Of a stretch of DNA of 64,000 nucleotides, positions 1 to 64,000 are shown in pieces (positions within the stretch are counted from its first letter, which is position 1; the number at the start of each line of letters is the position of its first letter). Where the stretch lies: NCBI RefSeq assembly GCF_024223415.1, contig NZ_CP100500.1, one strand, 5' to 3'. A model generated the notes under the pieces. The model was not told where the DNA came from and did no database searches. It worked only from the letters and a program-made list of their open reading frames with translations. This stretch comes from Escherichia coli. Its GTDB lineage: Bacteria; Pseudomonadota; Gammaproteobacteria; Enterobacterales; Enterobacteriaceae. Position numbers and translations under genes: made by a program.

Positions 1-235
1 GACGACATCAGCCGCTCCCACAGCCAGCAACTGAGAGTAACGAATATAGCTGTTATCCCGAAGCCATATCAGCGTATCAATAAAATACCGGCACTTTTTC
101 TGATCGTGATCAACCTGGTCCGGGATATCGAAAAAACCAGAATAAATCAAAACCTGAGGAGCCGGATGCGTGTTCAGTAATCGGCAGAATATTTTGCCGG
201 TGAGTACATAAAAATCATCATTTAAGGAGTGCATC

Positions 236-451
236 ATGAATCCCCGATTAACGTTAACAGAACATCAGCGCCGTGCCGAAGCAGTGAACAATGTTCTGGA
301 AGATATTATCCGGTTACATCGCGGAGAACTGAGTGTCTGTCGTGCCACTGTTCATTTTCAGGAAATACAAAAGCAGTTTGATACTTCTGTTTTTGCAGAA
401 GGGATCACTTATGCCCTGGACCAGATAAGGTCAGAAAATCGCCCCGGATAA
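236..451 (+). CDS. hypothetical small protein (71 aa), prophage-associated
   Basis: ORF with AAGGAG Shine-Dalgarno just upstream of ATG; no recognisable motif; lies upstream of a phage-type Dam methylase. Confidence 0.4.
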   Translation: MNPRLTLTEHQRRAEAVNNVLEDIIRLHRGELSVCRATVHFQEIQKQFDTSVFAEGITYALDQIRSENRPG

Positions 452-643
452 TCCCTAAACCACATTAACAGAAATCACTTCATCCCTGCCGCATCATGAA
501 AGAACGACCAGCCCGGTGCTTCGGACCCACCAGGCTGGCCATCGTCCCACAGGAATGCGCTGTGAGCCGACCGGGGTTCAGTCAGTCTCGCGAGACCAGA
601 CTAGCCTGCCATATTTTTAATAATTGTAAAAGGCTTACAGATT

Positions 644-1408
644 ATGAAAATGCAGACATTACCCATCGTTCCATGGATTGGTGGCAAACGTCGCCTGGCA
701 AAACACATCCTGCCGCTGTTTCCGGCGCATGAATGTTACGTGGAGCCGTTCTGCGGCGCAGCAGCGCTCTATTTTCTTAAGACACCTGGTAAGCTCGAAG
801 TCATTAACGATATCAATGGTGAACTGGTAAATCTGTATCGGGTGGTAAAACATCATCTGGAAGAATTTGTCCGCCAGTTCAAATGGGCGCTGGTCAGCCG
901 GCAGATCTACAAATGGCTGCAGATCACCCCGACAGAAACACTGACGGATATCCAGCGTGCAGCACGGTTCTACTACCTCCAGAAGCAGGCGTTTGGCGGC
1001 AAGGTGGCAGAGCACAGCTTCGGCACCTCCACCACATCCCCGCCACGCTTCAACCTGCTGCGTATCGAGGAAGAACTGTCAGCGGCACACCTGCGGCTTT
1101 CCAGAACGGTGATAGAACACATGGACTGGCAACAGTGCATTGAGCGCTATGACCGTCCGCACACGCTGTTCTACTGTGACCCGCCGTATCTGGGTACAGA
1201 AGGCTATGGTGTGGATTTTCCTGAAGGGAACTACTCGCGGCTGGCAGAGCTGGCCCGGTGCATCAGAGGAAAGATGATAATTTCGGTGAACGACATCCCG
1301 CAGATGCGCGAGGTGTTCACTGGACTGAACATACAGACAGTGAACATCAACTACAGTCTGGCAGGCAAATCAACTCCACGCCGTGAGCTGGTGATCTGCA
1401 ATTTCTAA
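644..1408 (+). CDS. Dam-family (D12 class) N6-adenine DNA methyltransferase, orphan/phage type
   Basis: N-terminal WIGGK AdoMet-binding motif (PWIGGKRRL) and catalytic DPPY motif (YCDPPYLGTEGY); no adjacent nuclease partner. Confidence 0.85.
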   Translation: MKMQTLPIVPWIGGKRRLAKHILPLFPAHECYVEPFCGAAALYFLKTPGKLEVINDINGELVNLYRVVKHHLEEFVRQFKWALVSRQIYKWLQITPTETLTDIQRAARFYYLQKQAFGGKVAEHSFGTSTTSPPRFNLLRIEEELSAAHLRLSRTVIEHMDWQQCIERYDRPHTLFYCDPPYLGTEGYGVDFPEGNYSRLAELARCIRGKMIISVNDIPQMREVFTGLNIQTVNINYSLAGKSTPRRELVICNF

Positions 1409-1526
1409 AAGCCATAACCGGAAAGTACAGTGCTTTCCGGTAAGCCCGCCGATTTCTGCCATGCTACTGACGGCGTTTTCTGAAAGCATCCAGATCAACC
1501 ACCTGTCCTTTCTGTCCAGGTCAGAA

Positions 1527-1865
1527 TCAGCCTGCGAGTTTGCCTGGTTTGGGTTGAATGAAGACTTTGCCGACCTCAAGAATTGCCCTCCGTTGTTCGG
1601 GGCTCATCTCGTCGAATGCATCCATTAACTCTTTCTTTTCTTGTGACATATAAGGTGCAACAACAGGCTGACTCCGCACCCCAGTAACTACATACAAAAC
1701 ATCTACACCGATTTCTGATAGTGCAGATAACTGCACTGCAGTAGGAGAAGTGCGATCTTTTTCCCAATCAATAAAAGTTCTCTTTGCCACACCGATAGCA
1801 TCAGCCAACCCTTGCTGTGTAAGAGATAGACGCTCTCTTTCTTCTTTAATACGTAACCCGATCAT
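1527..1865 (-). CDS. XRE-family helix-turn-helix repressor (prophage repressor candidate)
   Basis: track ORF 1527..2018 trimmed to internal Met (MIGLRIKEERERLSLTQQGLADAIGV...); classic HTH pattern; divergent from the Ner-like gene. Confidence 0.65.
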   Translation of the reverse strand: MIGLRIKEERERLSLTQQGLADAIGVAKRTFIDWEKDRTSPTAVQLSALSEIGVDVLYVVTGVRSQPVVAPYMSQEKKELMDAFDEMSPEQRRAILEVGKVFIQPKPGKLAG

Positions 1866-1889
1866 GTGAGTTTTTCTGCACTCTTTAAG

Positions 1890-1918
1890 TTGACTGGTGA
1901 GATAATCTGCACCATAAT
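1890..1918 (+). promoter_or_regulatory. candidate sigma70 promoter for the Ner-like/early operon (TTGACT - 17 bp - CATAAT)
   Basis: -35 TTGACT and -10 CATAAT separated by 17 bp, about 45 bp upstream of the 1966 start codon; sequence-only prediction. Confidence 0.3.
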
Positions 1919-1965
1919 CTATCACACATAAGGCAAACATCATTGCATCAACAAAGGAGACAACG

Positions 1966-2154
1966 ATGACTGCAGAACAAGTCAAAGCTCTCTTCCGCCA
2001 GCGCGGGATCACTTTCACCCGCTGGGCAGAAGAAAACGGCTACAACCGCAATGAGGTATACCGCGTTCTCAATGGGCAGAGCAAAGCACGTTACGGTAAA
2101 TCCCATGAAATCGCCGTGAAACTGGGGCTGAAATCAACAGCTCAGGCAGCCTGA
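1966..2154 (+). CDS. ner: Ner-like (Ner/Nlp family) small DNA-binding protein
   Basis: 62 aa; length and HTH layout resemble phage Mu Ner (GITFTRWAEENGY...GKSHEIAVKLGL); divergent from repressor, upstream of transposase. Confidence 0.6.
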   Translation: MTAEQVKALFRQRGITFTRWAEENGYNRNEVYRVLNGQSKARYGKSHEIAVKLGLKSTAQAA

Positions 2155-2200
2155 ATATTTTGATTCTTTGTAAAAGGTTATCACATATCGCAAAAGAGGT

Positions 2201-2515
2201 ATGCAGATGAGTAAGACGAATGTTTCAAGCTCCGGCAGTCGCATCCTCCGGGTACTCAAAGCGCTGCGCGGTCATGCCCTGAACGGTATTTCCAATGGTG
2301 AACTGGCGGCAGCACTGCACGAGTCACCGGCAAACATCAACCGGGCACTCAACACCCTCATTGAAGAAGGACTGGCCCTGAAACTGGAAAACGGGCGTTT
2401 CGCACCGGGCATCCAGTTGCTGCAGATCGCCATGGCCCACAGTAACGAGATGGCACGTGCACAGGATCGCATTAACGAAATCAACCAACGTGTCATTTCA
2501 GGTAGTCGTTTGTAA
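2201..2515 (+). CDS. winged-helix (IclR N-terminal-like) DNA-binding protein, function unknown
   Basis: 104 aa; SRILRVLKAL...ISNGELAAAL...INRALNTLIEEGL pattern typical of a winged HTH. Confidence 0.45.
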   Translation: MQMSKTNVSSSGSRILRVLKALRGHALNGISNGELAAALHESPANINRALNTLIEEGLALKLENGRFAPGIQLLQIAMAHSNEMARAQDRINEINQRVISGSRL

Positions 2516-2525
2516 GGAGTAATCA

Positions 2526-3443
2526 ATGGGACGCACCAAATCACCGGTTAACACTGAACTGAACGCCGAGGTACCGCTGTCGGATGATCTCAACGTCAGC
2601 CTGAATGCCATGACACAGCATCGCATGGAGATCATGCAGCAGTTTGGTGATGGACTGCCTTATGAACGTGATCGCATCGTTCACGAAGCACGTTTTTATA
2701 TGGCGCAGAGTGCTGAATCTATGCTGGAAGCGGGTAAACGGCTGATCATCTTAAAAGAAAATGAGCCACACGGGGACTTTGTTGGAATTGTAGAAGAACA
2801 ACTTGGTTTGCACGTGCGCGCAGCACAACGAATGATGAAAGCATCTTTGAAATACCTTTCACCAAAACTAGAGCCAAAAGCGACAACGTTGTCGCTTTTG
2901 GGTAAGGCAAAATTATTTGAACTTGTTGCTGAAGACGATGAAGACCTTGCCGAACTGGCCGACGGCGGCACAGTTGCCGGCCTGACGCTTGATGATGTTG
3001 ATCGCATGTCAGTACGTGAACTTCGCCAGGCCCTGCGTGAAGCGCGCGAAACTAACGCAGCTCAGCAACAGGTGCTTGCCGGAAAGGACGAAAAAATCAA
3101 CGAACTGGCCACAAAACTGGAGAAGAAATCCCGTATTCAACCGCCTGAGCCTGATGAAGAGGTGAAGAAGCTGCGGGCGGAAGTGACCGCATTAGCGGTT
3201 GAGGCGGAATCTGCCATCGCCGTCCGGCTCTCCGGTGCCTTTGAAACCCTGTGTGAATACTGCAGTAAAAACATGATTGATACCCCCAGAGATTTCATGG
3301 CCGGTCTGGTCTGCCAGATTGAACGCAGTGTTCATGCATTGCGTGAGACGTTCGACCTTGATGCCGCACCATCGGGTAACGATGCCCCCGCCTGGCTGAC
3401 CGAACCGGAGCCTGAAATCAACCGACCGGAGGGCATGCAGTAA
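2526..3443 (+). CDS. hypothetical protein (305 aa), acidic and coiled-coil rich
   Basis: good RBS (AAGGAG) upstream; no catalytic motif recognised; sits between Ner-like gene and transposase. Confidence 0.45.
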   Translation: MGRTKSPVNTELNAEVPLSDDLNVSLNAMTQHRMEIMQQFGDGLPYERDRIVHEARFYMAQSAESMLEAGKRLIILKENEPHGDFVGIVEEQLGLHVRAAQRMMKASLKYLSPKLEPKATTLSLLGKAKLFELVAEDDEDLAELADGGTVAGLTLDDVDRMSVRELRQALREARETNAAQQQVLAGKDEKINELATKLEKKSRIQPPEPDEEVKKLRAEVTALAVEAESAIAVRLSGAFETLCEYCSKNMIDTPRDFMAGLVCQIERSVHALRETFDLDAAPSGNDAPAWLTEPEPEINRPEGMQ

Positions 3444-3760
3444 TGAACACGGATAACACACAAAATATCCTGATGGACAGCCCGGAAGCACTGGGGCACG
3501 CACTGTGTAATCTGCTGCCGGAGATGGTGCAGGGTTTCCGCGTGGTGACACCTTCCGGTGAAATCTGCGTACCCGCACAGGAGGCGCATCCGTTTGTACT
3601 GACGATGGAAGTGATGCTGATGCAGCAGATAAGACGTCTGCAGCATCAGTCAGCATTGCGCCCGGCAGTTGCGCCGCAACCGGTAAATAACGTGGTGAAA
3701 ACCTGCGATGGCGAAACACTGTACGACCTCGCCAGAAAAATTGCCGCCAGAATCGGATAA
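3443..3760 (+). CDS. hypothetical protein (105 aa)
   Basis: start overlaps upstream stop (ATGA-type coupling); no motif recognised. Confidence 0.35.
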   Translation: MNTDNTQNILMDSPEALGHALCNLLPEMVQGFRVVTPSGEICVPAQEAHPFVLTMEVMLMQQIRRLQHQSALRPAVAPQPVNNVVKTCDGETLYDLARKIAARIG

Positions 3761-3775
3761 CAGGGAAGACAAGCT

Positions 3776-5545
3776 ATGACCCCGGCACTGACTGAAAAAC
3801 TTGTTGAAACAGCCCGCGCGGCACGTAATGCAGGGCATGGTAAACGCGGTGCAATATACGACGCTGCCTGTGCTGAACTTGGCATGTCCCGCGCCACTCT
3901 GCTGCGCAGGCTGAAGGAGGTCTCTGTGACTGATAAACGCAAAAAACGCGCCGATGCCGGACGCAGCACCCTGACCCGCGACGAAGCCGCGCTGATATCT
4001 GCCACACTACGTGAGGCCACCCGCAAGAACGGTAAGCGTCTCTATTCCATCGCGGATGCAGTGGAAACCCTGCGGGCTAACGGCTTTATCTCCGCAGGCA
4101 GAACAGATGAAACCACCGGTGAGTTTTTCCCGTTGTCCGAAGATGCCATCAGTCGTGCCCTGCGTAACTATGGCCTGCACCCGGAACAACTGGATGCCCC
4201 TGCACCGCATACCGAAGTGGCCAGTCTGCACCCCAATCATGTCTGGCAGATTGACGCCTCACTCTGCACGCTTTACTACCTGAGCAATGGACATAAAGGG
4301 CTGCAGGTGATGGACAGCGCGAAATTCTACAAGAACAAGCCCGCTAACCTTGCCCGTATCGCCAGTGACCGCGTGTGGAGTTACGAGATTACCGACCATG
4401 CCAGCGGCTGGATTTACGTTGAGTATGTGACGGGTGCGGAATCCGGTGAGAACCTGTGTTCTGTGCTTATCAACGCCATGCAGGAGCGTGGCGGCGCAGA
4501 CGTGCTGCACGGCGTGCCAAAAATACTCTATCTCGACCCCGGCTCGGCAAACACCGCGGGTATGACGAAAAACATGTGCCGCTCACTGGGCATCGACCTG
4601 ATAGCGCACAAGCCGCATAACGCCCGCGCCACCGGACAGGTGGAAAAGGCGCGTGACATTATCGAACGCAAGCTGGAGCCGGGTCTGAAGTTCCGGCCGG
4701 TTCACAGTCTGGAAGAACTCAACGCGCTGGCCGCGAAATGGCGCAGCCACTTTAACGCCACGGCTGTTCACAGCCGCCACGGTAAAACCCGCACGGATAT
4801 CTGGCTGAAGATTACTGCTGAGCAGCTGAAAAAAGCGCCTTCCGTTGAGGTATGTCGTGAACTGGCTGTGGCGGCACCAGAACTCCGCAAAGTCACGCCA
4901 AAACTTCGTGTCTCGTTCCGGGGCACTGAATTTGACGTATCAACGGTACCGGGCGTACTGGTCGGTGAAAAACTGATGATTACCCGTAACCCGTGGCGCA
5001 GCGATGTGGCACAGGTGGTTCTGACCGGTGAGGACGGCCACGAGACGTTCTTCCTGGTCGAAGAGGTCAGAAAGAACGAGTTTGGCTTTGCTGAAGGCGC
5101 GGCGGTATTTGGCGAAAGTTACAAAGCCCTGCCGGAAACCCCGGCGCAGATGGCGGCAAAAGAAACCGAAGCGCTGGTCACCGGTACAGACAACGCCGCA
5201 GATGCAGCTGCCGCACGCAAGGCGAAGGCGCTGCCGTTCGGCGGGCGGCTTGACCCGTATAAACATATTGATGACGCCACACTTCCGGCCTGTATACCGA
5301 AGCGTGGTCAGGCCTCTGACGTACGCGGACCGCGCACTGAACAGCGTCCCATGACTCATGTGGAGGCCGCGAAAGCCCTGCGCGGGAAGTTTAGCGCAAA
5401 CGGCCTGACCTGGACGCCGGAACATTACCGCCAGTTAACGGCACAGTACCCGGACGGCGTACCGGAAGCCGCACTGGATGAAGTCATGGCCACGCTGACC
5501 ACGCCGGCCCGCAGCAGCGTTATCAGCATTGTTAACGGCAACTGA
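3776..5545 (+). CDS. Mu-like DDE transposase (MuA-type, integrase catalytic core)
   Basis: 589 aa; N-terminal HTH region, central rve-like core (HVWQIDAS...), immediately followed by an AAA+ B-like gene as in transposable phages. Confidence 0.85.
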   Translation: MTPALTEKLVETARAARNAGHGKRGAIYDAACAELGMSRATLLRRLKEVSVTDKRKKRADAGRSTLTRDEAALISATLREATRKNGKRLYSIADAVETLRANGFISAGRTDETTGEFFPLSEDAISRALRNYGLHPEQLDAPAPHTEVASLHPNHVWQIDASLCTLYYLSNGHKGLQVMDSAKFYKNKPANLARIASDRVWSYEITDHASGWIYVEYVTGAESGENLCSVLINAMQERGGADVLHGVPKILYLDPGSANTAGMTKNMCRSLGIDLIAHKPHNARATGQVEKARDIIERKLEPGLKFRPVHSLEELNALAAKWRSHFNATAVHSRHGKTRTDIWLKITAEQLKKAPSVEVCRELAVAAPELRKVTPKLRVSFRGTEFDVSTVPGVLVGEKLMITRNPWRSDVAQVVLTGEDGHETFFLVEEVRKNEFGFAEGAAVFGESYKALPETPAQMAAKETEALVTGTDNAADAAAARKAKALPFGGRLDPYKHIDDATLPACIPKRGQASDVRGPRTEQRPMTHVEAAKALRGKFSANGLTWTPEHYRQLTAQYPDGVPEAALDEVMATLTTPARSSVISIVNGN

Positions 5546-5555
5546 GGAGGGAAAC

Positions 5556-6722
5556 ATGCTGGTACTGAAGCAGCAACTGAAAGAGGCCCGTATTCCACAG
5601 GCGGTGGCGGCGAGAGCTGTCGATGTTTCTGAGGCCACGCTGGCCCAGATTGTGAATCATAACGCGTGGCCCCGCACCAGCCCCGGAGAAGTGCGCCGGC
5701 GTCTTGCGTCCTGGCTGGAAAGTCAGGGGATTGATACAACGAAGAGTTTTGATGCTGTACAGGGCGCGGCCACGCCCCGTACAGCGAGTACCACAGATAA
5801 AACGAGCCTCAGTGAGGAAGAGAATATGTTACTCAAAAAACAGGTGTTATTTCCAGCAACCAAAAAAGCGTTTGGTCTTTTCCGTGACCCGTTCGCCGAC
5901 GAAGCCATGCAGGGTTCTGATGATGTGTTCACCACCCCGGACATTCGCTACGTGCGTGAGGCGCTGTACCAGACAGCCCGTCATGGTGGGTTTATGGCCG
6001 TCATCGGTGAGTCCGGTGCGGGTAAATCCACGCTGCGCCGCGACCTGACTGAACGTATTAACCGCGAGAATGCGCCGGTAATTGTTATCGAGCCATACAT
6101 CATTGCCATGGAAGACAACGATGTGAAAGGGAAAACCCTGAAGGCTGCAGCGATTGCCGAAGCCATTATCAGTACCATCGCACCACTGGAAAGCATCAGA
6201 CGCAGTCAGGACGCCCGCTTTCGCCAGTTGCATCGCGTCCTGAAAGGCAGCAGCCAGGCGGGGTTCAGCCACGTTCTGGTGATTGAGGAGGCCCACAGTC
6301 TGCCCATTCCGACACTGAAACACCTCAAACGCTTTTTTGAGCTGGAGTCCGGTTTCAAAAAACTGCTGTCCATCGTGCTGATTGGCCAGCCGGAACTGGC
6401 GACAAAACTGTCTGAACGCAATATGGAAGTCCGTGAAGTCGTTCAGCGCTGTGAGGTGGTCGAACTTCTGCCTCTGGACAATAACCTTGAAGAATTTCTG
6501 ACGTTCAAACTGCAACGGGCCGGTAAACAACTGACGGACATTATGGACGCCAGCGCAGTGGATGCCATACGTGCCCGCCTGAGCAATCCGGGAAGTCATC
6601 GTAAAAATATGGTCAGCCTGCTGTATCCGCTGGCCGTCAGTAACCTGGTAATAGCCGCCATGAATCTGGCCGCTGAAATCGGGGTTCCACAGGTCAACGC
6701 TGACGTTGTCAAAGGAGTTTAA
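5556..6722 (+). CDS. MuB-like AAA+ ATPase (transposition target-DNA activator)
   Basis: Walker A GESGAGKST, Walker B-like VLVIEEAH, N-terminal HTH; start set at ATG 5556 with GAGGAGG RBS (track ORF begins 5529). Confidence 0.8.
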   Translation: MLVLKQQLKEARIPQAVAARAVDVSEATLAQIVNHNAWPRTSPGEVRRRLASWLESQGIDTTKSFDAVQGAATPRTASTTDKTSLSEEENMLLKKQVLFPATKKAFGLFRDPFADEAMQGSDDVFTTPDIRYVREALYQTARHGGFMAVIGESGAGKSTLRRDLTERINRENAPVIVIEPYIIAMEDNDVKGKTLKAAAIAEAIISTIAPLESIRRSQDARFRQLHRVLKGSSQAGFSHVLVIEEAHSLPIPTLKHLKRFFELESGFKKLLSIVLIGQPELATKLSERNMEVREVVQRCEVVELLPLDNNLEEFLTFKLQRAGKQLTDIMDASAVDAIRARLSNPGSHRKNMVSLLYPLAVSNLVIAAMNLAAEIGVPQVNADVVKGV

Positions 6723-6724
6723 TA

Positions 6725-6994
6725 ATGAAATCCACCACAGGTATCAACCAGCAAATCAGCAAAGTGCAGTCAGCCATTATGGCGCTTAAGGCGACGAACA
6801 CGGATGTACAAAGCATCACCATCAGGGGTAACAAACCTGTCATCCGCGTTTCCCGGAGTGCGCATTGCATGCGCATGCTTGAGCAGGGAAAGGCCTGTTA
6901 TCTGTATACCGGACATGACCACAGGGGATATTTCCGTCAGGGCGTTTTCGAACTGCACGGCTGTCGCGTCGTGTGGCCGGAATCTTTGTGGTAA
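6725..6994 (+). CDS. hypothetical early-region protein (89 aa)
   Basis: AAGGAG RBS; no motif recognised. Confidence 0.45.
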   Translation: MKSTTGINQQISKVQSAIMALKATNTDVQSITIRGNKPVIRVSRSAHCMRMLEQGKACYLYTGHDHRGYFRQGVFELHGCRVVWPESLW

Positions 6995-7021
6995 TCAGCA
7001 CAACCGGAGAAATCATAAAAT

Positions 7022-7552
7022 ATGGCAAAAAGTACAAAAGGGGCAAAACGTATCAAGGCCGCAGCGGCACTCTGGGTACCAGGGACACGCGAAGAGGTCA
7101 TTGAGGGAATCAGACTACTCGGTGACGCACAACGTGAACTGGTCAGGGCTGAAACAGAAATGAATGACGCCATTGGCGATATCACCGCACGTTATGCCCC
7201 GCTCACCGAGAGCCTGAAAAAACGCATGGCCGAACTGCAGTCCGGTATTCAGACATGGTGTGAGGCACACCGTGATGAACTGACCGGCAACGGGAAGGTG
7301 AAGTTCGCTAACCTCACCACCGGCGAGGTGCAGTGGCGAAACCGTCCGCCATCAGTCAGTATCCGTGGGGCGGATAATGTTATTGAATTACTGAGACGTC
7401 TGGGGCTTGAGCGCTTTATTCGTGTAAAAGAGGAAATAAATAAAGACGCTATCCTGAATGAAAAAGAGGCCGTGAAAAATATTCCCGGTATTTCCATTAA
7501 AAGCGACATTGAGGATTTTTCAATAATTCCTTTTGAGCAGGATGTGCAGTAA
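7022..7552 (+). CDS. gam: Gam-like host-nuclease inhibitor (Mu Gam family, DNA-end binding)
   Basis: 176 aa; closely resembles phage Mu Gam along its whole length as recalled (N-terminal KRIK..AAA, central ETEMND, C-terminal EDFSIIPFEQ). Confidence 0.85.
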   Translation: MAKSTKGAKRIKAAAALWVPGTREEVIEGIRLLGDAQRELVRAETEMNDAIGDITARYAPLTESLKKRMAELQSGIQTWCEAHRDELTGNGKVKFANLTTGEVQWRNRPPSVSIRGADNVIELLRRLGLERFIRVKEEINKDAILNEKEAVKNIPGISIKSDIEDFSIIPFEQDVQ

Positions 7553-7649
7553 ACACACCACGTTAATTATTTAATAAAAACATTTTCTTTTTTATTCCGG
7601 CGTCAGCGCCGCGGGCTTCTGCACGCCGGAAACAGAGGAGAATTAAATC

Positions 7650-7844
7650 ATGATATTTAAATGTATTCAGTGCGAGAGGGATATAACAGCCCTGCGTTTT
7701 CACAGCGCCATCGCCGTGATGTCCGGTAAATACCACATCCCTGCGGTACGCGTCACCCTGGTCTGTCCGTACTGCAGCCAGCATTTTTCGGCAGACGTGC
7801 CCGTCATGGAATTCTCCCGCCCTGACAGGGAGGACGCGCAATGA
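7650..7844 (+). CDS. small zinc-ribbon protein (two CxxC pairs)
   Basis: CIQC ... CPYC; GAGGAG RBS. Confidence 0.45.
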   Translation: MIFKCIQCERDITALRFHSAIAVMSGKYHIPAVRVTLVCPYCSQHFSADVPVMEFSRPDREDAQ

Positions 7845-8113
7845 TTACCCCACAGGAAGCACGACAGCGCACCCGAACCCTTGTTGAACACTATGTCAAC
7901 GAGTGTGAATGTCGCGACCTCACCGATGTGAAGCACGTCCTGACGGCGCTAATCAGCATGGCCACACAGGCCATTGTGGCAACCAACGGAAAGGCGGCTG
8001 CCCTGCAGGTACTGATGAACACACTCACCCACACGGCAGAGCATGAGGTGCCGTACCGGATGGAAACCACTGCAGAAGGCGGCCTGCACATCACCGTCAG
8101 CCGGAAGCACTGA
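7841..8113 (+). CDS. hypothetical protein (90 aa)
   Basis: start overlaps upstream stop (ATGA); no motif recognised. Confidence 0.4.
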   Translation: MITPQEARQRTRTLVEHYVNECECRDLTDVKHVLTALISMATQAIVATNGKAAALQVLMNTLTHTAEHEVPYRMETTAEGGLHITVSRKH

Positions 8114-8122
8114 GGGTGCGGC

Positions 8123-8419
8123 ATGACACGAAACACCGAACTCACCCGCACCGCCCTCTACCGTCTGGCCCTGCAGCGTTTCGGGCCGGATGCACAGGCC
8201 CTGAAACTGACAGAAGAGGCCGCTGAACTGGCGGCCAGTGCTGCCCGCAACCTGAACGGACAGGGCAGCGAAAGTGACCTCGCGGCAGAGCTGGCAGACG
8301 TGGAAATCATGACAGAGCAACTGCGCCTTCAGGGGATGGACCGGCTGATTGACTTCCACAAACAGAAAAAACTGGAACGTCTGGCTGCACGACTGGGCGT
8401 GATTTACACGAACGAGTAA
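8123..8419 (+). CDS. MazG-like nucleotide pyrophosphohydrolase candidate (all-alpha NTP-PPase fold)
   Basis: 98 aa; EExxE ... ExxD acidic motif pair (EEAAELAAS ... AAELADVEIMTEQL) at MazG-like spacing. Confidence 0.5.
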   Translation: MTRNTELTRTALYRLALQRFGPDAQALKLTEEAAELAASAARNLNGQGSESDLAAELADVEIMTEQLRLQGMDRLIDFHKQKKLERLAARLGVIYTNE

Positions 8420-8433
8420 CCGGGAGGCATTCA

Positions 8434-8556
8434 ATGGCTGACATACTCAGGGAAATCACCGCATGGACACTGATTCTTACTGGTCTGGCGACATGCCTCA
8501 GTGCGGGAGCAGCCCTGGCTGCCCTGCTGATGCACATAACAACACAGTGGTTATGA
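8434..8556 (+). CDS. small hydrophobic peptide (40 aa, one predicted TM helix)
   Basis: not in supplied track (<60 aa); GGGAGG RBS about 7 nt upstream of ATG; hand-counted coordinates. Confidence 0.3.
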   Translation: MADILREITAWTLILTGLATCLSAGAALAALLMHITTQWL

Positions 8557-8645
8557 GAAAAGCTTAAAGCAGCATACAGCCTGAAAGAGCTGTCCGACGC
8601 TGTCCGGGCATGGAAACGGCAGAAAAATACCGGAGATACAGAACA

Positions 8646-9329
8646 ATGACAGACCAGAATAAACACATTGAGAAACTGAAAAAGTTGCTGGCGCTGGCCG
8701 CATCCGGCAACCCGCATGAGGCTGCTCTGGCACTGCGCCGCGCCCGTAAACTGATGGATGTTCACGGCATCACACATTCCGACATCGCCATGAGTGATAT
8801 TGATGAAACCATCAGTCACTACTGGCCGACAGGCAGCCTCCGTCCGCCGCGCTACATGCCAGGGCTGATGAACATCATCCGCGAGGCATTTGGTGTTAAC
8901 TCCATCATTCACCCCGGCACATATCCGGGTGTGGGGTTCTACGGCAAACGGGAACGGGCCGCACTGGCCGCGTACACCTGGGAAGTGCTGGCCCGTCAGC
9001 TGAAAAAGGCGCGTCAGCAGTATATCAGTGCACAGAACAAAAGAATAAAAACCGCCACCCGCACCAGCCGTGGAGACCAGTTTGCTGAAGGCTGGGTGCT
9101 GGCCGTTATCAGTGAAATACAGTCCTTCGCCCTGACCAATGACGAACGTGAACTGATGCAGCAGTGGCTGGAACATAAATACCCGCAGACGCAAACCACC
9201 AGGGCGCGTAAACCGGGAAGAAGTCGCAATGGCGACGCCTCGCGCTATGCGGGGTTTCGAGAAGGGCAGAACGTCAGACTGCACCGACCGGTCAGTGGGC
9301 GGGAACAGCAGAAACTGGAGGCCAGATGA
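8646..9329 (+). CDS. DUF2786-like phage protein
   Basis: track ORF 8610..9329 trimmed to Met with GGAGA RBS; N-terminal KLLALAASGNPHEAALALRRARKLM motif typical of this family. Confidence 0.5.
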   Translation: MTDQNKHIEKLKKLLALAASGNPHEAALALRRARKLMDVHGITHSDIAMSDIDETISHYWPTGSLRPPRYMPGLMNIIREAFGVNSIIHPGTYPGVGFYGKRERAALAAYTWEVLARQLKKARQQYISAQNKRIKTATRTSRGDQFAEGWVLAVISEIQSFALTNDERELMQQWLEHKYPQTQTTRARKPGRSRNGDASRYAGFREGQNVRLHRPVSGREQQKLEAR

Positions 9330-9556
9330 TGACGTTATCAGGTAACAGCCGGAAATTAAAAGCCTGCCGAATATCTGCCAGATACCTTTTTGCCCGCGCC
9401 TTTTTTAAGAACGTCAGGCCGGGGATCACAATTGGTGTTATTGCCGGACGCGAACAGGTTGAAAAATACATGTCAGGTGCATGGTGGAATAAAGACCCTG
9501 TCATTGCTGCCCGTAATATTCATATCAGTTGGGGAGATATTCAGAATGACTGCTGA
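9326..9556 (+). CDS. hypothetical protein (76 aa)
   Basis: GGAGG RBS; overlaps neighbours head-to-tail. Confidence 0.35.
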   Translation: MMTLSGNSRKLKACRISARYLFARAFFKNVRPGITIGVIAGREQVEKYMSGAWWNKDPVIAARNIHISWGDIQNDC

Positions 9557-9761
9557 ATCTGTTGTATGTGCCCTGTTCTGGTATTGTTTTGTCGGTTGGT
9601 GTACTGCTGAACTGCACCGCCGTTCAGGGTTTTATTCACGTTACAGTGGTGCCGGTTACTGGATTAGCTGGTCGGTGATGTTCCTGTGCTGGCCTGTGGC
9701 ATTTCCTTTATATGTCGATTATATCGGTGATGCAGGCAGAAGGAGCAACGATGATGACTAA
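9546..9761 (+). CDS. small Trp/Cys-rich membrane protein (71 aa)
   Basis: track ORF 9390..9761 trimmed to ATG 9546; hydrophobic. Confidence 0.35.
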   Translation: MTAESVVCALFWYCFVGWCTAELHRRSGFYSRYSGAGYWISWSVMFLCWPVAFPLYVDYIGDAGRRSNDDD

Positions 9762-10203
9762 ACAACGTCTTATCCAGCTTATCCATATTGCCCGTAATGA
9801 ACTGGGTATGGATGAAGACACCTACCGCCAGATGTTACAGGGGCTGACCGGTAAAGCCTCAACCAAAGGAATGGATACCACACAACTAAACTGCGTGCTG
9901 GAATCCATGAAAAGGAAAGGCTTTCGCGTTAAGCCTGCCGGAAAAGCCAGCTCCGGTTTACCGCTGGATAACCATCCGCAGTCCAGGAAAATCCGTGCGC
10001 TATGGCTTGAAATGGCTGCTGCCGGCATTGTTCGTGACCGTTCAGAAAATGCATTAGCGCGGTGGATCAAGCGGGAAACGGGCATCAGCGCCCTGCGCTG
10101 GCTCAATACTGAACAGGCAAGCAGTGTTATTGAGAAACTGAAGAAGTGGCAGCACAGAGCTGCGGGAGTAAAACATGAGCGACCTGAATCAGTTTCGAAG
10201 TAA
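9751..10203 (+). CDS. gemA: GemA-like protein (Mu GemA family)
   Basis: N-terminal KQRLIQLIHIARNELGMDEDTYRQML pattern; positioned directly upstream of mor as in Mu. Confidence 0.75.
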   Translation: MMTKQRLIQLIHIARNELGMDEDTYRQMLQGLTGKASTKGMDTTQLNCVLESMKRKGFRVKPAGKASSGLPLDNHPQSRKIRALWLEMAAAGIVRDRSENALARWIKRETGISALRWLNTEQASSVIEKLKKWQHRAAGVKHERPESVSK

Positions 10204-10573
10204 AGGGCCGGAACTCCTGGTGGAGCTGGCACAGCATACCTCTGAGACCGTTCGCGAGATTATTGATATTGAGCCCGCAATTGCCGACCAGATTGGTCAG
10301 GCCGTCGCGAACCGAATGATGCAGGTCTGGGGCGGGCAAAACGTTTATTTCCCGATGGGCATGGTATGGAAGGTCAGTCAGCGCGACCGGGAAATCTTCA
10401 GGGAGTTTAACGGACGCAACCACCACGAACTGGCCCGCAAGTTTGGTGTTTCGCTTCAGTGGGTCTACAGCGTGGTTAAGCGGGTCAGAAAAGAAGAACT
10501 GGATCGGATGCAGGGCAGGTTGTTTGATGAAGATCTGCCAGAGGAGACGAAAGACGTTAACAAATCCAGATAA
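10175..10573 (+). CDS. mor: Mor-family transcriptional activator (Mu middle operon regulator)
   Basis: 132 aa; C-terminal HTH REIFREFNGRNHHELARKFGVSLQWVYSVVKR typical of Mor/C family. Confidence 0.85.
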   Translation: MSDLNQFRSKGPELLVELAQHTSETVREIIDIEPAIADQIGQAVANRMMQVWGGQNVYFPMGMVWKVSQRDREIFREFNGRNHHELARKFGVSLQWVYSVVKRVRKEELDRMQGRLFDEDLPEETKDVNKSR

Positions 10574-10618
10574 TTCCTGCTTGTTAAAGTCCTTTCAAAA
10601 ATCTCCTTATTGTATAAA

Positions 10619-10649
10619 AGCACGGTAGACCCCGTACCGTGCTTTTTTT
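10619..10649 (+). terminator. rho-independent terminator downstream of mor
   Basis: GC-rich hairpin AGCACGGTA...TACCGTGCT followed by a run of 7 T. Confidence 0.5.
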
Positions 10650-10687
10650 ATGCTCTCTCTTTAGTATTCAGGATGCAGGGAGAAAAT

Positions 10688-11320
10688 ATGTTTGACGTTT
10701 CGTTGTTAAATCTGCCATGGGCAACACTGGTGACCCTGACCAGTGGCTATATTGGGTATTTTATTGCGAATGTGGGACTGAAGGATCACCACAAGCCCAT
10801 TGAGGTGACTTTTTCTTCGCTGATTTTTGGCCTGACAGCAATGATGGCTTACCAGGCTGTTATGTGGGCAGGTCTGAATGCCTGGCTGGCAACACCACCA
10901 GCACTTCTGTGTGCCGTTACATGCGGTGCGTGGTGGCGCAGGTACGGTCGCAAATGGATGTACAGATTACTGTGGAATAATGATATTTCATGGTCTGACG
11001 ATACCAGCTCAGCATGGCAGGCAATGTTTGATCAAACAGGCTTCAGCGTTACCGAGGTCAGAGTGATTCTTCGCGATGGTTCCGGTATGATGTCACGGCT
11101 GCCAGGGAACTTTGAACAGTGGCCTAACGGTCCGTTTACCCTGGGGAATAAAGGCGATATGGTTCTTTACGTCACGCACAGCAGCCCTTCAGGCAGTAAC
11201 GAATGGGAAGAGTATAAAGGCGTGGTTGATAAGTACTGGGGAGCTCTGGCAACCTATATTCCAGCAGATCAGATTGCCAGAGTGGAGATCAGGCGCGTTC
11301 GTGCAACGAACGATGAATGA
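10688..11320 (+). CDS. membrane protein (210 aa), N-terminal TM helices plus soluble C-terminal domain
   Basis: track ORF 10610..11320 trimmed to ATG 10688 (GGGAGAA RBS) because the upstream part overlaps the mor terminator. Confidence 0.5.
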   Translation: MFDVSLLNLPWATLVTLTSGYIGYFIANVGLKDHHKPIEVTFSSLIFGLTAMMAYQAVMWAGLNAWLATPPALLCAVTCGAWWRRYGRKWMYRLLWNNDISWSDDTSSAWQAMFDQTGFSVTEVRVILRDGSGMMSRLPGNFEQWPNGPFTLGNKGDMVLYVTHSSPSGSNEWEEYKGVVDKYWGALATYIPADQIARVEIRRVRATNDE

Positions 11321-11670
11321 TGTTTATTTTTTCCCTGGGGCAGGGGCTGCCGGCATAGTGGTTTTATTGGCAGAGGAAGACGATTCTCCTTTTCTACCGG
11401 AATCGCGCTCGAACGTCACGATGTGCTTGCTTTTGGGATTTTCTGAGTAATCCAGGCTATCATGCTTATTGTTTTGAGTAGTCATTGGAATCATCCTTTT
11501 TGTTGCGGGTCATGTTTCAGCAAACTCGATTCTAAGTTGCCAGGAAGGATGATTTCAATGCCCGACTTATCTATCGTATAGCGGAAAAGAATTTCAGTTC
11601 TGTTCACCAGAACCCATGTTAACCCACTCCAATTCGTTATTTATCTCACGGATCCCCCTTCATTTATCTC

Positions 11671-12012
11671 ATGTCTGATCAGGTGCGTAAGCTCTCTGGC
11701 GGCAACCAGCAGAAAGTTATCCTCGCGCGCTGCATGGCGCTCAATCCACGGGTGTTGATTGTCGATGAGCCGACGCGTGGCATCGACGTTGGAACCAAAT
11801 CGGAAGTGCACCAGGTGTTGTTTGATATGGCGAAAAAGGGCGTGGCGGTGATCGTGATCTCCTCCGATCTGCTTGAAGTGATGGCGGTGTCTGACCGGAT
11901 CATCACCCTTAGTGAAGGCCGGTTAACTGGCGAGATCCACGGTGACGACGCTAACGAAGAACGGCTGATGACGATGATGGCTATCAACCACAACGCCCTG
12001 AACGCGGCATAA
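11671..12012 (+). pseudogene. 5'-truncated sugar ABC transporter ATP-binding protein (C-terminal ~113 aa only)
   Basis: LSGGNQQK signature, Walker B LIVDEPTRGIDV; the N-terminal ~390 aa expected for a RbsA-like two-domain ATPase are missing. Confidence 0.8.
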
Positions 12013-12023
12013 CGGAGTTTCTC

Positions 12024-13052
12024 ATGACGCAGATGATTCCTAAAACGCAGGTCCCGGTAAAACGCGTCGGACGCATCGATCCCATTGCCTTCTTCGAGCG
12101 CTTCGGGGTACTGATTTTCATGATCCTGCTGCTGATCTTCTTTCAGTCGCAGAACAGTAATTTTTTCTCTGAACGCAATATTTTCAACATCCTGACCGAA
12201 GTCTCCATCTACGGGATCATGGCCGTGGGGATGACCTTCGTCATTCTGACCGCTGGGATCGACCTCTCCGTGGGCTCTATTCTGGCAGTGTGCGCCATGA
12301 CAGCGGCGTACGTGATCAAAGGCGACAATTTCACCACAGTCGATCCGAACGCTTGGGGCGGTATGAGCTGGCTGATTGGGCTGGGGATTTGTCTGACCAT
12401 GGGTACAGCGATTGGCTTCCTGCACGGTCTGGGCGTCACTCGCCTGCGCCTACCACCGTTCATCGTCACCCTTGGCGGGATGACCATCTGGCGTGGTCTG
12501 ACGCTCGTGATTAACGACGGTGCGCCGATTGCCGGCTTCGATCAGGGTTATCGCTGGTGGGGACGAGGGGAATTGCTCGGCATCTCCATTCCGATCTGGA
12601 TCTTCGCCATCGTTGCCATTGGTGGTTATCTGGCACTGCATAAAACCCGTTGGGGGCGCTTCGTCTATGCCATCGGTGGCAACCCGGAGGCGGCACGTCT
12701 GGCTGGGGTAAACGTGAAGCGTGTGCTGGTTAGCGTCTATGTGCTGATTGGCTGTCTGGCGGGGCTGGCGGGCTTCATCCTGAGCGCTCGTCTGGGGAGC
12801 GCTGAGGCGGTTGCCGGGATCTCCTTTGAGCTGCGTGTTATTGCCTCGGTGGTTATTGGCGGCACGTCGTTGATGGGGGGATATGGGCGCATCGGCGGCA
12901 CTATCATCGGCTCCATCATCATGGGCATTCTGATTAATGGCCTGGTACTGATGAACGTCTCGGCCTACTACCAGCAAATTATCACCGGATTAATTATCGT
13001 TCTGGCGGTGGCATTCGACACCTATGCCAAGAGCCGTCGCGGCGCACTGTGA
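12024..13052 (+). CDS. sugar ABC transporter permease (RbsC-like)
   Basis: 342 aa polytopic membrane protein downstream of the ATPase fragment. Confidence 0.8.
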   Translation: MTQMIPKTQVPVKRVGRIDPIAFFERFGVLIFMILLLIFFQSQNSNFFSERNIFNILTEVSIYGIMAVGMTFVILTAGIDLSVGSILAVCAMTAAYVIKGDNFTTVDPNAWGGMSWLIGLGICLTMGTAIGFLHGLGVTRLRLPPFIVTLGGMTIWRGLTLVINDGAPIAGFDQGYRWWGRGELLGISIPIWIFAIVAIGGYLALHKTRWGRFVYAIGGNPEAARLAGVNVKRVLVSVYVLIGCLAGLAGFILSARLGSAEAVAGISFELRVIASVVIGGTSLMGGYGRIGGTIIGSIIMGILINGLVLMNVSAYYQQIITGLIIVLAVAFDTYAKSRRGAL

Positions 13053-13060
13053 GGATCACG

Positions 13061-14194
13061 ATGAAAGAGGTTCGTATTGGATTGATTGGCACCGGGTATA
13101 TTGGCAAGGCGCATGCCATTGCCTATGCCCAGGCACCGACGGTGTTCAATCTGCGCGGCAAACTGGTGCGCGAGATGGTGGCTGAGGTGAACCCGGCGCT
13201 GGCGGCAGAACGCGCGCAGGCGTTTGGCTTCAATCGCTCAACCGGAGACTGGCGGGTGCTCGTGGCCGACCCGGCCATTGATGTGGTGGATATTTGCTCC
13301 CCTAACCATCTTCACAAAGAGATGGCGCTGGAGGCGATCCGCCACGGCAAGCACGTCTATTCGGAAAAGCCGCTGGCACTGAATGCCCACGACGCGCGTG
13401 AGATGGTCGACGCTGCGAAGCGGGCAGGGGTGAAAACGCTGGTGGGTTTCAATTACATGAAAAACCCGACGGCACAGTTGGCGAAAGAGATTATTGCGCG
13501 CGGCGAAATTGGTGAGGTGATCCACTTCTACGGAACCCACAACGAAGACTATATGGCCGACCCGCTTTCCCCTATTCACTGGCACTGTTTTAAAGAGACC
13601 GCCGGACTGGGGGCTCTGGGTGACTTGGCGGCACATATCGTCAATATGGCCCAGTATCTGGTGGGAGAGATTGAGCAGGTCTGTGGCGATCTGAAAATTG
13701 TGGTGCCGGCACGTCCGGCAAAGGCCGGATCGTCGGAAATGGTCACCGTGGAAAATGAAGATCAGGCCCACGCGATGGTGCGCTTTGCGGGCGGGGCGCA
13801 GGGCGTCATTGAAACTTCCCGCGTCGCCTGCGGCCGCAAGATGGGGCTGTCATATGTCATTACTGGTACCAAAGGAGCGATCAGTTTTACCCAAGAGCGG
13901 ATGGCAGAGATAAAGCTCTATCTACATGATGATCCGGTGAACCGTCAGGGGTTCCGGACACTGTTGGTCGGTCCGGCACACCCGGATTACGGCGCGTTTT
14001 GCATGGGCGCAGGTCATGGTATCGGCTTTAACGATCAAAAAACGGTGGAAGTGCGTGATCTGGTAGACGGCATTGCCACCGACGCACCGATGTGGCCGGA
14101 CTTCGAAGAGGGCTGGAAGGTCTCGCGCGTGCTGGATGCCATCGCACTCTCACACCAGCAGGGCCTCTGGCTGAACGTGAATGACATTGTCTGA
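13061..14194 (+). CDS. Gfo/Idh/MocA-family NAD(P)-dependent oxidoreductase (inositol 2-dehydrogenase-like)
   Basis: N-terminal Rossmann motif IGLIGTGYIGKAH; clustered with iol genes. Confidence 0.75.
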   Translation: MKEVRIGLIGTGYIGKAHAIAYAQAPTVFNLRGKLVREMVAEVNPALAAERAQAFGFNRSTGDWRVLVADPAIDVVDICSPNHLHKEMALEAIRHGKHVYSEKPLALNAHDAREMVDAAKRAGVKTLVGFNYMKNPTAQLAKEIIARGEIGEVIHFYGTHNEDYMADPLSPIHWHCFKETAGLGALGDLAAHIVNMAQYLVGEIEQVCGDLKIVVPARPAKAGSSEMVTVENEDQAHAMVRFAGGAQGVIETSRVACGRKMGLSYVITGTKGAISFTQERMAEIKLYLHDDPVNRQGFRTLLVGPAHPDYGAFCMGAGHGIGFNDQKTVEVRDLVDGIATDAPMWPDFEEGWKVSRVLDAIALSHQQGLWLNVNDIV

Positions 14195-14206
14195 AGAGGG
14201 TTCAAC

Positions 14207-16111
14207 GTGGAAAAGCAGTTTGATGTGATATGCATGGGCCGCGTGGCGGTAGACCTCTACAGCCAGCAAATTGGTGCCCGCCTGGAGGATGTGTCGAGCT
14301 TCGCCAAATATCTCGGCGGCTCGTCCGGCAACGTGGCGTACGGTACCGCGCGTCAGGGCTTACGCTCGTCAATGCTGGCGCGCGTTGGCGATGAACATAT
14401 GGGGCGCTTCCTGCGGGAAGAGTTAAACCAGGTGGGCTGCGATACCAGCCATCTGATCACCGATAAAGAACGCCTTACGGCGCTGGTGCTACTCGGCATT
14501 AAAGACCGGGACACCTTTCCTCTGATTTTTTATCGCGATAACTGCGCGGATATGGCGATTACTGCCAGCGATGTGGACGAAAGCTACATTGCCTCCGCAC
14601 GGTGTATTGCCATCACCGGGACTCACCTTTCTCACCCGCAGACCCGCGAGGCGGTGCTGACGGCGCTGAATTACGCCCGCCGTCACGGCGTGCGCACGGT
14701 GCTGGACATCGACTACCGTCCGGTGCTGTGGGGACTAACCTCTCTAGGAGACGGCGAAACGCGTTTTATCGTTGCCGAACAGGTTACCCGTGAACTTCAG
14801 GAGGTGCTACACCTTTTCGACGTCGTTGTCGGCACCGAAGAGGAGTTTCACATTGCGGGGGGCAGCACCGATACGTTGCAGGCGCTGGCGCAGGTGCGCC
14901 ACGTCAGCAAGGCGACACTGGTTTGCAAGCGCGGCGCGCTGGGCTGTTCGGTGTATACCGATGCCATTCCACCTCGGCTGGATGACGGTCTGACGGTGAC
15001 CGGCGTGCGTGTGGAGGTGCTTAACGTCCTTGGCGCGGGAGATGCGTTTATGTCTGGCCTGCTGCGCGGTTACCTGAACGACGAGGGCTGGGAGCAGGCG
15101 TGCCGCTACGCCAACGCCTGTGGGGCGCTGGTGGTCTCGCGCCACGGCTGTGCACCGGCGATGCCGAGCAAAATTGAGCTGGATGATTACCTCTCCCGCG
15201 CCGCGCTCGTTCCGCGCCCGGACATTGACCCGCGTCTTAACCATCTGCACCGGGTGACCACCCGCCGCCGCGAATGGCCGGAGCTGTGCGTGATGGCGTT
15301 CGATCACCGCAGTCAACTGGAAGATATGGCGCTGCAGTGCGGCGCGTCGCTTAAGCGTATTCCGGCGCTGAAACAGCTGATCCTGCAGGCCAGCCGAGAG
15401 GCGGCAAGCTCTGCCGGGCTGGAGGGGAAAGCCGGCCTGCTGTGCGATGGCACCTTTGGTCAGGATGCGCTGAACGCCATTACCGGCGAAGGGTGGTGGA
15501 TTGGTCGTCCCATTGAACTGCCAGGCTCGCGTCCGCTGGAGATGGAGCACGGTAACATTGGTACCCAGCTTATCAGTTGGCCGCAGGAGCATGTGGTGAA
15601 GTGCCTGGTCTTTTTCCATCCGGAAGATGCCCACGGCTTGCGTCTGGAGCAGGAGCAGAAAATCGCCGAGGTGTACCACGCCTGCTGTCAGTCCGGACAT
15701 GAACTGCTGCTGGAGGTGATATTACCCGCCACTATGCCGCGCAGTGACGAACTTTATCTGCGTGCCATTTCCCGCTTCTACAACCTTGGCATTTACCCCG
15801 ACTGGTGGAAACTGCCGCCGCTCTCCGCCGAAGGCTGGACGGCACTGAGCGAGATTATCGCGCGCCGGGACCCGCACTGCCGCGGCGTGGTGATCCTCGG
15901 TCTGGATGCTCCGGCGGAACAGCTGCGTGCCGACTTCAAAGCTGCCGCGGGGCAGGCGCTGGTGAAAGGCTTCGCCGTGGGGCGCACGCTGTTTGGCGAT
16001 GCCTCCCGCGCATGGCTGAAACACGATATTGACGATGCGCAGCTGGTGGCGCGCATCCGGGACAACTACCTGCAGCTTATCGCCTGGTGGCGCGAGCGCG
16101 GACACGCATAA
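14207..16111 (+). CDS. iolC: 5-dehydro-2-deoxygluconokinase (PfkB kinase fused to C-terminal aldolase-like domain)
   Basis: 634 aa; GTG start with GAAGAGGG RBS; PfkB motif GAGDAF; long C-terminal extension as in enterobacterial IolC. Confidence 0.75.
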   Translation: MEKQFDVICMGRVAVDLYSQQIGARLEDVSSFAKYLGGSSGNVAYGTARQGLRSSMLARVGDEHMGRFLREELNQVGCDTSHLITDKERLTALVLLGIKDRDTFPLIFYRDNCADMAITASDVDESYIASARCIAITGTHLSHPQTREAVLTALNYARRHGVRTVLDIDYRPVLWGLTSLGDGETRFIVAEQVTRELQEVLHLFDVVVGTEEEFHIAGGSTDTLQALAQVRHVSKATLVCKRGALGCSVYTDAIPPRLDDGLTVTGVRVEVLNVLGAGDAFMSGLLRGYLNDEGWEQACRYANACGALVVSRHGCAPAMPSKIELDDYLSRAALVPRPDIDPRLNHLHRVTTRRREWPELCVMAFDHRSQLEDMALQCGASLKRIPALKQLILQASREAASSAGLEGKAGLLCDGTFGQDALNAITGEGWWIGRPIELPGSRPLEMEHGNIGTQLISWPQEHVVKCLVFFHPEDAHGLRLEQEQKIAEVYHACCQSGHELLLEVILPATMPRSDELYLRAISRFYNLGIYPDWWKLPPLSAEGWTALSEIIARRDPHCRGVVILGLDAPAEQLRADFKAAAGQALVKGFAVGRTLFGDASRAWLKHDIDDAQLVARIRDNYLQLIAWWRERGHA

Positions 16112-17013
16112 TGGAGACGACAATGAGTGTACAACTGGGCATCAACCCGCTGACGTGGACGAACGATGATCTGCCTTCACTGGGCGCGGAGACATCTCTG
16201 GAGACCTGCCTGAGTGAAGGGAAAGAGGCCGGTTTTGCCGGCTTCGAACTGGGCAATAAATTCCCGAGAGAAGCGCGCCTGCTCGGCCCCATTTTGCAGC
16301 GCCACGACCTGCAGTTGGTCTCCGGCTGGTATTCCGGCCGCCTGTTGGAACGCAGTGTAGAGGACGAGATTGCTGCTGTGCAGTCGCATCTGACGCTGCT
16401 GCGAGAGCTGGGTGCAAAAGTACTGGTTTTTGCGGAAGTGAGTGGCTGCATTCACGGTGAGCAGCAGACGCCGGTTCACCTGCGCCCACGTTTCCCGCAG
16501 GAATGCTGGAAAGAGTATGGTGAGAAACTCACCGTGTTCGCCCGCTATACGCAGCAACAGGGGGTACAGATTGCTTACCACCATCATATGGGCACGGTGA
16601 TTGAGTCCGCTCAAGACGTGGACAACCTGATGCTCCACACGGGTGAGGAGGTTGGTTTACTGCTGGATACTGGCCACCTGACCTTTGCCGGGGCCGATCC
16701 GCTGGCGGTGGCACAGCGATGGGCATCGCGCATCAATCATGTTCACTGCAAAGATGTGCGCGCCGACGTGCTGGCGGACGTCAAAAACCGTAAAACCAGC
16801 TTCCTCGACGCGGTGCTGAGCGGCGTGTTTACCGTGCCGGGTGACGGCTGCGTGGATTATCCGCCGATTATGCAACTGCTGAAAACGCAGGATTATCACG
16901 GTTGGCTGGTGGTGGAGGCTGAACAGGACCCGGCGATCGCCCATCCGCTGACCTACGCCCGTCTGGGATATAACAATCTGAGCCGCCTGGCGCGCGACGC
17001 CGGGCTTATCTGA
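16111..17013 (+). CDS. iolE: sugar-phosphate isomerase/epimerase TIM-barrel protein (inosose dehydratase-like)
   Basis: start overlaps iolC stop (TAATG); N-terminal LGINPLTWTNDDLPSLG motif resembles IolE. Confidence 0.65.
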   Translation: METTMSVQLGINPLTWTNDDLPSLGAETSLETCLSEGKEAGFAGFELGNKFPREARLLGPILQRHDLQLVSGWYSGRLLERSVEDEIAAVQSHLTLLRELGAKVLVFAEVSGCIHGEQQTPVHLRPRFPQECWKEYGEKLTVFARYTQQQGVQIAYHHHMGTVIESAQDVDNLMLHTGEEVGLLLDTGHLTFAGADPLAVAQRWASRINHVHCKDVRADVLADVKNRKTSFLDAVLSGVFTVPGDGCVDYPPIMQLLKTQDYHGWLVVEAEQDPAIAHPLTYARLGYNNLSRLARDAGLI

Positions 17014-17022
17014 GGAGGTGAC

Positions 17023-17844
17023 ATGTCACGTCTGTTATCACGCTGGCAACAGCCGAACGCTGAGGGGCGGACTCAGTCTGTCACGCCGGAAAGCGCCGGA
17101 TGGGGATATGTTGGCTTTGAGGCCTATGAACTTGAGGAAGGGCAGCAACTGACGCTGCCCGCTGTCAGTGAAGAGCGCTGTCTGGTGCTGGTGGCCGGGC
17201 GCGCTTTCATCAGCACTCCTTCTGCACAGTTTATTGATATCGGGGAGCGGATGAGCCCGTTCGAGCGCATCAAACCTTGGGCGGTTTACGTCACCCCGCA
17301 GGAGGCAGTGCAGGTGAAGGCGCTGACGAAACTGGAGCTGGCAGTCTGTACCGCTCCGGGAAAAGGGACATACCCGACGCGGTTGATTGCACCTCAGGAT
17401 ATCGATGGCGAAGCGCGCGGTAACGGCCACAACCAGCGTTATGTGCATAATATTTTGCCGGAAGACAAGCCCGCTGACAGCCTGCTGGTCGTCGAGGTCT
17501 GGACCAACGAAGGCTGTACCAGTTCGTACCCGAGCCATAAACACGATACGAATAACCCGCCTCAGGAGAGCTATCTGGAGGAGACCTATTACCATCGCCT
17601 CAACCCGGAACAGGGGTTCTGCATGCAGCGGGTGTATACCGATGACCGCACACTTGATGAATGTATGGCGGTCTATAACCGTGACGTGGTCATGGTGCCG
17701 AAAGGGTACCACCCGGTGGCGACGATGGCCGGGTATGACAGTTATTACCTTAACGTGATGGCCGGACCAGTACGTAAATGGATATTCACCTGGGAAAAGG
17801 AACACTCATGGATAAACACAGAGTATTCTGCCATTTCTTTATAA
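17023..17844 (+). CDS. iolB: 5-deoxy-glucuronate isomerase-like protein
   Basis: 273 aa; family assigned from memory and from position after iolC/iolE. Confidence 0.6.
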   Translation: MSRLLSRWQQPNAEGRTQSVTPESAGWGYVGFEAYELEEGQQLTLPAVSEERCLVLVAGRAFISTPSAQFIDIGERMSPFERIKPWAVYVTPQEAVQVKALTKLELAVCTAPGKGTYPTRLIAPQDIDGEARGNGHNQRYVHNILPEDKPADSLLVVEVWTNEGCTSSYPSHKHDTNNPPQESYLEETYYHRLNPEQGFCMQRVYTDDRTLDECMAVYNRDVVMVPKGYHPVATMAGYDSYYLNVMAGPVRKWIFTWEKEHSWINTEYSAISL

Positions 17845-17866
17845 ACTGAGTACCTAAGCTAAAAAA

Positions 17867-17885
17867 GGGGAATGACTCCCCTTTT
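17867..17885 (+). terminator. rho-independent terminator after the iol genes
   Basis: GGGGA-loop-TCCCC hairpin flanked by A-run and T-run. Confidence 0.45.
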
Positions 17886-18588
17886 GTATAATATGACTCG
17901 ACAATGTTATTTCAAAGTCTGAGTGATGATTTTTCTCTCAGGCAGTATGTTCCTCAATAAGGATGAGAATGTATTCTGTTCATTGGCATATGCATTTATA
18001 TTCTAATGAGCTGAATTTTATAAAGGTTGTGGCTATTCTGGAGTATAAATATTTTTTTTCATTAGACATGAAAGTCTATATGATGGTGTATTAATATTTT
18101 TAGCAATTATGAACGGTTTGTCATGAACCAGTGACCAATTCGTTATGGTGGTGTGCGGTTATATGGTACCTGCTTATGGTGTTATGTTTTTGTCACGTTT
18201 TTGCTGGGGGGTAACATATGTATTGTTTATTTTATATGGTTTATTAAAAAGCTATGAACTCTTTTCAGAGTAATCTCTCACAGTTTTTTTTAATGTTTTA
18301 AAGTTGGTAGTGGTTTGTTATTTTATTTAACTATGTGTTCTTGAAAAAGAACAATGTTTTAAGTGTTGGTTTTTTATCCTTATGATTTTTTAAATGAACT
18401 ATTCAACAATTTACGCTGTGCTGTCCTACAGTTAAAGAGCGTTAATGTAATATCAAATGTAATTATTACGGACAGGCTGAAATCTGGTTGTGTACATCAG
18501 TTGGTGCAAAAAGGCTTATCAAAGTACTGAAATAATAGTAAGTACAATAATAATGATGAATATTGCTACATGGAGATTGGATTTGCCC

Positions 18589-19494
18589 CTATATTTCCAG
18601 ACACCTGTTATCACTTAACCCATTACTGGCTTGCTGCCGTAGATATTCCCGTGGCGAGCGATAACCCAGTGCACTATGCGGATGCCATTCGTTATAATGC
18701 TCGAACGCCTCTGCAAGGTTCTTTGCTGCCGTTAACCCGTCTGGTTTGGGCATGACACTGATGTAGTCACGCTTTATCGTTTTCACGAAGCTCTCTGCTA
18801 TGCCGTTACTCTCCGGACTCCGCACCGCCGTGCTCTTCGGTTCAAGCCCCAACATCCGGGCAAACTGCCGTGTTTCATTAGCCCGGTAGCATGAACCATT
18901 ATCCGTCAGCCACTCTACTGGAGACGCCGGAAGCTCGTTGCCGAAGCGGCGTTCCACCGCTCCTGGCATGACGTCCTGTACTGTTTCACTGTTGAAGCCG
19001 CCCGTAGTGACCGCCCAGTGCAGTGCCTCACGGTCACAGCAGTCCAGCGCGAACGTGACTCGCAGTTTTTCTCCGTTATCACAGCGGAACTCGAACCCGT
19101 CAGAGCACCATCGCTGATTACTTTCTTTCACAGCCACTCTGCCTGTATGTGCCCGTTTCGATGGCGGTACAGCAGGTTTTCGCTCAAGCAACAGCGCATT
19201 CTGGCGCATGATCCGGTAAACACGTTTGGCATTGATCGCAGGCATACCATCAAGTTCGGCCTGTCTGCGAAGCAGCGCCCATACCCGACGATAACCATAC
19301 GTGGGCAGCTCTCCGATAACATGGTGTATACGGAGAAGCACATCCGTATCATCAGTGTGACGACTGCGGCGGCCATCCATCCAGTCATCGGTTCGTCTGA
19401 GAATGACGTGCAACTGCGCACGCGACACCCGGAGACAACGGCTGACTAAGCTTACTCCCCATCCCCGGGCAATAAGGGCGCGTGCGCTATCCAC
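18589..19494 (-). CDS. insD: IS2 transposase ORFB (InsD)
   Basis: 301 aa DDE transposase, IS3 family. Confidence 0.9.
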
Positions 19495-19817
19495 TTTTTT
19501 GCCCGTCCATATTCAACGGCTTCTTTGAGGAGTTCATTTTCCATCGTTTTCTTGCCGAGCAGGCGCTGGAGTTCTTTAATCTGCTTCATGGCGGCAGCAA
19601 GTTCAGAGGCAGGAACAACCTGTTCTCCGGCGGCGACAGCAGTAAGACTTCCTTCCTGGTATTGCTTACGCCAGAGAAATAACTGGCTGGCTGCTACACC
19701 ATGTTGCCGGGCAACGAGGGAGACCGTCATCCCCGGTTCAAAGCTCTGCTGAACAATTGCGATCTTTTCCTGTGTGGTAAGCCGTCTGCGTTTCTCCGGT
19801 CCTAAGACATCAATCAT
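19452..19817 (-). CDS. insC: IS2 ORFA (InsC)
   Basis: track ORF trimmed to [12 protein letters not shown] start; 121 aa HTH protein. Confidence 0.85.
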
Positions 19818-20030
19818 CTGCTCTCCAATGACTAGTCTAAAAACTAGTATTAAGACTATCACTTAAATAAGTGATACTGGTTGTCTGGAGATTCAGGGGG
19901 CCAGTCTAGAGATATAAAGAGCGTCTAGCTCCGGATATATCTTTGACACTACGACAGTACTTGCAAAACGGGGTTGGTAATGCTGCCAACTTACTGATTT
20001 AGTGTATGATGGTGATTTTAAGGTGCTTGC

Positions 20031-20306
20031 GTGGCTTCCATTTCCATCAGATGTCCTTCCTGCTCCGCTACTGAAGGCGTGGTGCGTAACGGCAAAAGCA
20101 CTGCCGGACATCAGCGCTATCTCTGCTCTCATTGCCGTAAAACATGGCAACTACAGTTCACTTACACCGCCTCTCAGCCCGGTACGCACCAGAAAATCAT
20201 TGATATGGCCATGAATGGCGTCGGATGTCGCGCCAGTGCACGCATTATGGGCGTTGGCCTCAACACGGTTTTACGTCACTTAAAAAACTCAGGCCGCAGT
20301 CGGTAA
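20031..20306 (+). CDS. insA: IS1 InsA
   Basis: 91 aa, GTG start, CPSC...CSHC zinc finger. Confidence 0.9.
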
Positions 20307-20728
20307 CCTCGCGCATACAACCGGGCAGTGATGTGATTGTCTGCGCTGAAATGGACGAACAGTGGGGCTACGTCGGTGCTAAATCACGTCAGCGCTGGCT
20401 GTTTTACGCGTATGACAGGATACGGAGGACGGTTATGGCGCACGTATTCGGTGAACGCACTCTGGCCACACTGGAGCGTCTTCTGAGCCTGCTGTCGGCC
20501 TTTGACGTGGTGATATGGATGACGGATGGCTGGCCACTGTATGAATCCCGCCTGAAGGGAAAGCTGCACGTAATCAGCAAGCGATATACGCAGCGAATTG
20601 AGCGGCATAACCTGAATCTGAGGCAGCACCTGGCACGGCTGGGACGGAAGTCGCTGTCGTTCTCAAAATCGGTGGAGCTGCATGACAAAGTCATCGGGCA
20701 TTATCTGAACATAAAACACTATCAATAA
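20225..20728 (+). CDS. insB: IS1 InsB (expressed as InsAB' by frameshift)
   Basis: 167 aa; matches IS1 InsB. Confidence 0.9.
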
Positions 20729-20745
20729 GTTGGAGTCATTACCAG

Positions 20746-21432
20746 GAACGAGTACAGGAAAAATTCAGTTCTTTTTTAATTGCCTTTAAAGATGGTGTCA
20801 TCGGAGGGATACTGTCAGGTATTACCACAACGCTGTTAAATATATTCCTGACGACGGAAAGAATGATTGTCCGGCTTATCAGGGAAATGTGGAACAACCT
20901 CGTTCAGGCCTTTAAAGTCCTGGTATTTAACCCGGAGGGATTATCGCCGGGGCAGTTAGCCAAAGCGGTCACTAAACTGATAGCAGCAGGTGTGGCTGTT
21001 GCCGGTGGGGTGATGATAAATGAGGCGATGGCGCAGATCCTTATTTTTCCATTTGGTTCAGAGCTTGCTGCCTTTTGTGGTGCGCTGACGACAGGTATTC
21101 TCGGGCTGGTGATGAATTATTATCTCGAATATAGCGAGGTTATGCAGCGGGTATGGGCATTTCTGGACAAATTTAAGGACAAATTCCAGCGGTCACTGGA
21201 ATACTTTCAGGCAGTCAATGCTGAACTTGATCGCTATCTTGTGGAACTTACTGCACTGGAATTTTCTGTTGATGCTGCCGCGTTAAATCATTTTTCACTT
21301 CATCTGGATAGCGTAAACAGTGAGATAGAGCGCGGACTTCTGCTGAGAGAAGAAGTCAGCCGACGAGGGATTGCGTTGCCGTTTGAGTCAGGAAATGTGG
21401 CTTCTGTTCGTGACTGGTTAAATAAGCGATGA
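20746..21432 (+). pseudogene. 5'-truncated ORF of unknown protein, interrupted by IS1
   Basis: reading frame is open from inside the IS1 right end through to the stop at 21432; first ATG only at 20863. Confidence 0.4.
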
Positions 21433-21695
21433 AATTACACCCTCCATTTCCCTGTAACCAGTGTGGGGCCTGTTGTCGTCATGTCAACAGGGCGGGTGAA
21501 ACGCAATGTCTGGATCGTGGTGACGGTATTTGCCGTCACTATCAGACTGATTCTCATTTGTGTGCAATTTATGATAAACGCCCACAGATTTGCCGGGTTG
21601 AAGACCAGTATTTACTGAATTATCAGTCTCAGTACAGCTGGCAGGAGTTTATTGCATTAAACCAGGCCGCCTGCCTTATTCTGAATAAACTGTAA
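21429..21695 (+). CDS. YkgJ-family cysteine-cluster (CxxCxxCC) protein
   Basis: CNQCGACC ... C..C ... C motif. Confidence 0.65.
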   Translation: MKLHPPFPCNQCGACCRHVNRAGETQCLDRGDGICRHYQTDSHLCAIYDKRPQICRVEDQYLLNYQSQYSWQEFIALNQAACLILNKL

Positions 21696-21834
21696 TGCCA
21701 TTAATGGCGGCGTCAGGACAGAAACTGAGAGAACATAAAACAGTAAAATGTCATTCCGTTCAGCAGCCAGCGTTGCTTTCTCCGGCTGCTGTTATTGTAA
21801 GGCATTTTCGTTAAGAACGCAGAAGGAGAGGATC

Positions 21835-22032
21835 GTGAGATTGCTGTTAAAAGGGCTCGTCGGAATGGCGCTGGTCTGGCTTGTTATTGGTTTCGGGATG
21901 GAGTTATTTTTTCTCGCCGATCGGGTTCATCCGGCATTAAGAGTAATCGTTGGCCTGGGGATGTTATTCCTGATGATAATGATTGCGGGTGGTATGTGCG
22001 GTTCTCTTCTGTCACGAAAGAAAACATCATGA
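21835..22032 (+). CDS. small inner-membrane protein (65 aa)
   Basis: track ORF 21748..22032 trimmed to GTG with GAAGGAGAGG RBS; two hydrophobic helices. Confidence 0.4.
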   Translation: MRLLLKGLVGMALVWLVIGFGMELFFLADRVHPALRVIVGLGMLFLMIMIAGGMCGSLLSRKKTS

Positions 22033-22166
22033 CGTTCCTGTTTACGCCGTTACATTTGTGGCGGCGGATGATACCTGTTTTATGATTATTCAGAAAAATG
22101 TATTTACCTGTCACGGCATGTTCAGCGAGCGGCGCCGGACAGAAATATCGCTTTTACTCAATTATT

Positions 22167-23771
22167 ATGAAAATTAATCTTCCATTCATACACTGGCCAC
22201 GGATTAGCAATGATAAGCGCCTCGTGTTATCAGTGGTTGTCTTTATCCTTTTTAATCTCCTTGTATCCTCAGGAGCGCATCTGATTTACCGGATATTATT
22301 CTTTATCCTGGCGCTTCTTATTATTAAGGCAATGAAATCGCTTACGTTGCGTTTGATTCTTGCCTTCCCGTTCACATTACTGACTGCTGCAGATATCAGT
22401 ATCAGCCTGTATTCATGGTGTACATTTGGCACAACATTTAATGATGGTTTTGCAATCAGTATCCTTCAGACAGATCCTGATGAAGTAATAAGAATGTTCA
22501 GGATGTATGTTGTTTATGTTATCGCATTTATTATCCTCTTTTTATTGTTCTTCTGTTCAGCAATAAATAAAACGTCCTCATTGCCATCGGAAAAGGTCAC
22601 GGTAATTACATTTTTATTGTTAATTACAGTAACGTTATATTCTTCCTTCCAGTTTGCGTTGAAGAAACAGTATCAAATAAATGAAGTTGATCCTTACATA
22701 GTCGCTTCCCGGTTTGCCACATATACCTCTTTCTTTAATCTGAACTATTTTGCACTGGCCGCAAAGGAGCATCAGAGATTAATGACGATTGCTGATACCA
22801 TACCTCACTACGATCTGGTGATTACGGATAACAACACTGACGTATTTGTTCTGGTGATTGGTGAATCTGCAAGGACTGATAACATGTCCATTTACGGGTA
22901 TTCGCGCCCTACCACACCAGAGCTTCAGAAACAGAAATCACGACTGAAACTGTTCACTCAGGCAATCAGCGGGGCACCTTATACCGCTCTTGCGGTACCG
23001 CTGGCATTATCTGCTGATACCGTGCTGCATCATGATGTTCGCCGTTACCCCGATAATATTATCAACATGGCGAATCAGGCGGGGTTCGATACCTGGTGGC
23101 TCAGTGCGCAGTCCGCTTTCCGACAGAACGGAACGGCTGTGGCCAGTATCGCCATGCGGGCCAGAAACAGAATTTATGTCAGAGGCTATGATGAATTACT
23201 GCTCCCACACCTGGCTGAAGCACTGAACAGTAATCCGGGGAGCAGGAAACTGATTGTTCTGCATCTGACGGGCAGCCATGAGCCAGTCTGCAGTAACTGG
23301 CCCAGAGATAAAGCCGTGTTTAAACCGCTGGATACAGAAGAAGTCTGCTACGATAATTCCATTCATTATACCGACAGTTTGTTGGGACAGGTTTTCACCA
23401 TGCTGGAAACGCGTCAGGCATCCGTCATGTATTTTTCAGATCATGGCCTGGAGTATGACCCGACAAAAGAGCATGCCTATTTTCATGGCGGAATAAAACC
23501 CAGCCAGCAGGCTTATCATGTTCCGATGTTTATCTGGTACAGCCCGGCACTGGGAGAGCATGTCGATCGCCAGACGGTGAACAGCGTTTTTTCCACTGCG
23601 TATAATGATTATCTGATTAATGCATGGATGGGCGTAACCAGACCGGCTCAACCGAAAACGCCGGAGGAGGTGATTACCCGCTGGCAGGGGAAATCCGTGG
23701 TTTTTGATGCCAGTCATAACGTGTTTGATTACAAAGTATTACGAAAGAACTTTAATGAACTCCAGGAATAA
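22167..23771 (+). CDS. phosphoethanolamine transferase-like membrane protein (EptA/OpgE-type sulfatase domain)
   Basis: about 5 N-terminal TM helices plus sulfatase-like domain (VIGESARTDNMSIYGYSRPTTP, LHLTGSHEP); start chosen at MKINLPF, alternative 22098. Confidence 0.7.
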   Translation: MKINLPFIHWPRISNDKRLVLSVVVFILFNLLVSSGAHLIYRILFFILALLIIKAMKSLTLRLILAFPFTLLTAADISISLYSWCTFGTTFNDGFAISILQTDPDEVIRMFRMYVVYVIAFIILFLLFFCSAINKTSSLPSEKVTVITFLLLITVTLYSSFQFALKKQYQINEVDPYIVASRFATYTSFFNLNYFALAAKEHQRLMTIADTIPHYDLVITDNNTDVFVLVIGESARTDNMSIYGYSRPTTPELQKQKSRLKLFTQAISGAPYTALAVPLALSADTVLHHDVRRYPDNIINMANQAGFDTWWLSAQSAFRQNGTAVASIAMRARNRIYVRGYDELLLPHLAEALNSNPGSRKLIVLHLTGSHEPVCSNWPRDKAVFKPLDTEEVCYDNSIHYTDSLLGQVFTMLETRQASVMYFSDHGLEYDPTKEHAYFHGGIKPSQQAYHVPMFIWYSPALGEHVDRQTVNSVFSTAYNDYLINAWMGVTRPAQPKTPEEVITRWQGKSVVFDASHNVFDYKVLRKNFNELQE

Positions 23772-23867
23772 TTCATTAAAGTAATTTACTTCGCTATCCT
23801 TTTTCCAGTTACTCACAAAGAAAAATATTCAGAAAATAATTCCCGGGTTGGCAGCCCGGGATGATTA

Positions 23868-24143
23868 CTATTTTAATGGATTGTTAATCTTTGCATATTC
23901 AAACGGGCTGATACATTGTTCTCTGTTCGCATCCAGAAAATCTGCCCACCACTGTAGCATCAGTCGACGTTCTTCCAGATGTTCTGCTTTATGGATATAC
24001 GCAGCACGTACACCATTACGCTCCTGATGACTCATCTGACGTTCCACTGCATCGCGGGACCACAAACCTGATTTAATCAATGCACTGCACGCCATCGCCC
24101 GGAATCCATGGCCACAGACCTCTTCCTGCGTATTGTATCTCAT
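23868..24143 (-). pseudogene. 3' remnant of a P4-family tyrosine integrase (C-terminal ~90 aa only)
   Basis: GHGFR...RAAYIH...MLQWWADFLD aligns with the C-terminus of the intact integrase at 27068..28252; 5' two-thirds absent. Confidence 0.75.
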
Positions 24144-24451
24144 CAGTCTCAGTGCGTTATTGACCGTATTTTAACTAACGAGCTTGTGCCTGATTACCAA
24201 TAATTATCAGTTCATATTTTATGCAGACTTGTGCCAATCACTTGTTTTGAAAGAGGTTCTAAGATTCGTTGCATGCATTCTTGACCCTCAATGGTAATGT
24301 CTCGTTAAATATGATAGATATTAGCCGTAATTTTATTTTAGCGGGGTCGGTAAATTGGGGTGGAATTAGTCGATAAAAATATTAGAATACACTATTTTGC
24401 AGGCAAAATAGTGATATGATACATTTTTGTGTAAATTTATAAGGAGATAAG

Positions 24452-25375
24452 ATGGATAAGTTAAGGGCGCTAATTAGCCGAGCATCTAAGCTTTATAACA
24501 GGAATATAGATCATCTTCCAATAACTTTAGAACTAATCGAGTATTCAATGGGGCTTTTGGATAAGAAAGCAAGTTACGGTTATTTTGGTTCATTTGAAGG
24601 GAAAAAAGAAATAGACTACTATGCATTCTTTAGTAATAACGAGATCTCAAGACCTATTAGAGATGATTTATATATCAGAGATGTAAGTATCTATAAGAAA
24701 TTAAGTGACAACTTGTTTGTCGATTTAAAACAGTTCCGTTCTGTCTGGAGTTCAGATAAATCAATAGTAGCAAATAAAATTATATATACATCAGTTATGT
24801 CAGTTGCCTGCGCTTTTGATTTGTGGAAGAAAGGTAGTAGAAAAACACCTGGTACATTTTTTGAGATTTATATTGCTGCTCTATTGAAAGTAATGCTTCC
24901 GAATGAAGTTTTTTCAAAGCATATCCCATTGATTGATTCGATGAAAAATGATGAGGGGCTTAGAGATTCGGCGAATATTTCTACTGATCTGGTAATAAAA
25001 AGCCGCGCAAATGTTAATCGCGGAGTAGTTATCCCATTAAAAATAACAACAAGAGAGCGTATTGTTCAGCCATTTGCTCATCAACGAATTCTGGATTCAT
25101 ATTTTGGGAATGGTTTTTTTCATTCTTTCTTGGCATGCATTAGTGAAACTCAACAAGATAAGTTTAATCGAGAAGTAAACCATATATGTGTTCCTGGAAC
25201 AATACGATTGTATCAGAAATATTTATCAAGTATTGCGGGAATATATTATTGTGATATTCCAGAGAGATATTTACAAGCTGATTTGACCAGTATAATACCG
25301 GTCAAATCAATGGGGGAGTTTTTGTCAGATATAAATGATTTTTTTATGGAAATAGCTGAATCTGATCCTCATTAG
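24452..25375 (+). CDS. unknown 307-aa protein convergent with the C5-methyltransferase; putative Type II restriction endonuclease
   Basis: strong RBS (TAAGGAGATAAG); very AT-rich; 3' end overlaps the MTase 3' end by 32 bp; no nuclease motif recognised by eye. Confidence 0.45.
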   Translation: MDKLRALISRASKLYNRNIDHLPITLELIEYSMGLLDKKASYGYFGSFEGKKEIDYYAFFSNNEISRPIRDDLYIRDVSIYKKLSDNLFVDLKQFRSVWSSDKSIVANKIIYTSVMSVACAFDLWKKGSRKTPGTFFEIYIAALLKVMLPNEVFSKHIPLIDSMKNDEGLRDSANISTDLVIKSRANVNRGVVIPLKITTRERIVQPFAHQRILDSYFGNGFFHSFLACISETQQDKFNREVNHICVPGTIRLYQKYLSSIAGIYYCDIPERYLQADLTSIIPVKSMGEFLSDINDFFMEIAESDPH

Positions 25376-26468
25376 TCTTCTCAACAGGGTTTTGATAGTT
25401 GCTTTTTTCATAATTTTGTTTATTAAGACATTTAATAATTGCTGTTCCTGCCGCTTTAGCTACTGGCGGCGGAACAGCATTCCCAATTTGTAATCTTATG
25501 GCATCTCTTTTACCATAAAACCGATAGTCAACAGGGAATCCTTGTAACATTGCACCCTCTCTAAGAGTTATAGCTCTGTTCTGAGAAGGATGTCCATATC
25601 TGCCTCTGGTGAAGCTATCAAATCCCGCAGTAATTGTTGGACATTGTTTATCCCATTCAAGCCTCCCGTACACGTCAGGCCATCCGCCGGAGTTAGTATC
25701 AACATTTTGATGGCATTTTAGTCTCAAATCATGCGGAATATCCTTCCACCCCCCTCCGGGGGGAACATAAGAGAACCTTTCTTCATTAAGTTTAGTTATT
25801 TTACACTTAATATGATTAGGTATCTCGCAATGTTCACTATAATCGTCAGGAGGGGGAGGAAGATTACCAATAACATCTTTGATAGTAAGTTCGTTATCAA
25901 CTTTCTCCAGTTTAGGATAATCGCAGTTCTCAGATTTATCTATTCCGATCATAATAAAGCGCCCTCTCTTCTGGGCAACGCCAAAATCTGAAGAGCAAAT
26001 GAAAAAAGTGAATATGTTATATTTAAATAATTTCTCTTTTACTTCTCTTATTAAATCCTGTCCTCTCTTTTGTCCAAAAATTTCGACATTTTCAAACAGA
26101 AAAGCCCGGGGGTTTAGCTCATTTACCAGTCTGGAATATTCCAGTACTAACTTATTTCTTTCATCATTTAACAGATGAGCTCCTTTTCTTTGTTTGGAAA
26201 AGCCCTGACATGGCGGCCCGCCGCTAAAAAGATCCAGTCGGGAGTTTATTCCCGCTTTGTCTAAAAGAAACTTACCGCTAATAACCGAAGCATCTAATTG
26301 AAGACAATGCCCTCCAAGATTATTATTATATGTTTTCACGGCATCCTCATTGATATCAAATGCTAATTTGATATCGAACCCCGCTTGCTTAAGCCCAAGG
26401 GACATTCCTCCAGCACCACAGAAGCCTTCAATGCATGTAAGTTTTTGAACAGTATCAGCTTTACTCAT
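25344..26468 (-). CDS. DNA cytosine-5 methyltransferase
   Basis: motif I FCGAGG, motif IV PPCQGFS, motif VI ENV, motif VIII QKRGRF, motif X GNAVPPP. Confidence 0.9.
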   Translation of the reverse strand: MSKADTVQKLTCIEGFCGAGGMSLGLKQAGFDIKLAFDINEDAVKTYNNNLGGHCLQLDASVISGKFLLDKAGINSRLDLFSGGPPCQGFSKQRKGAHLLNDERNKLVLEYSRLVNELNPRAFLFENVEIFGQKRGQDLIREVKEKLFKYNIFTFFICSSDFGVAQKRGRFIMIGIDKSENCDYPKLEKVDNELTIKDVIGNLPPPPDDYSEHCEIPNHIKCKITKLNEERFSYVPPGGGWKDIPHDLRLKCHQNVDTNSGGWPDVYGRLEWDKQCPTITAGFDSFTRGRYGHPSQNRAITLREGAMLQGFPVDYRFYGKRDAIRLQIGNAVPPPVAKAAGTAIIKCLNKQNYEKSNYQNPVEKTNEDQIQLFP

Positions 26469-27067
26469 GTTAACTCACTTAATGCTCATTAATCTTCCTA
26501 GTATAACGATATTTATCAAACAAAACCATAGCTACATTTTAAACTAAAAGTAGCTAATAAGAACGATTGAATGACTTAATTTATATAAATAAGATATCCA
26601 GTATTGATACATCATGTGTTCAGCATGATGTATGTGCAACTGAAGCATCATTCGAAGTTTTCCTCAATATTCATATTCTGCATATATGCTATTCCAGATA
26701 ACTGGCCTGCCATTCGATATTATGACGAAGCCTGATTATGCTAATGCATCATACGCTATAACCCGGTATTTATGGCCACAGATATTTTGGATTGTGTCAT
26801 CTCCTGTAACCTTAAGGGGGGGATTGACGGTGTTTTATCTGCTTGCCCTGTGAGTACATGCATTTCCATAACATTCAGGCTATTTTCACCTACCGGAATC
26901 TGAAGTTCAGTCAGTATGCCTGCAACCTGTTTATGGTGTTGAACAGGGTTCAATAGCAGAATTTGGGCTTCTGGAGTGAGTTCAGAATGTGTTGGTAAAT
27001 CAAGCCACAATAAAACCGTTCAGTGGTCTGACTGGATGGCTCGTTATTATATCCACAGAGCTCTCAT

Positions 27068-28252
27068 TTATAGTGCGCACCTGGAGAGCGAATCAATGTA
27101 ATCTGCGTACCATTGCATCATTTCACGACGACCATCCAGGTACTGCGCATGGTTATAGGTACCCCTGATGGAATTTTTATCCACATGAGCTAACTGCATT
27201 TCAATCCAGGCAGAATTAAAGCCCTGTTCGTGCAGAATGGTACTCATGGTGTGACGAAAACCATGACCGGTTGCCCTGCCATCGTAACCGATACGTTTGA
27301 GCACCATATTGATGCTGGCTTCGCTCATTGGCTTGTTGATATCACAACGTCCCGGAAAAACCAGCCGGTATTGCCCGGAGAAAGTTTTGAGCTGCAGCAG
27401 AATGTCAGTGGCCTGTCGTGACAGTGGTACGACATGTTTACGTCGCATTTTCATGCGGCTTTCAGGGATTGTCCACAGGGCATTATCAAAATCAATTTCT
27501 GACCATTCAGCGAACCGTAGCTCAATGGTTCTGAGACCTGTCAGAAGCAGAAGATTTGTCGCCATGCGGGTAACAGGACTGCCATGATATTCAGCGAGCT
27601 TCCGGATAAAAGCTGGGAGCTCATCTGCTCTCAGGTGAGGGAAATGCGCCGCTTTTGGTGCCGCCAGTGTACTGGTCAGTTCAGATGCCGGATTGACAGT
27701 GGCTCGTCCGGTGGCGATGGCATAACGAAAAATCTGATTACAGTATTGGCGTACCTTACGAAGTTTCTCCAGCGAGCCACGTTTTTCTATGCGGCGCAGA
27801 ATTTCCAGCATTTCCAGCGGGAGGATATCAGTAACGCTTCGTTTGCCCAGATACGGAAAAATATCTTTATCCAGAGCCTCCAGTACGCTTCTGGCGTAAC
27901 TTTCAGACCATGACAAAGATTTATGCTGGTGCCATTCCGTAGCGAGGGCATGGAACGTATTGGTGGCAGAGATTTTCTGAGTGAGTTTTTCCTTTCGCTT
28001 CTTTTCGCCCGGGTCACCACCTTCGGAGATGATTTTTCGGGCATCGTCGCGTTTGATTCTGGCCTCAGCAAGGGAGACGTCGGGATAGACGCCGAGGGCC
28101 AGTTTTTTCTCTTTTCCTGCTATCCGGTATTTAAGCCGCCAGTAGCGGGCTCCCGTGGTTTTTACCAGCAGATATAAACCACGTTCGTCAGAGAGTTTAT
28201 AGTCTTTTTCTTTAGGTCTGGCTGTTTCGACCTGTCTGGCTGTAAGTGCCAT
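27068..28252 (-). CDS. P4-family tyrosine integrase (site-specific recombinase)
   Basis: 394 aa from MALTARQVETA; C-terminal HGFRHT...Y catalytic region; adjacent to tRNA-Phe 3' end. Confidence 0.9.
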   Translation of the reverse strand: MALTARQVETARPKEKDYKLSDERGLYLLVKTTGARYWRLKYRIAGKEKKLALGVYPDVSLAEARIKRDDARKIISEGGDPGEKKRKEKLTQKISATNTFHALATEWHQHKSLSWSESYARSVLEALDKDIFPYLGKRSVTDILPLEMLEILRRIEKRGSLEKLRKVRQYCNQIFRYAIATGRATVNPASELTSTLAAPKAAHFPHLRADELPAFIRKLAEYHGSPVTRMATNLLLLTGLRTIELRFAEWSEIDFDNALWTIPESRMKMRRKHVVPLSRQATDILLQLKTFSGQYRLVFPGRCDINKPMSEASINMVLKRIGYDGRATGHGFRHTMSTILHEQGFNSAWIEMQLAHVDKNSIRGTYNHAQYLDGRREMMQWYADYIDSLSRCAL

Positions 28253-28320
28253 ATGGGGGCTCCTGAAACTGACTGAACACAATGAGCCCCCACCGGTGCC
28301 CCCAATGAACGCTTGATTGA

Positions 28321-28410
28321 GAGAGAGTTCAGTAGAGTTCGGTGGAGTTCAGGATGTTCAGATTGCTTGTAACGATGTGATTATACTTGAGTTTCGTGGA
28401 GTTCGGGAGA
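28321..28410. repeat. cluster of 4-5 direct GAGTTC(A/G)G repeats between integrase and tRNA (possible arm-type recombinase-binding sites)
   Basis: GAGTTCAG, GAGTTCGG, GAGTTCAGG, GAGTTCGGG within about 90 bp. Confidence 0.4.
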
Positions 28411-28428
28411 TGAATCTGGAAGTGAAAG

Positions 28429-28504
28429 TGGTGCCCGGACTCGGAATCGAACCAAGGACACGGGGATTTTCAATCCCCTGCTCTACCGACTGAGCTATCC
28501 GGGC
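28429..28504 (-). tRNA. pheV: tRNA-Phe (anticodon GAA)
   Basis: reverse complement reads GCCCGGATAGCTCAGTCGGTAGAGCAGGGGATTGAAAATCCCCGTGTCCTTGGTTCGATTCCGAGTCCGGGCACCA, 76 nt with CCA end; flanked by yqgA-speC. Confidence 0.95.
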
Positions 28505-28609
28505 AACGGGGCGAATTAAACCTGATTCGCCTCGTCTCGTCAATCAAATTTCTTCAATTTACTGCAGACTGCACAATCTATCATCACTTTGCCGCTATTG
28601 CACGCATTG

Positions 28610-29317
28610 TCAGGCAAACCAGGCGGTCCAGGCGGCGGAAAGCGGCATTGCCAGAAGGAGTGCTGGAAGCATGTTGACCACCGGGAACATTTTAATGCCA
28701 CAGATGCGTAATCCGGTTGCCAGCAGCAATAAACCGCCTACGGCGCTGAAGTCTGCCATCATCGACGGTGTGGTCAGCGGTAATATCAGCGCGGCAGCCC
28801 ACGCCAGCGTTAACTGGATGATCAGTAATGGGATACTAATCACCGATACCGCAATACCCAGCGAGCAGGCGAAGATCATCGCCGTAAAGAAATCAAGAAA
28901 TGACTTGGCGATTAAAATACTCGGATCGCCGGTCATCCCTTCGTTCATCGCCCCGAAGATCCCGGTGCCGCTGGCGCAAAACAGGACAATAATCGCGACA
29001 TAATTCTGAATAAAAGATTCATGCGCTGGCTTCTTACGTGAGTGACGAAACAGATTTTGTGCTTTGGCGACCGCTGTATTGACGCCTTTCTCCAGCAGAC
29101 AAATTTCGCCGATTAATGCTCCGAGTAAGGTTGCTAAAACCATCGCTGGAAGGTTGGCGCATTTCACCACCAGTAAAATACCAATCCCCAGCGATGCCAG
29201 ACCAAAAATTGATGTCATGGAGACGCGGATACGTTCCGGTAAGCGTTGGCTAAGCAGTGCACCGAGCATGCCACCCAGTAATATTGCACTTGCGTTGATA
29301 AAAGGGCCGATGACCAC
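28610..29317 (-). CDS. yqgA: DUF554-family inner-membrane protein YqgA
   Basis: 235 aa polytopic membrane protein; conserved position next to pheV. Confidence 0.85.
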   Translation of the reverse strand: MVIGPFINASAILLGGMLGALLSQRLPERIRVSMTSIFGLASLGIGILLVVKCANLPAMVLATLLGALIGEICLLEKGVNTAVAKAQNLFRHSRKKPAHESFIQNYVAIIVLFCASGTGIFGAMNEGMTGDPSILIAKSFLDFFTAMIFACSLGIAVSVISIPLLIIQLTLAWAAALILPLTTPSMMADFSAVGGLLLLATGLRICGIKMFPVVNMLPALLLAMPLSAAWTAWFA

Positions 29318-29715
29318 AAGAGTTCCTGTTAACTGTATTGTTTGATTTTCTTATTATGAACTTTTTGCCTTGTTGATGGCTTGTCTGGTCGCAAAGTCCT
29401 GGCTTGCACGTCTTAGCGAAAGGTGCCATGATTGCGCGAATTTTCTCCTCTCTGTACGGAGTTTGCCCGATGCACGCCATCTCCTTACATTCTCTCGCTT
29501 ATCGCCGTTTCGCGCGAAACCCTTCTCTTTTTATGCTACTGCTCATGCGGTGAAGTTAACGCACGTTCACTGCAGGACAACAGTAAAATCAGAGCGTTTC
29601 TGCTTTTACTGATGTCTGGCGGTCGGAGCTGGTGACCAGTTTGACCCATATCTCATGGGGCAGGGTTTTACACCTTGTCCGGTATTCTTACTTCCCCGAA
29701 ACGGGTTTTGCGCTT

Positions 29716-31851
29716 ATGAAATCAATGAATATTGCCGCCAGTAGTGAACTGGTATCCCGACTTTCTACTCATCGCCGCGTGGTGGCGTTGGGAGATACTG
29801 ATTTTACGGACGTCGCGGCAGTCGTCATTACCGCTGCGGATAGTCGCAGTGGCATTCTTACGTTGCTTAAGCGCACCGGTTTTCATCTACCGGTGTTTTT
29901 GTATTCCGAACATGCTGTTGAATTACCTGCGGGCGTTACGGCGGTAATCAACGGCAACGAGCAGCATTGGCTGGAGCTGGAATCCGCAGCCTGTCAGTAT
30001 GAAGAGAATTTGCTGCCACCGTTTTATGACACGCTGACGCAGTACGTTGAGATGGGCAACAGCACCTTTGCTTGCCCTGGGCATCAACATGGTGCGTTTT
30101 TTAAAAAGCATCCTGCCGGACGCCATTTTTACGATTTCTTTGGTGAGAACGTCTTTCGCGCCGATATGTGTAACGCTGACGTAAAATTGGGCGATCTGCT
30201 TATTCATGAAGGATCGGCGAAAGATGCGCAGAAATTCGCAGCCAAAGTCTTTCATGCCGATAAAACCTATTTTGTACTGAACGGCACATCGGCAGCGAAT
30301 AAAGTGGTGACGAATGCGCTGTTAACGCGTGGCGATCTGGTGCTCTTCGACCGTAACAACCATAAGTCGAATCATCACGGCGCGCTGATTCAGGCGGGGG
30401 CGACGCCGGTCTATCTGGAAGCTTCACGCAACCCGTTTGGTTTCATTGGCGGTATTGATGCGCACTGTTTTAATGAAGAGTATCTGCGCCAGCAAATTCG
30501 CGACGTTGCGCCAGAAAAAGCCGACCTGCCGCGCCCGTTTCGCCTGGCGATTATTCAGCTGGGAACCTATGACGGCACTGTCTATAACGCCCGTCAGGTG
30601 ATCGATACCATTGGGCACCTGTGTGATTACATTCTGTTTGATTCCGCGTGGGTCGGTTACGAACAGTTTATCCCGATGATGGCGGATAGCTCGCCGCTGC
30701 TGTTAGAACTTAACGAAAACGATCCAGGGATCTTTGTGACTCAGTCGGTGCACAAACAGCAGGCGGGATTCTCACAGACGTCGCAGATCCATAAAAAAGA
30801 TAACCATATCCGCGGACAGGCGCGTTTTTGCCCGCATAAGCGATTGAATAACGCCTTTATGTTCCATGCTTCTACCAGCCCTTTCTATCCGCTGTTTGCT
30901 GCACTGGATGTTAACGCCAAAATTCATGAAGGGGAGAGTGGGCGTCGGCTGTGGGCTGAGTGCGTTGAGTTGGGTATTGAGTCGCGCAAGGCTATTCTTG
31001 CGCGCTGTAAGCTGTTCCGCCCGTTTATCCCGCCCGTTGTTGATGGCAAATTGTGGCAGGATTATCCGACATCAGTGTTAGCCAGCGACCGCCGTTTTTT
31101 CAGTTTTGAGCCGGGGGCGAAGTGGCACGGCTTTGAAGGATATGCCGCGGATCAGTATTTTGTTGATCCGTGCAAGCTGTTACTCACTACACCAGGTATC
31201 GATGCCGAAACCGGCGAATATAGCGACTTTGGCGTTCCGGCGACGATTCTGGCGCACTATCTGCGTGAGAACGGCATTGTGCCGGAGAAGTGCGATCTCA
31301 ACTCCATTCTGTTCTTATTAACTCCGGCGGAAAGCCACGAGAAGCTGGCACAACTGGTGGCGATGCTGGCGCAATTTGAACAGCATATTGAGGATGACTC
31401 GCCGCTGGCTGAGGTGTTGCCGAGCGTTTATAACAAATATCCGGTGCGCTATCGCGACTACACCCTGCGCCAGTTGTGTCAGGAGATGCACGATCTGTAT
31501 GTCAGTTTCGACGTCAAAGACCTACAAAAAGCGATGTTCCGCCAGCAGAGTTTCCCGTCAGTGGTGATGAACCCCCAGGATGCGCATAGCGCTTATATTC
31601 GCGGTGACGTGGAGTTGGTGCGGATTCGTGATGCCGAAGGGCGAATTGCGGCAGAAGGGGCGTTGCCTTATCCACCTGGCGTGCTTTGCGTGGTACCCGG
31701 GGAAGTCTGGGGTGGGGCGGTTCAACGTTATTTCCTTGCACTGGAAGAAGGGGTGAATTTGTTGCCGGGATTTTCGCCGGAGCTGCAAGGTGTTTATAGC
31801 GAAACCGATGCGGATGGCATGAAACGGTTGTACGGTTATGTGTTGAAGTAA
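29716..31851 (+). CDS. speC: ornithine decarboxylase (constitutive)
   Basis: 711 aa from MKSMNIAASS; fold-type I PLP decarboxylase. Confidence 0.95.
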   Translation: MKSMNIAASSELVSRLSTHRRVVALGDTDFTDVAAVVITAADSRSGILTLLKRTGFHLPVFLYSEHAVELPAGVTAVINGNEQHWLELESAACQYEENLLPPFYDTLTQYVEMGNSTFACPGHQHGAFFKKHPAGRHFYDFFGENVFRADMCNADVKLGDLLIHEGSAKDAQKFAAKVFHADKTYFVLNGTSAANKVVTNALLTRGDLVLFDRNNHKSNHHGALIQAGATPVYLEASRNPFGFIGGIDAHCFNEEYLRQQIRDVAPEKADLPRPFRLAIIQLGTYDGTVYNARQVIDTIGHLCDYILFDSAWVGYEQFIPMMADSSPLLLELNENDPGIFVTQSVHKQQAGFSQTSQIHKKDNHIRGQARFCPHKRLNNAFMFHASTSPFYPLFAALDVNAKIHEGESGRRLWAECVELGIESRKAILARCKLFRPFIPPVVDGKLWQDYPTSVLASDRRFFSFEPGAKWHGFEGYAADQYFVDPCKLLLTTPGIDAETGEYSDFGVPATILAHYLRENGIVPEKCDLNSILFLLTPAESHEKLAQLVAMLAQFEQHIEDDSPLAEVLPSVYNKYPVRYRDYTLRQLCQEMHDLYVSFDVKDLQKAMFRQQSFPSVVMNPQDAHSAYIRGDVELVRIRDAEGRIAAEGALPYPPGVLCVVPGEVWGGAVQRYFLALEEGVNLLPGFSPELQGVYSETDADGMKRLYGYVLK

Positions 31852-31861
31852 GAATAAAAAA

Positions 31862-31890
31862 AACGGGTCGCCTTCTGGCGACCCGTTTTT
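31862..31890. terminator. bidirectional rho-independent terminator between speC and nupG
   Basis: AACGGGTCGCC-TTCT-GGCGACCCGTT hairpin flanked by A-run and T-run. Confidence 0.6.
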
Positions 31891-31900
31891 CTTTGCGTAA

Positions 31901-33157
31901 TTAGTGGCTAACCGTCTGTGTACCTGTCGGGACACGAACGTGTTTATATTTGAACATCGCCATGAACGCGAAGGCCAGAACCACGGAGTAACCAGCGAAA
32001 ATCAACCATACGGTCTGCCAGTCGGTAATGCCGTTTTGGGTGTACATCTCAACAACTTTACCGCTCACGATGCCGCCGAGGATACAGCCGAAGCCGTTAG
32101 TCATCATCAGGAACATCCCTTGTGCACTGGCGCGAATTGCCGGGCTAACTTCTTTTTCGACAAACACCGAACCAGAGATGTTGAAGAAGTCGAATGCGCA
32201 ACCGTAAACGATCATCGACAGAACCAGCAGTACGGTGCCGAACGGAGTCGGGTCGCCGTAAGCAAACAGCGCAAAACGCAGGATCCACGCCACAATACTG
32301 ATCATCATTACGTTCTTAATACCGTAGCGGCTTAAGAAGAACGGGATGGTCAGAATGAACAGGGTTTCAGAGATCTGCGAAATCGACATGATGATTGACG
32401 CATGCTGCACAATAAAGCTGCTGGCAAACATCGGATCTTTGTCGAAGCTGTGCAGGAAGGTATTACCGAACATGTTGGTAATCTGCAGTTCCGCGCCCAG
32501 CAGCATTGAGAAGATGAAGAAGATTGCCATACGCTTGTTTTTAAACAGCGCGAATGCATCGAGGCCCAGCAGGGTTGTCCAGCTCTGATTCGCTTGCTGT
32601 TTAGCAACCGGAATATGCGGCAGAGTCAGGGTAAACAGAACCAGAATGGCGGAAAGTGCTGCGCCAATATACAGCTGCATGTGGCTTAATTCGAAGCCAG
32701 ACAGGCTCACCACCCACATTGCCATGATAAAGCCGATGGTGCCCCAGATACGGATTGGCGGGAAGTCAGTAACGATATCCATCCCGGCATTTTGCAGGCG
32801 ATAGTAAGAGATGGTGTTGATTAACCCAAGCGTTGGCATATAAGCAAACGAGTTAATCAATATCACAAGGAACATCGCTTCCGGCGTCGTGACCTGTGCC
32901 GCCATGAACAGCGTGATAGCGCCAATGGTGTGGCAAATGGCATATACCCATTTCGCACTTAACCATTTGTCGGCCACAATCCCCAGCAGCGCAGGCATAA
33001 AGACCGCGGCGATACCCAGTGAACTATAAACTGCGCCAATAGAAGCACCGTCAAACTTCAGGGTAACAAACATATAGGAGCCGAGGGTCGTCAGCCAACT
33101 TCCCCACAGACAGAACTGCAGAAAAGAGAGGATTTTCAGCTGCAGCTTAAGATTCAT
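31901..33157 (-). CDS. nupG: nucleoside:H+ symporter
   Basis: 418 aa MFS transporter from MNLKLQLKILSFLQF. Confidence 0.95.
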   Translation of the reverse strand: MNLKLQLKILSFLQFCLWGSWLTTLGSYMFVTLKFDGASIGAVYSSLGIAAVFMPALLGIVADKWLSAKWVYAICHTIGAITLFMAAQVTTPEAMFLVILINSFAYMPTLGLINTISYYRLQNAGMDIVTDFPPIRIWGTIGFIMAMWVVSLSGFELSHMQLYIGAALSAILVLFTLTLPHIPVAKQQANQSWTTLLGLDAFALFKNKRMAIFFIFSMLLGAELQITNMFGNTFLHSFDKDPMFASSFIVQHASIIMSISQISETLFILTIPFFLSRYGIKNVMMISIVAWILRFALFAYGDPTPFGTVLLVLSMIVYGCAFDFFNISGSVFVEKEVSPAIRASAQGMFLMMTNGFGCILGGIVSGKVVEMYTQNGITDWQTVWLIFAGYSVVLAFAFMAMFKYKHVRVPTGTQTVSH

Positions 33158-33358
33158 GTTAATTTCCTCACATCGTGATGCGGATGAGTGTTTGAAAAAG
33201 CACATTTGACCGTGCGAGATGATGGGATTCTATCAACTTCGCGGACTGGTTTTTTGTTACCTGTGGCAAATAATTGCAAACATTCCTAATTTGCAAAACG
33301 AAATTGTGATATGGATAACATTTTTGCCCCTGAGCATCGTCAGGGGCGGTTAGTGGAA

Positions 33359-34465
<1,107 letters not shown>

Positions 34466-34502
34466 TTATGCAAGCTGCCGGAGGCGTGCTCCGGCACTGT
34501 TT

Positions 34503-34781
<279 letters not shown>

Positions 34782-34805
34782 TCATCCTCTTTATCGACTC
34801 ACGCG

Positions 34806-35858
34806 CTAAACCGGCGCGCCAGTGCGTAACTGCTGTAACAAACGCTCCACGGGAGCCGCCAGGCCAACTGACGGCGGTTGCGCTAAGTTATACCAGAGCG
34901 CATTGCCTTCATCCATGCAGCCGGTGAATGACGACACGGGAAGCCACATAGGCACAATATCTAAGTGGAAATGGCTGAAGGTATGCCGAAACGCGGTCAG
35001 CTGCGTCAGGTTATCGGCAGCAATCTGCCGTTGCGCCAGCCACTGCCGCAAACTTTCTTCGTCGGCAAACTGCGGGAAACAGTATAAACCGCCCCACAAT
35101 CCGCTCGGCGGACGCTGCGCCAGCAATACTTCATCTTCGTGCTGTAACAGGAGAAAGTAGCCGGTGCGCTCCGGCAGCGTCTGTTTCGGTTTTTTGCCCG
35201 GATAAAGCGACCAGCTATTGTTGGTGGCGGCAATACATCCGTTTTGTAGCGGACAGAGCGAACATTTCGGCTTCGAACGCGTGCAAATCATCGCGCCCAA
35301 ATCCATCATCGCCTGATTAAACCGTTCCACGCCGACCGCGGGCGTCACCTGCTCGCTTAAACTCCATAATTTATTCTCGACCTCTTTTTTCCCAGGCCAG
35401 CCGCTTACAGCATAGCAGCGCGCCAGCACCCGTTTGACGTTACCGTCGAGAATCGGAAAGTGCTTACCCAGAGAAAGCGAGAGAATCGCGCCTGCGGTGG
35501 AACGCCCGACGCCCGGCAGTGCTGCAACTTCCTCAAAGGTTTCCGGGAATATACCGCCGTGTAAGGTCGCCACTTGTTGTGCCGCTTTATGCAGATTGCG
35601 CGCGCGGGCGTAATAGCCAAGCCCGGTCCACAAGTGGAGAACTTCGTCGAGCGGCGCATTGGCGAGATCGGTCACCGTCGGGAAGCGCGCCATAAAGCGT
35701 TCAAAATAGGGGATAACGGTCGCAACCTGAGTTTGTTGCAACATCACTTCTGAGAGCCATACTTTGTAGGGCGTCTTGTCAATTTGCCAGGGCAGAGTTT
35801 TTCGCCCGTATTTATCGTACCAGTCCAGAACCTGGGCTGAAAATTGCGACGCTTGCAT
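34806..35858 (-). CDS. mutY: adenine DNA glycosylase
   Basis: 350 aa from [14 protein letters not shown]; HhH-GPD and C-x6-C-x2-C-x5-C cluster. Confidence 0.95.
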
Positions 35859-36018
35859 GGTCACCGAATTCACTGTTGTTGGGGGCAAGATTGCAGCACA
35901 GCGACGGCAGGGTGTAAACCGGAACTTTCCGCAGCCACGGCCTTATCATGCTTGCATCCGGCAACTAACTTTGGATAATGCCCGTTTTCAGAACACTTTC
36001 ACAAGCGACTAAATCTTT

Positions 36019-36738
36019 ATGAAAAACGACGTCATTTCACCGGAATTTGATGAAAACGGCCGCCCACTGCGCCGTATCCGTAGTTTTGTGCGCCGCCAGG
36101 GGCGACTGACCAAAGGCCAGGAACATGCGCTGGAAAACTACTGGCCGGTGATGGGCGTTGAGTTCAGCGAAGATATGCTGGATTTCCCCGCGCTTTTTGG
36201 CCGTGAAGCGCCGGTGACGCTTGAGATTGGTTTTGGCATGGGGGCGTCGCTGGTGGCAATGGCTAAAGATCGCCCCGAGCAGGACTTCCTCGGCATTGAA
36301 GTGCATTCACCGGGCGTTGGTGCGTGCCTGGCTTCTGCGCATGAAGAGGGCTTAAGCAACCTGCGCGTGATGTGTCACGATGCGGTTGAAGTGCTGCATA
36401 AAATGATTCCTGACAATTCATTGCGCATGGTGCAGCTCTTTTTCCCTGACCCGTGGCACAAAGCGCGCCATAATAAACGCCGTATCGTTCAGGTGCCGTT
36501 TGCCGAACTGGTAAAAAGCAAACTGCAGCTGGGGGGCGTATTCCATATGGCGACCGACTGGGAACCTTATGCGGAACATATGCTTGAAGTGATGTCTTCT
36601 ATTGACGGTTATAAAAACCTGTCAGAGAGCAATGATTACGTACCGCGTCCGGCATCACGTCCGGTGACGAAATTTGAACAACGTGGTCATCGTCTTGGTC
36701 ACGGAGTATGGGACTTAATGTTCGAGAGGGTGAAATAA
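36019..36738 (+). CDS. trmB: tRNA (guanine46-N7)-methyltransferase
   Basis: 239 aa; SAM MTase. Confidence 0.9.
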
Positions 36739-37064
36739 TGGCAAAGAACCGTAGCCGTCGTCTGCGTAAAAAAATGCACATCGACGAATTCCAGGAATTA
36801 GGATTTTCGGTGGCATGGCGATTCCCGGAAGGTACATCGGAAGAACAGATTGATAAAACCGTTGATGATTTTATTAACGAGGTTATCGAACCGAACAAAC
36901 TGGCCTTTGACGGCAGCGGTTATCTGGCCTGGGAAGGTCTGATCTGCATGCAGGAAATCGGCAAATGCACTGAAGAACATCAGGCGATTGTGCGTAAGTG
37001 GCTGGAAGAGCGCAAACTGGATGAGGTACGCACCAGCGAACTTTTCGACGTTTGGTGGGACTAA
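36738..37064 (+). CDS. yggL: DUF469 protein YggL
   Basis: 108 aa from [12 protein letters not shown]; ATG overlaps trmB stop (TAATG). Confidence 0.8.
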   Translation: MAKNRSRRLRKKMHIDEFQELGFSVAWRFPEGTSEEQIDKTVDDFINEVIEPNKLAFDGSGYLAWEGLICMQEIGKCTEEHQAIVRKWLEERKLDEVRTSELFDVWWD

Positions 37065-37247
37065 GAAAGCATACGGGCGATGACAAATGCAAAACTGCCT
37101 GATGCGCTACGCTTATCATGCCTACAAAGATGCACGATCGAGTAGGCGGGATAAGGCGTTTACGCCGCATCCGGCATGGAAAACGCGTACTTTGTTATCA
37201 ATCTGGGGCCAGCAAATGCTGGCCTGATTTGTTCTTGAGGGAAGACT

Positions 37248-37967
37248 ATGATGCGCAAAATGCTGCTGGCGGCAGCACTTTCAGTGACGGCAATGACCGC
37301 TCACGCCGACTACCAGTGCAGCGTCACGCCGCGTGACGATGTGATTGTCAGCCCGCAAACCGTGCAGGTGAAGGGCGAAAACGGCAATCTGGTGATCACG
37401 CCAGACGGCAACGTGATGTATAACGGTAAGCAATATTCCCTGAATGCCGCCCAGCGCGAGCAGGCGAAGGATTATCAGGCTGAACTACGTAGCACGCTGC
37501 CGTGGATTGATGAAGGCGCGAAAAGCCGCGTCGAGAAAGCCCGTATTGCTCTGGATAAAATTATCGTTCAGGAGATGGGCGAAAGCAGCAAAATGCGCAG
37601 CCGTCTGACCAAACTTGATGCGCAGCTGAAAGAGCAGATGAACCGCATTATCGAAACGCGCAGCGATGGCCTGACGTTCCACTATAAAGCCATTGATCAG
37701 GTTCGCGCTGAAGGCCAGCAATTAGTGAATCAGGCAATGGGCGGAATTTTACAGGACAGCATTAATGAAATGGGCGCGAAAGCGGTGCTGAAAAGCGGCG
37801 GTAACCCATTACAGAATGTGCTGGGAAGCCTGGGGGGGCTGCAATCCTCAATCCAAACCGAGTGGAAAAAGCAGGAAAAAGATTTCCAGCAGTTTGGCAA
37901 AGATGTTTGTAGCCGCGTTGTGACTCTGGAAGATAGCCGCAAAGCCCTGGTCGGGAATTTAAAATAA
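37248..37967 (+). CDS. yggN: DUF2884 periplasmic protein YggN
   Basis: 239 aa with signal peptide. Confidence 0.8.
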   Translation: MMRKMLLAAALSVTAMTAHADYQCSVTPRDDVIVSPQTVQVKGENGNLVITPDGNVMYNGKQYSLNAAQREQAKDYQAELRSTLPWIDEGAKSRVEKARIALDKIIVQEMGESSKMRSRLTKLDAQLKEQMNRIIETRSDGLTFHYKAIDQVRAEGQQLVNQAMGGILQDSINEMGAKAVLKSGGNPLQNVLGSLGGLQSSIQTEWKKQEKDFQQFGKDVCSRVVTLEDSRKALVGNLK

Positions 37968-38142
37968 TCCTCTATTTTAAGACGGCATAATACTTTTTTA
38001 TGCCGTTTAATTCTTCGTTTTGTTACCTGCCTCTAACTTTGTAGATCTCCAAAATATATTCACGTTGTAAATTGTTTAACGTCAAATTTCCCATACAGAG
38101 CTAAGGGATAATGCGTAGCGTTCACGTAACTGGAGGAATGAA

Positions 38143-39189
38143 ATGGAGTTTTTCAAAAAGACGGCACTTGCCGCACTGGTTATGGGTTTTAGTGGTGCAG
38201 CATTGGCATTACCCAATATCACCATTTTAGCAACCGGCGGGACCATTGCCGGTGGTGGTGACTCCGCAACCAAATCTAACTACACAGCGGGTAAAGTTGG
38301 CGTAGAAAATCTGGTTAATGCGGTGCCGCAACTGAAGGACATTGCGAACGTTAAAGGCGAGCAGGTAGTGAATATCGGCTCCCAGGACATGAACGATGAT
38401 GTCTGGCTGACACTGGCGAAAAAAATTAACACCGACTGCGATAAAACCGACGGCTTCGTCATTACTCACGGTACCGACACGATGGAAGAAACCGCTTACT
38501 TCCTCGACCTGACGGTGAAATGCGACAAACCGGTGGTGATGGTCGGCGCAATGCGTCCGTCCACGTCTATGAGCGCAGACGGTCCATTCAACCTGTATAA
38601 CGCGGTAGTGACTGCAGCTGATAAAGCCTCCGCTAATCGTGGCGTGCTGGTGGTGATGAACGACACCGTACTGGACGGTCGCGATGTCACCAAAACCAAC
38701 ACCACCGACGTAGCGACCTTCAAGTCTGTTAACTACGGTCCTCTGGGTTACATTCACAACGGTAAGATTGACTACCAACGTACCCCGGCACGTAAGCACA
38801 CCAGCGACACGCCGTTCGATGTCTCTAAGCTGAATGAACTGCCGAAAGTCGGCATTGTTTATAACTACGCTAACGCATCCGATCTTCCGGCTAAAGCACT
38901 GGTAGATGCGGGCTATGATGGCATCGTTAGCGCTGGTGTGGGTAACGGCAACCTGTATAAAACCGTATTTGACACTCTGGCGACCGCCGCGAAAAACGGC
39001 ACTGCAGTAGTGCGTTCTTCCCGCGTACCGACGGGCGCTACCACTCAGGATGCCGAAGTGGATGATGCGAAATACGGCTTCGTCGCCTCTGGCACGCTGA
39101 ACCCGCAAAAAGCGCGCGTTCTGCTGCAACTGGCTCTGACGCAAACCAAAGATCCGCAGCAGATCCAGCAGATCTTCAATCAGTACTAA
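38143..39189 (+). CDS. ansB: periplasmic L-asparaginase 2
   Basis: 348 aa; signal peptide; TGGTIAG active-site motif. Confidence 0.95.
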   Translation: MEFFKKTALAALVMGFSGAALALPNITILATGGTIAGGGDSATKSNYTAGKVGVENLVNAVPQLKDIANVKGEQVVNIGSQDMNDDVWLTLAKKINTDCDKTDGFVITHGTDTMEETAYFLDLTVKCDKPVVMVGAMRPSTSMSADGPFNLYNAVVTAADKASANRGVLVVMNDTVLDGRDVTKTNTTDVATFKSVNYGPLGYIHNGKIDYQRTPARKHTSDTPFDVSKLNELPKVGIVYNYANASDLPAKALVDAGYDGIVSAGVGNGNLYKTVFDTLATAAKNGTAVVRSSRVPTGATTQDAEVDDAKYGFVASGTLNPQKARVLLQLALTQTKDPQQIQQIFNQY

Positions 39190-39196
39190 TCACCTC

Positions 39197-39222
39197 GCCC
39201 CGGTATCGTGCCGGGGCTTTTT
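39197..39222 (+). terminator. rho-independent terminator after ansB
   Basis: GCCCCGG-TATCGTG-CCGGGGC hairpin followed by TTTTT. Confidence 0.6.
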
Positions 39223-39305
39223 CACTTCAGACTTACGTCCATTGCCAATTTTTATTACCATGATGATAATCACTGGAATAAATTATTCCGCGCGAGGGTT
39301 TTCGG

Positions 39306-40313
39306 GTGAAAAAGCAATGGATTGTTGGCACGGCGCTGCTTATGTTGATGACTGGTAATGTCTGGGCAGATGGCGAACCGCCAACTGAAAATATCTTAAA
39401 AGATCAATTCAAAAAGCAGTATCACGGCATTCTCAAGCTTGATGCTATCACCTTAAAAAATCTTGATGCTAAGGGTAATCAGGCCACCTGGTCAGCGGAA
39501 GGCGATGTCTCTTCCAATGACGATCTCTATACCTGGGTCGGTCAGTTGGCAGATTACGAACTGCTCGAACAGACCTGGACGAAAGATAAAGCGGTAAAAT
39601 TCTCGGCGATGTTAACCAGTAAAGGAACGCCCGCGTCTGGCTGGTCGGTGAACTTTTACTCTTTTCAGGCGGCAGCCAGCGATCGTGGGCGGGTGGTCGA
39701 CGATATCAAAACGAATAATAAATATCTGATCGTGAATAGCGAAGATTTCAATTATCGCTTTAGTCAGCTTGAATCTGCGTTGAATACCCAGAAGAACTCG
39801 ATTCCTGCGCTGGAAAAGGAAGTGAAAGCGCTTGATAAGCAAATGGTGGCGGCGCAGAAAGCAGCGGATGCATATTGGGGAAAAGATGCAAACGGTAAGC
39901 AAATGACCCGCGAAGACGCCTTTAAAAAAATTCACCAACAGCGTGATGAGTTTAATAAACAGAACGATAGCGAGGCGTTCGCGGTTAAATATGACAAAGA
40001 GGTTTATCAACCGGCGATTGCGGCATGTCATAAACAGAGTGAAGAGTGTTATGAAGTGCCGATTCAGCAGAAACGAGATTTCGATATCAACGAACAACGG
40101 CGACAGACTTTTCTGCAATCACAAAAACTTAGCCGTAAATTGCAGGATGACTGGATAACGCTCGAAAAAGGGCAATATCCGCTAACGATGAAAGTTTCAG
40201 AAATAAACAGTAAAAAAGTCGCGATTTTGATGAAAATTGACGATATCAACCAGGCTAATGAACGCTGGAAAAAAGATACCGAACAACTGCGGCGCAATGG
40301 GGTGATTAAGTAA
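39306..40313 (+). CDS. yggM: DUF1202 protein YggM
   Basis: 335 aa with signal peptide. Confidence 0.8.
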   Translation: MKKQWIVGTALLMLMTGNVWADGEPPTENILKDQFKKQYHGILKLDAITLKNLDAKGNQATWSAEGDVSSNDDLYTWVGQLADYELLEQTWTKDKAVKFSAMLTSKGTPASGWSVNFYSFQAAASDRGRVVDDIKTNNKYLIVNSEDFNYRFSQLESALNTQKNSIPALEKEVKALDKQMVAAQKAADAYWGKDANGKQMTREDAFKKIHQQRDEFNKQNDSEAFAVKYDKEVYQPAIAACHKQSEECYEVPIQQKRDFDINEQRRQTFLQSQKLSRKLQDDWITLEKGQYPLTMKVSEINSKKVAILMKIDDINQANERWKKDTEQLRRNGVIK

Positions 40314-40329
40314 GTTTTGATATAGCGCA

Positions 40330-40550
40330 CGATTTGTAGCAGGATGCGGCGTTGACCCCGCATCCGGCAATCAACGTCTGATGCGACGCTAGCGCGTCTT
40401 ATCAGACCTACAACAGCTGCCACATGTCGGCTGAGGTGCTCACGCCGCATCCGGCAATCAACGTCTGATGCGACGCTTGCGCGTCTTATCAGACCTACAA
40501 CCGTTGCCACATGTAGGCTGGATAAGGCGTTCACGCCGCATCCGGCAATA
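40330..40550. repeat. REP/palindromic-unit cluster with a tandemly duplicated ~80-bp unit
   Basis: unit CGCATCCGGCAATCAACGTCTGATGCGACGCT.GCGCGTCTTATCAGACCTACAAC...TGCCACATGT.GGCTG occurs twice back to back. Confidence 0.8.
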
Positions 40551-40555
40551 CAAGT

Positions 40556-53060: not shown

Positions 53061-55037
53061 ATGTCTGACGACATGTCTATGGGTTTGCCTTCGTCAGCGG
53101 GCGAACACGGTGTACTACGCTCCATGCAGGAGGTTGCAATGAGCTCCCAGGAAGCCAGCAAGATGCTGCGTACTTACAATATTGCCTGGTGGGGCAATAA
53201 CTACTATGACGTTAACGAGCTGGGCCACATTAGCGTGTGCCCGGACCCGGACGTCCCGGAAGCTCGCGTCGATCTCGCGCAGTTAGTGAAAACTCGTGAA
53301 GCACAGGGTCAGCGTCTGCCTGCACTGTTCTGTTTCCCACAGATCCTGCAGCACCGTTTGCGTTCCATCAACGCCGCGTTTAAACGTGCGCGGGAATCCT
53401 ACGGCTATAACGGCGATTACTTCCTTGTTTATCCGATCAAAGTTAACCAGCACCGTCGCGTGATTGAGTCCCTGATTCATTCGGGCGAACCGCTGGGTCT
53501 GGAAGCCGGTTCCAAAGCCGAGTTGATGGCAGTGCTGGCACATGCTGGCATGACCCGTAGCGTCATCGTCTGCAACGGTTATAAAGACCGCGAATATATC
53601 CGCCTGGCATTAATTGGTGAGAAGATGGGGCACAAGGTCTATCTGGTCATTGAGAAGATGTCAGAAATCGCCATTGTGCTGGATGAAGCAGAACGTCTGA
53701 ATGTCGTTCCTCGTCTGGGCGTGCGTGCACGTCTGGCTTCGCAGGGCTCGGGTAAATGGCAGTCTTCCGGCGGGGAAAAATCGAAGTTCGGCCTGGCTGC
53801 GACTCAGGTACTGCAACTGGTTGAAACGCTGCGTGAAGCTGGGCGTCTCGACAGCCTGCAACTACTGCACTTCCACCTCGGTTCGCAGATGGCGAATATT
53901 CGCGATATCGCCACGGGCGTTCGTGAATCCGCGCGTTTCTATGTGGAACTGCACAAGCTGGGCGTCAATATTCAGTGCTTCGACGTCGGCGGCGGTCTGG
54001 GCGTGGACTATGAAGGCACCCGTTCGCAGTCTGACTGCTCCGTAAACTATGGCCTCAATGAATACGCCAACAATATCATCTGGGCGATTGGTGATGCGTG
54101 TGAAGAAAATGGTCTGCCGCATCCGACGGTAATCACTGAATCGGGGCGTGCAGTGACTGCGCATCACACCGTGCTGGTGTCTAATATCATCGGCGTGGAA
54201 CGTAACGAATACACGGTGCCGACCGCGCCTGCAGAAGATGCGCCGCGCGCGCTGCAAAGCATGTGGGAAACCTGGCAGGAGATGCACGAACCGGGAACTC
54301 GCCGTTCTCTGCGTGAATGGTTACACGACAGTCAGATGGATCTGCACGACATTCATATCGGCTACTCTTCCGGCACCTTTAGCCTGCAAGAACGTGCATG
54401 GGCTGAGCAGCTTTATTTGAGCATGTGCCATGAAGTGCAAAAGCAGCTGGATCCGCAAAACCGTGCTCATCGTCCGATTATCGACGAGCTGCAGGAACGT
54501 ATGGCGGACAAAATGTACGTCAACTTCTCGCTGTTCCAGTCGATGCCGGATGCGTGGGGGATCGACCAGTTGTTCCCGGTTCTGCCGCTGGAAGGGCTGG
54601 ATCAAGTGCCGGAACGCCGCGCTGTGCTGCTGGATATTACCTGTGACTCTGACGGTGCTATCGACCACTATATCGATGGTGATGGTATTGCCACGACAAT
54701 GCCTATGCCGGAGTACGATCCAGAGAATCCGCCGATGCTCGGTTTCTTTATGGTCGGCGCATATCAGGAGATCCTCGGCAACATGCACAACCTGTTCGGT
54801 GATACCGAAGCGGTTGACGTGTTCGTGTTCCCTGACGGTAGTGTCGAAGTGGAACTGTCTGACGAAGGTGATACCGTGGCGGACATGCTGCAATATGTGC
54901 AGCTCGATCCGAAAACGCTGTTAACCCAGTTCCGCGATCAAGTGAAGAAAACCGATCTTGATGCTGAACTGCAACAACAGTTCCTTGAAGAGTTCGAGGC
55001 AGGTTTGTACGGTTATACCTATCTTGAAGATGAATAA
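53061..55037 (+). CDS. speA: biosynthetic arginine decarboxylase
   Basis: 658 aa from [12 protein letters not shown]. Confidence 0.95.
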
Positions 55038-55182
55038 TTAAGATTATTCCGCTGGCGGGTCGATTTATTTACGTAAATCGGCCCGCTTTCTTTTTATATA
55101 TTCTTAAAAATAATTTAGCTGCTTTTCTTATTAAATAATCTCCCTACAATCGCTGCATTAATTAAATGCAGAGGGAACGGTT

Positions 55183-55914
55183 ATGAAAAAATGGAAAGTA
55201 CGTAGCGCGTTGGTGGCATTAATCGTGCTGCTGGCCGGTTGTTCCAGTAATGCGCAGTATAATAGCAGTGCATCGGGCAATGTCGGCACCGCCTGGGGTG
55301 GGGATGTGCACTCAACGGTTCAGGGCGTATCTGCTGAGCGAGCCTGGCGCGATCCGGCGGAGATGATCGTTATTAGTTATTCGACTAATGTTCCTTCCGG
55401 CTACGACCGCGTTTATAGCATTCGTATTAACGAACTGGAATATGCTATTCGCGATAGTAATTTTAATTCTCTACCTATTACGCGTGTTTATGATTCATCC
55501 AATAATGAACCACGCTATATTGTCCATGCCAGAGTCGGAATGAATTATCAATTATATGTCCGTAATTACAGTCGTAACACCAACTACGAGATCGTTGCTA
55601 CGGTTGATGGCCTGGATGTGCTGAACGGCAAGCAAGGTTCGCTGAATAACAACGGCTATATTGTGAATGCCGGAGATTCTTTAGCGATTAAAGGATTCCG
55701 CAAAGATAAACATACCGAAGCGGCTTTTCAGTTCGCCAACGTTGTTGATTCCTACGCAGCCAATTCGGCGCAAGGCGATGTGCGTAATACCGGGGTAATC
55801 GGCTTTGCCGCCTTTGAATTACAAGGCCCGGCGCAAAACGCGCTGCCGCCGTGCTCTGGACAAGCTTTTCCGGCAGATAACAATGGCTATGCGCCGCCAC
55901 CGTGTCGGAAATAG
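55183..55914 (+). CDS. uncharacterised lipoprotein (243 aa) between speA and speB
   Basis: signal peptide with lipobox LLAGCSS; Asn/Tyr-rich mature protein; good RBS (GAGGGAA). Confidence 0.6.
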   Translation: MKKWKVRSALVALIVLLAGCSSNAQYNSSASGNVGTAWGGDVHSTVQGVSAERAWRDPAEMIVISYSTNVPSGYDRVYSIRINELEYAIRDSNFNSLPITRVYDSSNNEPRYIVHARVGMNYQLYVRNYSRNTNYEIVATVDGLDVLNGKQGSLNNNGYIVNAGDSLAIKGFRKDKHTEAAFQFANVVDSYAANSAQGDVRNTGVIGFAAFELQGPAQNALPPCSGQAFPADNNGYAPPPCRK

Positions 55915-56049
55915 CAACCTCGCTTGATGCCTCGCCCATTTAAGGCGATAATTAGCACAAACTTGTGTTTCGCAAATCCAACCCTTCCTCGTCGGGCCTA
56001 ACGACGCGGAAGGGTTTTTTTATATCGACTTTGTAATAGGAGTCCATCC

Positions 56050-56970
56050 ATGAGCACCTTAGGTCATCAATACGATAACTCACTGGTTTCCAACGCCTTT
56101 GGTTTTTTACGCCTGCCGATGAACTTCCAGCCGTATGACAGCGATGCTGACTGGGTGATTACTGGTGTGCCGTTCGATATGGCCACTTCTGGTCGTGCGG
56201 GGGGACGCCACGGTCCGGCAGCTATCCGTCAGGTTTCGACGAATCTGGCCTGGGAACACAACCGCTTCCCGTGGAATTTCGACATGCGTGAGCGTCTGAA
56301 CGTCGTGGACTGTGGTGATCTGGTATATGCTTTCGGCGATGCCCGTGAGATGAGCGAGAAGCTGCAGGCGCACGCCGAGAAGCTGCTGGCTGCCGGTAAG
56401 CGTATGCTCTCCTTCGGTGGTGACCACTTTGTTACGCTGCCGCTGCTGCGTGCTCATGCGAAGCATTTCGGCAAAATGGCGCTGGTACACTTTGACGCCC
56501 ACACCGATACCTACGCGAACGGTTGTGAATTTGACCACGGCACCATGTTCTATACCGCGCCGAAAGAAGGTCTGATCGACCCGAATCATTCCGTGCAGAT
56601 TGGTATTCGTACCGAATTTGATAAAGACAACGGCTTTACCGTGCTGGACGCCTGCCAGGTGAACGATCGCAGCGTGGATGACGTTATCGCCCAGGTGAAA
56701 CAAATTGTGGGTGATATGCCGGTTTACCTGACCTTTGATATCGACTGCCTGGATCCTGCATTTGCGCCGGGAACCGGTACGCCGGTAATTGGCGGTCTGA
56801 CCTCCGATCGCGCTATTAAACTGGTACGCGGCCTGAAAGATCTCAACATCGTTGGGATGGACGTAGTGGAAGTGGCTCCGGCATACGATCAGTCGGAAAT
56901 CACCGCTCTGGCAGCGGCAACGCTGGCGCTGGAAATGCTGTATATTCAGGCGGCGAAAAAGGGCGAGTAA
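56050..56970 (+). CDS. speB: agmatinase
   Basis: 306 aa ureohydrolase; His/Asp manganese ligands (HFDAHTD, DIDCLDP). Confidence 0.95.
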
Positions 56971-56974
56971 GCGC

Positions 56975-57077
<103 letters not shown>

Positions 57078-57119
57078 TGAACTGCACCCCAAATGTTGGA
57101 CATAATCTGACATCTGAAG

Positions 57120-57650
57120 GTGCAGTTTATGAAACATTCATTTGAAGTAAAACTTGCCGCTGTAAATCATTACCTGGCCGGTCATGCAGGCATCATTTCT
57201 ACGGCAAAACTCTTTCAACTTTCTCACACCAGCCTCTCACACTGGATTAATCTTTTTCTTCTTCACGGTCCTCAGGCACTGGATTGCAGACACAAGCGTA
57301 GCTATTCTCCTGAAGATAAACTTTGCGTGGTTCTTTATGCTCTCGGGCATTCTGAGTCTCTACCCCGGGTAGCTGCCCGGTTTAACATTCCCAGCCACAA
57401 CATGGTTAAAAACTGGATAAAAGGCTACCGCAAATCTGGTAATGAGGCCTTTATCAGGCGCAGGAAGGAGAAAAGCATGACCCGTTCTGATGATACCCAT
57501 GAAAACGAGGCAAACATGACGCCGGAAGAGATGAAGAATGAGCTGCGTTATCTTCGCGCAGAAAATGCATATCTGAAAGCCATGCAGGAGCATCTCCTGG
57601 AAAAAAAGCGCCAGGAGCTGGAGAAAAAACGAAAGTCATCCAGAGCCTGA
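57120..57650 (+). CDS. IS3-family transposase ORFA (HTH/leucine-zipper)
   Basis: 176 aa; contains A-AAA-AAG -1 frameshift heptamer near 57602..57608. Confidence 0.8.
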   Translation: MQFMKHSFEVKLAAVNHYLAGHAGIISTAKLFQLSHTSLSHWINLFLLHGPQALDCRHKRSYSPEDKLCVVLYALGHSESLPRVAARFNIPSHNMVKNWIKGYRKSGNEAFIRRRKEKSMTRSDDTHENEANMTPEEMKNELRYLRAENAYLKAMQEHLLEKKRQELEKKRKSSRA

Positions 57651-57754
57651 AGTGCGGACACTGCCAGTCTGACCTGTTAAAGGCTGCAGGGCTGGCCAGA
57701 AGCACGCTGTACTACCAGCTGTCACTGCAGAAGGCTAAGGACAAGTATGCTGAT

Positions 57755-58605
<851 letters not shown>

Positions 58606-58611
58606 CAGGCT

Positions 58612-59370
58612 TTACTTAATCCCATCCGCGCTCATGCGATCGCGAATATGCTGGGCGCGTTCGGCGGATGCAGGATGGTCGTCAAACATTGAGCTTTGGC
58701 GACCTTCTTCCAGTTTTGCCAGTTTTTCAAAGCTGGTGGCAAGACCTGCCGGGCTGATGCCGCGTTGGCGCAGAAGATCGTAAGAATAATCATCGGCTTC
58801 TGCTTCCTGGCGCTGGGAGAATTGCGAATTGACTAATTTCTCGCCCAGATCACCGAGTTGTGATTGAGATAAACTGCCGACAATCCCGCCCGCAGAGGCC
58901 GCAGCTACTCGCACGGCATTTGTACCAAGTGCCACCTGCATTCCTTTTTTCACATGGCCTAACGCCACGTGCCCCATTTCGTGACCGATCACCGCTTCGA
59001 CTTCGTTATCCGTCATCATATCCATCAGCCCGCTATAGACACGGATACAGCCGTTAGCCATTGCAAAGGCGTTCACATCCTTCGCCATATACACTTTGTA
59101 ATTTACCGGCTGACCGTTGATATTGTTGCCTAGCGCATTGGCAATAGTTGTCAGACGTTTAGCGTATTCGCTATTGGCTGGCGCAATCGTCGCCTTGCTG
59201 TCCATCTCCTGACATGCCTGATCGCTCAGGGTTTTCACCTGCGCATCACTCAAACTGTAAGCCTGAAAAGCTTCCGCTCCTGATGAGAGCAGTCCGTTGG
59301 AGTCCATATTCTGGCAACCAGTCAGTACCGTTGCCACGCTCATTGCTACCAATAAGGCGCGAATTTTCAT
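58612..59370 (-). CDS. loiP: M48-family metalloprotease LoiP (YggG)
   Basis: 252 aa from MKIRALLVAM; lipobox LTGC; HEMGH zinc motif. Confidence 0.9.
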   Translation of the reverse strand: MKIRALLVAMSVATVLTGCQNMDSNGLLSSGAEAFQAYSLSDAQVKTLSDQACQEMDSKATIAPANSEYAKRLTTIANALGNNINGQPVNYKVYMAKDVNAFAMANGCIRVYSGLMDMMTDNEVEAVIGHEMGHVALGHVKKGMQVALGTNAVRVAAASAGGIVGSLSQSQLGDLGEKLVNSQFSQRQEAEADDYSYDLLRQRGISPAGLATSFEKLAKLEEGRQSSMFDDHPASAERAQHIRDRMSADGIK

Positions 59371-59647
59371 GTTTTTTCTTCCGCACAAGGTCAGGATTAT
59401 TCTAAAAATGCGCCGTTTGCAGGTGAACCGACGCTCAGTCTCAGTATAAGGAAAAGCGCAGCGGACGGGCGAGTAGATTGCGCAACATGCGAGCATGATC
59501 CAGAGATTTCTGAAGCGGCAAAAGGATGTTCCATGTACATGACGCGCGGCTTGCGGTAAATTGTTGGCAAATTTTCCGGCGTAGCCCAAAACGCGCTGTC
59601 GTCAAGTCGTTAAGGGCGTGCCCTTCATCATCCGATCTGGAGTCAAA

Positions 59648-61639
59648 ATGTCCTCACGTAAAGAGCTTGCCAATGCTATTCGTGCGCTGAGCATGGACGC
59701 AGTACAGAAAGCCAAATCCGGTCACCCGGGTGCCCCTATGGGTATGGCTGACATTGCCGAAGTCCTGTGGCGTGATTTCCTGAAACACAACCCGCAGAAT
59801 CCGTCCTGGGCTGACCGTGACCGCTTCGTGCTGTCTAACGGTCACGGCTCCATGCTGATGTATAGCCTGCTGCACCTCACCGGCTACGATCTGCCGATGT
59901 CCGAGCTGCAAAACTTCCGTCAACTGCACTCCAAAACTCCGGGCCACCCGGAAGTGGGTTACACCGCTGGTGTGGAAACCACCACCGGTCCGCTGGGGCA
60001 GGGTATTGCCAACGCAGTAGGTATGGCGATTGCAGAAAAAACGCTGGCGGCGCAGTTTAACCGTCCGGGCCACGACATTGTCGACCACTACACCTACGCC
60101 TTCATGGGCGACGGCTGCATGATGGAAGGCATCTCCCACGAAGTTTGCTCTCTGGCGGGTACGCTGAAGCTGGGTAAACTGATTGCGTTCTACGATGACA
60201 ACGGTATCTCTATTGATGGTCACGTTGAAGGCTGGTTCACCGACGACACCGCAATGCGTTTCGAAGCTTACGGCTGGCACGTTATTCGCGACATCGACGG
60301 TCATGACGCAGCATCCATCAAACGCGCAGTAGAAGAAGCGCGCGCAGTGACTGACAAACCGTCCCTGCTGATGTGCAAAACCATCATCGGTTTCGGTTCC
60401 CCGAACAAAGCCGGTACTCACGACTCCCACGGTGCGCCGCTGGGTGATGCAGAAATCGCTCTGACCCGCGAACAGCTGGGCTGGAAATACGCACCGTTCG
60501 AAATCCCGTCTGAAATCTATGCGCAGTGGGATGCGAAAGAAGCAGGTCAGGCGAAAGAATCCGCATGGAACGAGAAGTTTGCTGCTTACGCCAAAGCTTA
60601 TCCGCAGGAAGCTGCTGAATTCACCCGTCGTATGAAAGGCGAAATGCCGTCTGACTTCGACGCGAAAGCGAAAGAGTTCATTGCTAAACTGCAGGCTAAT
60701 CCGGCGAAAATCGCCAGCCGTAAAGCGTCGCAGAATGCTATCGAAGCGTTCGGTCCGCTGTTGCCGGAATTCCTCGGCGGCTCCGCTGACCTGGCACCGT
60801 CTAACCTGACCCTGTGGTCTGGTTCTAAAGCAATCAACGAAGATGCTGCGGGTAACTACATCCACTACGGTGTTCGCGAGTTCGGTATGACCGCGATTGC
60901 TAACGGTATCTCCCTGCACGGTGGCTTCCTGCCGTACACCTCCACCTTCCTGATGTTCGTAGAATACGCACGTAATGCCGTACGTATGGCTGCGCTGATG
61001 AAACAGCGTCAGGTGATGGTTTACACCCACGACTCCATCGGTCTGGGCGAAGATGGCCCGACTCACCAGCCGGTAGAGCAGGTTGCTTCTCTGCGCGTGA
61101 CCCCGAACATGTCTACATGGCGTCCGTGTGACCAGGTTGAATCCGCGGTCGCGTGGAAATACGGTGTTGAGCGTCAGGACGGTCCGACCGCGCTTATCCT
61201 CTCCCGTCAGAACCTGGCGCAGCAGGAACGTACTGAAGAGCAACTGGCAAACATCGCGCGCGGTGGTTATGTGCTGAAAGACTGTGCTGGTCAGCCGGAA
61301 CTGATCTTCATCGCTACCGGTTCAGAAGTTGAACTGGCGGTTGCTGCCTACGAAAAACTGACTGCTGAAGGCGTGAAAGCGCGCGTGGTTTCCATGCCGT
61401 CTACCGACGCATTCGACAAGCAGGACGCGGCTTACCGTGAGTCTGTCCTGCCGAAAGCTGTTACTGCACGCGTTGCGGTGGAAGCGGGTATTGCTGACTA
61501 CTGGTACAAGTATGTTGGCCTGAATGGCGCTATCATCGGTATGACCACCTTCGGTGAATCTGCTCCGGCAGAGCTGCTGTTTGAAGAGTTCGGCTTCACT
61601 GTTGATAACGTTGTTGCGAAAGCAAAAGCGCTGCTGTAA
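59648..61639 (+). CDS. tktA: transketolase 1
   Basis: 663 aa from [19 protein letters not shown]; ThDP-binding motifs. Confidence 0.95.
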
Positions 61640-61661
61640 TCAGTAAGACGTTTTGTGAGAA

Positions 61662-61684
61662 GGGCCGCGAAAGCGGCCCTTTAG
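61662..61684 (+). terminator. rho-independent terminator after tktA
   Basis: GGGCCGC-GAAA-GCGGCCC hairpin followed by TTT. Confidence 0.5.
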
Positions 61685-61689
61685 ATTAT

Positions 61690-61800
<111 letters not shown>

Positions 61801-61835
61801 GCATCAGGCAGTTTTGCTTTTGCCATCACTCTCAA

Positions 61836-61860
61836 GGGCCGCGAAAGCGGCCCTTTTTTT
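61836..61860 (+). terminator. second copy of the GGGCCGCGAAAGCGGCCC hairpin with a 7-T tail
   Basis: identical stem-loop to 61662..61684, followed by TTTTTTT; abuts the stop codon of the minus-strand SPFH gene. Confidence 0.5.
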
Positions 61861-62767
61861 ACTTAGTAGAGATAAACGGAACTGTGCTGCCGGGGATCAT
61901 GGTATCGGGCAGTTTACCGTCCCAACGTTCGGCAGTGGTGAGGGCTACAAGTCCGGGATTATCCCGCAGAGCTTCACCGCGCAGGCGGATTGCTTCTGCT
62001 TCAGCCGCACTTTTTAAACGAATAGTTTCAGCCTCTGCCGCGCCTCTTACGCGAATAGTTTCCGCTTCTGCTTTGGCTGCCGCCAGTTTACTGTCTGCTT
62101 CTGCCTGGGCCTGAGTTACCGCTATTTGCGCCTGGATTTTCTCTGTTTCCAGATTTTGCTTACGCGTGGCAATGGCGACTTCTGCTTTCATTCGGTCTTC
62201 AATCGACTTTTCATAAGCGTCAGAAAAATCAATATTTTCAATCTGGACCCCGTCAATTACCACTGGCCCAACAACGGCTTTGCGCATGGCATTTTGCAGA
62301 TCCTGAACCAGTTTTGTACGATCCTGTACAGCGCTGATGGCGGTATATTGGCCGAAAACGTTCTCCAGTTGAGTTGGCAACTGACGGACAATCAGACGAT
62401 CTTTTAATGCTTCAATGGTGTTGTAGGTGGTATAAACCGCGCCTGCTTCTGAAGGTTTAATGTGGAAGCTGACTGATACTGTCATTTGTGCCGGTTGCTG
62501 GTCGCGGCTGTAGGCCTGTAATCCCTGATAGACCACAGCCTGATTACGCGTGGAAATTTTCTCCACGCTTTCCATAAACGGGATCTTAAAACCCAGACCC
62601 GGCTCGGCAACTTTTACGATTTTTCCGTAGCGCAGCAAAATGCCGCGTTCACCTTCATTAACGGTGTAATACGAGAGAAATGGCAGCACAACCACGGCAA
62701 GCACGCCGATGGCGATAGCAAGAGATTTTTGTGGGCGAAATGAGGTTAATGAAACAGGTGCTTTCAT
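61859..62767 (-). CDS. SPFH/band-7 (prohibitin/HflC-like) membrane protein with Ala/Glu-rich repetitive C-terminus
   Basis: 302 aa; N-terminal TM helix then band-7 core (YYTVNEGERGILLRYGKIV); C-terminal AEAETIR-type repeats. Confidence 0.7.
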   Translation of the reverse strand: MKAPVSLTSFRPQKSLAIAIGVLAVVVLPFLSYYTVNEGERGILLRYGKIVKVAEPGLGFKIPFMESVEKISTRNQAVVYQGLQAYSRDQQPAQMTVSVSFHIKPSEAGAVYTTYNTIEALKDRLIVRQLPTQLENVFGQYTAISAVQDRTKLVQDLQNAMRKAVVGPVVIDGVQIENIDFSDAYEKSIEDRMKAEVAIATRKQNLETEKIQAQIAVTQAQAEADSKLAAAKAEAETIRVRGAAEAETIRLKSAAEAEAIRLRGEALRDNPGLVALTTAERWDGKLPDTMIPGSTVPFISTK

Positions 62768-63144
62768 GACAATCTTCCTTGAGTAAAGTGTGGGAATATG
62801 TCACATGAGATGAGGAGAAAACAGCCGACAGGTGAGAATTCAGAATCTATAAAGGGGTATAGCGAAAAAACATTGCATTAGGAAAGTATGTTTTCGAACA
62901 TTCAATAAATAAATAGAGATATTCATCACAAATACAATAACAAACAAAATGTTGATTTTGTGATAAGCATAACAAATACAAAGTTGACTTTAAAAATATC
63001 AATTTCATATTGTTGTTATTTAAGGTTTTATTATTTTGGTTTATGGGGTTTTTCTTCTCGCGTACCCAATTGCTTTCATTAAACCGCACGAGTATTTTAT
63101 TTTTACCGCCGGACGGTACCCTAAAAATAAAATAAGGATAATTT

Positions 63145-63588
63145 ATGCGGCTTAGTGATTATTTTCCAGAATCATCAATCTCAGTTATACATTCAGCAAA
63201 AGATTGGCAGGAAGCTATCGATTTCTCGATGGTATCATTGCTGGATAAAAACTATATCAGCGAGAATTACATTCAGGCAATTAAAGATTCCACCATTAAC
63301 AATGGCCCTTATTATATTCTCGCACCAGGCGTGGCAATGCCTCATGCGCGACCGGAATGTGGGGCGCTTAAAACCGGGATGTCTTTGACATTACTTGAAC
63401 AAGGTGTTTATTTTCCGGGGAATGACGAACCAATTAAATTACTCATCGGACTCTCTGCTACCGATGCCGATTCGCACATTGGCGCTATTCAGGCGTTAAG
63501 TGAATTACTGTGCGAAGAAGAAATACTCGAACAACTCTTAACAGCATCATCAGAAAAACAATTAGCGGACATTATCAGCCGCGGATAA
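63145..63588 (+). CDS. cmtB: mannitol-type PTS EIIA component (cryptic)
   Basis: 147 aa; PTS EIIA fold with conserved His (GVAMPHARPE). Confidence 0.85.
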   Translation: MRLSDYFPESSISVIHSAKDWQEAIDFSMVSLLDKNYISENYIQAIKDSTINNGPYYILAPGVAMPHARPECGALKTGMSLTLLEQGVYFPGNDEPIKLLIGLSATDADSHIGAIQALSELLCEEEILEQLLTASSEKQLADIISRG

Positions 63589-63615
63589 TTACTCTCTCCT
63601 CTACAGGATAATATT

Positions 63616-64000
63616 ATGGAAAACAAGTCTGCTCGTGCAAAGGTCCAGGCTTTTGGGGGCTTTTTGACTGCAATGGTCATCCCCAATATTGGTGCTTTTA
63701 TTGCCTGGGGTTTTATTACTGCGTTATTTATTCCCACCGGTTGGCTGCCTAACGAACATTTCGCCAAAATTGTCGGCCCGATGATTACCTATTTATTGCC
63801 CGTGATGATTGGTTCTACCGGTGGTCATCTGGTCGGCGGTAAACGCGGCGCGGTCATGGGCGGAATAGGTACTATTGGTGTGATCGTCGGCGCAGAGATC
63901 CCGATGTTCCTTGGCTCAATGATTATGGGGCCGCTCGGTGGTCTGGTCATAAAATATGTTGATAAGGCACTGGAAAAACGCATACCTGCCGGTTTTGAGA
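63616..64000 (+). CDS. cmtA: mannitol-type PTS EIICB component (cryptic), 5' part only; runs off the window
   Basis: [33 protein letters not shown]; no stop before window end. Confidence 0.8.

Follow-up and report, generated by a model that had tools for sequence, protein, structure and literature searches.

In phage Mu, insertion produces 5-bp duplications of the target, each end carries three MuA sites, the early operon is read inward from the left end, and the MuA transposase has Mu-specific DNA-binding and C-terminal domains. The BcepMu-related elements have as their hallmark TG…CA termini together with a Tn552-related rve transposase, as set out in the paper on phage KS10 (PMC2628397), and the reference for BcepMu itself is Summer et al. 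(2004, J Mol Biol 340:49), as cited in PMC2628397 and PMC5977238. The end of the BcepMu genome reads TGAAGAGAGGTGAGATATTTCC…GCGCGATATTTCC, with the repeats GAGATATTT and GCGATATTT at positions 12 and 35, and mor, as gene 01, is the last gene, 364 bp from the genome end. A relative in Escherichia, phage PhiKM (PQ738613), is placed in the genus Bcepmuvirus and is available as a partial genome. Here we describe an element of this kind in Escherichia coli (contig NZ_CP100500.1 of assembly GCF_024223415.1), in a stretch of 64,000 nucleotides that is referred to in its entirety as the window. Our analyses make it very likely that a BcepMu-type (Mu-like) transposable prophage of a myovirus, about 36–37 kb long, transposed into the ABC transporter ATPase gene of a myo-inositol (iol) island, that window positions 1–11681 are its early-gene arm, and that it carries a 1.1-kb cargo cassette near its end. 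The element itself is an ordinary case of a known kind, a BcepMu-type transposable prophage common in E. coli.

Results

Position and composition of the phage-host junction

A megablast search with positions 10600–12100 of the window against 5426 complete E. coli genomes returned more than 100 genomes with about 99.7% identity (range 99.5–99.9%), and all of these matches stop at query positions 1082–1086, corresponding to window positions 11681–11685, beyond which the flanks differ. The genes found beyond the phage end include yejF, the trehalose-6-phosphate synthase gene, sfaA, rfaH, phoX, ybhJ, tdh, malE, the gene for GspL and others, and at least 14 distinct host genes adjoin it among the 30 best matches. 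On the host side, positions 11683–14200 are 99.6–99.8% identical to 51 E. coli genomes with the myo-inositol island. Around the insertion point, the sequence of the intact allele is …GCAAGA GGTGCG TAAGC…, of which the window has the part from GGTGCG onward; in a longer alignment, the intact allele is …ACGCAAGA GGTGCG TAAGCTC… and the window is …CATGTCTGATCA GGTGCG TAAGCTC…. Because the two sequences coincide from GGTGCG onward, the last phage base is 11681 (…TGATCA, a 3'-CA end) and host DNA begins at 11682. The prophage terminus …TGATCA occupies 11676–11681 on the plus strand, where identity to the more than 100 E. coli genomes stops, and the adjoining GGTGCG (11682–11687, plus strand), which is single in the intact allele (gene nucleotides 1218–1223), is the right copy of a predicted 6-bp target-site duplication. 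The GC content is 53% in the phage arm, 46.7% over positions 10574–11681, 41.3% in the last 196 bp of the phage and 58.5% in the host iol genes. The first-pass annotation of this DNA had noticed a switch in sequence character at about 11.6 kb and had taken it as the right edge of the phage-derived DNA. The switch is borne out by the step in GC content from 46.7% to 58.5%, and the edge, now at about 11.68 kb, by the point where identity to the other genomes ends.

A mobile end with target-site duplications

Five complete prophages were compared, and each of the five is bounded by an exact 6-bp direct repeat (AATAGG, GGATAT, GCGAGC, GAAAGC and GAAGGT), with the two halves of one host gene, or of one intergenic region (kbl-tdh), on either side. 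The ends of these complete copies are 5'-TGATG…TGATCA-3', that is, TGAT…ATCA in inverted arrangement. In the 37,426-bp copy of strain PK8275, the motif G[ACT]GATAAAT occurs four times only; counted from either end, it lies at positions 12 and 35, inverted between the ends. The window has the same motif on the minus strand as an outer putative transposase-binding repeat at 11662–11670, position 12 from the terminus, and as an inner one at 11639–11647, position 35 from the terminus, which reads GAGATAAAT inward from the end. Against the PK8275 and F1022 copies, window positions 1–11681 align as one ungapped segment with 99.2% identity that runs up to the natural end, and so nothing has been lost from the phage at the 11681 edge.

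Many unrelated insertion sites, each with a short duplication, characterize this element as a transposable insertion, of which the right copy of the duplication only is visible in the window. The edge had earlier been read as a recombination or deletion junction. Because the end recurs at many genes (at least 14) with inverted repeats and 6-bp duplications, and because GGTGCG is single in intact alleles, it is instead the end of a transposition; the check for short terminal repeats or microhomology that had been proposed along with that reading, once run, returned terminal inverted repeats and a target-site duplication and no deletion scar. A scar of deletion or illegitimate recombination would imply a defective remnant fused to a truncated ABC gene, with the late genes and the 5' part of that gene lost, and it would account for a window that holds the 3' 331 nt of the ATPase gene alone and has no late genes after mor. 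However, the late genes of such phages normally lie across the early operon and run in the opposite direction, the terminus is a natural one that is unchanged in more than 100 genomes and comes with inverted terminal repeats and 6-bp duplications, and the arm in the window is ungapped relative to complete prophages; we therefore regard a scar as very improbable.

The same insertion, including the chimeric reading frame described below, is present in assembly GCA_900482235.1, whose contig was covered up to 10 kb to the left of the junction, and in one Logan assembly. The window starts inside the prophage, and the other prophage end, together with the 5' part of the ATPase gene, would lie upstream of base 1. 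The left junction is predicted to join …CACGCAAGAGGTGCG directly to TGATGCG…, with ATPase nucleotides 1–1223 upstream. Exact look-ups of two predicted ATPase-phage fusion proteins for this left junction gave no match, and a look-up through the neighbouring substrate-binding protein recovered intact loci only. The GGTGCG duplication and the completeness of the window's own copy are thus projected from its relatives. The DDE (rve) transposase, with its MuB-like AAA+ partner, would bind the pair of 9-bp repeats that lies 12 and 35 bp within each terminus; it would then cut at the 3'-CA and join both ends to the target with a stagger of 6 bp. In this strain the target was codon 406 in the ATPase gene of the sugar ABC transporter of the myo-inositol (iol) island.

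The early-gene arm and its family

The arm upstream of the cassette (window positions 1–10573) was annotated from open reading frames and profile matches and from RefSeq records of near-identical copies. It encodes on the plus strand a DNA adenine methylase (644–1408), a DUF3102 protein (2526–3443), Gam (7022–7552), a DUF2786 protein (8610–9329) and GemA/gp16 (9712–10203), and a repressor-like HTH gene is read leftward (1527–2018). The DDE transposase of 589 aa (3776–5545, plus strand) has rve as its sole Pfam match. It is followed by a MuB-like AAA+ transposition partner of the ExeA family (5529–6722, plus strand; an open reading frame of 397 aa, annotated at 388 aa in its RefSeq homologues), which was assigned from RefSeq records of 99%-identical prophages and also from AAA_22/AAA_16 Pfam matches on the identical gene at another locus (L024) and from BcepMu gp08, which has the same position. 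A mor-type activator of late or middle transcription (10175–10573, plus strand; phrog_532, E 2.3e-45; RefSeq Mor family) closes the series of core genes ahead of the phage end, and mor is likewise the terminal gene of BcepMu and of the majority E. coli variant of this prophage. An intrinsic terminator comes after mor (10616–10653, plus strand), consisting of a 12-bp stem with a 7-nt loop (10616–10646) and a T-run. In annotated complete prophages, the late genes (holin, transglycosylase, terminase-like, portal, head, sheath, tube, tape measure, baseplate and tail fibres) sit across the early operon from this end and have the opposite orientation, which is why no late genes follow mor. At the far end of some complete copies, a small recombinase gene of 573 bp has divergent tail-fibre genes next to it.

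The transposase is 98.5% identical to that of PhiKM, 68% identical to BcepMu gp09 (over 98% of its length) and to that of phiE255, and 56% identical to the transposases of Pseudomonas phage B3 and related phages. The listing of tblastn matches of the transposase, an even sample of 40 of the 69 records over the whole ranking, does not include Mu and consists of BcepMu- or B3-type phages or other phages of hosts other than Escherichia. The defining features of a Bcepmuvirus-type phage that were tested are all found, including a BcepMu-like transposase (rve/Tn552 type) next to an ExeA-like AAA+ protein, 5'-TG…CA-3' termini with repeated site motifs near both ends, and an early operon that ends in gemA-mor and runs outward to the genome end, with late myovirus genes across from it in the five complete prophages and in BcepMu. 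The gemA-mor pair is present in 639 of the 5426 complete E. coli genomes (about 12%). This gene content also bears on whether a conventional temperate phage or island integrated by site-specific recombination at an att site in the ABC gene. Phages with an integrase do form junctions inside genes, but this end encodes no tyrosine or serine integrase and has instead a DDE transposase with a MuB-like partner, the insertion sites are many and unrelated with 6-bp duplications that differ from one to the next, and the 573-bp recombinase of the far end looks like a putative Gin-type invertase; such an integration is hardly credible.

The interrupted ABC transporter gene

In the 51 E. coli genomes with the island, the intact ATPase has 515 aa and both nucleotide-binding domains. 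The host gene resumes in the window at gene nucleotide 1218, in codon 406, and the orphaned 3' part of this iol-island gene for the ATP-binding protein of a sugar ABC transporter (codons 406–515; 11682–12012, plus strand) is 99.6–99.8% identical to intact 515-aa genes. It aligns with positions ~400–505 alone of the two-domain sugar ABC ATPases XylG, AraG and RbsA (NCBIfam; 500–513 aa), so that instead of a two-domain sugar ABC ATPase the fragment represents the stretch from the signature to the C terminus of the second domain. A Pro-to-Leu change in the orphaned fragment is absent from all nine intact alleles that were examined. Neither an ABC N terminus nor the 5' 1217 nt of the ATPase gene occurs anywhere in the 64-kb window, in agreement with the earlier observation that no intact N terminus was to be found in another frame.

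The reading frame that appears at this place is a chimera of 113 codons (11671–12012, plus strand), composed of an ATG and 8 bases of the phage end and 331 bases, including the stop codon, of the ABC gene. The start codon at 11671 belongs to the phage-end sequence, the match of frames is accidental, and no Shine-Dalgarno sequence is visible upstream; the chimeric frame is a by-product of the insertion. The first-pass annotation, which described a truncated host-type gene that becomes ABC-ATPase-like from about 11671, was right that the window contains a C-terminal fragment alone, but the breakpoint falls between 11681 and 11682, the ATG and the next 8 bases being phage, and the gene has been split by an insertion of about 36–37 kb and not deleted. 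The host gene is interrupted, and its copy in the window is a pseudogene fragment, of which the 5' 1223 nt would lie past the far end of the phage, outside the window on its upstream side. The insertion would inactivate the transporter gene, and the strain has probably lost the ABC importer of the iol island; what may be annotated as its ATPase gene is the orphaned tail of a gene disrupted by a prophage.

A two-gene cassette next to the prophage end

The terminator of mor is followed by a gene for a 210-aa inner-membrane protein, the first gene of the cassette (10688–11320, plus strand; phrog_12870, E 1.4e-133). A membrane protein of this length had been proposed after the mor terminator from the sequence alone, and the proposal is upheld by three hydrophobic segments modelled as helices and by dN/dS values of 0.13–0.18 against diverged homologues, indicative of purifying selection and hence of a real gene. 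The protein has three uncharged segments of 21–23 residues, and K/R-rich loops at residues 32–37 and 84–99 predict, by the positive-inside rule, a topology with the N terminus out and the C terminus in. The AlphaFold2 model (pLDDT 86) has three helices followed by a beta-rich (Sm-like) domain at residues 119–205. The family counts 521 representatives at 50% identity, nearly all of about 200–215 aa. The 210-aa protein itself has no match in Pfam, NCBIfam or PADLOC; a search of the PDB with its profile gave nothing below E 0.5, a Foldseek search of the PDB with its model gave nothing below E 0.29, and no sigma70-like promoter for the gene was found at the scan threshold. DUF6338 (PF19865) is matched at E ≤ 1e-3 by 12 of 35 close and 3 of 50 distant homologues, and not by the window protein even at E ≤ 10, a pattern that hints weakly at a distant relationship, as a divergent branch or a neighbour of DUF6338. 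Besides these weak DUF6338 matches, the Pfam scans of 85 family members gave no family that two or more of them hit at E ≤ 0.001; one of the 50 distant relatives matches Phage_holin_9 with E 7.6e-4.

The overall layout of the protein recalls Cap15/S-2TMbeta proteins, which are membrane effectors of CBASS (review PMC10419184). These share with it N-terminal transmembrane helices, a small C-terminal beta domain and a length of about 200 aa, and one full-length match in AFDB50 is named 'SMODS-associating 2TM beta-strand rich effector' (E 4e-16, TM 0.76, 27% identity). However, Cap15/S-2TMbeta has two helices and the 210-aa protein three. PADLOC gave one marginal match (E 0.012) on 10 relatives, the PDB matches listed include no Cap15 chain, and the annotation of the complete prophages shows no CD-NTase gene. 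With no PADLOC match of its own, no Cap15 chain in the PDB matches and no linkage to a CD-NTase, the protein is not identified as a CBASS effector of this type.

The second gene of the cassette encodes a hydrophilic, Pro/Ser-rich protein of 53 aa on the minus strand (11324–11485; phrog_15726, E 8.6e-41; a RefSeq CDS, of 162 bp in identical prophages); an alternative start at 11494 would give 56 aa. The DNA between the membrane protein gene and the ATPase-like frame had been described as about 350 bp without a convincing open reading frame, which is correct for the plus strand (361 bp), but the minus strand holds this conserved gene. An AGGA ribosome-binding site precedes its ATG, and a candidate sigma70-like promoter, TTGAAA-18-TAGAAT (11529–11558, minus strand), with a 10/12 match to the consensus, points inward and is placed so that it could drive the small gene. 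A hairpin with a T-rich tail (11596–11614, minus strand), a terminator-like match that is kept in a plasmid relic, may stop host transcription from reading into the prophage. The candidate promoter, this hairpin and the two terminal repeats make up the remaining 196 bp (11486–11681). Homologues of the small protein are unnamed hypothetical proteins alone, and an Rfam scan of positions 10400–11900 found no RNA family. The two cassette genes are convergent, with their 3' ends 3 bp apart. A fusion of the two proteins through a linker, modelled with AlphaFold2 from a paired alignment of 16 sequences as a crude test, gave no docking signal, but its pLDDT values of 25–35 in the peptide are too low to speak for or against contact.

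The distribution of the cassette shows that it is conserved and that it moves. In the Enterobacterales loci, which are from E. coli variants, Klebsiella and Serratia, the gene for the 210-aa protein invariably comes after mor at the end of the prophage, and in 32 of 38 IMG/VR loci it stands directly behind mor, with transposases 44–100% identical to that of the window. In contigs of phages other than Mu-like ones, it lies between head-tail adaptor and head-closure genes (L066), after a head-morphogenesis gene (L071) or after a major head/protease gene (L068), and in Bradyrhizobium and Allosphingosinicella it occurs in chromosomal islands that are not of phage origin. At 19 of the 21 loci whose downstream sequence is long enough, among them loci of non-Mu phages and of Alphaproteobacteria, the opposite strand has an open reading frame for 33–57 aa, and its stop codon lies from −22 to +57 nt from that of the large gene. 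These small frames share an M + T/S start, a hydrophilic make-up, (D/N/S)Y(S/T)…PK or SYxPxT motifs and a PPxPKKK-like tail. PhiKM and the majority E. coli variant (e.g. Ecol_AZ161) diverge from the window prophage just before the mor stop codon and are without the 1.1-kb cassette, the end in the majority variant lying about 165 bp beyond mor. The full end module is found in 117 complete E. coli genomes, compared with 639 for gemA-mor, and because BcepMu and the majority E. coli variant are also without it, the cassette is not part of the phage core. The two genes thus behave as a mobile moron cassette, and their 1.1 kb between mor and the terminal repeats would be dispensable for transposition.

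Discussion

Our analyses provide base-level ends, a 6-bp duplication and candidate transposase sites for a BcepMu-type prophage that is present in about one in eight complete E. coli genomes. These may be of use in delimiting such prophages, whose bounds tend to be misplaced by tools that rely on integrases.

The cassette is the sole part of the element with discovery potential, as conserved mobile two-gene units of such kind often prove to be defence or exclusion systems. With low confidence, we suggest that it consists of a membrane effector expressed in the lysogen and a small regulator, directed against superinfecting phage by exclusion or abortive infection. In its fullest form, this proposal would make the pair a previously undescribed two-gene cassette that hops between unrelated prophages, at BcepMu-like ends and in head/connector modules, that occurs also in chromosomal islands of Alphaproteobacteria, and that encodes a membrane-disrupting effector of abortive infection or superinfection exclusion, kept under control by the small protein or by an antisense transcript; we put this forward tentatively, as a possibility that may well turn out otherwise. 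The convergent arrangement with 3' ends 3 bp apart, the independent candidate promoter of the small gene and the small cytoplasmic beta domain of the model, which resembles that of membrane-disrupting effectors, would also suit an addiction module of the toxin-antitoxin kind, in which a membrane toxin paired with an antidote, either a small protein or antisense, stabilises the prophage without any anti-phage role. However, neither gene resembles known toxin-antitoxin families, the AlphaFold fusion gave no interaction signal, and a transposable prophage does not excise and so has little need of addiction, which leaves this explanation unlikely. The pair might otherwise serve the phage's own cycle, with the 210-aa protein and the peptide acting in the timing of lysis in a holin-like manner or in transposition or packaging at the end. 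Its retention directly after mor across prophages whose transposases are 44–56% identical, and the one Phage_holin_9 match among the 50 distant relatives, would agree with such a role, but BcepMu and the majority E. coli variant do without the pair (117 versus 639 genomes), the same pair sits among head and connector genes of unrelated phages and in non-phage islands, and a holin and transglycosylase cassette of the phage itself is present elsewhere. A part in the phage cycle is accordingly rather improbable, and the proposal of an effector against superinfecting phage, tentative as it is, remains the one that we favour.

As regards the element as a whole, its resemblance to BcepMu extends to the order of the early operon (ner-like … tnpA, B, gam, gemA, mor), which in both runs outward to the genome end, to the TG…CA termini with two 9-bp repeats 12 and 35 bp from the end, at the same positions in both phages, and to the myovirus late genes. 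The two differ in the repeat core, which is GATATTT in BcepMu and GATAAAT in the window prophage, in their hosts, which are Burkholderia and E. coli, respectively, and in the cassette, which is absent from BcepMu. PhiKM is closer, its gemA-mor region being 96.8% identical to that of the window prophage. With Mu, the element shares a transposable way of life, random insertion, TG…CA ends, A/B-type proteins, homologues of Gam, GemA and Mor, and a host gene split between the ends. In contrast to Mu, however, the family of the window prophage has a 6-bp duplication and not one of 5 bp, two clear sites per end, an outward early operon and a transposase in which Pfam detects rve alone without the Mu-specific transposase domains that would go with Muvirus. 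The length of the duplication, the missing Mu-specific domains and the direction of the early operon speak against membership of Mu proper. Tn552 produces duplications of 6–7 bp, which would fit the 6 bp seen here.

A membrane protein gene paired with a small convergent ORF

Nearly always, the gene for a DUF6338-like membrane protein is followed by a convergent ORF of about 50 aa, which is rich in Pro and Ser and ends PPxPKK(K). In the prophage arm studied here, the pair is formed by the 210-aa gene (10688-11320, plus strand) and the 53-aa gene (11324-11485, minus strand), and further examples are found at L018:6625-6798, in the comparison loci L067 and L070, and in the non-Mu phage contigs L066, L068, and L071. 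The pairing extends to non-Mu phages and also to Alphaproteobacteria, and the membrane protein gene and its convergent ORF are a conserved two-gene cassette without a described function. An alternative in-frame ATG, 15 nt upstream of position 10688 (10673-10687), would give a product of 215 aa starting MQGEN-MFDV; the 210-aa start is preferred because homologues of this protein begin MFD or MID and because its ATG, at 10688, is preceded by GGGAGA. In the interval separating this gene from the mor terminator (10574-10687), the promoter scan gave no sigma70-like site, and the gene's transcription may rely on terminator read-through, a Mor-dependent promoter, or a weak promoter. In some prophage-end variants (L011, L012-L013, and L022), an extra ORF of 80-95 aa lies between mor and the membrane protein gene, and the region from mor to the phage end is therefore a variable cargo slot.

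Copies of the phage end on plasmids and the adjoining host DNA

A solitary 144-bp copy of the phage end (corresponding to 11528-11672) occurs at 89.7% identity in about 150 E. coli records, which, among the matches listed, are mostly large plasmids of 85-220 kb, several of them from poultry isolates. The hairpin and the two terminal repeats are retained in this copy, whereas the final ~9 bp of the phage end are missing. In the one plasmid examined, pST95-32-2 (NZ_CP043952.1; L008:5001-5144), it is unannotated and flanked by an IS3 remnant on one side and a LysR gene on the other. The solitary copy is probably a fossil, left behind when a related phage inserted long ago. On the host side, the ATPase fragment (11682-12012) reads SSDLLEVMAV, as against SSDLPEVMAV in each of the nine intact alleles that were examined; this substitution is nonsynonymous and would fit a relaxation of selection once the gene was split. 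Further along, the sequence that follows the last iol gene (~17.8-18.6 kb) is very AT-rich (29-33% GC), and beyond it lie two minus-strand ORFs (18589-19494 and 19452-19862) whose counterparts in the matching contig L024 are IS3-family transposase genes; the iol island probably has its edge in the stretch ~17800-19860.

Late-gene ends of related prophages

Outside the window, two kinds of late-gene end exist among related prophages (L002 versus L004-L007). One, reading TGATGCGGCGTGCGATAAATGCC… in strain LR-31, lacks a recombinase, whereas the other, reading TGATGCGCCGCGCGATAAATGCG…, carries a small recombinase gene (573 bp) adjoining divergent tail-fibre genes, a position which suggests that it encodes a putative Gin-like invertase.

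Follow-up and report, generated by a model that had tools for sequence, protein, structure and literature searches.

A partial inositol cluster in Escherichia coli is probably the downstream half of a rare, known island split by a Mu-like prophage

When an inositol-catabolism cluster holds only part of its pathway, is it in decay or has an intact cluster been interrupted? This question is raised by a 64-kb stretch of Escherichia coli DNA (the window), in which a sequence-only reading had recognised a GC-rich block of iol-type ORFs beside a broken ABC transporter and had concluded that the transporter had lost genes and that the pathway is probably incomplete. The ORFs are present where they had been placed, with NCBIfam scores above the cut-offs for IolC/IolJ, IolE and IolB, and the GC content is indeed raised: it is 0.56-0.63 across 12-17 kb, while most of the remaining window is at about 0.50. 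The block comprises the following features.

11671-12012, plus strand: chimeric ORF of 113 aa, consisting of the prophage end and the 3' remnant of the ATPase gene
12024-13052, plus strand: IatP-like permease (BPD_transp_2), 342 aa, intact; Pfam and NCBIfam matches
13061-14194, plus strand: Gfo/Idh/MocA dehydrogenase, 377 aa, intact; NCBIfam and PDB comparison
14207-16111, plus strand: bifunctional IolC/IolJ, 634 aa, intact; NF047869, Pfam PfkB and DUF2090
16123-17013, plus strand: iolE, myo-inosose-2 dehydratase, 296 aa, intact; TIGR04379
17023-17844, plus strand: iolB, 5-deoxy-glucuronate isomerase, 273 aa, intact; TIGR04378
17863-17885, plus strand: terminator-like hairpin AAAAGGGG-AATGACT-CCCCTTTT, which closes the operon; read directly in the sequence

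Measured against the curated NCBIfam cut-offs, IolC/IolJ matches NF047869 with 942 bits (cut-off 600), IolE matches TIGR04379 with 429 bits (cut-off 290) and IolB matches TIGR04378 with 320 bits (cut-off 205). According to Pfam, IolC/IolJ is a PfkB 5-dehydro-2-deoxygluconokinase fused with a DUF2090 5-dehydro-2-deoxyphosphogluconate aldolase. The closest solved relative of the Gfo/Idh/MocA protein is a scyllo-inositol dehydrogenase (PDB 5YA8, E=4e-97). Assignments of this gene as IolG (124 bits, cut-off 355) or as levoglucosan dehydrogenase (366 bits, cut-off 650) were rejected, as both NCBIfam scores are below the cut-off. The mechanically called ORFs begin at GTG 13049 for the Gfo/Idh/MocA gene and at 16087 for iolE. 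Position 17885, which the earlier reading had given as the end of the block, is the T-run of the hairpin after iolB.

Other iol functions had been reported as lying outside the window, and this was confirmed by tblastn: IolR, IolA, IolD, IolG and the binding protein of the intact island are not encoded in the 64 kb, for which the left half of the intact island was also searched by blastn. The sole match to IolG is the Gfo/Idh/MocA paralogue, with 26% sequence identity. That the transporter is broken was also borne out. A full-length ATPase, which has two nucleotide-binding domains and ~515 aa, is absent; alignment with the intact gene shows that the sequence from 11682 onward is the final part of the gene of an IatA-like inositol ABC ATPase, 109 codons for residues 407-515. 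The 113-aa ORF matches the profile of the ~500-residue CUT2 sugar ABC ATPases only at positions ~400-505 (NCBIfam), and the remnant keeps only the LSGGNQQK signature and the Walker B region of the second nucleotide-binding domain. The periplasmic binding-protein gene, which is found beside the transporter genes in intact islands, is absent from the window. In intact islands its product matches PDB 4RXM and 4IRX, the latter a Caulobacter protein (E=8e-71), and the ATPase is labelled 'inositol transport system ATP-binding protein' by JGI. Because of the match to 4IRX and the JGI name, the transporter of the island is identified as an inositol transporter. Relatives of the ATPase with at least 90% identity occur in Enterobacter and in Salmonella enterica subsp. 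diarizonae and salamae.

The breakpoint in the ATPase gene is located exactly at 11681/11682, with prophage sequence up to 11681 and the match to the intact ATPase gene from 11682. The block had been given as starting at 11671, but the ATG at this position, codons 1-3 and two bases of codon 4 (MSDQ) belong to the prophage end, and host DNA resumes only at 11682. Both GCA_900482235.1 and SRR19977217 contain the identical chimeric ORF. The Mu-like prophage nature of 1-11681 had not been recognised in the earlier reading. Its genes were assigned with Pfam and PHROG.

1-11681, plus strand: right-hand part (11.7 kb) of a BcepMu-type transposable (Mu-like) prophage of ~37.4 kb, which continues past the left edge of the window
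644-1408: Dam methylase
1527-1865, minus strand: repressor-like HTH protein
3776-5545: rve/DDE transposase
5556-6722: AAA+ transposition protein
7022-7552: Gam
9712-10203: GemA
10175-10573: Mor
10688-11320: unknown membrane protein

The last of these genes point rightward into the iol block. Over window positions 1-8500, 492 complete E. coli genomes have prophages that are 99.5% identical to this sequence, and the element was found in 643-810 of the 5426 complete E. coli genomes, beside many different host genes. The right terminus, ...ATGTCTGATCA with TGATCA as its last letters, finishes at 11681; in many genomes the last 3.2 kb of the prophage stop at one same base before differing host genes. 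After ...TGATCA, strain PK8275, where the full prophage including tail and head genes is annotated, continues with yhfW-like host DNA and strain LH10-b-1 with tnaB. In both strains the left end reads TGATGCG..., giving the termini TG...CA, and two full prophage copies are flanked by 6-bp target duplications (GGATAT and GTTATC). There are also hundreds of database ORFs in which different host proteins are fused to one 38-aa tail translated from the prophage left end. As hundreds of E. coli genomes show this terminus next to unrelated host genes, we attribute the break to insertion of the phage into the ATPase gene.

The prophage is 95.7% identical to Escherichia phage PhiKM (PQ738613.1). BcepMu-type phages and PhiKM likewise combine a transposase with an rve core and an AAA+ partner with TG...CA ends and Gam/GemA/Mor, and likewise use many chromosomal sites and disrupt genes on lysogeny. 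Termini of the type 5'-TG...CA-3' have been described for BcepMu relatives (PMC2628397). The landing site is the only difference of the copy analysed here, in which nothing is unusual.

The interrupted cluster belongs to a myo-inositol utilisation island which is Enterobacter-like, was acquired horizontally and is found in a minority of E. coli strains. The island consists of 11 genes in the order iolR (divergent), iolA and iolD, followed by iolG, binding protein, ATPase, permease, scyllo-inositol-dehydrogenase-like gene, iolC/J, iolE and iolB. It is present in about 1% of the complete E. coli genomes, and about 50 of these have the intact architecture; an iol cluster has been reported for <2% of E. 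coli genomes (Weber & Fuchs 2022, PMC9430895). From 11682 onward, the gene order in the window is that of RefSeq islands which are intact (strain 11, NZ_CP195330.1; CE0026f, NZ_CP119000.1, which holds two island copies; TUM9803, NZ_CP135671.1). These islands have a full ATPase gene of 515 aa and, directly upstream, binding protein, iolG, iolD, iolA and iolR, whereas here the prophage end is found at codon 406/407.

Comparison with complete islands thus showed that the upstream genes are missing in the window, as had been noted, but that the remaining half is undamaged. Positions 11682-17844 align with 24 intact islands in a single ungapped alignment with 6-33 mismatches (99.5-99.9% nucleotide identity), and the 6.2 kb of the cluster contain zero frameshifts, stops or deletions. 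All five complete proteins are identical to those of strain CE0026f; the Gfo/Idh/MocA protein corresponds to WP_000665942.1, IolE to WP_000116047.1 and IolB to WP_000088747.1, and IolC/IolJ is also identical to the intact-island protein, while the permease is one residue apart from that of strain 11 (A15V). The cluster is not eroded. The lineage carries about 0.8 private SNPs per kb. Four private changes were found in the five intact genes, all of them synonymous, and the only non-synonymous one, a P->L change at 11873, is in the dead ATPase fragment. Such a pattern would agree with continued purifying selection, but there are far too few changes to demonstrate it.

We therefore consider that the iol cluster is probably the downstream half of a known and rare E. 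coli island, split by a ~37-kb Mu-like prophage in its ATPase gene. In the proposed scenario, the ~37.4-kb BcepMu-type phage would have integrated between codons 406 and 407 and left everything to the right of the insertion point unchanged, that is the 3' remnant of the ATPase gene, permease, dehydrogenase, iolC/J, iolE and iolB. Most likely, the missing genes are located a short distance outside the window, past the prophage. This upstream half would comprise iolR, iolA, iolD, iolG, the binding-protein gene and ATPase codons 1-408, and would start beyond the other prophage end, which is predicted at about 25.7 kb to the left of window position 1. There, the left end of the prophage should adjoin ...CAGGAGGTGCG of the ATPase gene, with a short target-site duplication.

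Three other explanations have to be weighed. Piecemeal gene loss by pseudogenisation, as in a decaying partial iol cluster, would agree with a window that holds only part of the pathway and with the private change in the orphan ATPase fragment. It is nevertheless highly improbable, as the intact reading frames, the five proteins identical to intact-island ones and a single breakpoint that is to the base the terminus of a mobile element all argue against it; the remaining genes cannot be said to have suffered the loss that had been ascribed to the cluster. The junction could also be an assembly artefact, created by the chimeric joining of two contigs, one from the prophage and one from the iol cluster, and it is true that neither this junction nor the predicted left one occurs in any complete RefSeq E. 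coli genome. However, 6 contigs carry the identical junction (100% over 6.9 kb); they come from an NCBI draft assembly and from a different sequencing run assembled separately by Logan, and the join sits at the exact biological phage terminus, so that an artefact is hardly credible.

A true loss of the upstream half deserves more attention, although we consider it unlikely. In that case the prophage end would mark a rearrangement, either an adjacent deletion or inversion by replicative transposition or a recombination between two prophage copies, and iolR, iolA, iolD, iolG, the binding-protein gene and most of the ATPase gene would be gone or moved far off. Some E. coli genomes have 2-4 copies of the prophage family, which provide recombination substrates, and deletion remnants of the island exist elsewhere, as in strain 744, where only iolB and part of iolE are left. 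Moreover, no record was found of the chimeric N-terminal ATPase product that is predicted (looked up as three N-terminal variants for a duplication of 6 bp and as alternatives for 5 and 7 bp), and the junction DNA is absent from the genome_contigs and viral_contigs collections. This absence weighs little, however, because the look-up requires an exact protein match and, at the rate of private SNPs in this lineage, about one private substitution is expected in 1.3 kb, which would be enough to conceal the junction. As known from Mu, lysogeny by transposable phages is normally a simple insertion. In addition, the draft contig which bears the junction has 34.5 kb to the left of it, and this length fits a full-length prophage with an assembly break at the tail-fibre segment, which is invertible and lies about 2.9 kb from the prophage left end.

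Several consequences are predicted if the prophage has split the island by simple insertion and if iolG to iolB form a single operon, as their short intergenic gaps of 8-51 bp suggest. The insertion would then destroy the only transporter of the island and would probably leave the five distal genes without the promoter that lies upstream of iolG; a consensus scan for an internal promoter in the distal genes gave chance-level matches. In Caulobacter, deletion of iatA by itself abolishes growth on myo-inositol (PMC2597717). Inositol transport in this strain is very probably abolished, and the strain would then fail to grow on inositol, every enzyme gene intact notwithstanding. An inositol-negative phenotype is thus predicted for the lineage. 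It is probably not readily reversible because Mu-type phages rarely excise precisely. There is a very slight chance that the orphaned distal half is still expressed by read-through from the rightward genes of the prophage, as a part of the pathway that is under phage control or kept by selection.

The pathway had been regarded as probably incomplete here, and it is indeed probably non-functional in this strain; the apparent incompleteness, however, largely results from a window that starts inside a 37-kb insertion. Such a start makes an interrupted but intact operon resemble a decayed partial pathway, and beyond annotation the case matters little. A gene has been disrupted by insertion in an ordinary way, which is one more illustration of how Mu-like phages, as is known, act as insertional mutagens on accessory metabolic islands in E. 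coli.

With respect to other inositol systems, the Salmonella Typhimurium and ED1a types have MFS IolT transporters, reiD, srfJ and duplicated iolC, iolD and iolG, whereas the island described here is of the ABC-transporter type. Salmonella Typhimurium GEI4417/4436 and the E. coli ED1a-type cluster (PMC9430895) share the catabolic pathway with it and are also horizontally acquired islands. The gene set (idh/iolG, iolC, iolD, iolE, iolB, iolA and an RpiR-type iolR) is that of the Caulobacter crescentus and Sinorhizobium meliloti module with IbpA-IatA-IatP (Boutte et al. 2008, PMC2597717), and both have a CUT2 ABC transporter in place of the MFS transporter IolT. Unlike this module, the E. coli island has all genes contiguous on a pheV genomic island, an IolC fused to a DUF2090 aldolase and an extra scyllo-inositol-dehydrogenase-like gene; in the strain analysed, the ATPase gene is in addition interrupted by a prophage.

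Downstream of the cluster, the surroundings are those of the pheV island.

18578-19908, minus strand: IS2, 1331 bp, simple insertion; lies in the spacer, 733 bp beyond iolB; NCBIfam IS2 TnpA and TnpB
19976-20743, plus strand: IS1-family element, 768 bp
27068-28282, minus strand: integrase of the pheV island
28429-28504, minus strand: tRNA-Phe (pheV), anchor of the iol-carrying genomic island

The IS2 element has a 5-bp target duplication, and the island sequence of strain 11 runs on at both of its sides, overlapping by 5 bp. The canonical iol island can be followed by similarity as far as the left end of the IS1-family element (19975/19976); the DNA beyond is unrelated and belongs to the pheV island. 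The core genes yqgA and speC come after pheV.

Six ORFs are tightly packed on the plus strand between 11671 and 17885, and the iol-type (myo-inositol catabolism) genes noticed there by the sequence-only reading are borne out by the ORFs and their family scores.

Features of the iol block
11671-12012, plus strand: ABC ATPase remnant, a 113-aa ORF that matches CUT2 sugar ABC ATPases over their C-terminal ~100 residues (only profile positions ~400-505 matched)
12024-13052, plus strand: ABC permease, 342 aa (NCBIfam and Pfam matches)
13061-14194, plus strand: Gfo/Idh/MocA dehydrogenase, 377 aa (nearest solved structure: scyllo-inositol dehydrogenase 5YA8, E=4e-97)
14207-16111, plus strand: IolC/IolJ kinase-aldolase fusion, 634 aa (NF047869, 942 bits, cut-off 600)
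16123-17013, plus strand: IolE, 296 aa (TIGR04379, 429, cut-off 290)
17023-17844, plus strand: IolB, 273 aa (TIGR04378, 320, cut-off 205)
17863-17885, plus strand: terminator-like hairpin 3' of iolB

The GC content of this block is 0.56-0.63, most of the remaining window being at ~0.50. As had been stated, the window has no iolD, iolA or regulator gene iolR; IolG and the binding protein are likewise not encoded within its 64 kb, which rules out that the upstream genes were shifted within the window by an inversion. The Gfo/Idh/MocA gene is not iolG: it fails to reach the IolG model's cut-off, and scyllo-inositol dehydrogenase is nearest.

A counterpart of 11682-17844 is found in 53 of the 5426 complete E. 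coli genomes, 46 at an identity of at least 99% and 7 as plasmid copies at 89%. Identity to the intact islands is 99.5-99.9% over this region. In a published survey (PMC9430895), <2% of E. coli genomes carried an iol cluster. The intact island has the order iolR (divergent), iolA, iolD, a 284-bp gap, iolG, binding protein, 515-aa ATPase, permease, Gfo/Idh/MocA, iolC/J, iolE and iolB, with intergenic gaps of 8-51 bp from iolG on. Structures matched by its periplasmic binding protein are 4IRX from Caulobacter (E=8e-71) and 4RXM (E=9e-136), and its ATPase is named 'inositol transport system ATP-binding protein' by JGI. The 90%-identity cluster of the ATPase takes in Enterobacter and Salmonella enterica subsp. 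diarizonae and salamae, which is consistent with the high GC of the block.

Several variants of the island were encountered. The whole island occurs at 89% identity on seven E. coli plasmids of ~90-170 kb (hits H103-H106, H131-H134). E. coli 33F4 (NZ_CM147849.1, locus L021, 10784-12331) has an island closely related to that of the window, in which the ATPase gene has been knocked out independently by an internal stop at Q208. Strain 744 (NZ_CM132967.1, ~2.727 Mb; hits H107, H137) retains a deletion remnant in which nothing is left but iolB, a piece of iolE and 226 bp of iolR. CE0026f (NZ_CP119000.1) has two full islands, at ~1.10 Mb and ~2.56 Mb, whose identities to the window are 99.6% and 99.9%; the source genome may thus also have a second island elsewhere.

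Compared with the intact ATPase gene, host DNA begins at 11682, the third base of codon 406, and residues 407-515 are encoded from there; the ATG at 11671 and the MSDQ codons are not host sequence. Positions 1-11681 belong to a transposable prophage, of which they form the right arm; encoded there are a Dam methylase, a repressor-like HTH protein, an rve/DDE transposase, an AAA+ transposition protein, Gam, GemA and Mor. The first 8500 nt are 99.5% identical to prophages of 492 complete E. coli genomes, the nearest sequenced phage being Escherichia phage PhiKM (95.7%). The last 3.2 kb end with the same final base, ...ATGTCTGATCA, in every genome copy, and the host gene which follows varies by genome (yhfW-like, tdh, kefF, tnaB, yfiB, yejF and others). 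A full copy in strain PK8275 has 37,426 bp; its P2-like tail genes and Mu-like head genes are encoded by the other strand. Two copies could be read at both ends and have TG...CA termini with 6-bp target duplications, GGATAT and GTTATC. TG...CA ends and a transposase with an rve core are hallmarks of BcepMu relatives (PMC2628397), and the prophage resembles these in both respects.

This prophage family (~37.4 kb; full copies in database loci L003 and L006) occurs at many sites in 643-810 of the 5426 complete E. coli genomes, with early genes toward the right end and late genes on the opposite strand. Hundreds of database 'proteins' consist of unrelated host N-termini with a common 38-aa tail, DAPRDKCALSCAINGIHAAFHYLKKNYISGSVMTVPTG (P0004-P0032), which is a read-through of the prophage left end (L006, 6509-6625). 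These chimeras are a ready-made catalogue of prophage insertion sites.

Because the host/phage boundary is at the prophage terminus and the element is found at varied sites, the transporter is, as judged from the sequence, broken by a phage that inserted into its ATPase gene. The sequence-only reading was thus right in part: its observation of a broken transporter is confirmed, with the ATPase gene reduced to its 3' part, and the prophage insertion is to be added as the cause. The case is ordinary and already understood: a phage of a known transposable family has disrupted an annotated accessory operon by inserting into it.

The right junction is very unlikely to be an assembly artefact, since it is present in both an NCBI draft and a Logan assembly. 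The 113-aa chimeric ORF is recorded on six contigs, including those from draft GCA_900482235.1 (SRA13390.1) and from the assembly of SRR19977217, each 100% identical to the window across 6.9 kb. Neither junction occurs in any complete RefSeq E. coli genome.

Upon simple insertion, the prophage left end would lie outside the window, ~25.7 kb to the left of position 1 and ~37.4 kb from 11681. ATPase codons 1-408 would be fused to it, giving a chimera of residues 1-408 and the 38-aa tail. The left junction would read ...ATGGTCAACAGCACGCAGGAGGTGCG|TGATGCGCCGCGCGATAAATG...; before it would come the binding-protein gene, iolG, iolD, iolA and iolR, and a GGTGCG target duplication identical to 11682-11687 would be present. 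Exact protein matching found no record of the predicted chimera in three N-terminal variants, nor of the products for 7-bp and 5-bp duplications; such matches must be perfect, and ~1 private substitution is expected in 1.3 kb. Protein searches with the junction peptide and the whole chimera returned no representative covering both parts, a search in which the chimera would be concealed in the 1992-member cluster of the full-length ATPase. Looking up the binding protein and the rarer IolD variant of the closest relatives revealed only intact islands among the 24 longest-contig blocks. An exact scan of genome_contigs and viral_contigs with left and right junction DNA gave no match, so that the source genome is absent from both collections. 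Given this absence and the need for a perfect match, failure to find the left junction carries little weight.

Other strains do have partial islands that arose by deletion, and a prophage-associated deletion or rearrangement might have occurred here instead of a simple insertion; we consider this unlikely. The draft contig bearing the junction extends 34.5 kb to its left, and an invertible tail-fibre segment is found ~2.9 kb from the prophage left end. The contig end fits the expected short-read assembly break at this segment and is consistent with a full-length prophage. A simple insertion into the ATPase gene is the likely event.

Neither the first nucleotide-binding domain nor the Walker A motif of the second is left in the ATPase fragment, and so this fragment should be unable to power transport. 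This system is the only transporter encoded by the island, and in Caulobacter deletion of iatA alone ends growth on myo-inositol (PMC2597717). Gene spacing suggests that iolG to iolB form one operon, in which case the five distal genes are now 37 kb from their promoter. They would sit behind a prophage with a rightward early operon, which should be repressed in the lysogen. From the prophage terminus to the permease gene, a consensus scan gave no plus-strand promoter and otherwise matches at chance level; the idea that the distal genes are served by an internal promoter was dropped. The predicted phenotype is inositol-negative although the enzyme genes are intact.

In these remaining genes, nothing in the sequence indicates erosion. 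Alignment of 11682-17844 with 24 intact islands is gapless with 6-33 mismatches, and each of the five complete proteins is identical to its counterpart in CE0026f, the closest relative. Four of the five lineage-private substitutions in the iol region are synonymous and in intact genes. The fifth, P->L at 11873 (in SSDLPEV) in the orphan ATPase fragment, is the only one that alters a residue, with counts too small for a conclusion.

The right flank leads through the pheV genomic island to the core genes yqgA and speC.

Features of the right flank
18578-19908: IS2, a simple insertion with 5-bp duplication, 733 bp after iolB
19976-20743: IS1-family element, where similarity to the canonical island stops
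27068-28282, minus strand: island integrase
28429-28504, minus strand: tRNA-Phe gene pheV

A gene at 22098-23771, in a low-GC (~0.40) stretch of this island, codes for a 557-aa phosphoethanolamine-transferase-like protein, which resembles EptA and CptA and is far under all curated cut-offs, including every MCR model. A 307-aa ORF without family match (24452-25375, plus strand) is convergent with a dcm-type cytosine-5 DNA methyltransferase gene (25344-26468, minus strand); the DNA of both has a GC of 36-38%, and the two may represent a restriction-modification pair.

Follow-up and report, generated by a model that had tools for sequence, protein, structure and literature searches.

Among bacterial insertion sequences, IS2 is one of those known for the longest time. 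It shares with IS3, IS150, IS911 and other related elements a layout of two overlapping frames joined by -1 frameshifting, which supply a helix-turn-helix domain and a DDE (rve) transposase. Elements of the IS3 family move by a copy-out/paste-in route that passes through a figure-of-eight and a minicircle (PMC3299598). Within this family, IS2 is unusual in that its left terminal inverted repeat (IRL) ends in TA instead of CA and serves exclusively as the recipient end, and its minicircle spacer is 1 bp long, yet the target duplication is 5 bp (PMC3299598). IRL also holds a weak promoter, PIRL (PMC3299598). Frameshifting in IS2 takes place at an A6G motif (PMC3299598, PMC3219604), and the catalytic triad of the resulting OrfAB protein is D240/D306/E342 (PMC3219604).

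The copy IS2A of E. coli K-12 MG1655 (NC_000913.3, 381260-382590) provides a reference for the IS2 studied here, which lies in a 64-kb stretch of E. coli DNA (hereafter, the window). When the window copy is reverse-complemented, the two align over 1331/1331 positions at 97.45% identity, with 34 substitutions and no indels. They have the same length, the same termini (TAGACTGG... and ...AAATCCA), the same orfA/orfB layout and the same A6G frameshift window. A 5-bp duplication, ATTAC, borders IS2A as well. The window copy is already known in kind, a textbook insertion. Its parts are as follows.

18573-18577: left 5-bp target-site duplication, GAGAT (ATCTC in the orientation of IS2)
18578-19908, minus strand: complete IS2 of the IS3 family, 1331 bp; ungapped identity of 97.45% to K-12 IS2A and 99.9% to copies in other E. 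coli
18578-18618, minus strand: IRR, the right terminal inverted repeat of 41 bp, which closes with ...AAATCCA-3' and serves as the donor end (PMC3299598 for length and role)
18589-19494, minus strand: orfB (InsD), 301 codons, with the GTG start annotated in K-12; DDE catalytic core
19452-19817, minus strand: orfA (InsC), 121 codons; helix-turn-helix DNA-binding protein and repressor, with one private substitution, R13L
19494-19500, minus strand: AAAAAAG, the A6G site of programmed -1 frameshifting, found at element position 409 with the phase A-AAA-AAG
19867-19908, minus strand: IRL, the left terminal inverted repeat of 42 bp, which opens with 5'-TAGACTGG and serves as the recipient end (PMC3299598 for length and role)
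19909-19913: right 5-bp target-site duplication, GAGAT

Ends and target duplication of the window copy

The element begins at 18578 with TGGATTTGCCCC at its IRR end and stops at 19908 with GGGGGCCAGTCTA at its IRL end. The left junction is ...CTACATG GAGAT / TGGATTTGCCCCTATATTTCCAGACA..., and the right junction is ...GATTCAGGGGGCCAGTCTA / GAGAT ATAAAGAG.... In the orientation of the element, IRL opens with 5'-TAGACTGGCC... and IRR closes with ...GGCAAATCCA-3', matching the termini of IS2 exactly over 26-27 nt; the two repeats are imperfect and measure 42 and 41 bp. Within the 64 kb of the window, each of the two terminal sequences is found a single time, against 0 occurrences expected by chance.

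Both boundaries coincide with the annotated ends of IS2A. They are therefore fixed independently of the flanking pentamers and were not picked to make the pentamers match. With the ends fixed in this way and the local base composition taken into account, the chance of a match between the flanking pentamers is approximately 0.002. The duplication is exactly 5 bp long, as both direct reading and a script exclude a longer repeat in either direction: the 6-mers, GGAGAT and GAGATA, differ.

The protein products are recognized by curated models specific to IS2. OrfA scores 272.6 bits against the IS2 repressor TnpA model NF006928 (cut-off 229) and OrfB 709.5 bits against the IS2 transposase TnpB model NF006918 (cut-off 597). 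The generic IS3 model NF033516 matches both frames as well, OrfA below its cut-off and OrfB far more weakly than the IS2 model does. Pfam domains are placed accordingly, with PF01527 (HTH_Tnp_1) in OrfA and PF13276 (HTH_21), PF00665 (rve) and PF13683 (rve_3) in OrfB. A first-pass annotation of this DNA had described a complete IS2 of 1331 bp at 18573-19913 with GAGAT on both sides. Its coordinates, length and pentamer all proved exact by direct reading, by script and by comparison with the ends of IS2A, and the full-length status that it claimed is borne out by the sequence, the architecture and the scores above the family cut-offs.

Coding capacity and near-identical copies

To the extent that activity can be judged from its letters, the window IS2 looks like a functional copy, with orfA, orfB, the A6G site, both terminal repeats and the DDE triad all intact. 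The 19 nt surrounding the A6G site are identical to those of K-12, and a conceptual -1 slip at this site yields an open OrfAB fusion of 409 aa. OrfA differs from K-12 InsC by a single change, R13L. OrfB differs from its K-12 counterpart by nine (C137R, R143K, L177P, D187E, S190A, N221S, I247V, R288Q and C290S), none of them catalytic; the triad residues D132, D198 and E234, equivalent to D240, D306 and E342 of OrfAB, are present and lie outside these nine positions. At the termini, three changes relative to IS2A fall in or next to IRL (positions 32, 42 and 43) and one falls in IRR (1305).

Of 5,426 complete E. coli genomes, 4,845 contain IS2, and 684 records, chromosomes as well as plasmids, have a copy that matches the one in the window at 99% identity or more. 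The closest belong to a widespread variant whose protein carries the PGAP annotation 'IS3 family transposase' (WP_162829751.1 / WP_102384962.1; for example on plasmid NZ_CP100531.1 and chromosome NZ_CP025842.1) and which differs from the window copy by 2-4 nt. None of those genomes has IS2 at the site occupied here, and residue 13 of their OrfA is arginine, whereas leucine is found only in the window. Six copies that are 2-4 nt away over the 1331 bp all sit at unrelated sites, including a plasmid, a fimbrial usher gene, a prophage lysis module and a type III secretion remnant. Perfect 5-bp duplications (GTACT, GTTTT, TTTGA and CTGTT) flank four of these copies, and the other two have none. Near-identical copies at unrelated sites, with duplications of their own, indicate that the variant has transposed recently, and the window IS2 reads as another intact member of this currently mobile variant.

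In the orientation of IS2, the duplications in the window (ATCTC), at IS2A (ATTAC) and in the island of E. coli TUM9803 (ATAAT) all begin with AT; given the four other pentamers listed above, we regard the pattern as coincidence. Unlike the window copy, three IS2 copies elsewhere have non-matching flanks: one in strain WS4437A-1 (our locus L004, 271-1601; GTATC / TTCTC) and those at loci L008 and L010. Evidently, IS2 copies commonly lose their duplication when they recombine or when the DNA next to them is rearranged. An apparent GAGAT flank shared with the WS4437A-1 copy came from BLAST extension past the end of IS2. Read directly, that copy is bordered by GTATC and TTCTC, with neither a duplication nor a site in common with the window, and we discarded the match.

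The substitution R13L is private to the window: K-12 IS2A and the six near-identical copies all have R13, which makes it unique among the eight copies compared. It is also the sole amino-acid difference between the window IS2 and its closest copy. The change takes one arginine out of an EKRRRR run, part of a basic N-terminal segment located directly before the helix-turn-helix, and it could conceivably change the autoregulation of this copy, an effect that we consider unlikely.

A more drastic possibility is that a true insertion has left a copy that is now dead, because R13L or the departures of IRL and IRR from K-12 abolish binding or regulation. The uniqueness of R13L and the arginine missing from EKRRRR speak for such a loss. 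However, residues 1-14 have been described as probably disordered (PMC3219604), and the element contains no frameshift, stop codon or indel, its DDE triad, A6G site and terminal repeats being intact. The differences in the repeats, moreover, are those of the variant found at 99% identity or above in 684 records, and copies only 2-4 nt away have inserted at several sites with 5-bp duplications. A dead copy therefore seems improbable.

Empty sites and the origin of the insertion

To compare the window with unoccupied loci, we built a pre-insertion query of 862 nt in which IS2 and one GAGAT were removed, so that the left flank with its single GAGAT was joined directly to 19914-19975. The query was searched against 5,426 complete RefSeq E. 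coli genomes. The locus is present in 46 of them, and in 43 of these a single uninterrupted alignment spans at least 80% of the query. Among the 30 empty-site matches listed, essentially the whole query is covered, with a best identity of 99.3%. We read two of the loci base by base, those of E. coli EC15 and TUM9803 (L001 and L002), and both run ...TGCTACATGGAGAT|ATAAAGAGCG... with a single GAGAT. When the window is aligned to these two empty loci, the left and right parts of the alignment share exactly five bases, GAGAT (6796-6800 in L001).

Contiguous flanks with a single GAGAT are the direct signature of a simple insertion. A comparison with empty sites in related strains had been proposed as the check on the first-pass annotation, which called this a simple insertion. 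The check was run and passed: the flanks are contiguous in 43 genomes, GAGAT is single in the two that were read, and the 5-bp duplication around the element is real. We conclude that a full-length, apparently functional IS2 almost certainly made a simple transpositional insertion into an AT-rich non-coding spacer downstream of iolB in a tRNA-Phe island.

None of the 5,426 complete E. coli genomes has the occupied site, and an exact search with the 36-nt occupied junction gave no match among the GTDB species representatives. As far as these collections show, the insertion is specific to this strain. IS elements are classic sources of misassembly, and an occupied site that is found in none of the genomes or representatives searched might reflect a repeat misplaced by the assembler in a genome with many IS copies. 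We judge such an artefact very unlikely, since a misplaced repeat would not yield an exact 5-bp target duplication at the true IS2 termini, and the window copy has private substitutions and is identical to no copy in the database.

The weakest reading, to which we assign next to no probability, is that GAGAT matches by chance at flanks that were never contiguous, IS2 having arrived by homologous recombination between two IS2 copies or by an IS2-mediated adjacent deletion or inversion: such events do occur, as the non-matching flanks of the WS4437A-1 copy and two of the six near-identical copies show, and the probability of a pentamer match, though small, is above zero, but the contiguous flanks with a single GAGAT, in 43 other genomes of which two were checked base by base, make a chance match irrelevant and already refute this history, which would need a precise loss of IS2 in the empty-site genomes and is far less likely.

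For the simple insertion, we infer a copy-out/paste-in route from published work on IS2 (PMC3299598, PMC3219604). OrfAB, produced by -1 frameshifting at A6G, would cleave only the IRR donor end, and the cleaved IRR would be joined beside IRL, giving a figure-of-eight. Replication by the host would convert this intermediate into a minicircle, in which the abutted ends, separated by a 1-bp spacer, would create the strong promoter Pjunc. Both 3'-OH ends would then attack the target symmetrically, 5 bp apart, and repair of the gaps would leave the two copies of GAGAT.

We also looked for a genome with the same island minus IS2 that could serve as a near-isogenic relative, and the search returned none: strains with an identical backbone carry different tRNA-Phe islands. 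The yqgA-speC-nupG-mltC-mutY backbone of the window is 100.0% identical to that of several E. coli genomes, in which the tRNA-Phe islands are entirely different. With IS2 common in E. coli and no annotated gene interrupted, the insertion has little significance beyond bookkeeping. It may be of use as a strain-specific marker, its site being occupied in no other complete genome searched.

The IS1 junction and the surrounding island

An IS1 of 768 bp with open insA/insB frames lies at 19976-20743, 62 bp to the right of IS2. It has no 9-bp target duplication, as its flanks, AACGGGGTT and AGGAACGAG, differ. Collinearity between the window and the empty-site genomes stops at the left end of IS1. 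The left flank of IS1 belongs to the iol module, and its right flank is the interior (3' part) of a gene for a 523-aa hypothetical protein that is intact in WS4437A-1 (L004, 5118-6689). None of the complete E. coli genomes searched shares the IS1 junction. Probably, this IS1 marks a junction between modules or the endpoint of an IS1-mediated deletion or recombination.

The missing duplication and the lost collinearity indicate that the neighbourhood has been rearranged, with IS2 uninvolved. The earlier statement that no rearrangement followed the insertion thus holds for IS2 and its two junctions, which are undisturbed despite a breakpoint only 62 bp away, but not for the neighbourhood, where IS1 lacks a duplication and collinearity with the empty-site genomes ends. 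We considered and rejected the idea that IS2 and IS1 form one compound unit. The 62 bp between them are native, since at the empty sites they directly continue the left flank; in addition, IS1 has no duplication, and the window contains no second copy of either element.

The target of IS2 is a non-coding spacer of 31-33% G+C within the tRNA-Phe genomic island, compared with 51% for the window. In the empty-site genomes, 733 bp separate the iolB stop codon from the insertion point downstream, which lies in a 1.17-kb stretch devoid of annotated genes; iolB borders this stretch on one side and a convergent hypothetical gene on the other. When the DNA around the insertion point was scanned for Rfam families, promoters and terminators, neither a known RNA nor an obvious signal proved to be interrupted by IS2. 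As the element interrupts no annotated gene, the insertion is probably neutral. A terminator-like hairpin lies on the opposite strand at approximately 17868-17881, just downstream of iolB and roughly 700 bp upstream of IS2.

In TUM9803 (NZ_CP135671.1), an independent IS2 occupies 8046-9376 of our locus L002. It is 99.3% identical to the window copy, has the same orientation and is flanked by the duplication ATAAT. This copy sits 1.25 kb further along the same island, between the hypothetical gene and a MarR-family gene. Two independent IS2 insertions 1.25 kb apart, with different duplications, at a locus carried by only 46 of 5,426 genomes raise the idea that the AT-rich, gene-free DNA downstream of iolB is a regional hot target for IS2. 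We find this idea doubtful.

The spacer follows a myo-inositol catabolism cluster (11778-17844) in the tRNA-Phe (pheV-side) island. The cluster comprises an ABC transporter, a Gfo/Idh/MocA dehydrogenase, an iolC/iolJ-type kinase-aldolase, iolE and iolB. The stretch that covers the 3' end of iolB and the adjoining spacer turned up in just 46 of the 5,426 complete genomes. In EC15, the cluster is found at the other tRNA-Phe site, adjoining dsbD-dicD.

Elsewhere in the window, a 4.3-kb segment at 24120-28504 stands in place of the single integrase of WS4437A-1. It contains a 307-aa open reading frame without a family match (24452-25375, plus strand), which converges on and overlaps the gene for a C5 cytosine DNA methyltransferase (25344-26468, minus strand); the two are a candidate type II restriction-modification pair. 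They are followed by a P4-type integrase (27068-28282, minus strand) and tRNA-Phe (28429-28504, minus strand). In the region 644-7552, a D12-class N6-adenine methyltransferase is encoded at 644-1408. A 589-aa rve-domain protein is encoded at 3776-5545, and its gene overlaps the beginning of that for a 397-aa AAA_22 ATPase (5529-6722), an arrangement reminiscent of the transposase-plus-ATPase pairs in Tn7, Tn5053 or Mu-like elements. Neither protein reaches the cut-off of any named IS family, and the open reading frames flanking them have no family match. Two Rfam matches, the REP-derived naRNA4 at 40425-40495 and the ES036 sRNA at 61746-61788, are ordinary features of the E. coli backbone.

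Follow-up and report, generated by a model that had tools for sequence, protein, structure and literature searches.

The only IS1 copy in the 64-kb stretch of Escherichia coli DNA analysed here (the window) occupies positions 19976-20743 on the + strand, is 768 bp long, lacks a target-site duplication and abuts an open reading frame whose 5' end is missing. This raises the question as to whether the element is a simple insertion whose duplication has decayed or marks a rearrangement and, in the latter case, by which route its two flanks came together and what became of the DNA between them.

The IS1 element and its two flanks

The element itself is in good order. Its 23-bp terminal inverted repeats (19976-19998 and 20721-20743) match at 19 of 23 positions, the insA (20031-20306) and insB' (20225-20728) frames are both intact, and a simulated -1 insA/insB' fusion at the A6C slippery site (20282) is free of stops through to the insB stop. 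By length, by the imperfect repeats of about 23 bp and by the A6C -1 frameshift alike, it belongs to the IS1 family. The 9-bp flanks are AACGGGGTT on the left (19967-19975) and AGGAACGAG on the right (20744-20752), and a scan for direct repeats of 7-14 bp with fewer than two mismatches, allowing either boundary to shift by up to 3 bp, returned none; the best near-repeats are two 7-mers with two mismatches each. The unequal flanks and missing duplication described in an earlier note on this DNA are thus borne out by the shifted-boundary scan, and re-inspection brought to light none of the matching 8-9 bp direct repeats that would speak against them. Nor does the element look like a simple insertion in its surroundings: besides the lack of an 8-9 bp duplication, its flanks map to two separate loci, with the left breakpoint at position 5067 of an iol reference locus (L003) and the right one at position 6001 of an island reference locus from strain 2013C-4991 (L001).

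The left flank is a 67-bp remnant of the DNA downstream of iolB (19909-19975, +), 100% identical to positions 5001-5067 of L003 and of a second iol locus, L004. It is present in 46 of 5426 complete genomes, each time as unannotated intergenic DNA, and the native sequence beyond L003 5067 starts TGCTTACATCCAGGAATA. On its other side lies an IS2 (18578-19908, - strand, 1331 bp, with InsC and InsD ORFs), a simple insertion outside the rearrangement, which is bounded by a 5-bp target duplication, GAGAT, at 18573-18577 and 19909-19913 (L003 5001-5005 on both sides). This perfect duplication, only 62 bp away from the left end of the IS1, shows that simple insertions at this site do leave duplications. 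The native left context continues through positions 11682-18577 (+), the 3' part of the myo-inositol (iol) catabolic cluster plus the intergenic DNA downstream of iolB, at 99.2-99.8% identity to strains ATCC 8739, MS 85-1, 33F4 and NCTC10444; for the cluster and downstream intergenic DNA of ATCC 8739 and MS 85-1 the identity over 13573-18577 is 99.2%. A 471-bp stretch within this intergenic DNA (17886-18356) is shared by the window, ATCC 8739, MS 85-1 and NCTC10444 and is missing from 33F4. Positions 1-11681 belong to a Mu-like transposable prophage; they are its right-hand end, the remainder lying beyond the left edge of the window, and carry genes for a DDE transposase, a MuB-like ExeA ATPase, Gam, Mor, gp16 and a Dam methylase. 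By its insertion into the gene for the ATP-binding component of the iol ABC transporter, the prophage interrupts the iol cluster of this strain.

To the right, the IS1 adjoins the 3' stump of a gene (20744-21432, +), consisting of a partial codon 295, residues 296-523 and the stop codon and equal to L001 6001-6689. In E. coli 2013C-4991 the intact gene is 1572 bp long (L001 5118-6689) and encodes a protein of 523 aa (WP_001100181.1), the C-terminus of which is the 228-residue translation of the stump. The window is collinear with 2013C-4991 across this region (20742-23804 and L001 5999-9061), and its positions 20744-21700 are 100% identical at the DNA level to alleles from genomes with the full-length gene, 2013C-4991 among them; nothing of the sequence to the left of the breakpoint (L001 1-5998) is found within the 64-kb window. 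The earlier note had read the frame as open from the IS1 end through 20746..21432, had taken it for a 5'-truncated gene and had proposed to look for the full-length homologue in other genomes. All of this stands. The frame runs without interruption from 20686, which lies within IS1, as far as its stop codon (21430-21432), and full-length homologues of 523-540 aa do occur elsewhere, of which the window keeps residues 296-523 only, residues 1-294 and part of codon 295 being missing. A complete gene starting at 20863, which would have argued against truncation, is not what we find: the ATG at 20863 is M335 of the native 523-aa protein, which makes the 189-aa ORF starting there residues 335-523.

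Since the left and right flanks derive from different loci, the missing duplication reflects a rearrangement and not decay, decay being the conventional account of missing duplications (10.1101/2024.06.02.596822). The junctions are also not a mis-assembly. A contig of assembly GCA_900482235.1 (L023) is 99.994% identical to window positions 19625-35375, both IS1 junctions included, and terminates inside the IS2, whereas the window runs about 19.6 kb further on that side; the two are therefore different assemblies, and the junctions are independently supported. It is thus hardly credible that nothing was rearranged here and that the locus holds a decayed duplication, a complete small gene from 20863 or a mis-assembled IS1. 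This reading is refuted by flanks that are 100% identical to two different loci, by the position of M335, which places the 189-aa ORF at residues 335-523 of a conserved 523-540-aa family, and by the same junctions in the independent assembly. Elsewhere the junctions are rare: neither of them occurs in the 5426 complete E. coli genomes, and the right junction has 0 matches in a GTDB set with a single genome for each species.

The IS1F/IS1A chimera and the event behind it

To type the element, we compared its diagnostic sites with two IS1F-type copies (L030 and L031) and two IS1A-type copies (L013 and L032). All 46 consecutive diagnostic sites at IS1 positions 4-523 are of the IS1F type, whereas from position 531 onward only the IS1A type is found. 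The IS1F-type two-thirds (19976-20498, +) extend from the left inverted repeat through insA into insB', whose 3' part belongs, together with the right inverted repeat, to the IS1A-type third (20506-20743, +); the switch falls between the last F-type site (523) and the first A-type site (531), that is, at IS1 positions 524-530 (20499-20505, +). Database matches give the same picture, with the left 523 bp matching copies of the IS1F family best (99.8%) and the right 245 bp (20499-20743) being 100% identical to copies annotated as IS1A or IS1SD. Over IS1 positions 524-768 there are 6 differences from the IS1F-type copy L030 and 19 from L031, which is the purer IS1F type. Among roughly 75,000 IS1 places in the 5426 complete genomes no copy is identical to the whole element, and the best full-length match is 99.0%. 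The element is, in other words, a mosaic of two types with a single switch point, as is expected of an IS x IS crossover. A second chimera of IS1F and IS1A is the fec-linked copy L030 itself (L030 301-1068, next to fecI), found in E. coli strain 104 and many others. It changes type somewhere between 573 and 597, its flanks (GGGGATTTC and TTGACTGCG) show no target duplication, and its PGAP annotation records an internal stop.

We think that the IS1 in the window is probably a hybrid that arose by homologous recombination between two IS1 copies, with removal of the intervening DNA. Of the two copies, one of the IS1F type would have inserted downstream of iolB; the other, of the IS1A type and pointing the same way, would have entered a three-gene cassette of that tRNA-Phe island, at codon 295 of its middle gene. 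A crossover at IS1 positions 524-530 would then have left one hybrid IS1 with the left flank of the IS1F-type copy and the right flank of the IS1A-type one, and would have removed the DNA between them: the first 294 codons of the gene with their putative HNH-like domain, the 359-aa gene upstream of it, a WYL regulator and further island DNA. What remained would be a promoterless stump (residues 296-523) and an intact 88-aa YkgJ-like gene. A hybrid IS1 with the flanks of two copies has no target duplication. A single crossover between an F-type and an A-type copy would account at one stroke for the mosaic element, its lack of a duplication and its flanks from separate loci. We infer that one event both formed the chimera and brought the flanks together, and that the DNA between the two copies was lost rather than moved.

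As a type of event this is ordinary and already known, a product of recombination between mobile elements. Deletions by homologous recombination between directly repeated IS copies (IS1 and IS5) are on record from mutation-accumulation lines of E. coli (PMC5009759) and from the long-term evolution experiment (PMC4173774), and they have in common with the present case one recombinant IS at the junction, no duplication and flanks from two loci, with IS1 as a main actor. Unlike in those deletions, the parents here are IS1 types that diverge by about 6%, which makes the crossover legible in the sequence to within 8 bp, something that is rarely possible.

The visible crossover is also what separates recombination from deletion by transposition. 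The earlier note had named both IS1-mediated adjacent deletion and recombination between two IS1 copies as possible causes; the rearrangement it proposed is upheld, and the single-switch IS1F/IS1A chimera now favours the second. For adjacent deletion, one pre-existing chimeric IS1 would have undergone intramolecular replicative transposition into the other site, deleting the DNA in between and keeping one of its original flanks. Such deletions are reportedly a classical property of IS1, said to go back to Reif and Saedler in 1975. Their end product is the same, a single IS1 that lacks a duplication and lies between unrelated flanks, one of them new; the transposase frames of this IS1 are intact, and chimeric copies occur independently, L030 being an example that could mean that the chimera predates the event and acted by transposition. 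A chimeric element is not predicted by adjacent deletion unless it is older than the event, however, and an identical copy is found at none of the roughly 75,000 IS1 places, whereas a single clean switch is what a crossover between two copies predicts without an extra assumption. We therefore regard adjacent deletion as unlikely, if far from negligible.

In other strains the two flanks lie 103 kb to 3 Mb apart. In the tRNA-Phe (pheU) island of strain 33F4, iol (+) comes first; 103 kb of mosaic DNA separate it from the WYL regulator, after which come the 359-aa gene, the 523-aa gene (+), int (-) and tRNA-Phe (-). As this is the order and orientation seen in the window, a plain deletion is sufficient, and given the 33F4 order deletion is the likeliest outcome of IS1 x IS1 recombination. 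The two-copy model has against it that none of the 5426 complete genomes carries a parental IS1 at either site (L003 5067 and L001 6001); only the recombinant is found, in GCA_900482235.1. The window, moreover, starts inside the prophage that interrupts iol, so that a location of iol inside the pheV island would fall outside its view, and in NCTC10444, the closest core-genome relative (100% over 24 kb), iol is at argW, 650 kb from pheV, and the pheV island is without the 523-aa gene.

The last two points could also fit IS1 x IS1 recombination without loss, as a cointegrate with a circular iol element or a larger translocation or duplication, in which the 5' half of the gene would survive beside the reciprocal hybrid IS1. 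The iol module evidently moves between islands, as it is at argW and not at pheV in NCTC10444, and the far side of the prophage at the left edge is outside the window. Set against this, the 33F4 order makes a plain deletion sufficient, and the observed orientation would be impossible to reach by a single inversion, as reasoned from the NCTC10444 layout. The 5'-half product predicted in such a case (residues 1-297 plus G) is absent from 153 billion gene positions, a weak argument, as it covers one allele and assumes a 9-bp duplication. Taken together, we consider recombination without loss quite improbable and continue with crossover and deletion as the preferred reading.

The truncated gene and its cassette

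Within the window, 20744-21432 is, on the evidence of its sequence, a dead and promoterless stump. No ATG, GTG or TTG codon lies in its frame upstream of 20863, and the InsB stop at 20728 is in a different frame. A promoter scan of 19850-21750 reports a single promoter-like site, which is IS1's own, and none between IS1 and the ORF. A hybrid promoter at the right end of IS1 (TTGGAG, 16-nt spacer, TACAGG) was considered and rejected; each hexamer matches at only 3 of 6 positions, and the scan does not report it. Expression of the stump is conceivable only by transcriptional read-through from the weak IS1 promoter. In annotations, the stump (or the 189-aa ORF) is best marked as a pseudogene, and the IS1 as a recombinant junction and not a simple insertion.

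The intact protein belongs to a family of 523-540 aa that is widespread in Gammaproteobacteria. In the part encoded by the stump, residues 312-420 comprise three hydrophobic segments, after which comes a coiled coil; the N-terminal domain that is lost in the window appears to be HNH-like. Searches with the intact protein gave no Pfam match at or below 0.001, nothing significant in PHROGs or among PDB sequences, and in NCBIfam a sole match to FtsW that is far below threshold (20 bits against a cut-off of 337 bits). PGAP names such proteins 'ATP--cob(I)alamin adenosyltransferase' or 'cobalamin adenosyltransferase', which is unsupported, there being no match to CobA, PduO or EutT profiles; this product name has been propagated across genera for the family without a supporting profile match.

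A different affiliation is suggested by PADLOC, in which the 523-aa protein matches model PDC-M40B (3e-42). PDC-M40 is a three-gene phage-defence candidate identified via 'guilt by embedding', the PDC systems being listed as candidates (bioRxiv 10.1101/2024.01.29.577857); a literature search for 'PDC-M40' found no paper that mentions it, the name appearing in a supplementary table only. Like PDC-M40, the cassette has three genes and occurs in varied genomic contexts: the trio of a ~365-aa gene, the 523-540-aa gene and an 88-aa CxxCxxCC gene is kept in Aeromonas and Pseudomonas in the same order and with the same 4-nt overlap, in genomic contexts that are unrelated. It differs from PDC-M40 in that the upstream 359-aa gene matches PDC-M09A (3e-22) instead of one of the M40 models, and for the 88-aa gene PADLOC gives no match; further upstream is the WYL regulator. 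The window itself holds only the dead stump of the M40B-like gene. The 523-540-aa family looks like the nuclease-membrane component of a candidate defence cassette. It is possible, and we suggest this tentatively, that the lost gene was the effector (an HNH-like nuclease with three hydrophobic helices and a coiled coil) of a three-gene anti-phage cassette that lies under a WYL regulator in E. coli, and that this cassette was lost several times independently, once in the window. If true, this would be a case of defence-system turnover by IS1 recombination in tRNA-Phe islands.

Other disruptions and the surrounding island

Most copies of the gene are not truncated: 376 of the 383 complete E. coli genomes that have it keep at least 80% of its length. 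The identical 189-aa product is nevertheless called in 82 blocks of a public collection, and the cases examined include frameshift or nonsense alleles as well as truncations. In strain 300709 (NZ_CP025903.1; L013 9170-9937 and L021), an IS1A copy without a duplication also truncates the gene from the 5' side, at L001 6056, 55 bp further in, and PGAP calls the stump a pseudogene ('cobalamin adenosyltransferase, incomplete, missing N-terminus'). The event is independent of the one in the window: the element is pure IS1A, has the opposite orientation and is joined to a different partner, the core fimbrial gene yqiH. From the gene orientations, the event is probably an inversion mediated by IS1. 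An IS1 also interrupts speC in this strain. A further 5' truncation, at L001 5947 (L011 9769-9828), has no IS at its junction with the neighbouring block, which carries AllF/G/H-like, LysR and small mechanosensitive-channel-like genes; it is shared by five or more assemblies, and both pheV and pheU are among its sites. With L001 6001 in the window, these breakpoints (5947, 6001 and 6056) fall within 110 bp. We rejected a mutational hot spot as the reason, because the cases were retrieved through the identical 189-aa product, so that the clustering is largely ascertainment, and because 376 of the 383 complete genomes keep the gene nearly whole, as given above.

The island has been struck by IS1 at another position as well. 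In L028 (1-706) and at L024 position 1, corresponding to window positions 22791-22794, an IS1A-type copy abuts the island within the phosphoethanolamine transferase gene; one of these sites is at pheU, and they represent a separate, independent IS1 event. The idea that they and the window are nested deletions from one fixed IS1 was dropped, as their IS1 is of the IS1A type and only 94% identical to that of the window.

To the right of the stump, the window follows the order of L001, in which the 523-aa gene is succeeded by the YkgJ-type gene, the phosphoethanolamine transferase gene, the integrase gene and tRNA-Phe. The third gene of the cassette (21429-21695, +; YkgJ/CxxCxxCC-type cysteine cluster) is intact and encodes 88 aa, its ATG overlapping the TGA of the stump. 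The phosphoethanolamine transferase gene (22098-23771, +; NCBIfam 2e-48) is likewise intact and collinear with L001, and is followed by the island integrase (27068-28282, -; NCBIfam integrase domain, 9e-93) and by the attachment site, tRNA-Phe (28429-28504, -; ARAGORN), which is pheV, next to yqgA. Window positions 20744-29400 are covered to at most 62% by any complete E. coli genome, and positions 40000-64000 are 100% identical to five of them, including NCTC10444 and KV7. An islet at 23805-27079 takes the place of the TPR-protein gene of other island copies. It contains a 90-aa C-terminal integrase fragment (23868-24143, -), a 307-aa protein that matches no family (24452-25375) and a Dcm-type cytosine methyltransferase (25344-26468, -), the latter two probably being a type II restriction-modification pair.

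What the first reader, a model, noticed from the sequence alone, without database searches (positions are those of the whole stretch)
21429..23771. Envelope-modification cassette: YkgJ-type cysteine-cluster protein, small membrane protein and EptA-like phosphoethanolamine transferase
Three same-strand genes in lower-GC DNA encode a CxxCxxCC protein, a 65-aa membrane peptide and a ~534-aa sulfatase-superfamily membrane transferase of the kind that adds phosphoethanolamine to lipid A, LPS core or glucans. On an island this could alter surface charge, with consequences for cationic-peptide resistance or phage adsorption.
Basis: partly seen in the sequence, partly recalled or inferred. Interest (0 to 1): 0.5.

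Follow-up and report, generated by a model that had tools for sequence, protein, structure and literature searches.

The report
Island YhbX-like transferase beside decapitated defence module
The three genes are real but are not one cassette: an intact, already-annotated YhbX-type phosphoethanolamine transferase and its small membrane peptide form the fixed edge of an E. coli tRNA-Phe island, while the cysteine-cluster gene is the orphaned last gene of a four-gene candidate phage-defence module that an IS1 element cut off.

Summary
All three ORFs exist at the stated coordinates, in lower-GC DNA (0.446 against 0.51). The large gene is a sulfatase-fold phosphoethanolamine (PEtn) transferase, and the residues aligned to the NmEptA catalytic set are all retained. 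It is 65% identical to E. coli core YhbX, whose acceptor is unknown. It falls far below the curated EptA, MCR and CptA cut-offs. By position it is the counterpart of "orf5" of the ETEC tia locus.

The "cassette" splits into two units.
- **YkgJ-type gene:** it overlaps the upstream 523-aa gene by 4 bp. It travels with WYL regulator, ~355-aa and ~523-aa genes in Shewanella, and with a WYL-headed variant in Acinetobacter. No sulfatase gene is nearby in any case. In this window IS1 has removed everything upstream of about codon 294 of the 523-aa gene.
- **65-aa ORF plus transferase:** these form a conserved flank. Between it and a tia/Ail-like outer-membrane protein gene, other genomes carry the WYL module, leoCBA (Eleos), BnzAB (Bunzi) or nothing.

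An island PEtn transferase is present. A three-gene unit and a lipid A/polymyxin role are not supported. The gene is already annotated in hundreds of genomes, so interest is low.

The parts
18578..19908 (-). IS2-like insertion sequence (orfA 19452-19862, orfB 18589-19494). It lies 67 bp from IS1, so it is part of the rearrangement that removed the 5' half of the module.
   Evidence: ORFs. Terminal sequences read. The IS2 identification rests on recognising the InsC/InsD sequences from my own knowledge, not on a tool.
19976..20742 (+). IS1 (insA 20031-20306, insB' 20225-20728). Its right inverted repeat abuts the interior of the 523-aa gene.
   Evidence: Sequence. Homology to the intact locus L001 begins exactly at 20742.
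20743..21432 (+). 3' remnant (last 229 codons) of the 523-aa 'B' gene of the WYL-A-B-YkgJ module. The His-Me/HNH-like N-terminal domain is missing. The mechanical ORF with an ATG start is 20863-21432.
   Evidence: 98% identity to L001 12001 onward. Full-length B matches PADLOC PDC-M40B at 5.6e-43. H111, N140 and N149 are invariant in 40 homologues.
21429..21695 (+). YkgJ-type CxxCxxCC protein, 88 aa, intact, with 8 invariant Cys. It is the last gene of the upstream module and is orphaned here.
   Evidence: Its neighbourhoods are shown.
21835..22032 (+). 65-aa two-segment membrane peptide (GTG start). It is the first gene of the conserved flank, and its detected homologues are almost all from E. 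coli (none named from another genus).
   Evidence: (dN/dS 0.31).
22167..23771 (+). YhbX-clade PEtn transferase, 534 aa (the RefSeq-style start at 22098 gives 557 aa). It has an N-terminal multi-pass membrane domain and a periplasmic sulfatase-fold domain. In 557-aa numbering the catalytic residues are E256, T296, H394, D448, H449 and H463.
23868..24185 (-). 3' fragment (residues ~316-420) of the P4-type integrase that belongs to this island type.
   Evidence: 90% aa identity to the L001 integrase.
24452..26468 (.). Type II restriction-modification pair: REase 24452-25375 (+) and C5-cytosine methyltransferase 25344-26468 (-). It lies between integrase fragments and is not part of the finding.
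   Evidence: PADLOC REase_II 6.5e-132. NCBIfam dcm 1.4e-42.
27071..28282 (-). Complete integrase of a different allele (43% aa identity to the L001 type), next to tRNA-Phe.
28429..28504 (-). tRNA-Phe (GAA), the island's attachment site.

Best explanation
The stretch holds two unrelated units that sit side by side on a decayed tRNA-Phe island.

Unit 1 (20743-21695) is the tail of a four-gene operon: WYL regulator, a ~355-aa Gly-rich membrane/coiled-coil protein 'A', a 523-aa protein 'B' with a His-Me/HNH-like head and a helical membrane tail, and an 88-aa eight-cysteine YkgJ-type protein. This operon is a horizontally mobile candidate anti-phage module. In this window IS1, with IS2 beside it, has removed the regulator, A and the first ~294 codons of B. 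The intact YkgJ gene is therefore an orphan, and any transcription would have to read through from IS1.

Unit 2 (21835-23771) is a 65-aa membrane peptide gene followed by a YhbX-clade phosphoethanolamine transferase. From family knowledge, I infer the following mechanism. The transferase is an inner-membrane enzyme with a periplasmic sulfatase-fold domain. That domain takes phosphoethanolamine from phosphatidylethanolamine onto Thr296 at a Zn site formed by E256, D448 and H449. It then passes the group to an envelope acceptor. The acceptor is unknown. It is more likely a core-sugar or periplasmic-glucan type acceptor than the lipid A phosphates.

Unit 2 is the conserved edge of a slot that holds alternative membrane-associated defence cargo in different strains. 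It is not a partner of YkgJ.
For: Shown:
- Homology to the intact locus runs exactly from 20742 to 24176, starting at the IS1 end. No other part of the module is found in the window.
- The intact locus reads WYL-359-523-YkgJ-65aa-PEtn-int-tRNA-Phe. YkgJ overlaps B by ATGA.
- PADLOC scores are WYL 6e-22, A = PDC-M09A 3.9e-23 and B = PDC-M40B 5.6e-43.
- Homologues of B at 43%, 39% and 37% identity are followed, directly or after one gene, by homologous CxxCxxCC proteins.
- Shewanella carries WYL-357-523-YkgJ with the same 4-bp overlap, beside DarT/Macro and an integrase. Acinetobacter carries WYL-504-273-334-YkgJ. No sulfatase gene occurs in any of these loci.
- Homology between the leoCBA context and the window resumes at the GTG of the 65-aa ORF.
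- The same slot holds BnzA/BnzB (8e-189 and 2e-201) in L014, and is empty at pheU in L015.
- Junction counts among 5426 E. coli genomes are 443 YkgJ-linked, 73 leoA-linked and 1 Bunzi-linked.
- Transferase: Sulfatase 1.7e-49, 65% identity to YhbX, catalytic residues aligned to NmEptA E240/T280/H383/D452/H453/H465, and dN/dS of 0.19.

Inferred: the enzymatic mechanism, the donor lipid, and the defence role of the module.
Against: - No promoter-like site on the + strand was found upstream of unit 2, and no terminator-like site between YkgJ and the 65-aa ORF. In intact loci the transferase may therefore be co-transcribed with whichever cargo lies upstream, so transcriptional linkage is not excluded.
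- The defence function of WYL-A-B-YkgJ rests only on PADLOC candidate models and on neighbourhood. Neither has been validated experimentally. No paper mentions PDC-M40 or PDC-M09.
- The window copy carries P188S (534-aa numbering) in the otherwise invariant RFATYTPFFNLNYF motif, so the enzyme could be impaired.
- The acceptor is not determined by anything done here.
Confidence: 0.8

Rival explanations
1. One reading: YkgJ, the 65-aa peptide and the transferase form one envelope-modification operon. YkgJ would act as a metal or redox accessory of the transferase.
For: The genes share a strand and are closely spaced. No terminator-like site was found between them. They co-occur in 443 E. coli genomes.
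Against: YkgJ overlaps the upstream gene by 4 bp. It is conserved with A and B across genera, with no sulfatase gene present. The transferase and peptide occur without YkgJ. The core paralogue YhbX has no YkgJ neighbour.
Confidence: 0.04
2. The transferase is an EptA/MCR-type lipid A modifier that lowers surface charge and raises polymyxin or cationic-peptide resistance.
For: It has the same superfamily fold and catalytic residues. NCBIfam's generic 'phosphoethanolamine--lipid A transferase' domain model is the top hit.
Against: That hit is 165 bits against a cut-off of 500. E. coli-type EptA scores 99 against 660, and the MCR families 37-71 against at least 1075. The nearest relative is YhbX (65% identity), for which no LPS role is reported in the papers found. 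The best solved-structure match is EptC, a core-heptose enzyme, and not MCR-1.
Confidence: 0.1
3. Everything between IS1 and the integrase fragment is silent, decaying island debris. The transferase is intact only because too little time has passed for it to degrade.
For: Both neighbours are truncated. No promoter-like site was found upstream. The window copy carries P188S in an invariant motif. Compared with the 99.8%-identical copy in strain E5, the transferase shows 4 non-synonymous and 0 synonymous differences. Copies in other strains are frameshifted or cut by IS elements.
Against: The 534-codon frame is open and the catalytic residues are intact. Across diverged copies dN/dS is 0.18-0.25 for the transferase and 0.31 for the peptide, so the family is under purifying selection. 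IS1 is oriented so that it could read through into the remnant. The 4:0 ratio does not differ significantly from neutral expectation. The damaged copies were picked because their matches were partial, so they are a biased sample.
Confidence: 0.25
4. The transferase and the 65-aa peptide work together with whichever membrane-directed defence cargo fills the slot. For example, they might alter the envelope so that the cargo senses or survives phage attack, or they might block adsorption.
For: Orientation is the same, and no terminator was found in the one junction scanned (the window's), behind three different membrane-associated cargoes. PHROGs contains distant PEtn-transferase-like phage families.
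Against: All three cargo types occur elsewhere without a sulfatase gene (Michie 2014, PMC4159319, notes that tia and orf5 are not conserved with leoABC). The flank also occurs with an empty slot.
Confidence: 0.08

Closest known systems
E. coli YhbX (b3173), a putative PEtn transferase of unknown acceptor
   Same: 65% amino-acid identity over 93% of the length. Same architecture and same catalytic residues. The N-terminus aligns to M24 of the long ORF.
   Different: YhbX is a core gene lying between argG and leuU, with no upstream small ORF. The window gene is an island-borne paralogue preceded by an essentially E. coli-restricted 65-aa membrane ORF.
orf5 of the tia locus/PAI of ETEC H10407 (tia-leoC-leoB-leoA-orf5)
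   Same: In L003 the gene directly downstream of leoA is the 94%-identical copy of this transferase, with the same 65-aa ORF. Michie 2014 describes a five-gene tia locus ending in orf5.
   Different: In the window's island type the leoCBA position is occupied by WYL-A-B-YkgJ, truncated here. The equation with orf5 is by position only, because the original Fleckenstein 2000 paper could not be read.
EptC/CptA, EptA and MCR PEtn transferases (solved: EcEptC 5zzu, NmEptA 5fgn, MCR-1)
   Same: Sulfatase fold, the Thr nucleophile, the Glu/Asp/His zinc ligands and both extra histidines all align.
   Different: Phmmer scores against the solved chains are only 89, 87 and 56 bits. The protein is below every curated NCBIfam cut-off. 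The acceptor specificity cannot be transferred.
PADLOC candidate systems PDC-M09 / PDC-M40, and the validated Eleos (LeoA/LeoBC) and Bunzi (BnzAB) systems
   Same: The upstream module's A and B proteins match PDC-M09A and PDC-M40B. The module occupies the same slot as Eleos and Bunzi. A, BnzA and LeoBC give weak cross-hits (E about 1e-3) over a Gly-rich membrane segment.
   Different: The module combines an M09A-like and an M40B-like protein with a WYL regulator and a YkgJ protein. It is untested experimentally. In the window only the last 229 codons of B and the YkgJ gene survive.
YkgJ / CxxCxxCC family (Pfam PF03692, putative Zn- or Fe-chelating domain)
   Same: The CxxCxxCC motif is present, and eight Cys are invariant across 29 homologues.
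   Different: The Pfam match is weak (E=0.0011). The high-confidence AF2 model (pLDDT 94) has no solved-structure neighbour. This subfamily is tied to the A/B module and not to any envelope enzyme.

Membership tests
PEtn transferase superfamily (EptA/EptB/CptA/MCR/YhbX) | Periplasmic sulfatase/alkaline-phosphatase-fold domain | tested here: met
   Pfam Sulfatase 1.7e-49, residues 250-497. PDB sequence matches to EptC, NmEptA and MCR-1.
PEtn transferase superfamily (EptA/EptB/CptA/MCR/YhbX) | Thr nucleophile plus Zn ligands (NmEptA E240, T280, D452, H453) and H383/H465 | tested here: met
   E256, T296, D448, H449, H394 and H463 align in 557-aa numbering.
PEtn transferase superfamily (EptA/EptB/CptA/MCR/YhbX) | N-terminal multi-pass membrane domain | tested here: inconclusive
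   The hydropathy window merges overlapping hydrophobic segments, consistent with about five, between residues 16 and 165. Pfam EptA_B_N reaches only E=0.099.
PEtn transferase superfamily (EptA/EptB/CptA/MCR/YhbX) | Transfers PEtn from phosphatidylethanolamine to an envelope acceptor | not testable with these tools
   This needs mass spectrometry or an enzyme assay.
Lipid A PEtn transferases (EptA / MCR-1..13) | Reaches the curated NCBIfam family cut-off | tested here: not met
   EptA PRK11598 scores 99 against 660. H. pylori-type EptA scores 137 against 561. MCR families score 37-71 against at least 1075.
CptA/EptC (heptose-phosphate PEtn transferase) | Reaches the curated NCBIfam family cut-off | tested here: not met
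   142 against 404, and 127 against 900.
YhbX clade | Close full-length sequence similarity to E. coli YhbX | tested here: met
   65% identity, 93% coverage, E about 1e-229.
YhbX clade | Orthologous position (argG-yhbX-leuU) | tested here: not met
   The window gene sits on the tRNA-Phe island. It is therefore a paralogue, not the orthologue.
YkgJ / CxxCxxCC (PF03692) | CxxCxxCC motif and further conserved Cys | tested here: met
   C9, C12, C15, C16, C35, C45, C55 and C82 are invariant. Pfam E=0.0011.
Three-gene envelope-modification cassette (as proposed) | The three genes co-occur as a unit across contexts and taxa | tested here: not met
   YkgJ occurs with A and B but without the transferase. 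The transferase occurs without YkgJ.
WYL-A-B-YkgJ candidate defence module (PDC-M09A/PDC-M40B-like) | All four genes present and intact | tested here: not met
   In the window only the last 229 codons of B and the YkgJ gene remain.
WYL-A-B-YkgJ candidate defence module (PDC-M09A/PDC-M40B-like) | Protects against phage | not testable with these tools
   Only candidate HMM matches and defence-island neighbourhoods are available.

The most novel reading that the evidence does not exclude
The conserved pair (65-aa membrane peptide plus YhbX-like PEtn transferase), together with the tia/Ail-like outer-membrane protein gene, frames a dedicated intra-island slot. That slot exchanges membrane-directed anti-phage systems: Eleos, Bunzi and the untested WYL-A-B-YkgJ module. 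In this reading the transferase contributes to the shared function, for example by modifying the envelope to affect phage adsorption or the membrane state that these systems monitor. It would not provide cationic-peptide resistance. A corollary is that WYL-A-B-YkgJ is a new defence system in which an eight-cysteine YkgJ protein is an obligatory subunit.
Probability: 0.1. Interest if true: 0.6.

Novelty: already known. Interest (0 to 1): 0.2.

Why it matters
As proposed, the finding matters little. The transferase is an annotated accessory gene present in about 13% of complete E. coli genomes. It belongs to a clade with no known acceptor and has no link to polymyxin resistance.

The useful outcomes are corrective:
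- YkgJ should not be read as an envelope-modification partner.
- The annotated 557-aa start is probably 23 codons too long.
- RefSeq names such as 'cobalamin adenosyltransferase' for the upstream 523-aa gene got no support from the NCBIfam and Pfam scans run here.

Beyond the window there is a modest lead. The tia-to-transferase interval behaves as a swap site for Eleos, Bunzi and an untested WYL/membrane/His-Me/YkgJ module. That gives a natural set of isogenic contexts for testing both the module and the function of the YhbX clade.

Tried and rejected
- **Structure of YkgJ:** the AF2 model is confident (pLDDT 94), but Foldseek against the PDB found nothing (best E=8.9). No mechanistic clue.
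- **Pfam on B:** only a sub-threshold GmrSD_C hit at residues 89-174 (E=0.15). I use it only as a hint alongside the invariant H111/N140/N149.
- **Rfam scan of 19800-28700:** only the tRNA was found.
- **Promoter and terminator scan:** the number of hits was no higher than in shuffled sequence. No + strand promoter was found upstream of either unit.
- **Literature:** no paper mentions PDC-M40 or PDC-M09. No function for YhbX was found. Fleckenstein 2000 (PMC97486) is not held. Hochhauser 2023 does not mention pheV, yqgA or PEtn transferases.
- **Ancient island-remnant idea for core yhbX:** I considered that yhbX next to leuU might mirror the island arrangement. I rejected this because the orientation relative to the tRNA is opposite and there is no small ORF.
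- **att repeat:** I searched the window for a second copy of the tRNA-Phe 3' end and found none within 2 mismatches. The far end of the island therefore lies outside the window.
- **Phages and plasmids:** the gene is not on phages (at most 32% identity). Only one plasmid-labelled record carries it at 93%. The other hits at 60% or above are 4.8-4.9 Mb chromosome-sized records (one is 354 kb) matching at the yhbX level of ~65% identity.
Full report
**1. Observation**

The ORF list shows three + strand ORFs in the stated interval.
- 21429-21695 encodes 88 aa with the motif CNQCGACC.
- 21748-22032 contains the 65-aa frame that RefSeq annotates, with a GTG start at 21835.
- 22098-23771 encodes 557 aa, with an internal Met at 22167 that gives 534 aa.

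GC over 21429-23771 is 0.446. The core-like right half of the window is 0.512. The ORFs are not chance frames.
- The large one matches Pfam Sulfatase at 1.7e-49 and the NCBIfam PEtn-transferase domain model at 2.1e-48.
- The 88-aa protein matches Pfam CxxCxxCC weakly (E=0.0011). It has homologues with eight invariant cysteines in several genera.
- The 65-aa frame shows dN/dS of 0.31 over 29 substitutions against a diverged copy, and it has two hydrophobic segments.

**2. Where this is**

The window carries tRNA-Phe at 28429-28504, with an integrase beside it. A megablast of 20700-24400 against 5426 complete E. coli genomes finds the stretch in 341 genomes at 80% coverage or better, and the listed best matches lie next to a tyrosine recombinase. 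In strain WS4437A-1 (locus L001) the intact arrangement is:

tia, WYL-type HTH regulator (298 aa), 359-aa protein, 523-aa protein, YkgJ (88 aa), 65-aa ORF, PEtn transferase, integrase, tRNA-Phe, yqgA, speC.

A direct blastn of that locus against the window shows homology from exactly 20742 to 24176 and nowhere else, apart from the tRNA flank and a short diverged (68.5%) integrase-fragment hit at 26753-26931.
- The left edge is the right inverted repeat of an IS1 copy (19976-20742), with an IS2-like element 67 bp further left.
- The right edge lies inside the integrase gene.

The window therefore lacks the regulator, the 359-aa gene and about the first 294 codons of the 523-aa gene.

**3. The 'cassette' is two units**

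Four lines of evidence separate them.

(a) The YkgJ start codon overlaps the stop of the 523-aa gene (ATGA). In contrast, 139 bp separate YkgJ from the 65-aa ORF.

(b) In the selC tia island (L003), leoC, leoB and leoA fill the interval between tia and the transferase. Sequence similarity to the window is absent upstream and resumes at the GTG of the 65-aa ORF (query position 404; alignment columns from about 195; annotation; ORF).

(c) In L014 the same interval holds two genes that match PADLOC BnzA (8e-189) and BnzB (2e-201). These are followed by an 87%-identical transferase. At pheU in strain EC571 (L015) the interval is empty, and the order is Ail/Lom OMP, small ORF, frameshifted transferase, integrase, tRNA-Phe.

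(d) Starting from the other side, representatives of the 523-aa family at 43%, 39% and 37% identity are each followed by a clearly homologous CxxCxxCC protein of 84-102 aa. Each also has a ~335-367-aa partner protein next to it (two have the same Gly-rich N-terminus).
- YkgJ homologues in Shewanella (67% identity) sit in WYL-357-523-YkgJ with the same 4-bp overlap, next to DarT/Macro genes and an integrase.
- Those in Acinetobacter (55-57% identity) sit in WYL-504-273-334-YkgJ, in islands that also carry restriction genes.
- None of these loci contains a sulfatase-fold gene.

YkgJ is thus a conserved component of the upstream module (its last gene in E. coli, Shewanella and Acinetobacter). The 65-aa ORF plus transferase is an independent, conserved flank.

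Junction counts among the 5426 genomes are as follows:

| Junction type | Genomes |
|---|---|
| YkgJ-linked | 443 |
| leoA-linked | 73 |
| Bunzi-linked | 1 |

**4. The transferase**

Its nearest relatives are island copies at 87-95% identity. After those comes E. coli core YhbX at 65% identity over 93% of the length.

*Family scores.* It reaches no curated NCBIfam cut-off:

| NCBIfam model | Score (bits) | Cut-off (bits) |
|---|---|---|
| Generic PEtn domain | 165 | 500 |
| CptA | 142 | 404 |
| EptA | 99 | 660 |
| MCR families | 37-71 | at least 1075 |

*Catalytic residues.* Alignment to solved structures places these residues opposite the NmEptA catalytic set (557-aa numbering on the left):
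- E256 with E240
- T296 with T280
- H394 with H383
- D448 and H449 with D452 and H453
- H463 with H465

*Selection.* dN/dS among diverged island copies is 0.18-0.25.

*Start codon.* The 23 codons upstream of M24 evolve with dN/dS of about 1-2. They are absent from the 87% copy and from YhbX. The 534-aa product is therefore the likely one.

*Window-specific change.* The window copy has one private substitution, P188S in 534-aa numbering. It falls in the motif RFATYTPFFNLNYF, which is invariant in the eight other copies compared (four island loci, three more distant database homologues and YhbX). Its effect is unknown.

*Location.* The gene is chromosomal. It is not on phages, where identity is at most 32%. 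Only one plasmid-labelled record carries it at 93% identity.

*Literature.*
- YhbX has no established function (PMC4013655).
- Island insertions at pheU, pheV and selC in STEC all carried YjgX- or YhbX-like transferases (PMC6174562).
- The ETEC tia locus is described as tia, leoC, leoB, leoA and orf5. The authors note that orf5 is not conserved with leoABC in other bacteria (PMC4159319).
- By position in L003, orf5 is this transferase.

**5. The small ORF**

It is conserved in three contexts: the window type, the leo type and the empty pheU type. The C-terminal ~50 residues are nearly invariant. It is missing upstream of the 87% copy in L014 and upstream of core yhbX. All named homologues detected are from E. 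coli (many hits are unnamed metagenome entries), at 78% identity or more. No family model matches it.

**6. The upstream module**

In intact loci the PADLOC matches are WYL (6e-22), PDC-M09A for the 359-aa protein (3.9e-23) and PDC-M40B for the 523-aa protein (5.6e-43). An alignment of 40 family representatives shows invariant H111, N140 and N149 within a DLDHxxSxKEIHDD...NL...S.N.SK stretch. A sub-threshold GmrSD_C hit covers the same region. I read this as a His-Me/HNH-like nuclease head. That reading is an inference.

RefSeq names for this protein include 'cobalamin adenosyltransferase' and 'coiled-coil domain-containing protein 22'. NCBIfam and Pfam give no support for them.

In the window only the helical tail (229 codons) and YkgJ survive, so the module cannot be functional as a system.

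**7. Mechanism and confidence**

Shown:
- the gene content
- the truncation point
- the modular boundaries
- conservation of the catalytic residues

Inferred from family knowledge of the EptA/MCR/EptC enzymes: the transferase sits in the inner membrane, forms a PEtn-Thr296 intermediate from phosphatidylethanolamine at a zinc site, and transfers it to a periplasm-facing acceptor. The acceptor is unknown. I rate a lipid A target as unlikely (about 0.1) and non-expression or decay as a serious alternative (about 0.25). The defence role of WYL-A-B-YkgJ is also inferred. It rests on candidate HMMs, on sharing a slot with Eleos and Bunzi, and on neighbours such as DarTG, restriction-modification genes and integrases.

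**8. Verdict**

It is wrong about the three-gene unit and is unsupported on lipid A or polymyxin.

The transferase and its neighbours are already annotated in hundreds of genomes, and the transferase corresponds by position to orf5 of a locus described in 2000. I class the finding as already known, with low interest (0.2). The only lead with some novelty lies outside the window's intact content. It is the exchangeable slot between tia and the transferase, together with the untested YkgJ-containing module.

Noticed in passing
window 24452-26468: A type II restriction-modification pair: a REase matching PADLOC REase_II at 6.5e-132, and a convergent, overlapping C5-cytosine methyltransferase (NCBIfam dcm 1.4e-42). 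GC is 0.365. No E. coli complete genome of 5426 covers more than 36% of 23700-28600, and the matched parts are integrase, tRNA and transferase. This cargo appears absent from that collection.
   Followed up: partly
window 23868-24185, 26586-26932, 27071-28282: Three integrase pieces lie in series next to tRNA-Phe. One is a complete 404-aa gene with 43% identity to the L001-type integrase. The second is a decayed fragment covering residues ~288-399. The third is the last ~105 codons of the L001-type integrase at 90% identity. This suggests repeated accretion and decay of islands at this tRNA. No second att copy occurs in the window.
   Followed up: partly
L001 7881-15030; L003 2729-9928; L014 1644-7638; L015 7965-10901: The interval between a tia/Ail-like OMP gene and the YhbX-like transferase holds different content in different genomes: WYL-A-B-YkgJ, leoCBA (Eleos), BnzAB (Bunzi) or nothing. 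It behaves like an intra-island swap site for membrane-associated defence systems. A, BnzA and LeoBC models give weak cross-hits (E about 1e-3).
   Followed up: partly
L018-L020 3378-7267; L021-L023 2685-7273: The WYL-A-B-YkgJ module occurs in Shewanella next to DarT/Macro (DarTG-like) genes, a KwaA-like gene and an integrase. A five-gene variant occurs in Acinetobacter islands that also carry restriction genes. B has invariant H111, N140 and N149. YkgJ has eight invariant Cys and a confident AF2 fold with no PDB neighbour.
   Followed up: partly
window 22728-22730 (codon 188 of the 534-aa frame): P188S is the only residue private to the window's transferase. It falls in the RFATYTPFFNLNYF motif, which is invariant in all the other compared copies, including YhbX. 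Compared with the 99.8%-identical copy in strain E5, the gene shows 4 non-synonymous and 0 synonymous changes.
   Followed up: partly
window 22098-22166: RefSeq-style annotation starts the transferase 23 codons upstream of the conserved Met. These codons show dN/dS of about 1-2 and are absent from the 87% copy and from YhbX. The annotated 557-aa start is probably wrong.
   Followed up: yes
L003 10070-11113; L005 12487-13521: Other strains carry a ~345-aa tetratricopeptide-repeat protein between the transferase and the integrase, where this window has the integrase fragment and the restriction-modification genes. This is a second variable spot. The TPR protein has no PADLOC match.
   Followed up: no
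window 12024-17844: A high-GC block (0.56-0.63) encodes a sugar ABC permease, a levoglucosan/inositol-dehydrogenase-like enzyme, the IolC-type kinase/aldolase fusion, IolE and IolB. This is a myo-inositol catabolism cluster carried on the same island.
   Followed up: no
window 644-1408 and 3776-6722: A Dam-family adenine methyltransferase (NCBIfam subfamily model, 116.8 bits against a cut-off of 114.85). Also a 589-aa DDE transposase-like ORF followed by a 397-aa AAA-type ATPase-like ORF, which looks like a TniA/TniB-like pair.
   Followed up: no
L001 9994-12691 and equivalents: RefSeq product names for the module's A and B proteins vary between records: 'chemotaxis protein', 'cobalamin adenosyltransferase', 'ATP--cob(I)alamin adenosyltransferase', 'coiled-coil domain-containing protein 22' and 'hypothetical protein'. 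None is supported by NCBIfam or Pfam scans.
   Followed up: yes

Follow-up and report, generated by a model that had tools for sequence, protein, structure and literature searches.

Layered integrase remnants and a Kpn2I-like restriction-modification cassette at the pheV tRNA gene of Escherichia coli

The window considered here is the whole of a 64,000-nucleotide stretch of Escherichia coli DNA. It carries a single tRNA-Phe gene (anticodon GAA; 28429..28504, - strand), identified by ARAGORN, by Rfam and from annotated homologous loci. This gene is pheV, because the flanking genes yqgA (28610-29317, - strand) and speC (29632-31851, + strand) match annotated E. coli loci. A genomic island extends from the 3' end of the tRNA toward lower coordinates. 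An Rfam scan of 23500-28700 returned nothing beyond the tRNA. The older backbone of the island includes a phosphoethanolamine transferase gene (eptX; 22164..23771, + strand; NCBIfam NF028537, E = 2.7e-48), which is also annotated in UMNF18, MS8345 and KC-Dl-1. Farther from the tRNA, positions 1-11681, and probably the sequence to about 18000, are a Mu-like transposable prophage segment with genes for, among others, a DDE transposase, an ExeA/MuB-like protein and a DNA adenine methylase; several complete E. coli genomes have segments that match it at 99.2-99.4% identity. Also present are an IS3-family element with two overlapping transposase open reading frames (ORFs) and an IS1 copy (18589-19862 and 20031-20728; 20863-21432). 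The IS1 copy appears to have removed the 5' part of a 523-amino-acid island gene that is intact in MS8345 and in a draft E. coli genome (L018), leaving a 189-amino-acid ORF.

Convergent with eptX, and on the same strand as pheV, is an ORF of 91 amino acids (23868-24143, - strand). The preliminary description took this fragment for the 3' remnant of an integrase gene, and ORF alignment, NF007246, blastn and tblastn all bear this out. The ORF aligns to residues 338-398 of the intact integrase encoded at 27068-28252 (40% identity, E = 9e-14) and matches positions 335-398 of the 413 positions of the NCBIfam integrase domain NF007246 (E = 4.5e-13). An intact 420-amino-acid integrase gene adjoins pheV in many genomes, E. 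coli UMNF18 among them, and the DNA of the fragment shares ~94.7% identity with the 3' end of that gene. In a tblastn search, the UMNF18 integrase matched the fragment over residues 316-420 with 91% identity (E = 2e-62). Homology extends 33 nt past the ATG of the ORF, to position 24176, where megablast matches to E. coli integrases stop. Within this extension, an in-frame TAA at 24171-24173 is specific to the window and is lacking in other copies; upstream of the ATG the frame reads ...KLVS*NTVNNALRLMRYNTQEEVCGHGFR...

About 103-105 codons of the 420-codon integrase survive, so the remnant is somewhat longer than the ~90 codons given at the outset, and the lost 5' part (the first ~315 codons) amounts to about three-quarters of the gene rather than two-thirds; AT-rich foreign DNA does take its place, as had been proposed. 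To judge from these matches, 23868-24176 is the 3' leftover of the classic P4-type integrase of GI-pheV (intP4, of the CP4-57-like tyrosine integrase family). The stub retains the HxxR (GHGFR) motif and the catalytic tyrosine (RAAY). With only residues ~316-420 left, the arm-type DNA-binding N-terminal domain, the core-binding domain and the first catalytic arginine (box I) are gone. Loss of the arm-binding domain and of this arginine rules out recombinase activity by the stub itself. Just past its stop codon, between the stub and eptX, a pattern scan located a terminator-like, GC-rich hairpin followed by a run of T (23841..23861, - strand), and the alignment places the same hairpin downstream of the intact UMNF18 integrase. 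The 91-amino-acid ORF should be annotated as an integrase pseudogene fragment.

Could the ORF be retained because it does something itself, acting perhaps as a small regulator or as an integrase fragment that interferes? It is open in both allele types of the stub (91 and 92 amino acids), the terminator is retained, and short C-terminal integrase ORFs are numerous in public data. However, recent recombination with functional alleles accounts for the open frame, the N-terminal DNA-binding domains and first catalytic arginine are missing, the window copy has an upstream in-frame stop codon that other copies lack, and a pattern scan found no promoter-like site for the ORF. We consider such a function very improbable. 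Short C-terminal pieces (85-175 amino acids) of integrases of this family form many clusters in public protein sets, and the membership of some clusters exceeds 1,000. Part of these are partial sequences at contig ends, and the remainder suggest that 5'-truncated integrase stubs are common.

Beyond the stub lies an AT-rich spacer (24177..24451; 33% GC). Upstream (promoter) sequence of the gene that follows makes up its right ~70-90 nt. The spacer is shared with L018 and with a metagenome contig (L004); a copy of the adjoining genes in Escherichia albertii is homologous to it only over ~24380-24451, leaving the left ~190 nt outside this homology. A sensitive blastn search gave no match to the spacer in 5,426 complete E. 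coli genomes. The gene that follows (24452..25375, + strand; 307 amino acids) encodes a full-length, Kpn2I-like type II restriction endonuclease. The protein matches the PADLOC profile REase_II PDLC03502 from end to end (E = 6.5e-132) and, over residues 1-299, PDB entry 6EKR (E = 3.7e-126), which is Kpn2I (bioRxiv 10.1101/694703). It had no match in Pfam or NCBIfam, and a search of one genome per species found no relatives of it. We suggest that this ORF be named as a Kpn2I-like endonuclease. Convergent with the restriction gene, and overlapping it, is a gene for a DNA cytosine-5 methyltransferase (25344..26468, - strand; 374 amino acids; TIGR00675 dcm, E = 1.4e-42, above cut-off; PADLOC MTase_II, E = 3e-99). 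Its upstream region (26469..26588; 25% GC) is conserved with copies in Salmonella and E. albertii. No ORF for a controller (C) or helix-turn-helix (HTH) protein was found between 26469 and 27067. Together the two genes (24452-26468) form an entire Kpn2I-like type II restriction-modification (R-M) pair that has no C gene. What had been described as a methyltransferase module does contain a methyltransferase gene, and its endonuclease partner is present as well.

Between the methyltransferase gene and pheV are two further integrase sequences. The first, here int3', is a second and heavily decayed remnant (approximately 26589..27060, - strand; 41% GC). It is truncated at both ends and covers about residues 255-400 of a 420-amino-acid integrase. 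Three-frame translation places its homology in two reading frames with a frameshift and several stop codons. Its match to the UMNF18 integrase gene (int1) is 68.7% by blastn over window positions 26753-26932 (E = 1.7e-12; tblastn E = 4e-12), plasmid-borne integrase-like DNA matches the same stretch (E = 1e-16), and int3' is also present in L004 and L018. The second, int2, is an intact P4-type integrase gene (27068..28252, - strand; 394 amino acids; NF007246, E = 1e-92). It is only ~40-42% identical to the stub-type integrase int1, and shares 97-98% nucleotide identity with integrases that adjoin tRNA-Phe genes at pheU (A30) and pheV (MS8345). At its 3' end, other sequence stands in place of the 4-5 native codons with which the gene ends in MS8345 and A30 (...SLSRCAL* versus ...SLSRQESQG*; 3'-end alignment).

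Full-length int2 occurs in 526 of 5,426 complete E. coli genomes and is found at both pheU and pheV. Any match to int2 was obtained in 1,860 genomes, only 526 of which cover at least 80% of the gene. In a spread sample of the matches, its 3'-terminal ~180 nt (27081-27260) alone were matched in many records, at ~90-92% identity, inside integrases with other annotations. This conserved 3' segment, common to otherwise different integrases, could be a recombination substrate.

Reading outward from the tRNA, the order is pheV, int2, int3', the Kpn2I-like methyltransferase and restriction genes, the integrase stub, and then the old island backbone from eptX onward. The classic intP4 stub thus sits ~4.3 kb from pheV, behind int2, int3' and the R-M cassette. 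The stub, int2 and the tRNA-Phe gene are all on the - strand, as is int3', so the shared orientation of stub and intact integrase that was noted at first holds. There are three integrase layers downstream of pheV, and both of the older ones lack their tRNA-proximal 5' part. Three illegitimate junctions separate the layers, at 24176|24177 (J1), at ~26588 and at ~27075-27079 (J2, within the 3' end of int2).

This arrangement bears on the suggestion, in the preliminary description, that the module had been inserted into the integrase of an older island. The abrupt end of the stub at 24176, with foreign AT-rich DNA beyond it, is the form that insertion of a foreign block into the int1 gene would give. 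However, the missing 5' part is not found across the module: the 5' 315 codons of int1 are absent from 24177-28428, which holds only the C-terminal fragment of another integrase (int3') and int2, 42% identical to int1. Because int3' and the stub overlap in the same residues (~316-400, with only ~68% nucleotide identity), they are not two halves of one gene, and a simple insertion is excluded; we give it next to no probability. We also considered the flanking integrase fragments as the duplicated target of one insertion and rejected this, given the ~68% nucleotide identity and the fact that int3' is not nearer to the stub than to other integrases.

Relatives of the R-M cassette occur in other settings. 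In Kpn2I itself, from Klebsiella pneumoniae plasmids, a divergent C gene represses a strong methyltransferase promoter (Klimuk et al., 2018, PMC6237814). The window cassette resembles Kpn2I (PMC6237814; 6EKR) in its convergent restriction and m5C-methyltransferase genes and in the full-length alignment of the endonuclease. Relatives that are 59-64% identical are carried on ColE1-like plasmids of Yersinia, Pantoea and E. coli and have a divergent HTH (C) gene; of the copies compared, the plasmid ones alone carry an HTH_3 gene. Unlike Kpn2I and these plasmid copies, the window cassette is chromosomal and lacks a C gene, the C-gene position being occupied by an integrase remnant; in the coding regions it shares only ~73% nucleotide identity with those copies. 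An integrase 3' end stands where plasmid copies have the C gene in the chromosomal copies of E. coli, E. albertii and Salmonella.

Closest in organization are islands at leuX in Salmonella enterica and E. albertii (L005-L009). These carry the same cassette (endonuclease 79-83% identical in amino acids; DNA 84% identical in nucleotides) in the same order, integrase, methyltransferase, restriction enzyme, with the cassette beginning at the integrase 3' end. They differ in that the integrase is intact (420 amino acids), the tRNA gene is leuX, and the restriction side has no integrase stub. Window positions 24812-26590 align with positions 1-1786 of a Salmonella copy (L009) at 84% nucleotide identity, and the homology stops 5 nt from the integrase stop codon.

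The cassette might itself be mobile, a selfish unit that was inserted beside or into integrase genes and truncated them on both sides. The cassette is found on ColE1-like plasmids, in leuX islands and in tRNA-Phe islands, three unrelated settings, as such mobility would predict, and its boundaries hug both genes, ~120 nt upstream of the methyltransferase gene and 90-275 nt upstream of the restriction gene. Against this, the overlapping and ~68% identical integrase fragments on its two sides are not halves of one target, neither terminal repeats nor a target duplication were detected, and the restriction side of the E. albertii copy abuts other genes, with no integrase stub there. We regard an autonomously mobile cassette as improbable.

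The modules of the locus also occur alone: the int1 and eptX backbone, int2 at pheU or pheV, and the R-M cassette behind an intact integrase at leuX. The classic arrangement without the R-M unit is pheV-int1-eptX, as in UMNF18. With a gene for a tetratricopeptide-repeat (TPR) protein it is pheV-int1-TPR-eptX, the order in 1,355 complete genomes (e.g., KC-Dl-1). MS8345 has pheV-int2-TPR-eptX with no remnant and with different breakpoints, a clean exchange of int1 for int2. Searches of the 5,426 complete E. coli genomes (RefSeq) gave no copy of the R-M unit, and the far end of the composite island, with its att site, is thus unseen. The exact methyltransferase protein was found in 295 blocks of an assembly collection. 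At each of ten loci read among these, the order is tRNA-Phe, int2, ~600 nt, methyltransferase, restriction enzyme, (stub), TPR, and eptX onward. Six of the ten are at pheV and four at pheU, with the same spacing. Joined to the TPR gene, the unit is common among draft E. coli genomes at both sites; carriers include GCA_044153125.1 (pheV) and GCA_051127645.1 (pheU). The placement of the window copy at pheV was recognized from the start; the composite island is not specific to pheV, being found at pheU as well. In the composite islands (L018-L027) the sequence continues past eptX to a WYL-domain gene, and gene spacing is the same at pheV and pheU.

A five-way alignment of the window, L018, L004, UMNF18 and KC-Dl-1 divides the stub into two parts of different affinity. 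Over 23868-24119 (- strand; about residues 336-420 and the stop codon), nucleotide identity and protein matches assign the window to the resident UMNF18-type intP4 allele: it is 98.6-100% identical to UMNF18 int1 and only 86% identical to the L018/KC-Dl-1 type, the KC-Dl-1-like allele being the one carried by both L018 and L004. Over 24120-24176 (- strand; about residues 317-335) the window, L018 and L004 are identical or nearly so (54 of 57 positions to L018), with only 65-67% identity to either E. coli int1 allele. This second part, from a different integrase allele that we term intX, travels with the R-M unit and stops at J1. The window agrees with UMNF18 at 36 of the 37 informative sites left of 24115 and with L018 at 18 of the 19 beyond it (Fisher p = 1.7e-12). 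The switch point falls in the conserved stretch that encodes GHGFR. The alignment shows the stub to be a recombinant of two integrase alleles, in which the first 57 nt go with the R-M unit and the other 252 nt with the resident UMNF18-type allele. L018 in turn diverges from KC-Dl-1 in 24076-24119, a sign that another crossover may have taken place earlier, some dozens of bases from this one. A protein search for the full-length parent of the 57-nt intX part (motif MRYNTQEE) did not find it; the matches listed are all short C-terminal fragments.

The surrounding sequence shows the same contrast. The window and L018 are collinear over 23871-36000, with R-M genes that are 99.6-99.8% identical and a 3' part of the stub (23871-24119) that is only 87.6% identical. 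L004 matches the window over 23871-26726 at 97.5% identity, the junction at 24176 included. A segment of ~1.4 kb with the TPR gene, located between eptX and the stub in L018, L004 and most carriers, is missing from the window (23847-23871). The exact window-type stub is rare: it was found in five contigs, one of which shows the order methyltransferase, restriction enzyme, stub, eptX. We conclude that the last step giving the window arrangement is homologous recombination, not integration. Only from abundance do we infer the direction of the exchange, L018-type to window-type or the reverse. Within int2, 27 single-nucleotide differences from L018 cluster in ~510 nt (27212-27722), while the R-M genes are >99.6% identical and 28253-28504 is identical; the cluster looks like an allelic recombination patch.

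Site-specific integration would be expected to have left its mark in direct repeats of the tRNA-Phe 3' end, the old attachment sites. We searched for four tRNA-Phe 3'-end patterns (16-25 nt, with up to 3 mismatches) and for direct repeats in general. No second copy of the tRNA-Phe 3' end was found in the island, and a single extra match, at 53235, is at chance level and outside the island; none of these repeats survives within the 64-kb window. Nor did we find an intermediate with full-length int3 or intX beside the R-M cassette at a tRNA-Phe gene. With internal tRNA-Phe repeats absent, tandem site-specific integration is not directly evidenced. Of the two tandem integrations first proposed, more than one acquisition at the tRNA-Phe gene stands; the layers number three, and tandem integration itself is something that we infer rather than observe.

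The reading that fits best, to which we give a probability of about 0.55, is that the stub is the bottom layer of a series of three integrases produced by serial replacement and then homologous recombination. An island with int3 and the R-M cassette would have arrived first, at a tRNA-Phe gene that already held the classic island, and the int2 element would have come later. At each arrival, deletion or illegitimate recombination may have removed the internal att site and truncated the older integrase from its 5' side. In each round the R-M genes would have been spared because their loss was counter-selected. The composite block would then have spread among strains and between pheU and pheV. 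Finally, it may have recombined with a resident pheV-int1-eptX island through integrase homology, either in a double crossover or because homology between the int1' stub and int1 let a tandem array collapse, and the outcome would be the TPR-less arrangement with a chimeric stub.

A serious rival to tandem integration is construction by recombination only, with layers added solely by incoming linear DNA (transduction, conjugation or transformation). One crossover would lie in the tRNA-Phe gene or the core flank and the other would be an illegitimate or micro-homology join in the resident integrase, so that the tRNA-proximal part is replaced in one step. The absence of att scars is as this route predicts, and integrase genes do act as recombination substrates, as the chimeric stub, the 27212-27722 cluster in int2 and the exchange in MS8345 attest. 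Published work (PMC11537424) portrays GI-pheV as modular and as evolving by insertion, deletion and recombination. However, three independent illegitimate joins would be needed, all of them deleting 5' parts of integrases; intact P4-type integrases specific for tRNA-Phe exist and offer simpler entry; and site-specific integration easily explains the same island at both pheU and pheV. On balance we hold construction by recombination only to be somewhat unlikely.

Stacked islands with integrase remnants are familiar: tandem accretion of genomic islands at tRNA genes leaves integrase pseudogenes. The locus resembles such accretion in having several integrases or fragments in the same orientation downstream of one tRNA gene, the older ones inactivated. 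It differs in that internal att repeats, the defining feature, are absent and in that the last event is a homologous recombination inside a remnant. It also resembles GI-pheV, reported to be built of modules that turn over by insertion, deletion and recombination, with intP4 as the one gene that is conserved (Nhu et al., 2024, PLoS Genet, PMC11537424). Common to both are a P4-type integrase adjoining pheV in a tRNA-Phe island and, here as a stub, the classic intP4 type; unlike in GI-pheV as described there, classic intP4 is here a stub of ~103 codons and a different integrase adjoins pheV. In the portion of that text that was searched (PMC11537424), none of "truncated", "tandem" or "restriction" appears.

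In summary, the locus is a further case of a familiar kind and in itself ordinary, but it preserves well the traces of repeated replacement and recombination at a tRNA-Phe island. It offers a case, resolved to the nucleotide, of how such an island may be rebuilt, with new integrases displacing old ones while the R-M cassette survives each round. Its least usual feature is the role of a dead integrase stub, which provided the crossover site for moving the R-M cassette onto a different island backbone. A practical consequence is that island typing by intP4 allele would mis-type such genomes, because the gene adjoining pheV is not classic intP4. More tentatively, integrase 3' stubs and the stretch that encodes the catalytic box may be portable homology arms, through which a defence cassette next to an integrase, here the R-M pair without a C gene, could be copied by homologous recombination into any resident tRNA island that holds a related integrase; they could also collapse tandem arrays. 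We think this generalization unlikely on present evidence. If it were true, "dead" remnants would be the functional joints at which pheV, pheU and perhaps further tRNA islands trade defence genes.

Follow-up and report, generated by a model that had tools for sequence, protein, structure and literature searches.

The restriction endonuclease Kpn2I cuts T^CCGGA and is a member of the CCGG family of PD-(D/E)XK enzymes (PMC6344858). In this family, the active site follows a permuted PD...K...D/E pattern, whose last residue is a glutamine in Kpn2I, and the CCGG core is read by an R-(D/E)R motif (PMC6344858). Both features are common to NgoMIV, Cfr10I/Bse634I, SgrAI, BsaWI, AgeI, Ecl18kI, PspGI, EcoRII, and PfoI (PMC6344858), enzymes that differ in outer-base specificity and oligomeric state. 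PDB entry 6EKR is the structure of R.Kpn2I (bioRxiv 10.1101/694703).

The Kpn2I system consists of three separately transcribed genes, encoding the endonuclease (R), the methyltransferase (M), and a controller protein (C) (PMC6237814). [quoted passage not shown] Phage restriction by the cloned system has been shown in E. coli (PMC6237814). C.Kpn2I is reportedly required in the prototype to avert toxicity of M.Kpn2I. Near-identical copies of this system from Klebsiella pneumoniae RFL2 are present on small ColE1-type plasmids of E. coli, Klebsiella, Enterobacter, Yersinia, and Pantoea. Klimuk et al. (2018) also described systems that are 68-81% identical to R/M.Kpn2I and have no recognizable C gene, as well as related systems that adjoin tRNA or integrase genes (PMC6237814), so that a variant lacking C is already on record.

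Here, we analyzed a 64,000-nucleotide stretch of an Escherichia coli genome (contig NZ_CP100500.1; the window), in which a pair of genes resembles Kpn2I and its plasmid copies in several respects. R has 64% and M has 80% identity to the respective counterpart, the two genes converge and overlap at their 3' ends, and the R-E-R motif and the active-site residues are the same; the pair also retains the hairpin in the terminal part of R and, ahead of M, the ribosome-binding region TAAGTGAG. Unlike Kpn2I and its plasmid copies, the pair has no C gene, is devoid of the segment that holds the C-box and the strong -35 element, overlaps by 32 bp instead of 17 bp, and is located on the chromosome, adjoining an integrase gene at pheV. 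We read the pair, with a probability of about 0.93, as a Type IIP restriction-modification system that consists of two genes, belongs to the Kpn2I lineage, and forms the cargo of a pheV-integrated islet.

A convergent gene pair under purifying selection

The gene for the 307-aa protein (R; 24452..25375, + strand) and the gene for the 374-aa protein (M; 25344..26468, - strand) both start with ATG, are full length, and have no internal stop codons. They are convergent, and their 3' ends overlap by 32 bp (25344..25375). A Shine-Dalgarno sequence, AAGGAG, is located 5 nt ahead of the ATG of R. R and M have GC contents of 0.33 and 0.39, respectively, and the module as a whole (24383-26590) has 0.355, compared with 0.509 for the whole window. 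The first-pass annotation, which had described two convergent ORFs of this extent with a 32-bp tail overlap, a strong ribosome-binding site for the 307-aa gene, and a higher AT content than in the flanks, was accurate on each of these points.

Homology with an Escherichia albertii locus begins at 24383 and stops at 26590, with 82% nucleotide identity over this interval and 79% and 91% protein identity for R and M, respectively. This delimits the mobile unit, which consists of the two genes plus their short upstream regions, that of R forming the left edge of the conserved module (24383..24451, + strand) and that of M forming the right edge (26469..26590, - strand). Comparison with the E. albertii orthologues gave dN/dS values of 0.14 for R and 0.05 for M, indicating that both genes are under purifying selection. 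The convergent, tail-overlapping order is common to every relative examined. The overlap is likewise 32 bp in E. albertii and in a metagenomic twin of the module, which is 98% identical to it, and 17 bp in the plasmid relatives.

The 3' end of R contains a near-perfect 31-nt palindrome (25279..25309), which is situated 35 nt past the stop codon of M. The stem of this hairpin is conserved in the enterobacterial clade and absent from distant relatives, and compensatory stem changes are found in the Pantoea and K. grimontii copies. When its RNA fold was compared with shuffled controls, z-scores of -5.6 on the - strand, which is the M-sense strand, and of -3.1 on the + strand were obtained. The convergent R and M transcripts may have their 3' ends, or be terminated, at this hairpin.

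Identity of the two proteins

Searches with the 307-aa protein against the Pfam, NCBIfam, and PHROGs profiles yielded zero matches, and for this reason it looked like an orphan; the first-pass annotation had placed it in no recognizable family and had supposed an uncharacterized endonuclease. Its identity was resolved by PADLOC and by a sequence search against the PDB. The PDB search with phmmer matched 6EKR at E=3.7e-126 and about 64% identity over the full length (query residues 1-299 against chain residues 1-298), and at E<=1 this search matched Kpn2I alone and none of the other CCGG-family enzymes. The PADLOC model PDLC03502 (REase_II, "Type II restriction enzyme") matched residues 1-299 at E=6.5e-132, spanning positions 1-299 of its 301. 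A total of 444 homologues were found at E<=0.001, several of which are named type II deoxyribonuclease by NCBI. The exact sequence is deposited there as "type II site-specific deoxyribonuclease [Escherichia coli]", and a near-identical member of its NCBI cluster occurs on 113 contigs. The protein thus belongs to a studied family, one member of which, with a solved structure, is 64% identical to it from end to end.

Aligning the window protein with 19 relatives, with identities down to 40%, showed that the residues E138, T178-D179, K197, R201-E202-R203, Q206, and Q211 are invariant. T178-D179, K197, and Q206/Q211 match the permuted PD...K...Q pattern of the active site, and the complete stretch K197-I-T-T-R201-E202-R203, which includes the recognition motif, is also invariant. 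The 307-aa enzyme is predicted to be a Mg2+-dependent PD-(D/E)XK nuclease of the CCGG family. Catalysis would proceed through D179, K197, and a glutamine, which we infer to be Q206 or Q211, replacing the usual third acidic residue, and the CCGG core would be read by R201-E202-R203 at the end of a helix. Such an enzyme would cut unmethylated sites, as the prototype does at T^CCGGA.

The 374-aa protein was matched by TIGR00675 (dcm) with 146.5 bits, above the cut-off of 100.65, and by the PADLOC model MTase_II at E=3.1e-99. Motifs I (FCGAGG, aa 16), IV (PPCQGFS, aa 85), VI (ENV, aa 126), and X (GNAVP, aa 329) are all present, as is QKRGR (aa 166), and the protein is a cytosine-5 methyltransferase, as its motifs had suggested at first reading. 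PF00145 is recorded for the corresponding protein of the metagenomic twin, which is 98% identical to M. M shares 79.6% identity with the methylase of Kpn2I-type plasmids (CP057300; e.g., E. coli pRHB30-C10_8), and its variable TRD region (residues 186-300) is 86% identical to the methylases of these plasmids. In NCBI, 138 contigs carry the exact sequence, under the name "MULTISPECIES: DNA cytosine methyltransferase [Escherichia]". In the proposed system, this enzyme would methylate the target-site cytosine at C5 on both strands of the host DNA.

Predicted target sequence

Because the TRD of M is 86% identical and R is 64% identical to the Kpn2I-type proteins, the predicted target of the pair is most likely TCCGGA. 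The window contains 6 TCCGGA sites compared with 28.6 expected, and its core part contains 0 compared with 11.1. Avoidance of TCCGGA was considered as evidence of specificity and rejected, since the sites are also depleted in 150 kb from a strain of E. coli that has no such system (27 compared with 61.8 expected), and further CCGG palindromes, for example GCCGGC, are likewise depleted.

A pair of the same family and mechanism might instead recognize a CCGG-containing site other than that of Kpn2I, for example one with a changed outer base pair. R is only 64% identical to Kpn2I, and the CCGG-family enzymes combine a common core motif with different outer bases (PMC6344858), as illustrated by AgeI (ACCGGT), BsaWI (WCCGGW), and Cfr10I (RCCGGY); moreover, the residues with which Kpn2I reads the outer T:A pair are unpublished. 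We consider such a shift unlikely, as the identity of the M TRD to that of the Kpn2I-type plasmid methylases argues against it, the specificities of R and M must co-vary, and TCCGGA is absent from the module itself.

Absence of a controller gene

A tblastn search with the plasmid C protein gave no match near M in the window or in the metagenomic twin; the sole match was to a generic HTH (1719-1847, E=0.004). Between M and the integrase gene (26469-27067), the + strand has no ORF of more than 55 aa. Compared with the three-gene R-M-C arrangement, the locus has the convergent, overlapping R and M genes and lacks the divergent HTH-encoding C gene, with its C-box over the -35 of the M promoter. 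The pair would thus resemble Kpn2I in its enzymology and is not under the control of a C protein.

In an alignment of the M upstream regions, which are diverged non-coding DNA and are the basis of this comparison, the segment containing the plasmid -35 element TTGACC is missing from the window, the metagenomic twin, and E. albertii; a -10-like element (TATACT/TATAAT) is kept, as is the ribosome-binding region TAAGTGAG. Because the strong, C-repressed -35 segment is absent, M is probably expressed from a weaker constitutive promoter, without a C protein. A promoter scan gave no convincing promoter for R or M and no strong sigma-70 match upstream of R. The R upstream region (24383..24451) probably holds a weak promoter, and the lack of a strong match there fits the weak constitutive promoter of R.Kpn2I (PMC6237814). 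A perfect 11-bp palindrome upstream of R (24391-24414) was considered as an operator and discarded, since it is conserved neither in E. albertii nor in the plasmids.

A gene for an HTH C protein, divergent from M, is kept in all plasmid relatives examined, from E. coli, K. grimontii, Yersinia, and Pantoea, and a chromosomal locus of Pseudomonas also has C divergent from M. Other relatives have a classical C-R operon or no C gene. The order R -> <- M <- integrase without C, which is that of the window, was found in a leuX-side islet of E. albertii and in a Halomonas genome. The E. albertii copies are located beside genes encoding proteins with ADH_N, DUF87/HerA, and LptF/LptG domains and the window copy beside pheV. 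In the window, the integrase gene adjoining M is reduced to a remnant, which is followed by a second, intact integrase gene.

Genomic setting and distribution

The intact gene encodes the P4-type tyrosine integrase of the pheV island (27068..28282, - strand; NF007246, E=8.9e-93), and the integration site is the tRNA-Phe gene pheV (28429..28504, - strand; ARAGORN). As in other E. coli, pheV is flanked by yqgA and speC, and yqgA, speC, and nupG are 99% identical to their counterparts. Beginning at 27082, the sequence shows 97.6% identity with the pheV integrase regions of other E. coli. The integrase is a common one, present in many E. coli, and in other strains it accompanies a different cargo, for sugar utilization.

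Integrase remnants lie on both sides of the gene pair. The remnant to the left of R (ORF 23868..24143, - strand) comprises the C-terminal ~99 aa; in a tblastn search, residues 317-415 of the E. albertii integrase matched 23889..24185 with 77% identity (E=1.5e-49). To the right of M, tblastn revealed a strongly degraded 3' fragment (26586..26834, - strand) corresponding to residues 322-400 of the same integrase, with 34% identity (E=3e-8). This fragment occupies the place of the intact, M-adjoining integrase of E. albertii and Halomonas and is at the same distance from M as the stop codon of the E. albertii integrase gene. A second copy of the 3' end of tRNA-Phe, as an att-type direct repeat, was not found in the window with up to 3 mismatches allowed. 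The picture is that of a mosaic of successive pheV islands with eroded junctions.

With megablast, the module had no match in any of 5,426 complete E. coli genomes. In a sensitive search of the same genomes, a related copy (~74% nucleotide identity) was found in two only, in both cases on a small plasmid. The module is rare in E. coli and is present on no chromosome among these 5,426 genomes.

Discussion

The earlier proposal, in which a mobile islet next to pheV carries a Type II restriction-modification system, is borne out by the homology of the 307-aa protein to R.Kpn2I, the match of M to the Kpn2I-type methylases, and the setting; an intact integrase, pheV, and an integrase remnant had been named for it, and all three are in place. 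The same proposal had ranked the pair as the best candidate for an undescribed system in the window, and this did not hold: the system is already known as a Kpn2I-type restriction-modification system, the exact proteins are annotated in NCBI, and relatives without C are described in PMC6237814. As such a system, the pair would restrict incoming phage and plasmid DNA, and it would probably also stabilize the islet by a post-segregational mechanism. Two observations count against reading the pair as a Kpn2I-type system: C.Kpn2I is reportedly needed against the toxicity of the methylase, yet its gene is absent here, and the promoter scan yielded no convincing promoter for either gene.

With some reserve, and as an idea that is rather improbable, we suggest that the integrase-linked lineage without C, formed by the E. 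coli module, E. albertii, and Halomonas, has either adopted another timing mechanism in place of control by C or moved its specificity away from TCCGGA. One possibility for the former would be a constitutive M promoter of reduced strength, together with an action of the conserved hairpin, in the zone of the R/M overlap, on the convergent transcripts. If C has been replaced, or specificity has shifted, the lineage would represent a natural experiment in the establishment of a toxic restriction-modification system without a controller.

A further explanation is that the system is decaying: M would be functional and effectively solitary, and an inactive or unexpressed R would be tolerated after the loss of C. 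The absent C gene, the lack of a consensus promoter upstream of R, the position of the module among integrase remnants in a mosaic island, and the truncated R copies seen in some E. coli assemblies, which may be mere contig-end fragments, are all compatible with this explanation. However, R is full length, retains all family-invariant residues and a strong Shine-Dalgarno sequence, and is under purifying selection (dN/dS of 0.14 in comparison with E. albertii), the R promoter of Kpn2I is itself naturally weak and independent of C (PMC6237814), and the same order of R, M, and integrase without C occurs in E. albertii and Halomonas, so that we regard decay as very improbable. The option of a novel effector associated with the methyltransferase, in place of a restriction endonuclease, had been kept by the first-pass annotation, and the lack of a family for the 307-aa protein in Pfam, NCBIfam, and PHROGs might suggest it. 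This option is practically ruled out by the homology of the protein, at high identity and from end to end, to a restriction endonuclease of solved structure and known biochemistry, and by its conserved CCGG-family catalytic and recognition residues.

Beyond the correct annotation of the two genes as a Kpn2I-type restriction-modification system, the significance of the finding is slight. For the strain itself, the module probably provides protection from DNA with unmethylated TCCGGA sites and helps to keep the pheV islet in place. Given its rarity in E. coli, the module could affect the transformability and the phage host range of those strains that carry it.

Sequence features of the restriction-modification module

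Two sequence elements of the module formed by the Kpn2I-like endonuclease gene R and the convergent cytosine-5 methyltransferase gene M were analyzed. The coding sequence of R contains, at its 3′ end, a near-perfect palindrome of 31 nt (25279-25309; folding z=-5.6), located 35 nt past the stop codon of M. Its stem is kept among the enterobacterial systems of the Kpn2I type, two lineages of which show compensatory substitutions, and is not present in the distant Kpn2I-family members compared. This palindrome may serve as a 3′-end or termination element for the convergent R and M transcripts. At the left module edge, upstream of R, a perfect 11-bp inverted repeat (CACTATTTTGC-AG-GCAAAATAGTG, 24391-24414) is identical in L001, the metagenomic twin of the system. 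A comparison with E. albertii and with the plasmid systems showed no conservation of this repeat, and it is therefore probably not a conserved operator.

In L016, a distant Kpn2I-family locus of metagenome origin, a gene for Vsr (very-short-patch repair) is located at 2188-2634, beside an operon of the controller gene C and R and a convergent M gene. The module in the window has no adjoining Vsr gene.

Frequency of the likely target site

In 35 kb of core sequence (window 28600-64000), TCCGGA was observed 0 times, with 11.1 sites expected. In 150 kb from an E. coli strain lacking the module, the site is also depleted about 2-fold (27 observed vs 61.8 expected), and GCCGGC is depleted far more strongly than TCCGGA (3 observed vs 68 expected). 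The depletion appears to reflect a general palindrome bias of E. coli rather than a footprint of the module.

Genomic context at pheV

Left of the module, an AT-rich stretch encodes, on the + strand, a phosphoethanolamine-transferase-like protein of 557 aa with a sulfatase fold (22098-23771). Models of the EptA, CptA, and MCR families match this protein, all far under their curated cut-offs (best 165 bits vs 500), and L001 carries a relative of the gene in the same position, with 86% nucleotide identity. Three small ORFs of 189, 88, and 94 aa (20863-22032, +) separate the transferase gene from a stretch at 20031-20728, whose two ORFs we take to resemble the IS1 proteins InsA and InsB. None of the three gave a family match above threshold; the 88-aa ORF weakly matches a YcgN-like cysteine cluster (E=0.001).

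The module is bracketed by two integrase gene remnants, one left of R (23889-24185, -), 77% identical to the integrase of the E. albertii islet, and a very degraded one right of M (26586-26834, -), which points to eroded islands in tandem at the pheV locus. The window retains no directly repeated copy of the 3′ end of the tRNA. Comparison of window 27082-28282 with L013 7827-10171, from E. coli GPEC1446, shows the same pheV integrase (97.6% nucleotide identity), and in other E. coli this integrase is accompanied by different cargo, namely an alpha-galactosidase, an MFS transporter, a GH32 hydrolase, and a porin. The cargo adjoining the pheV integrase is therefore exchanged between strains.
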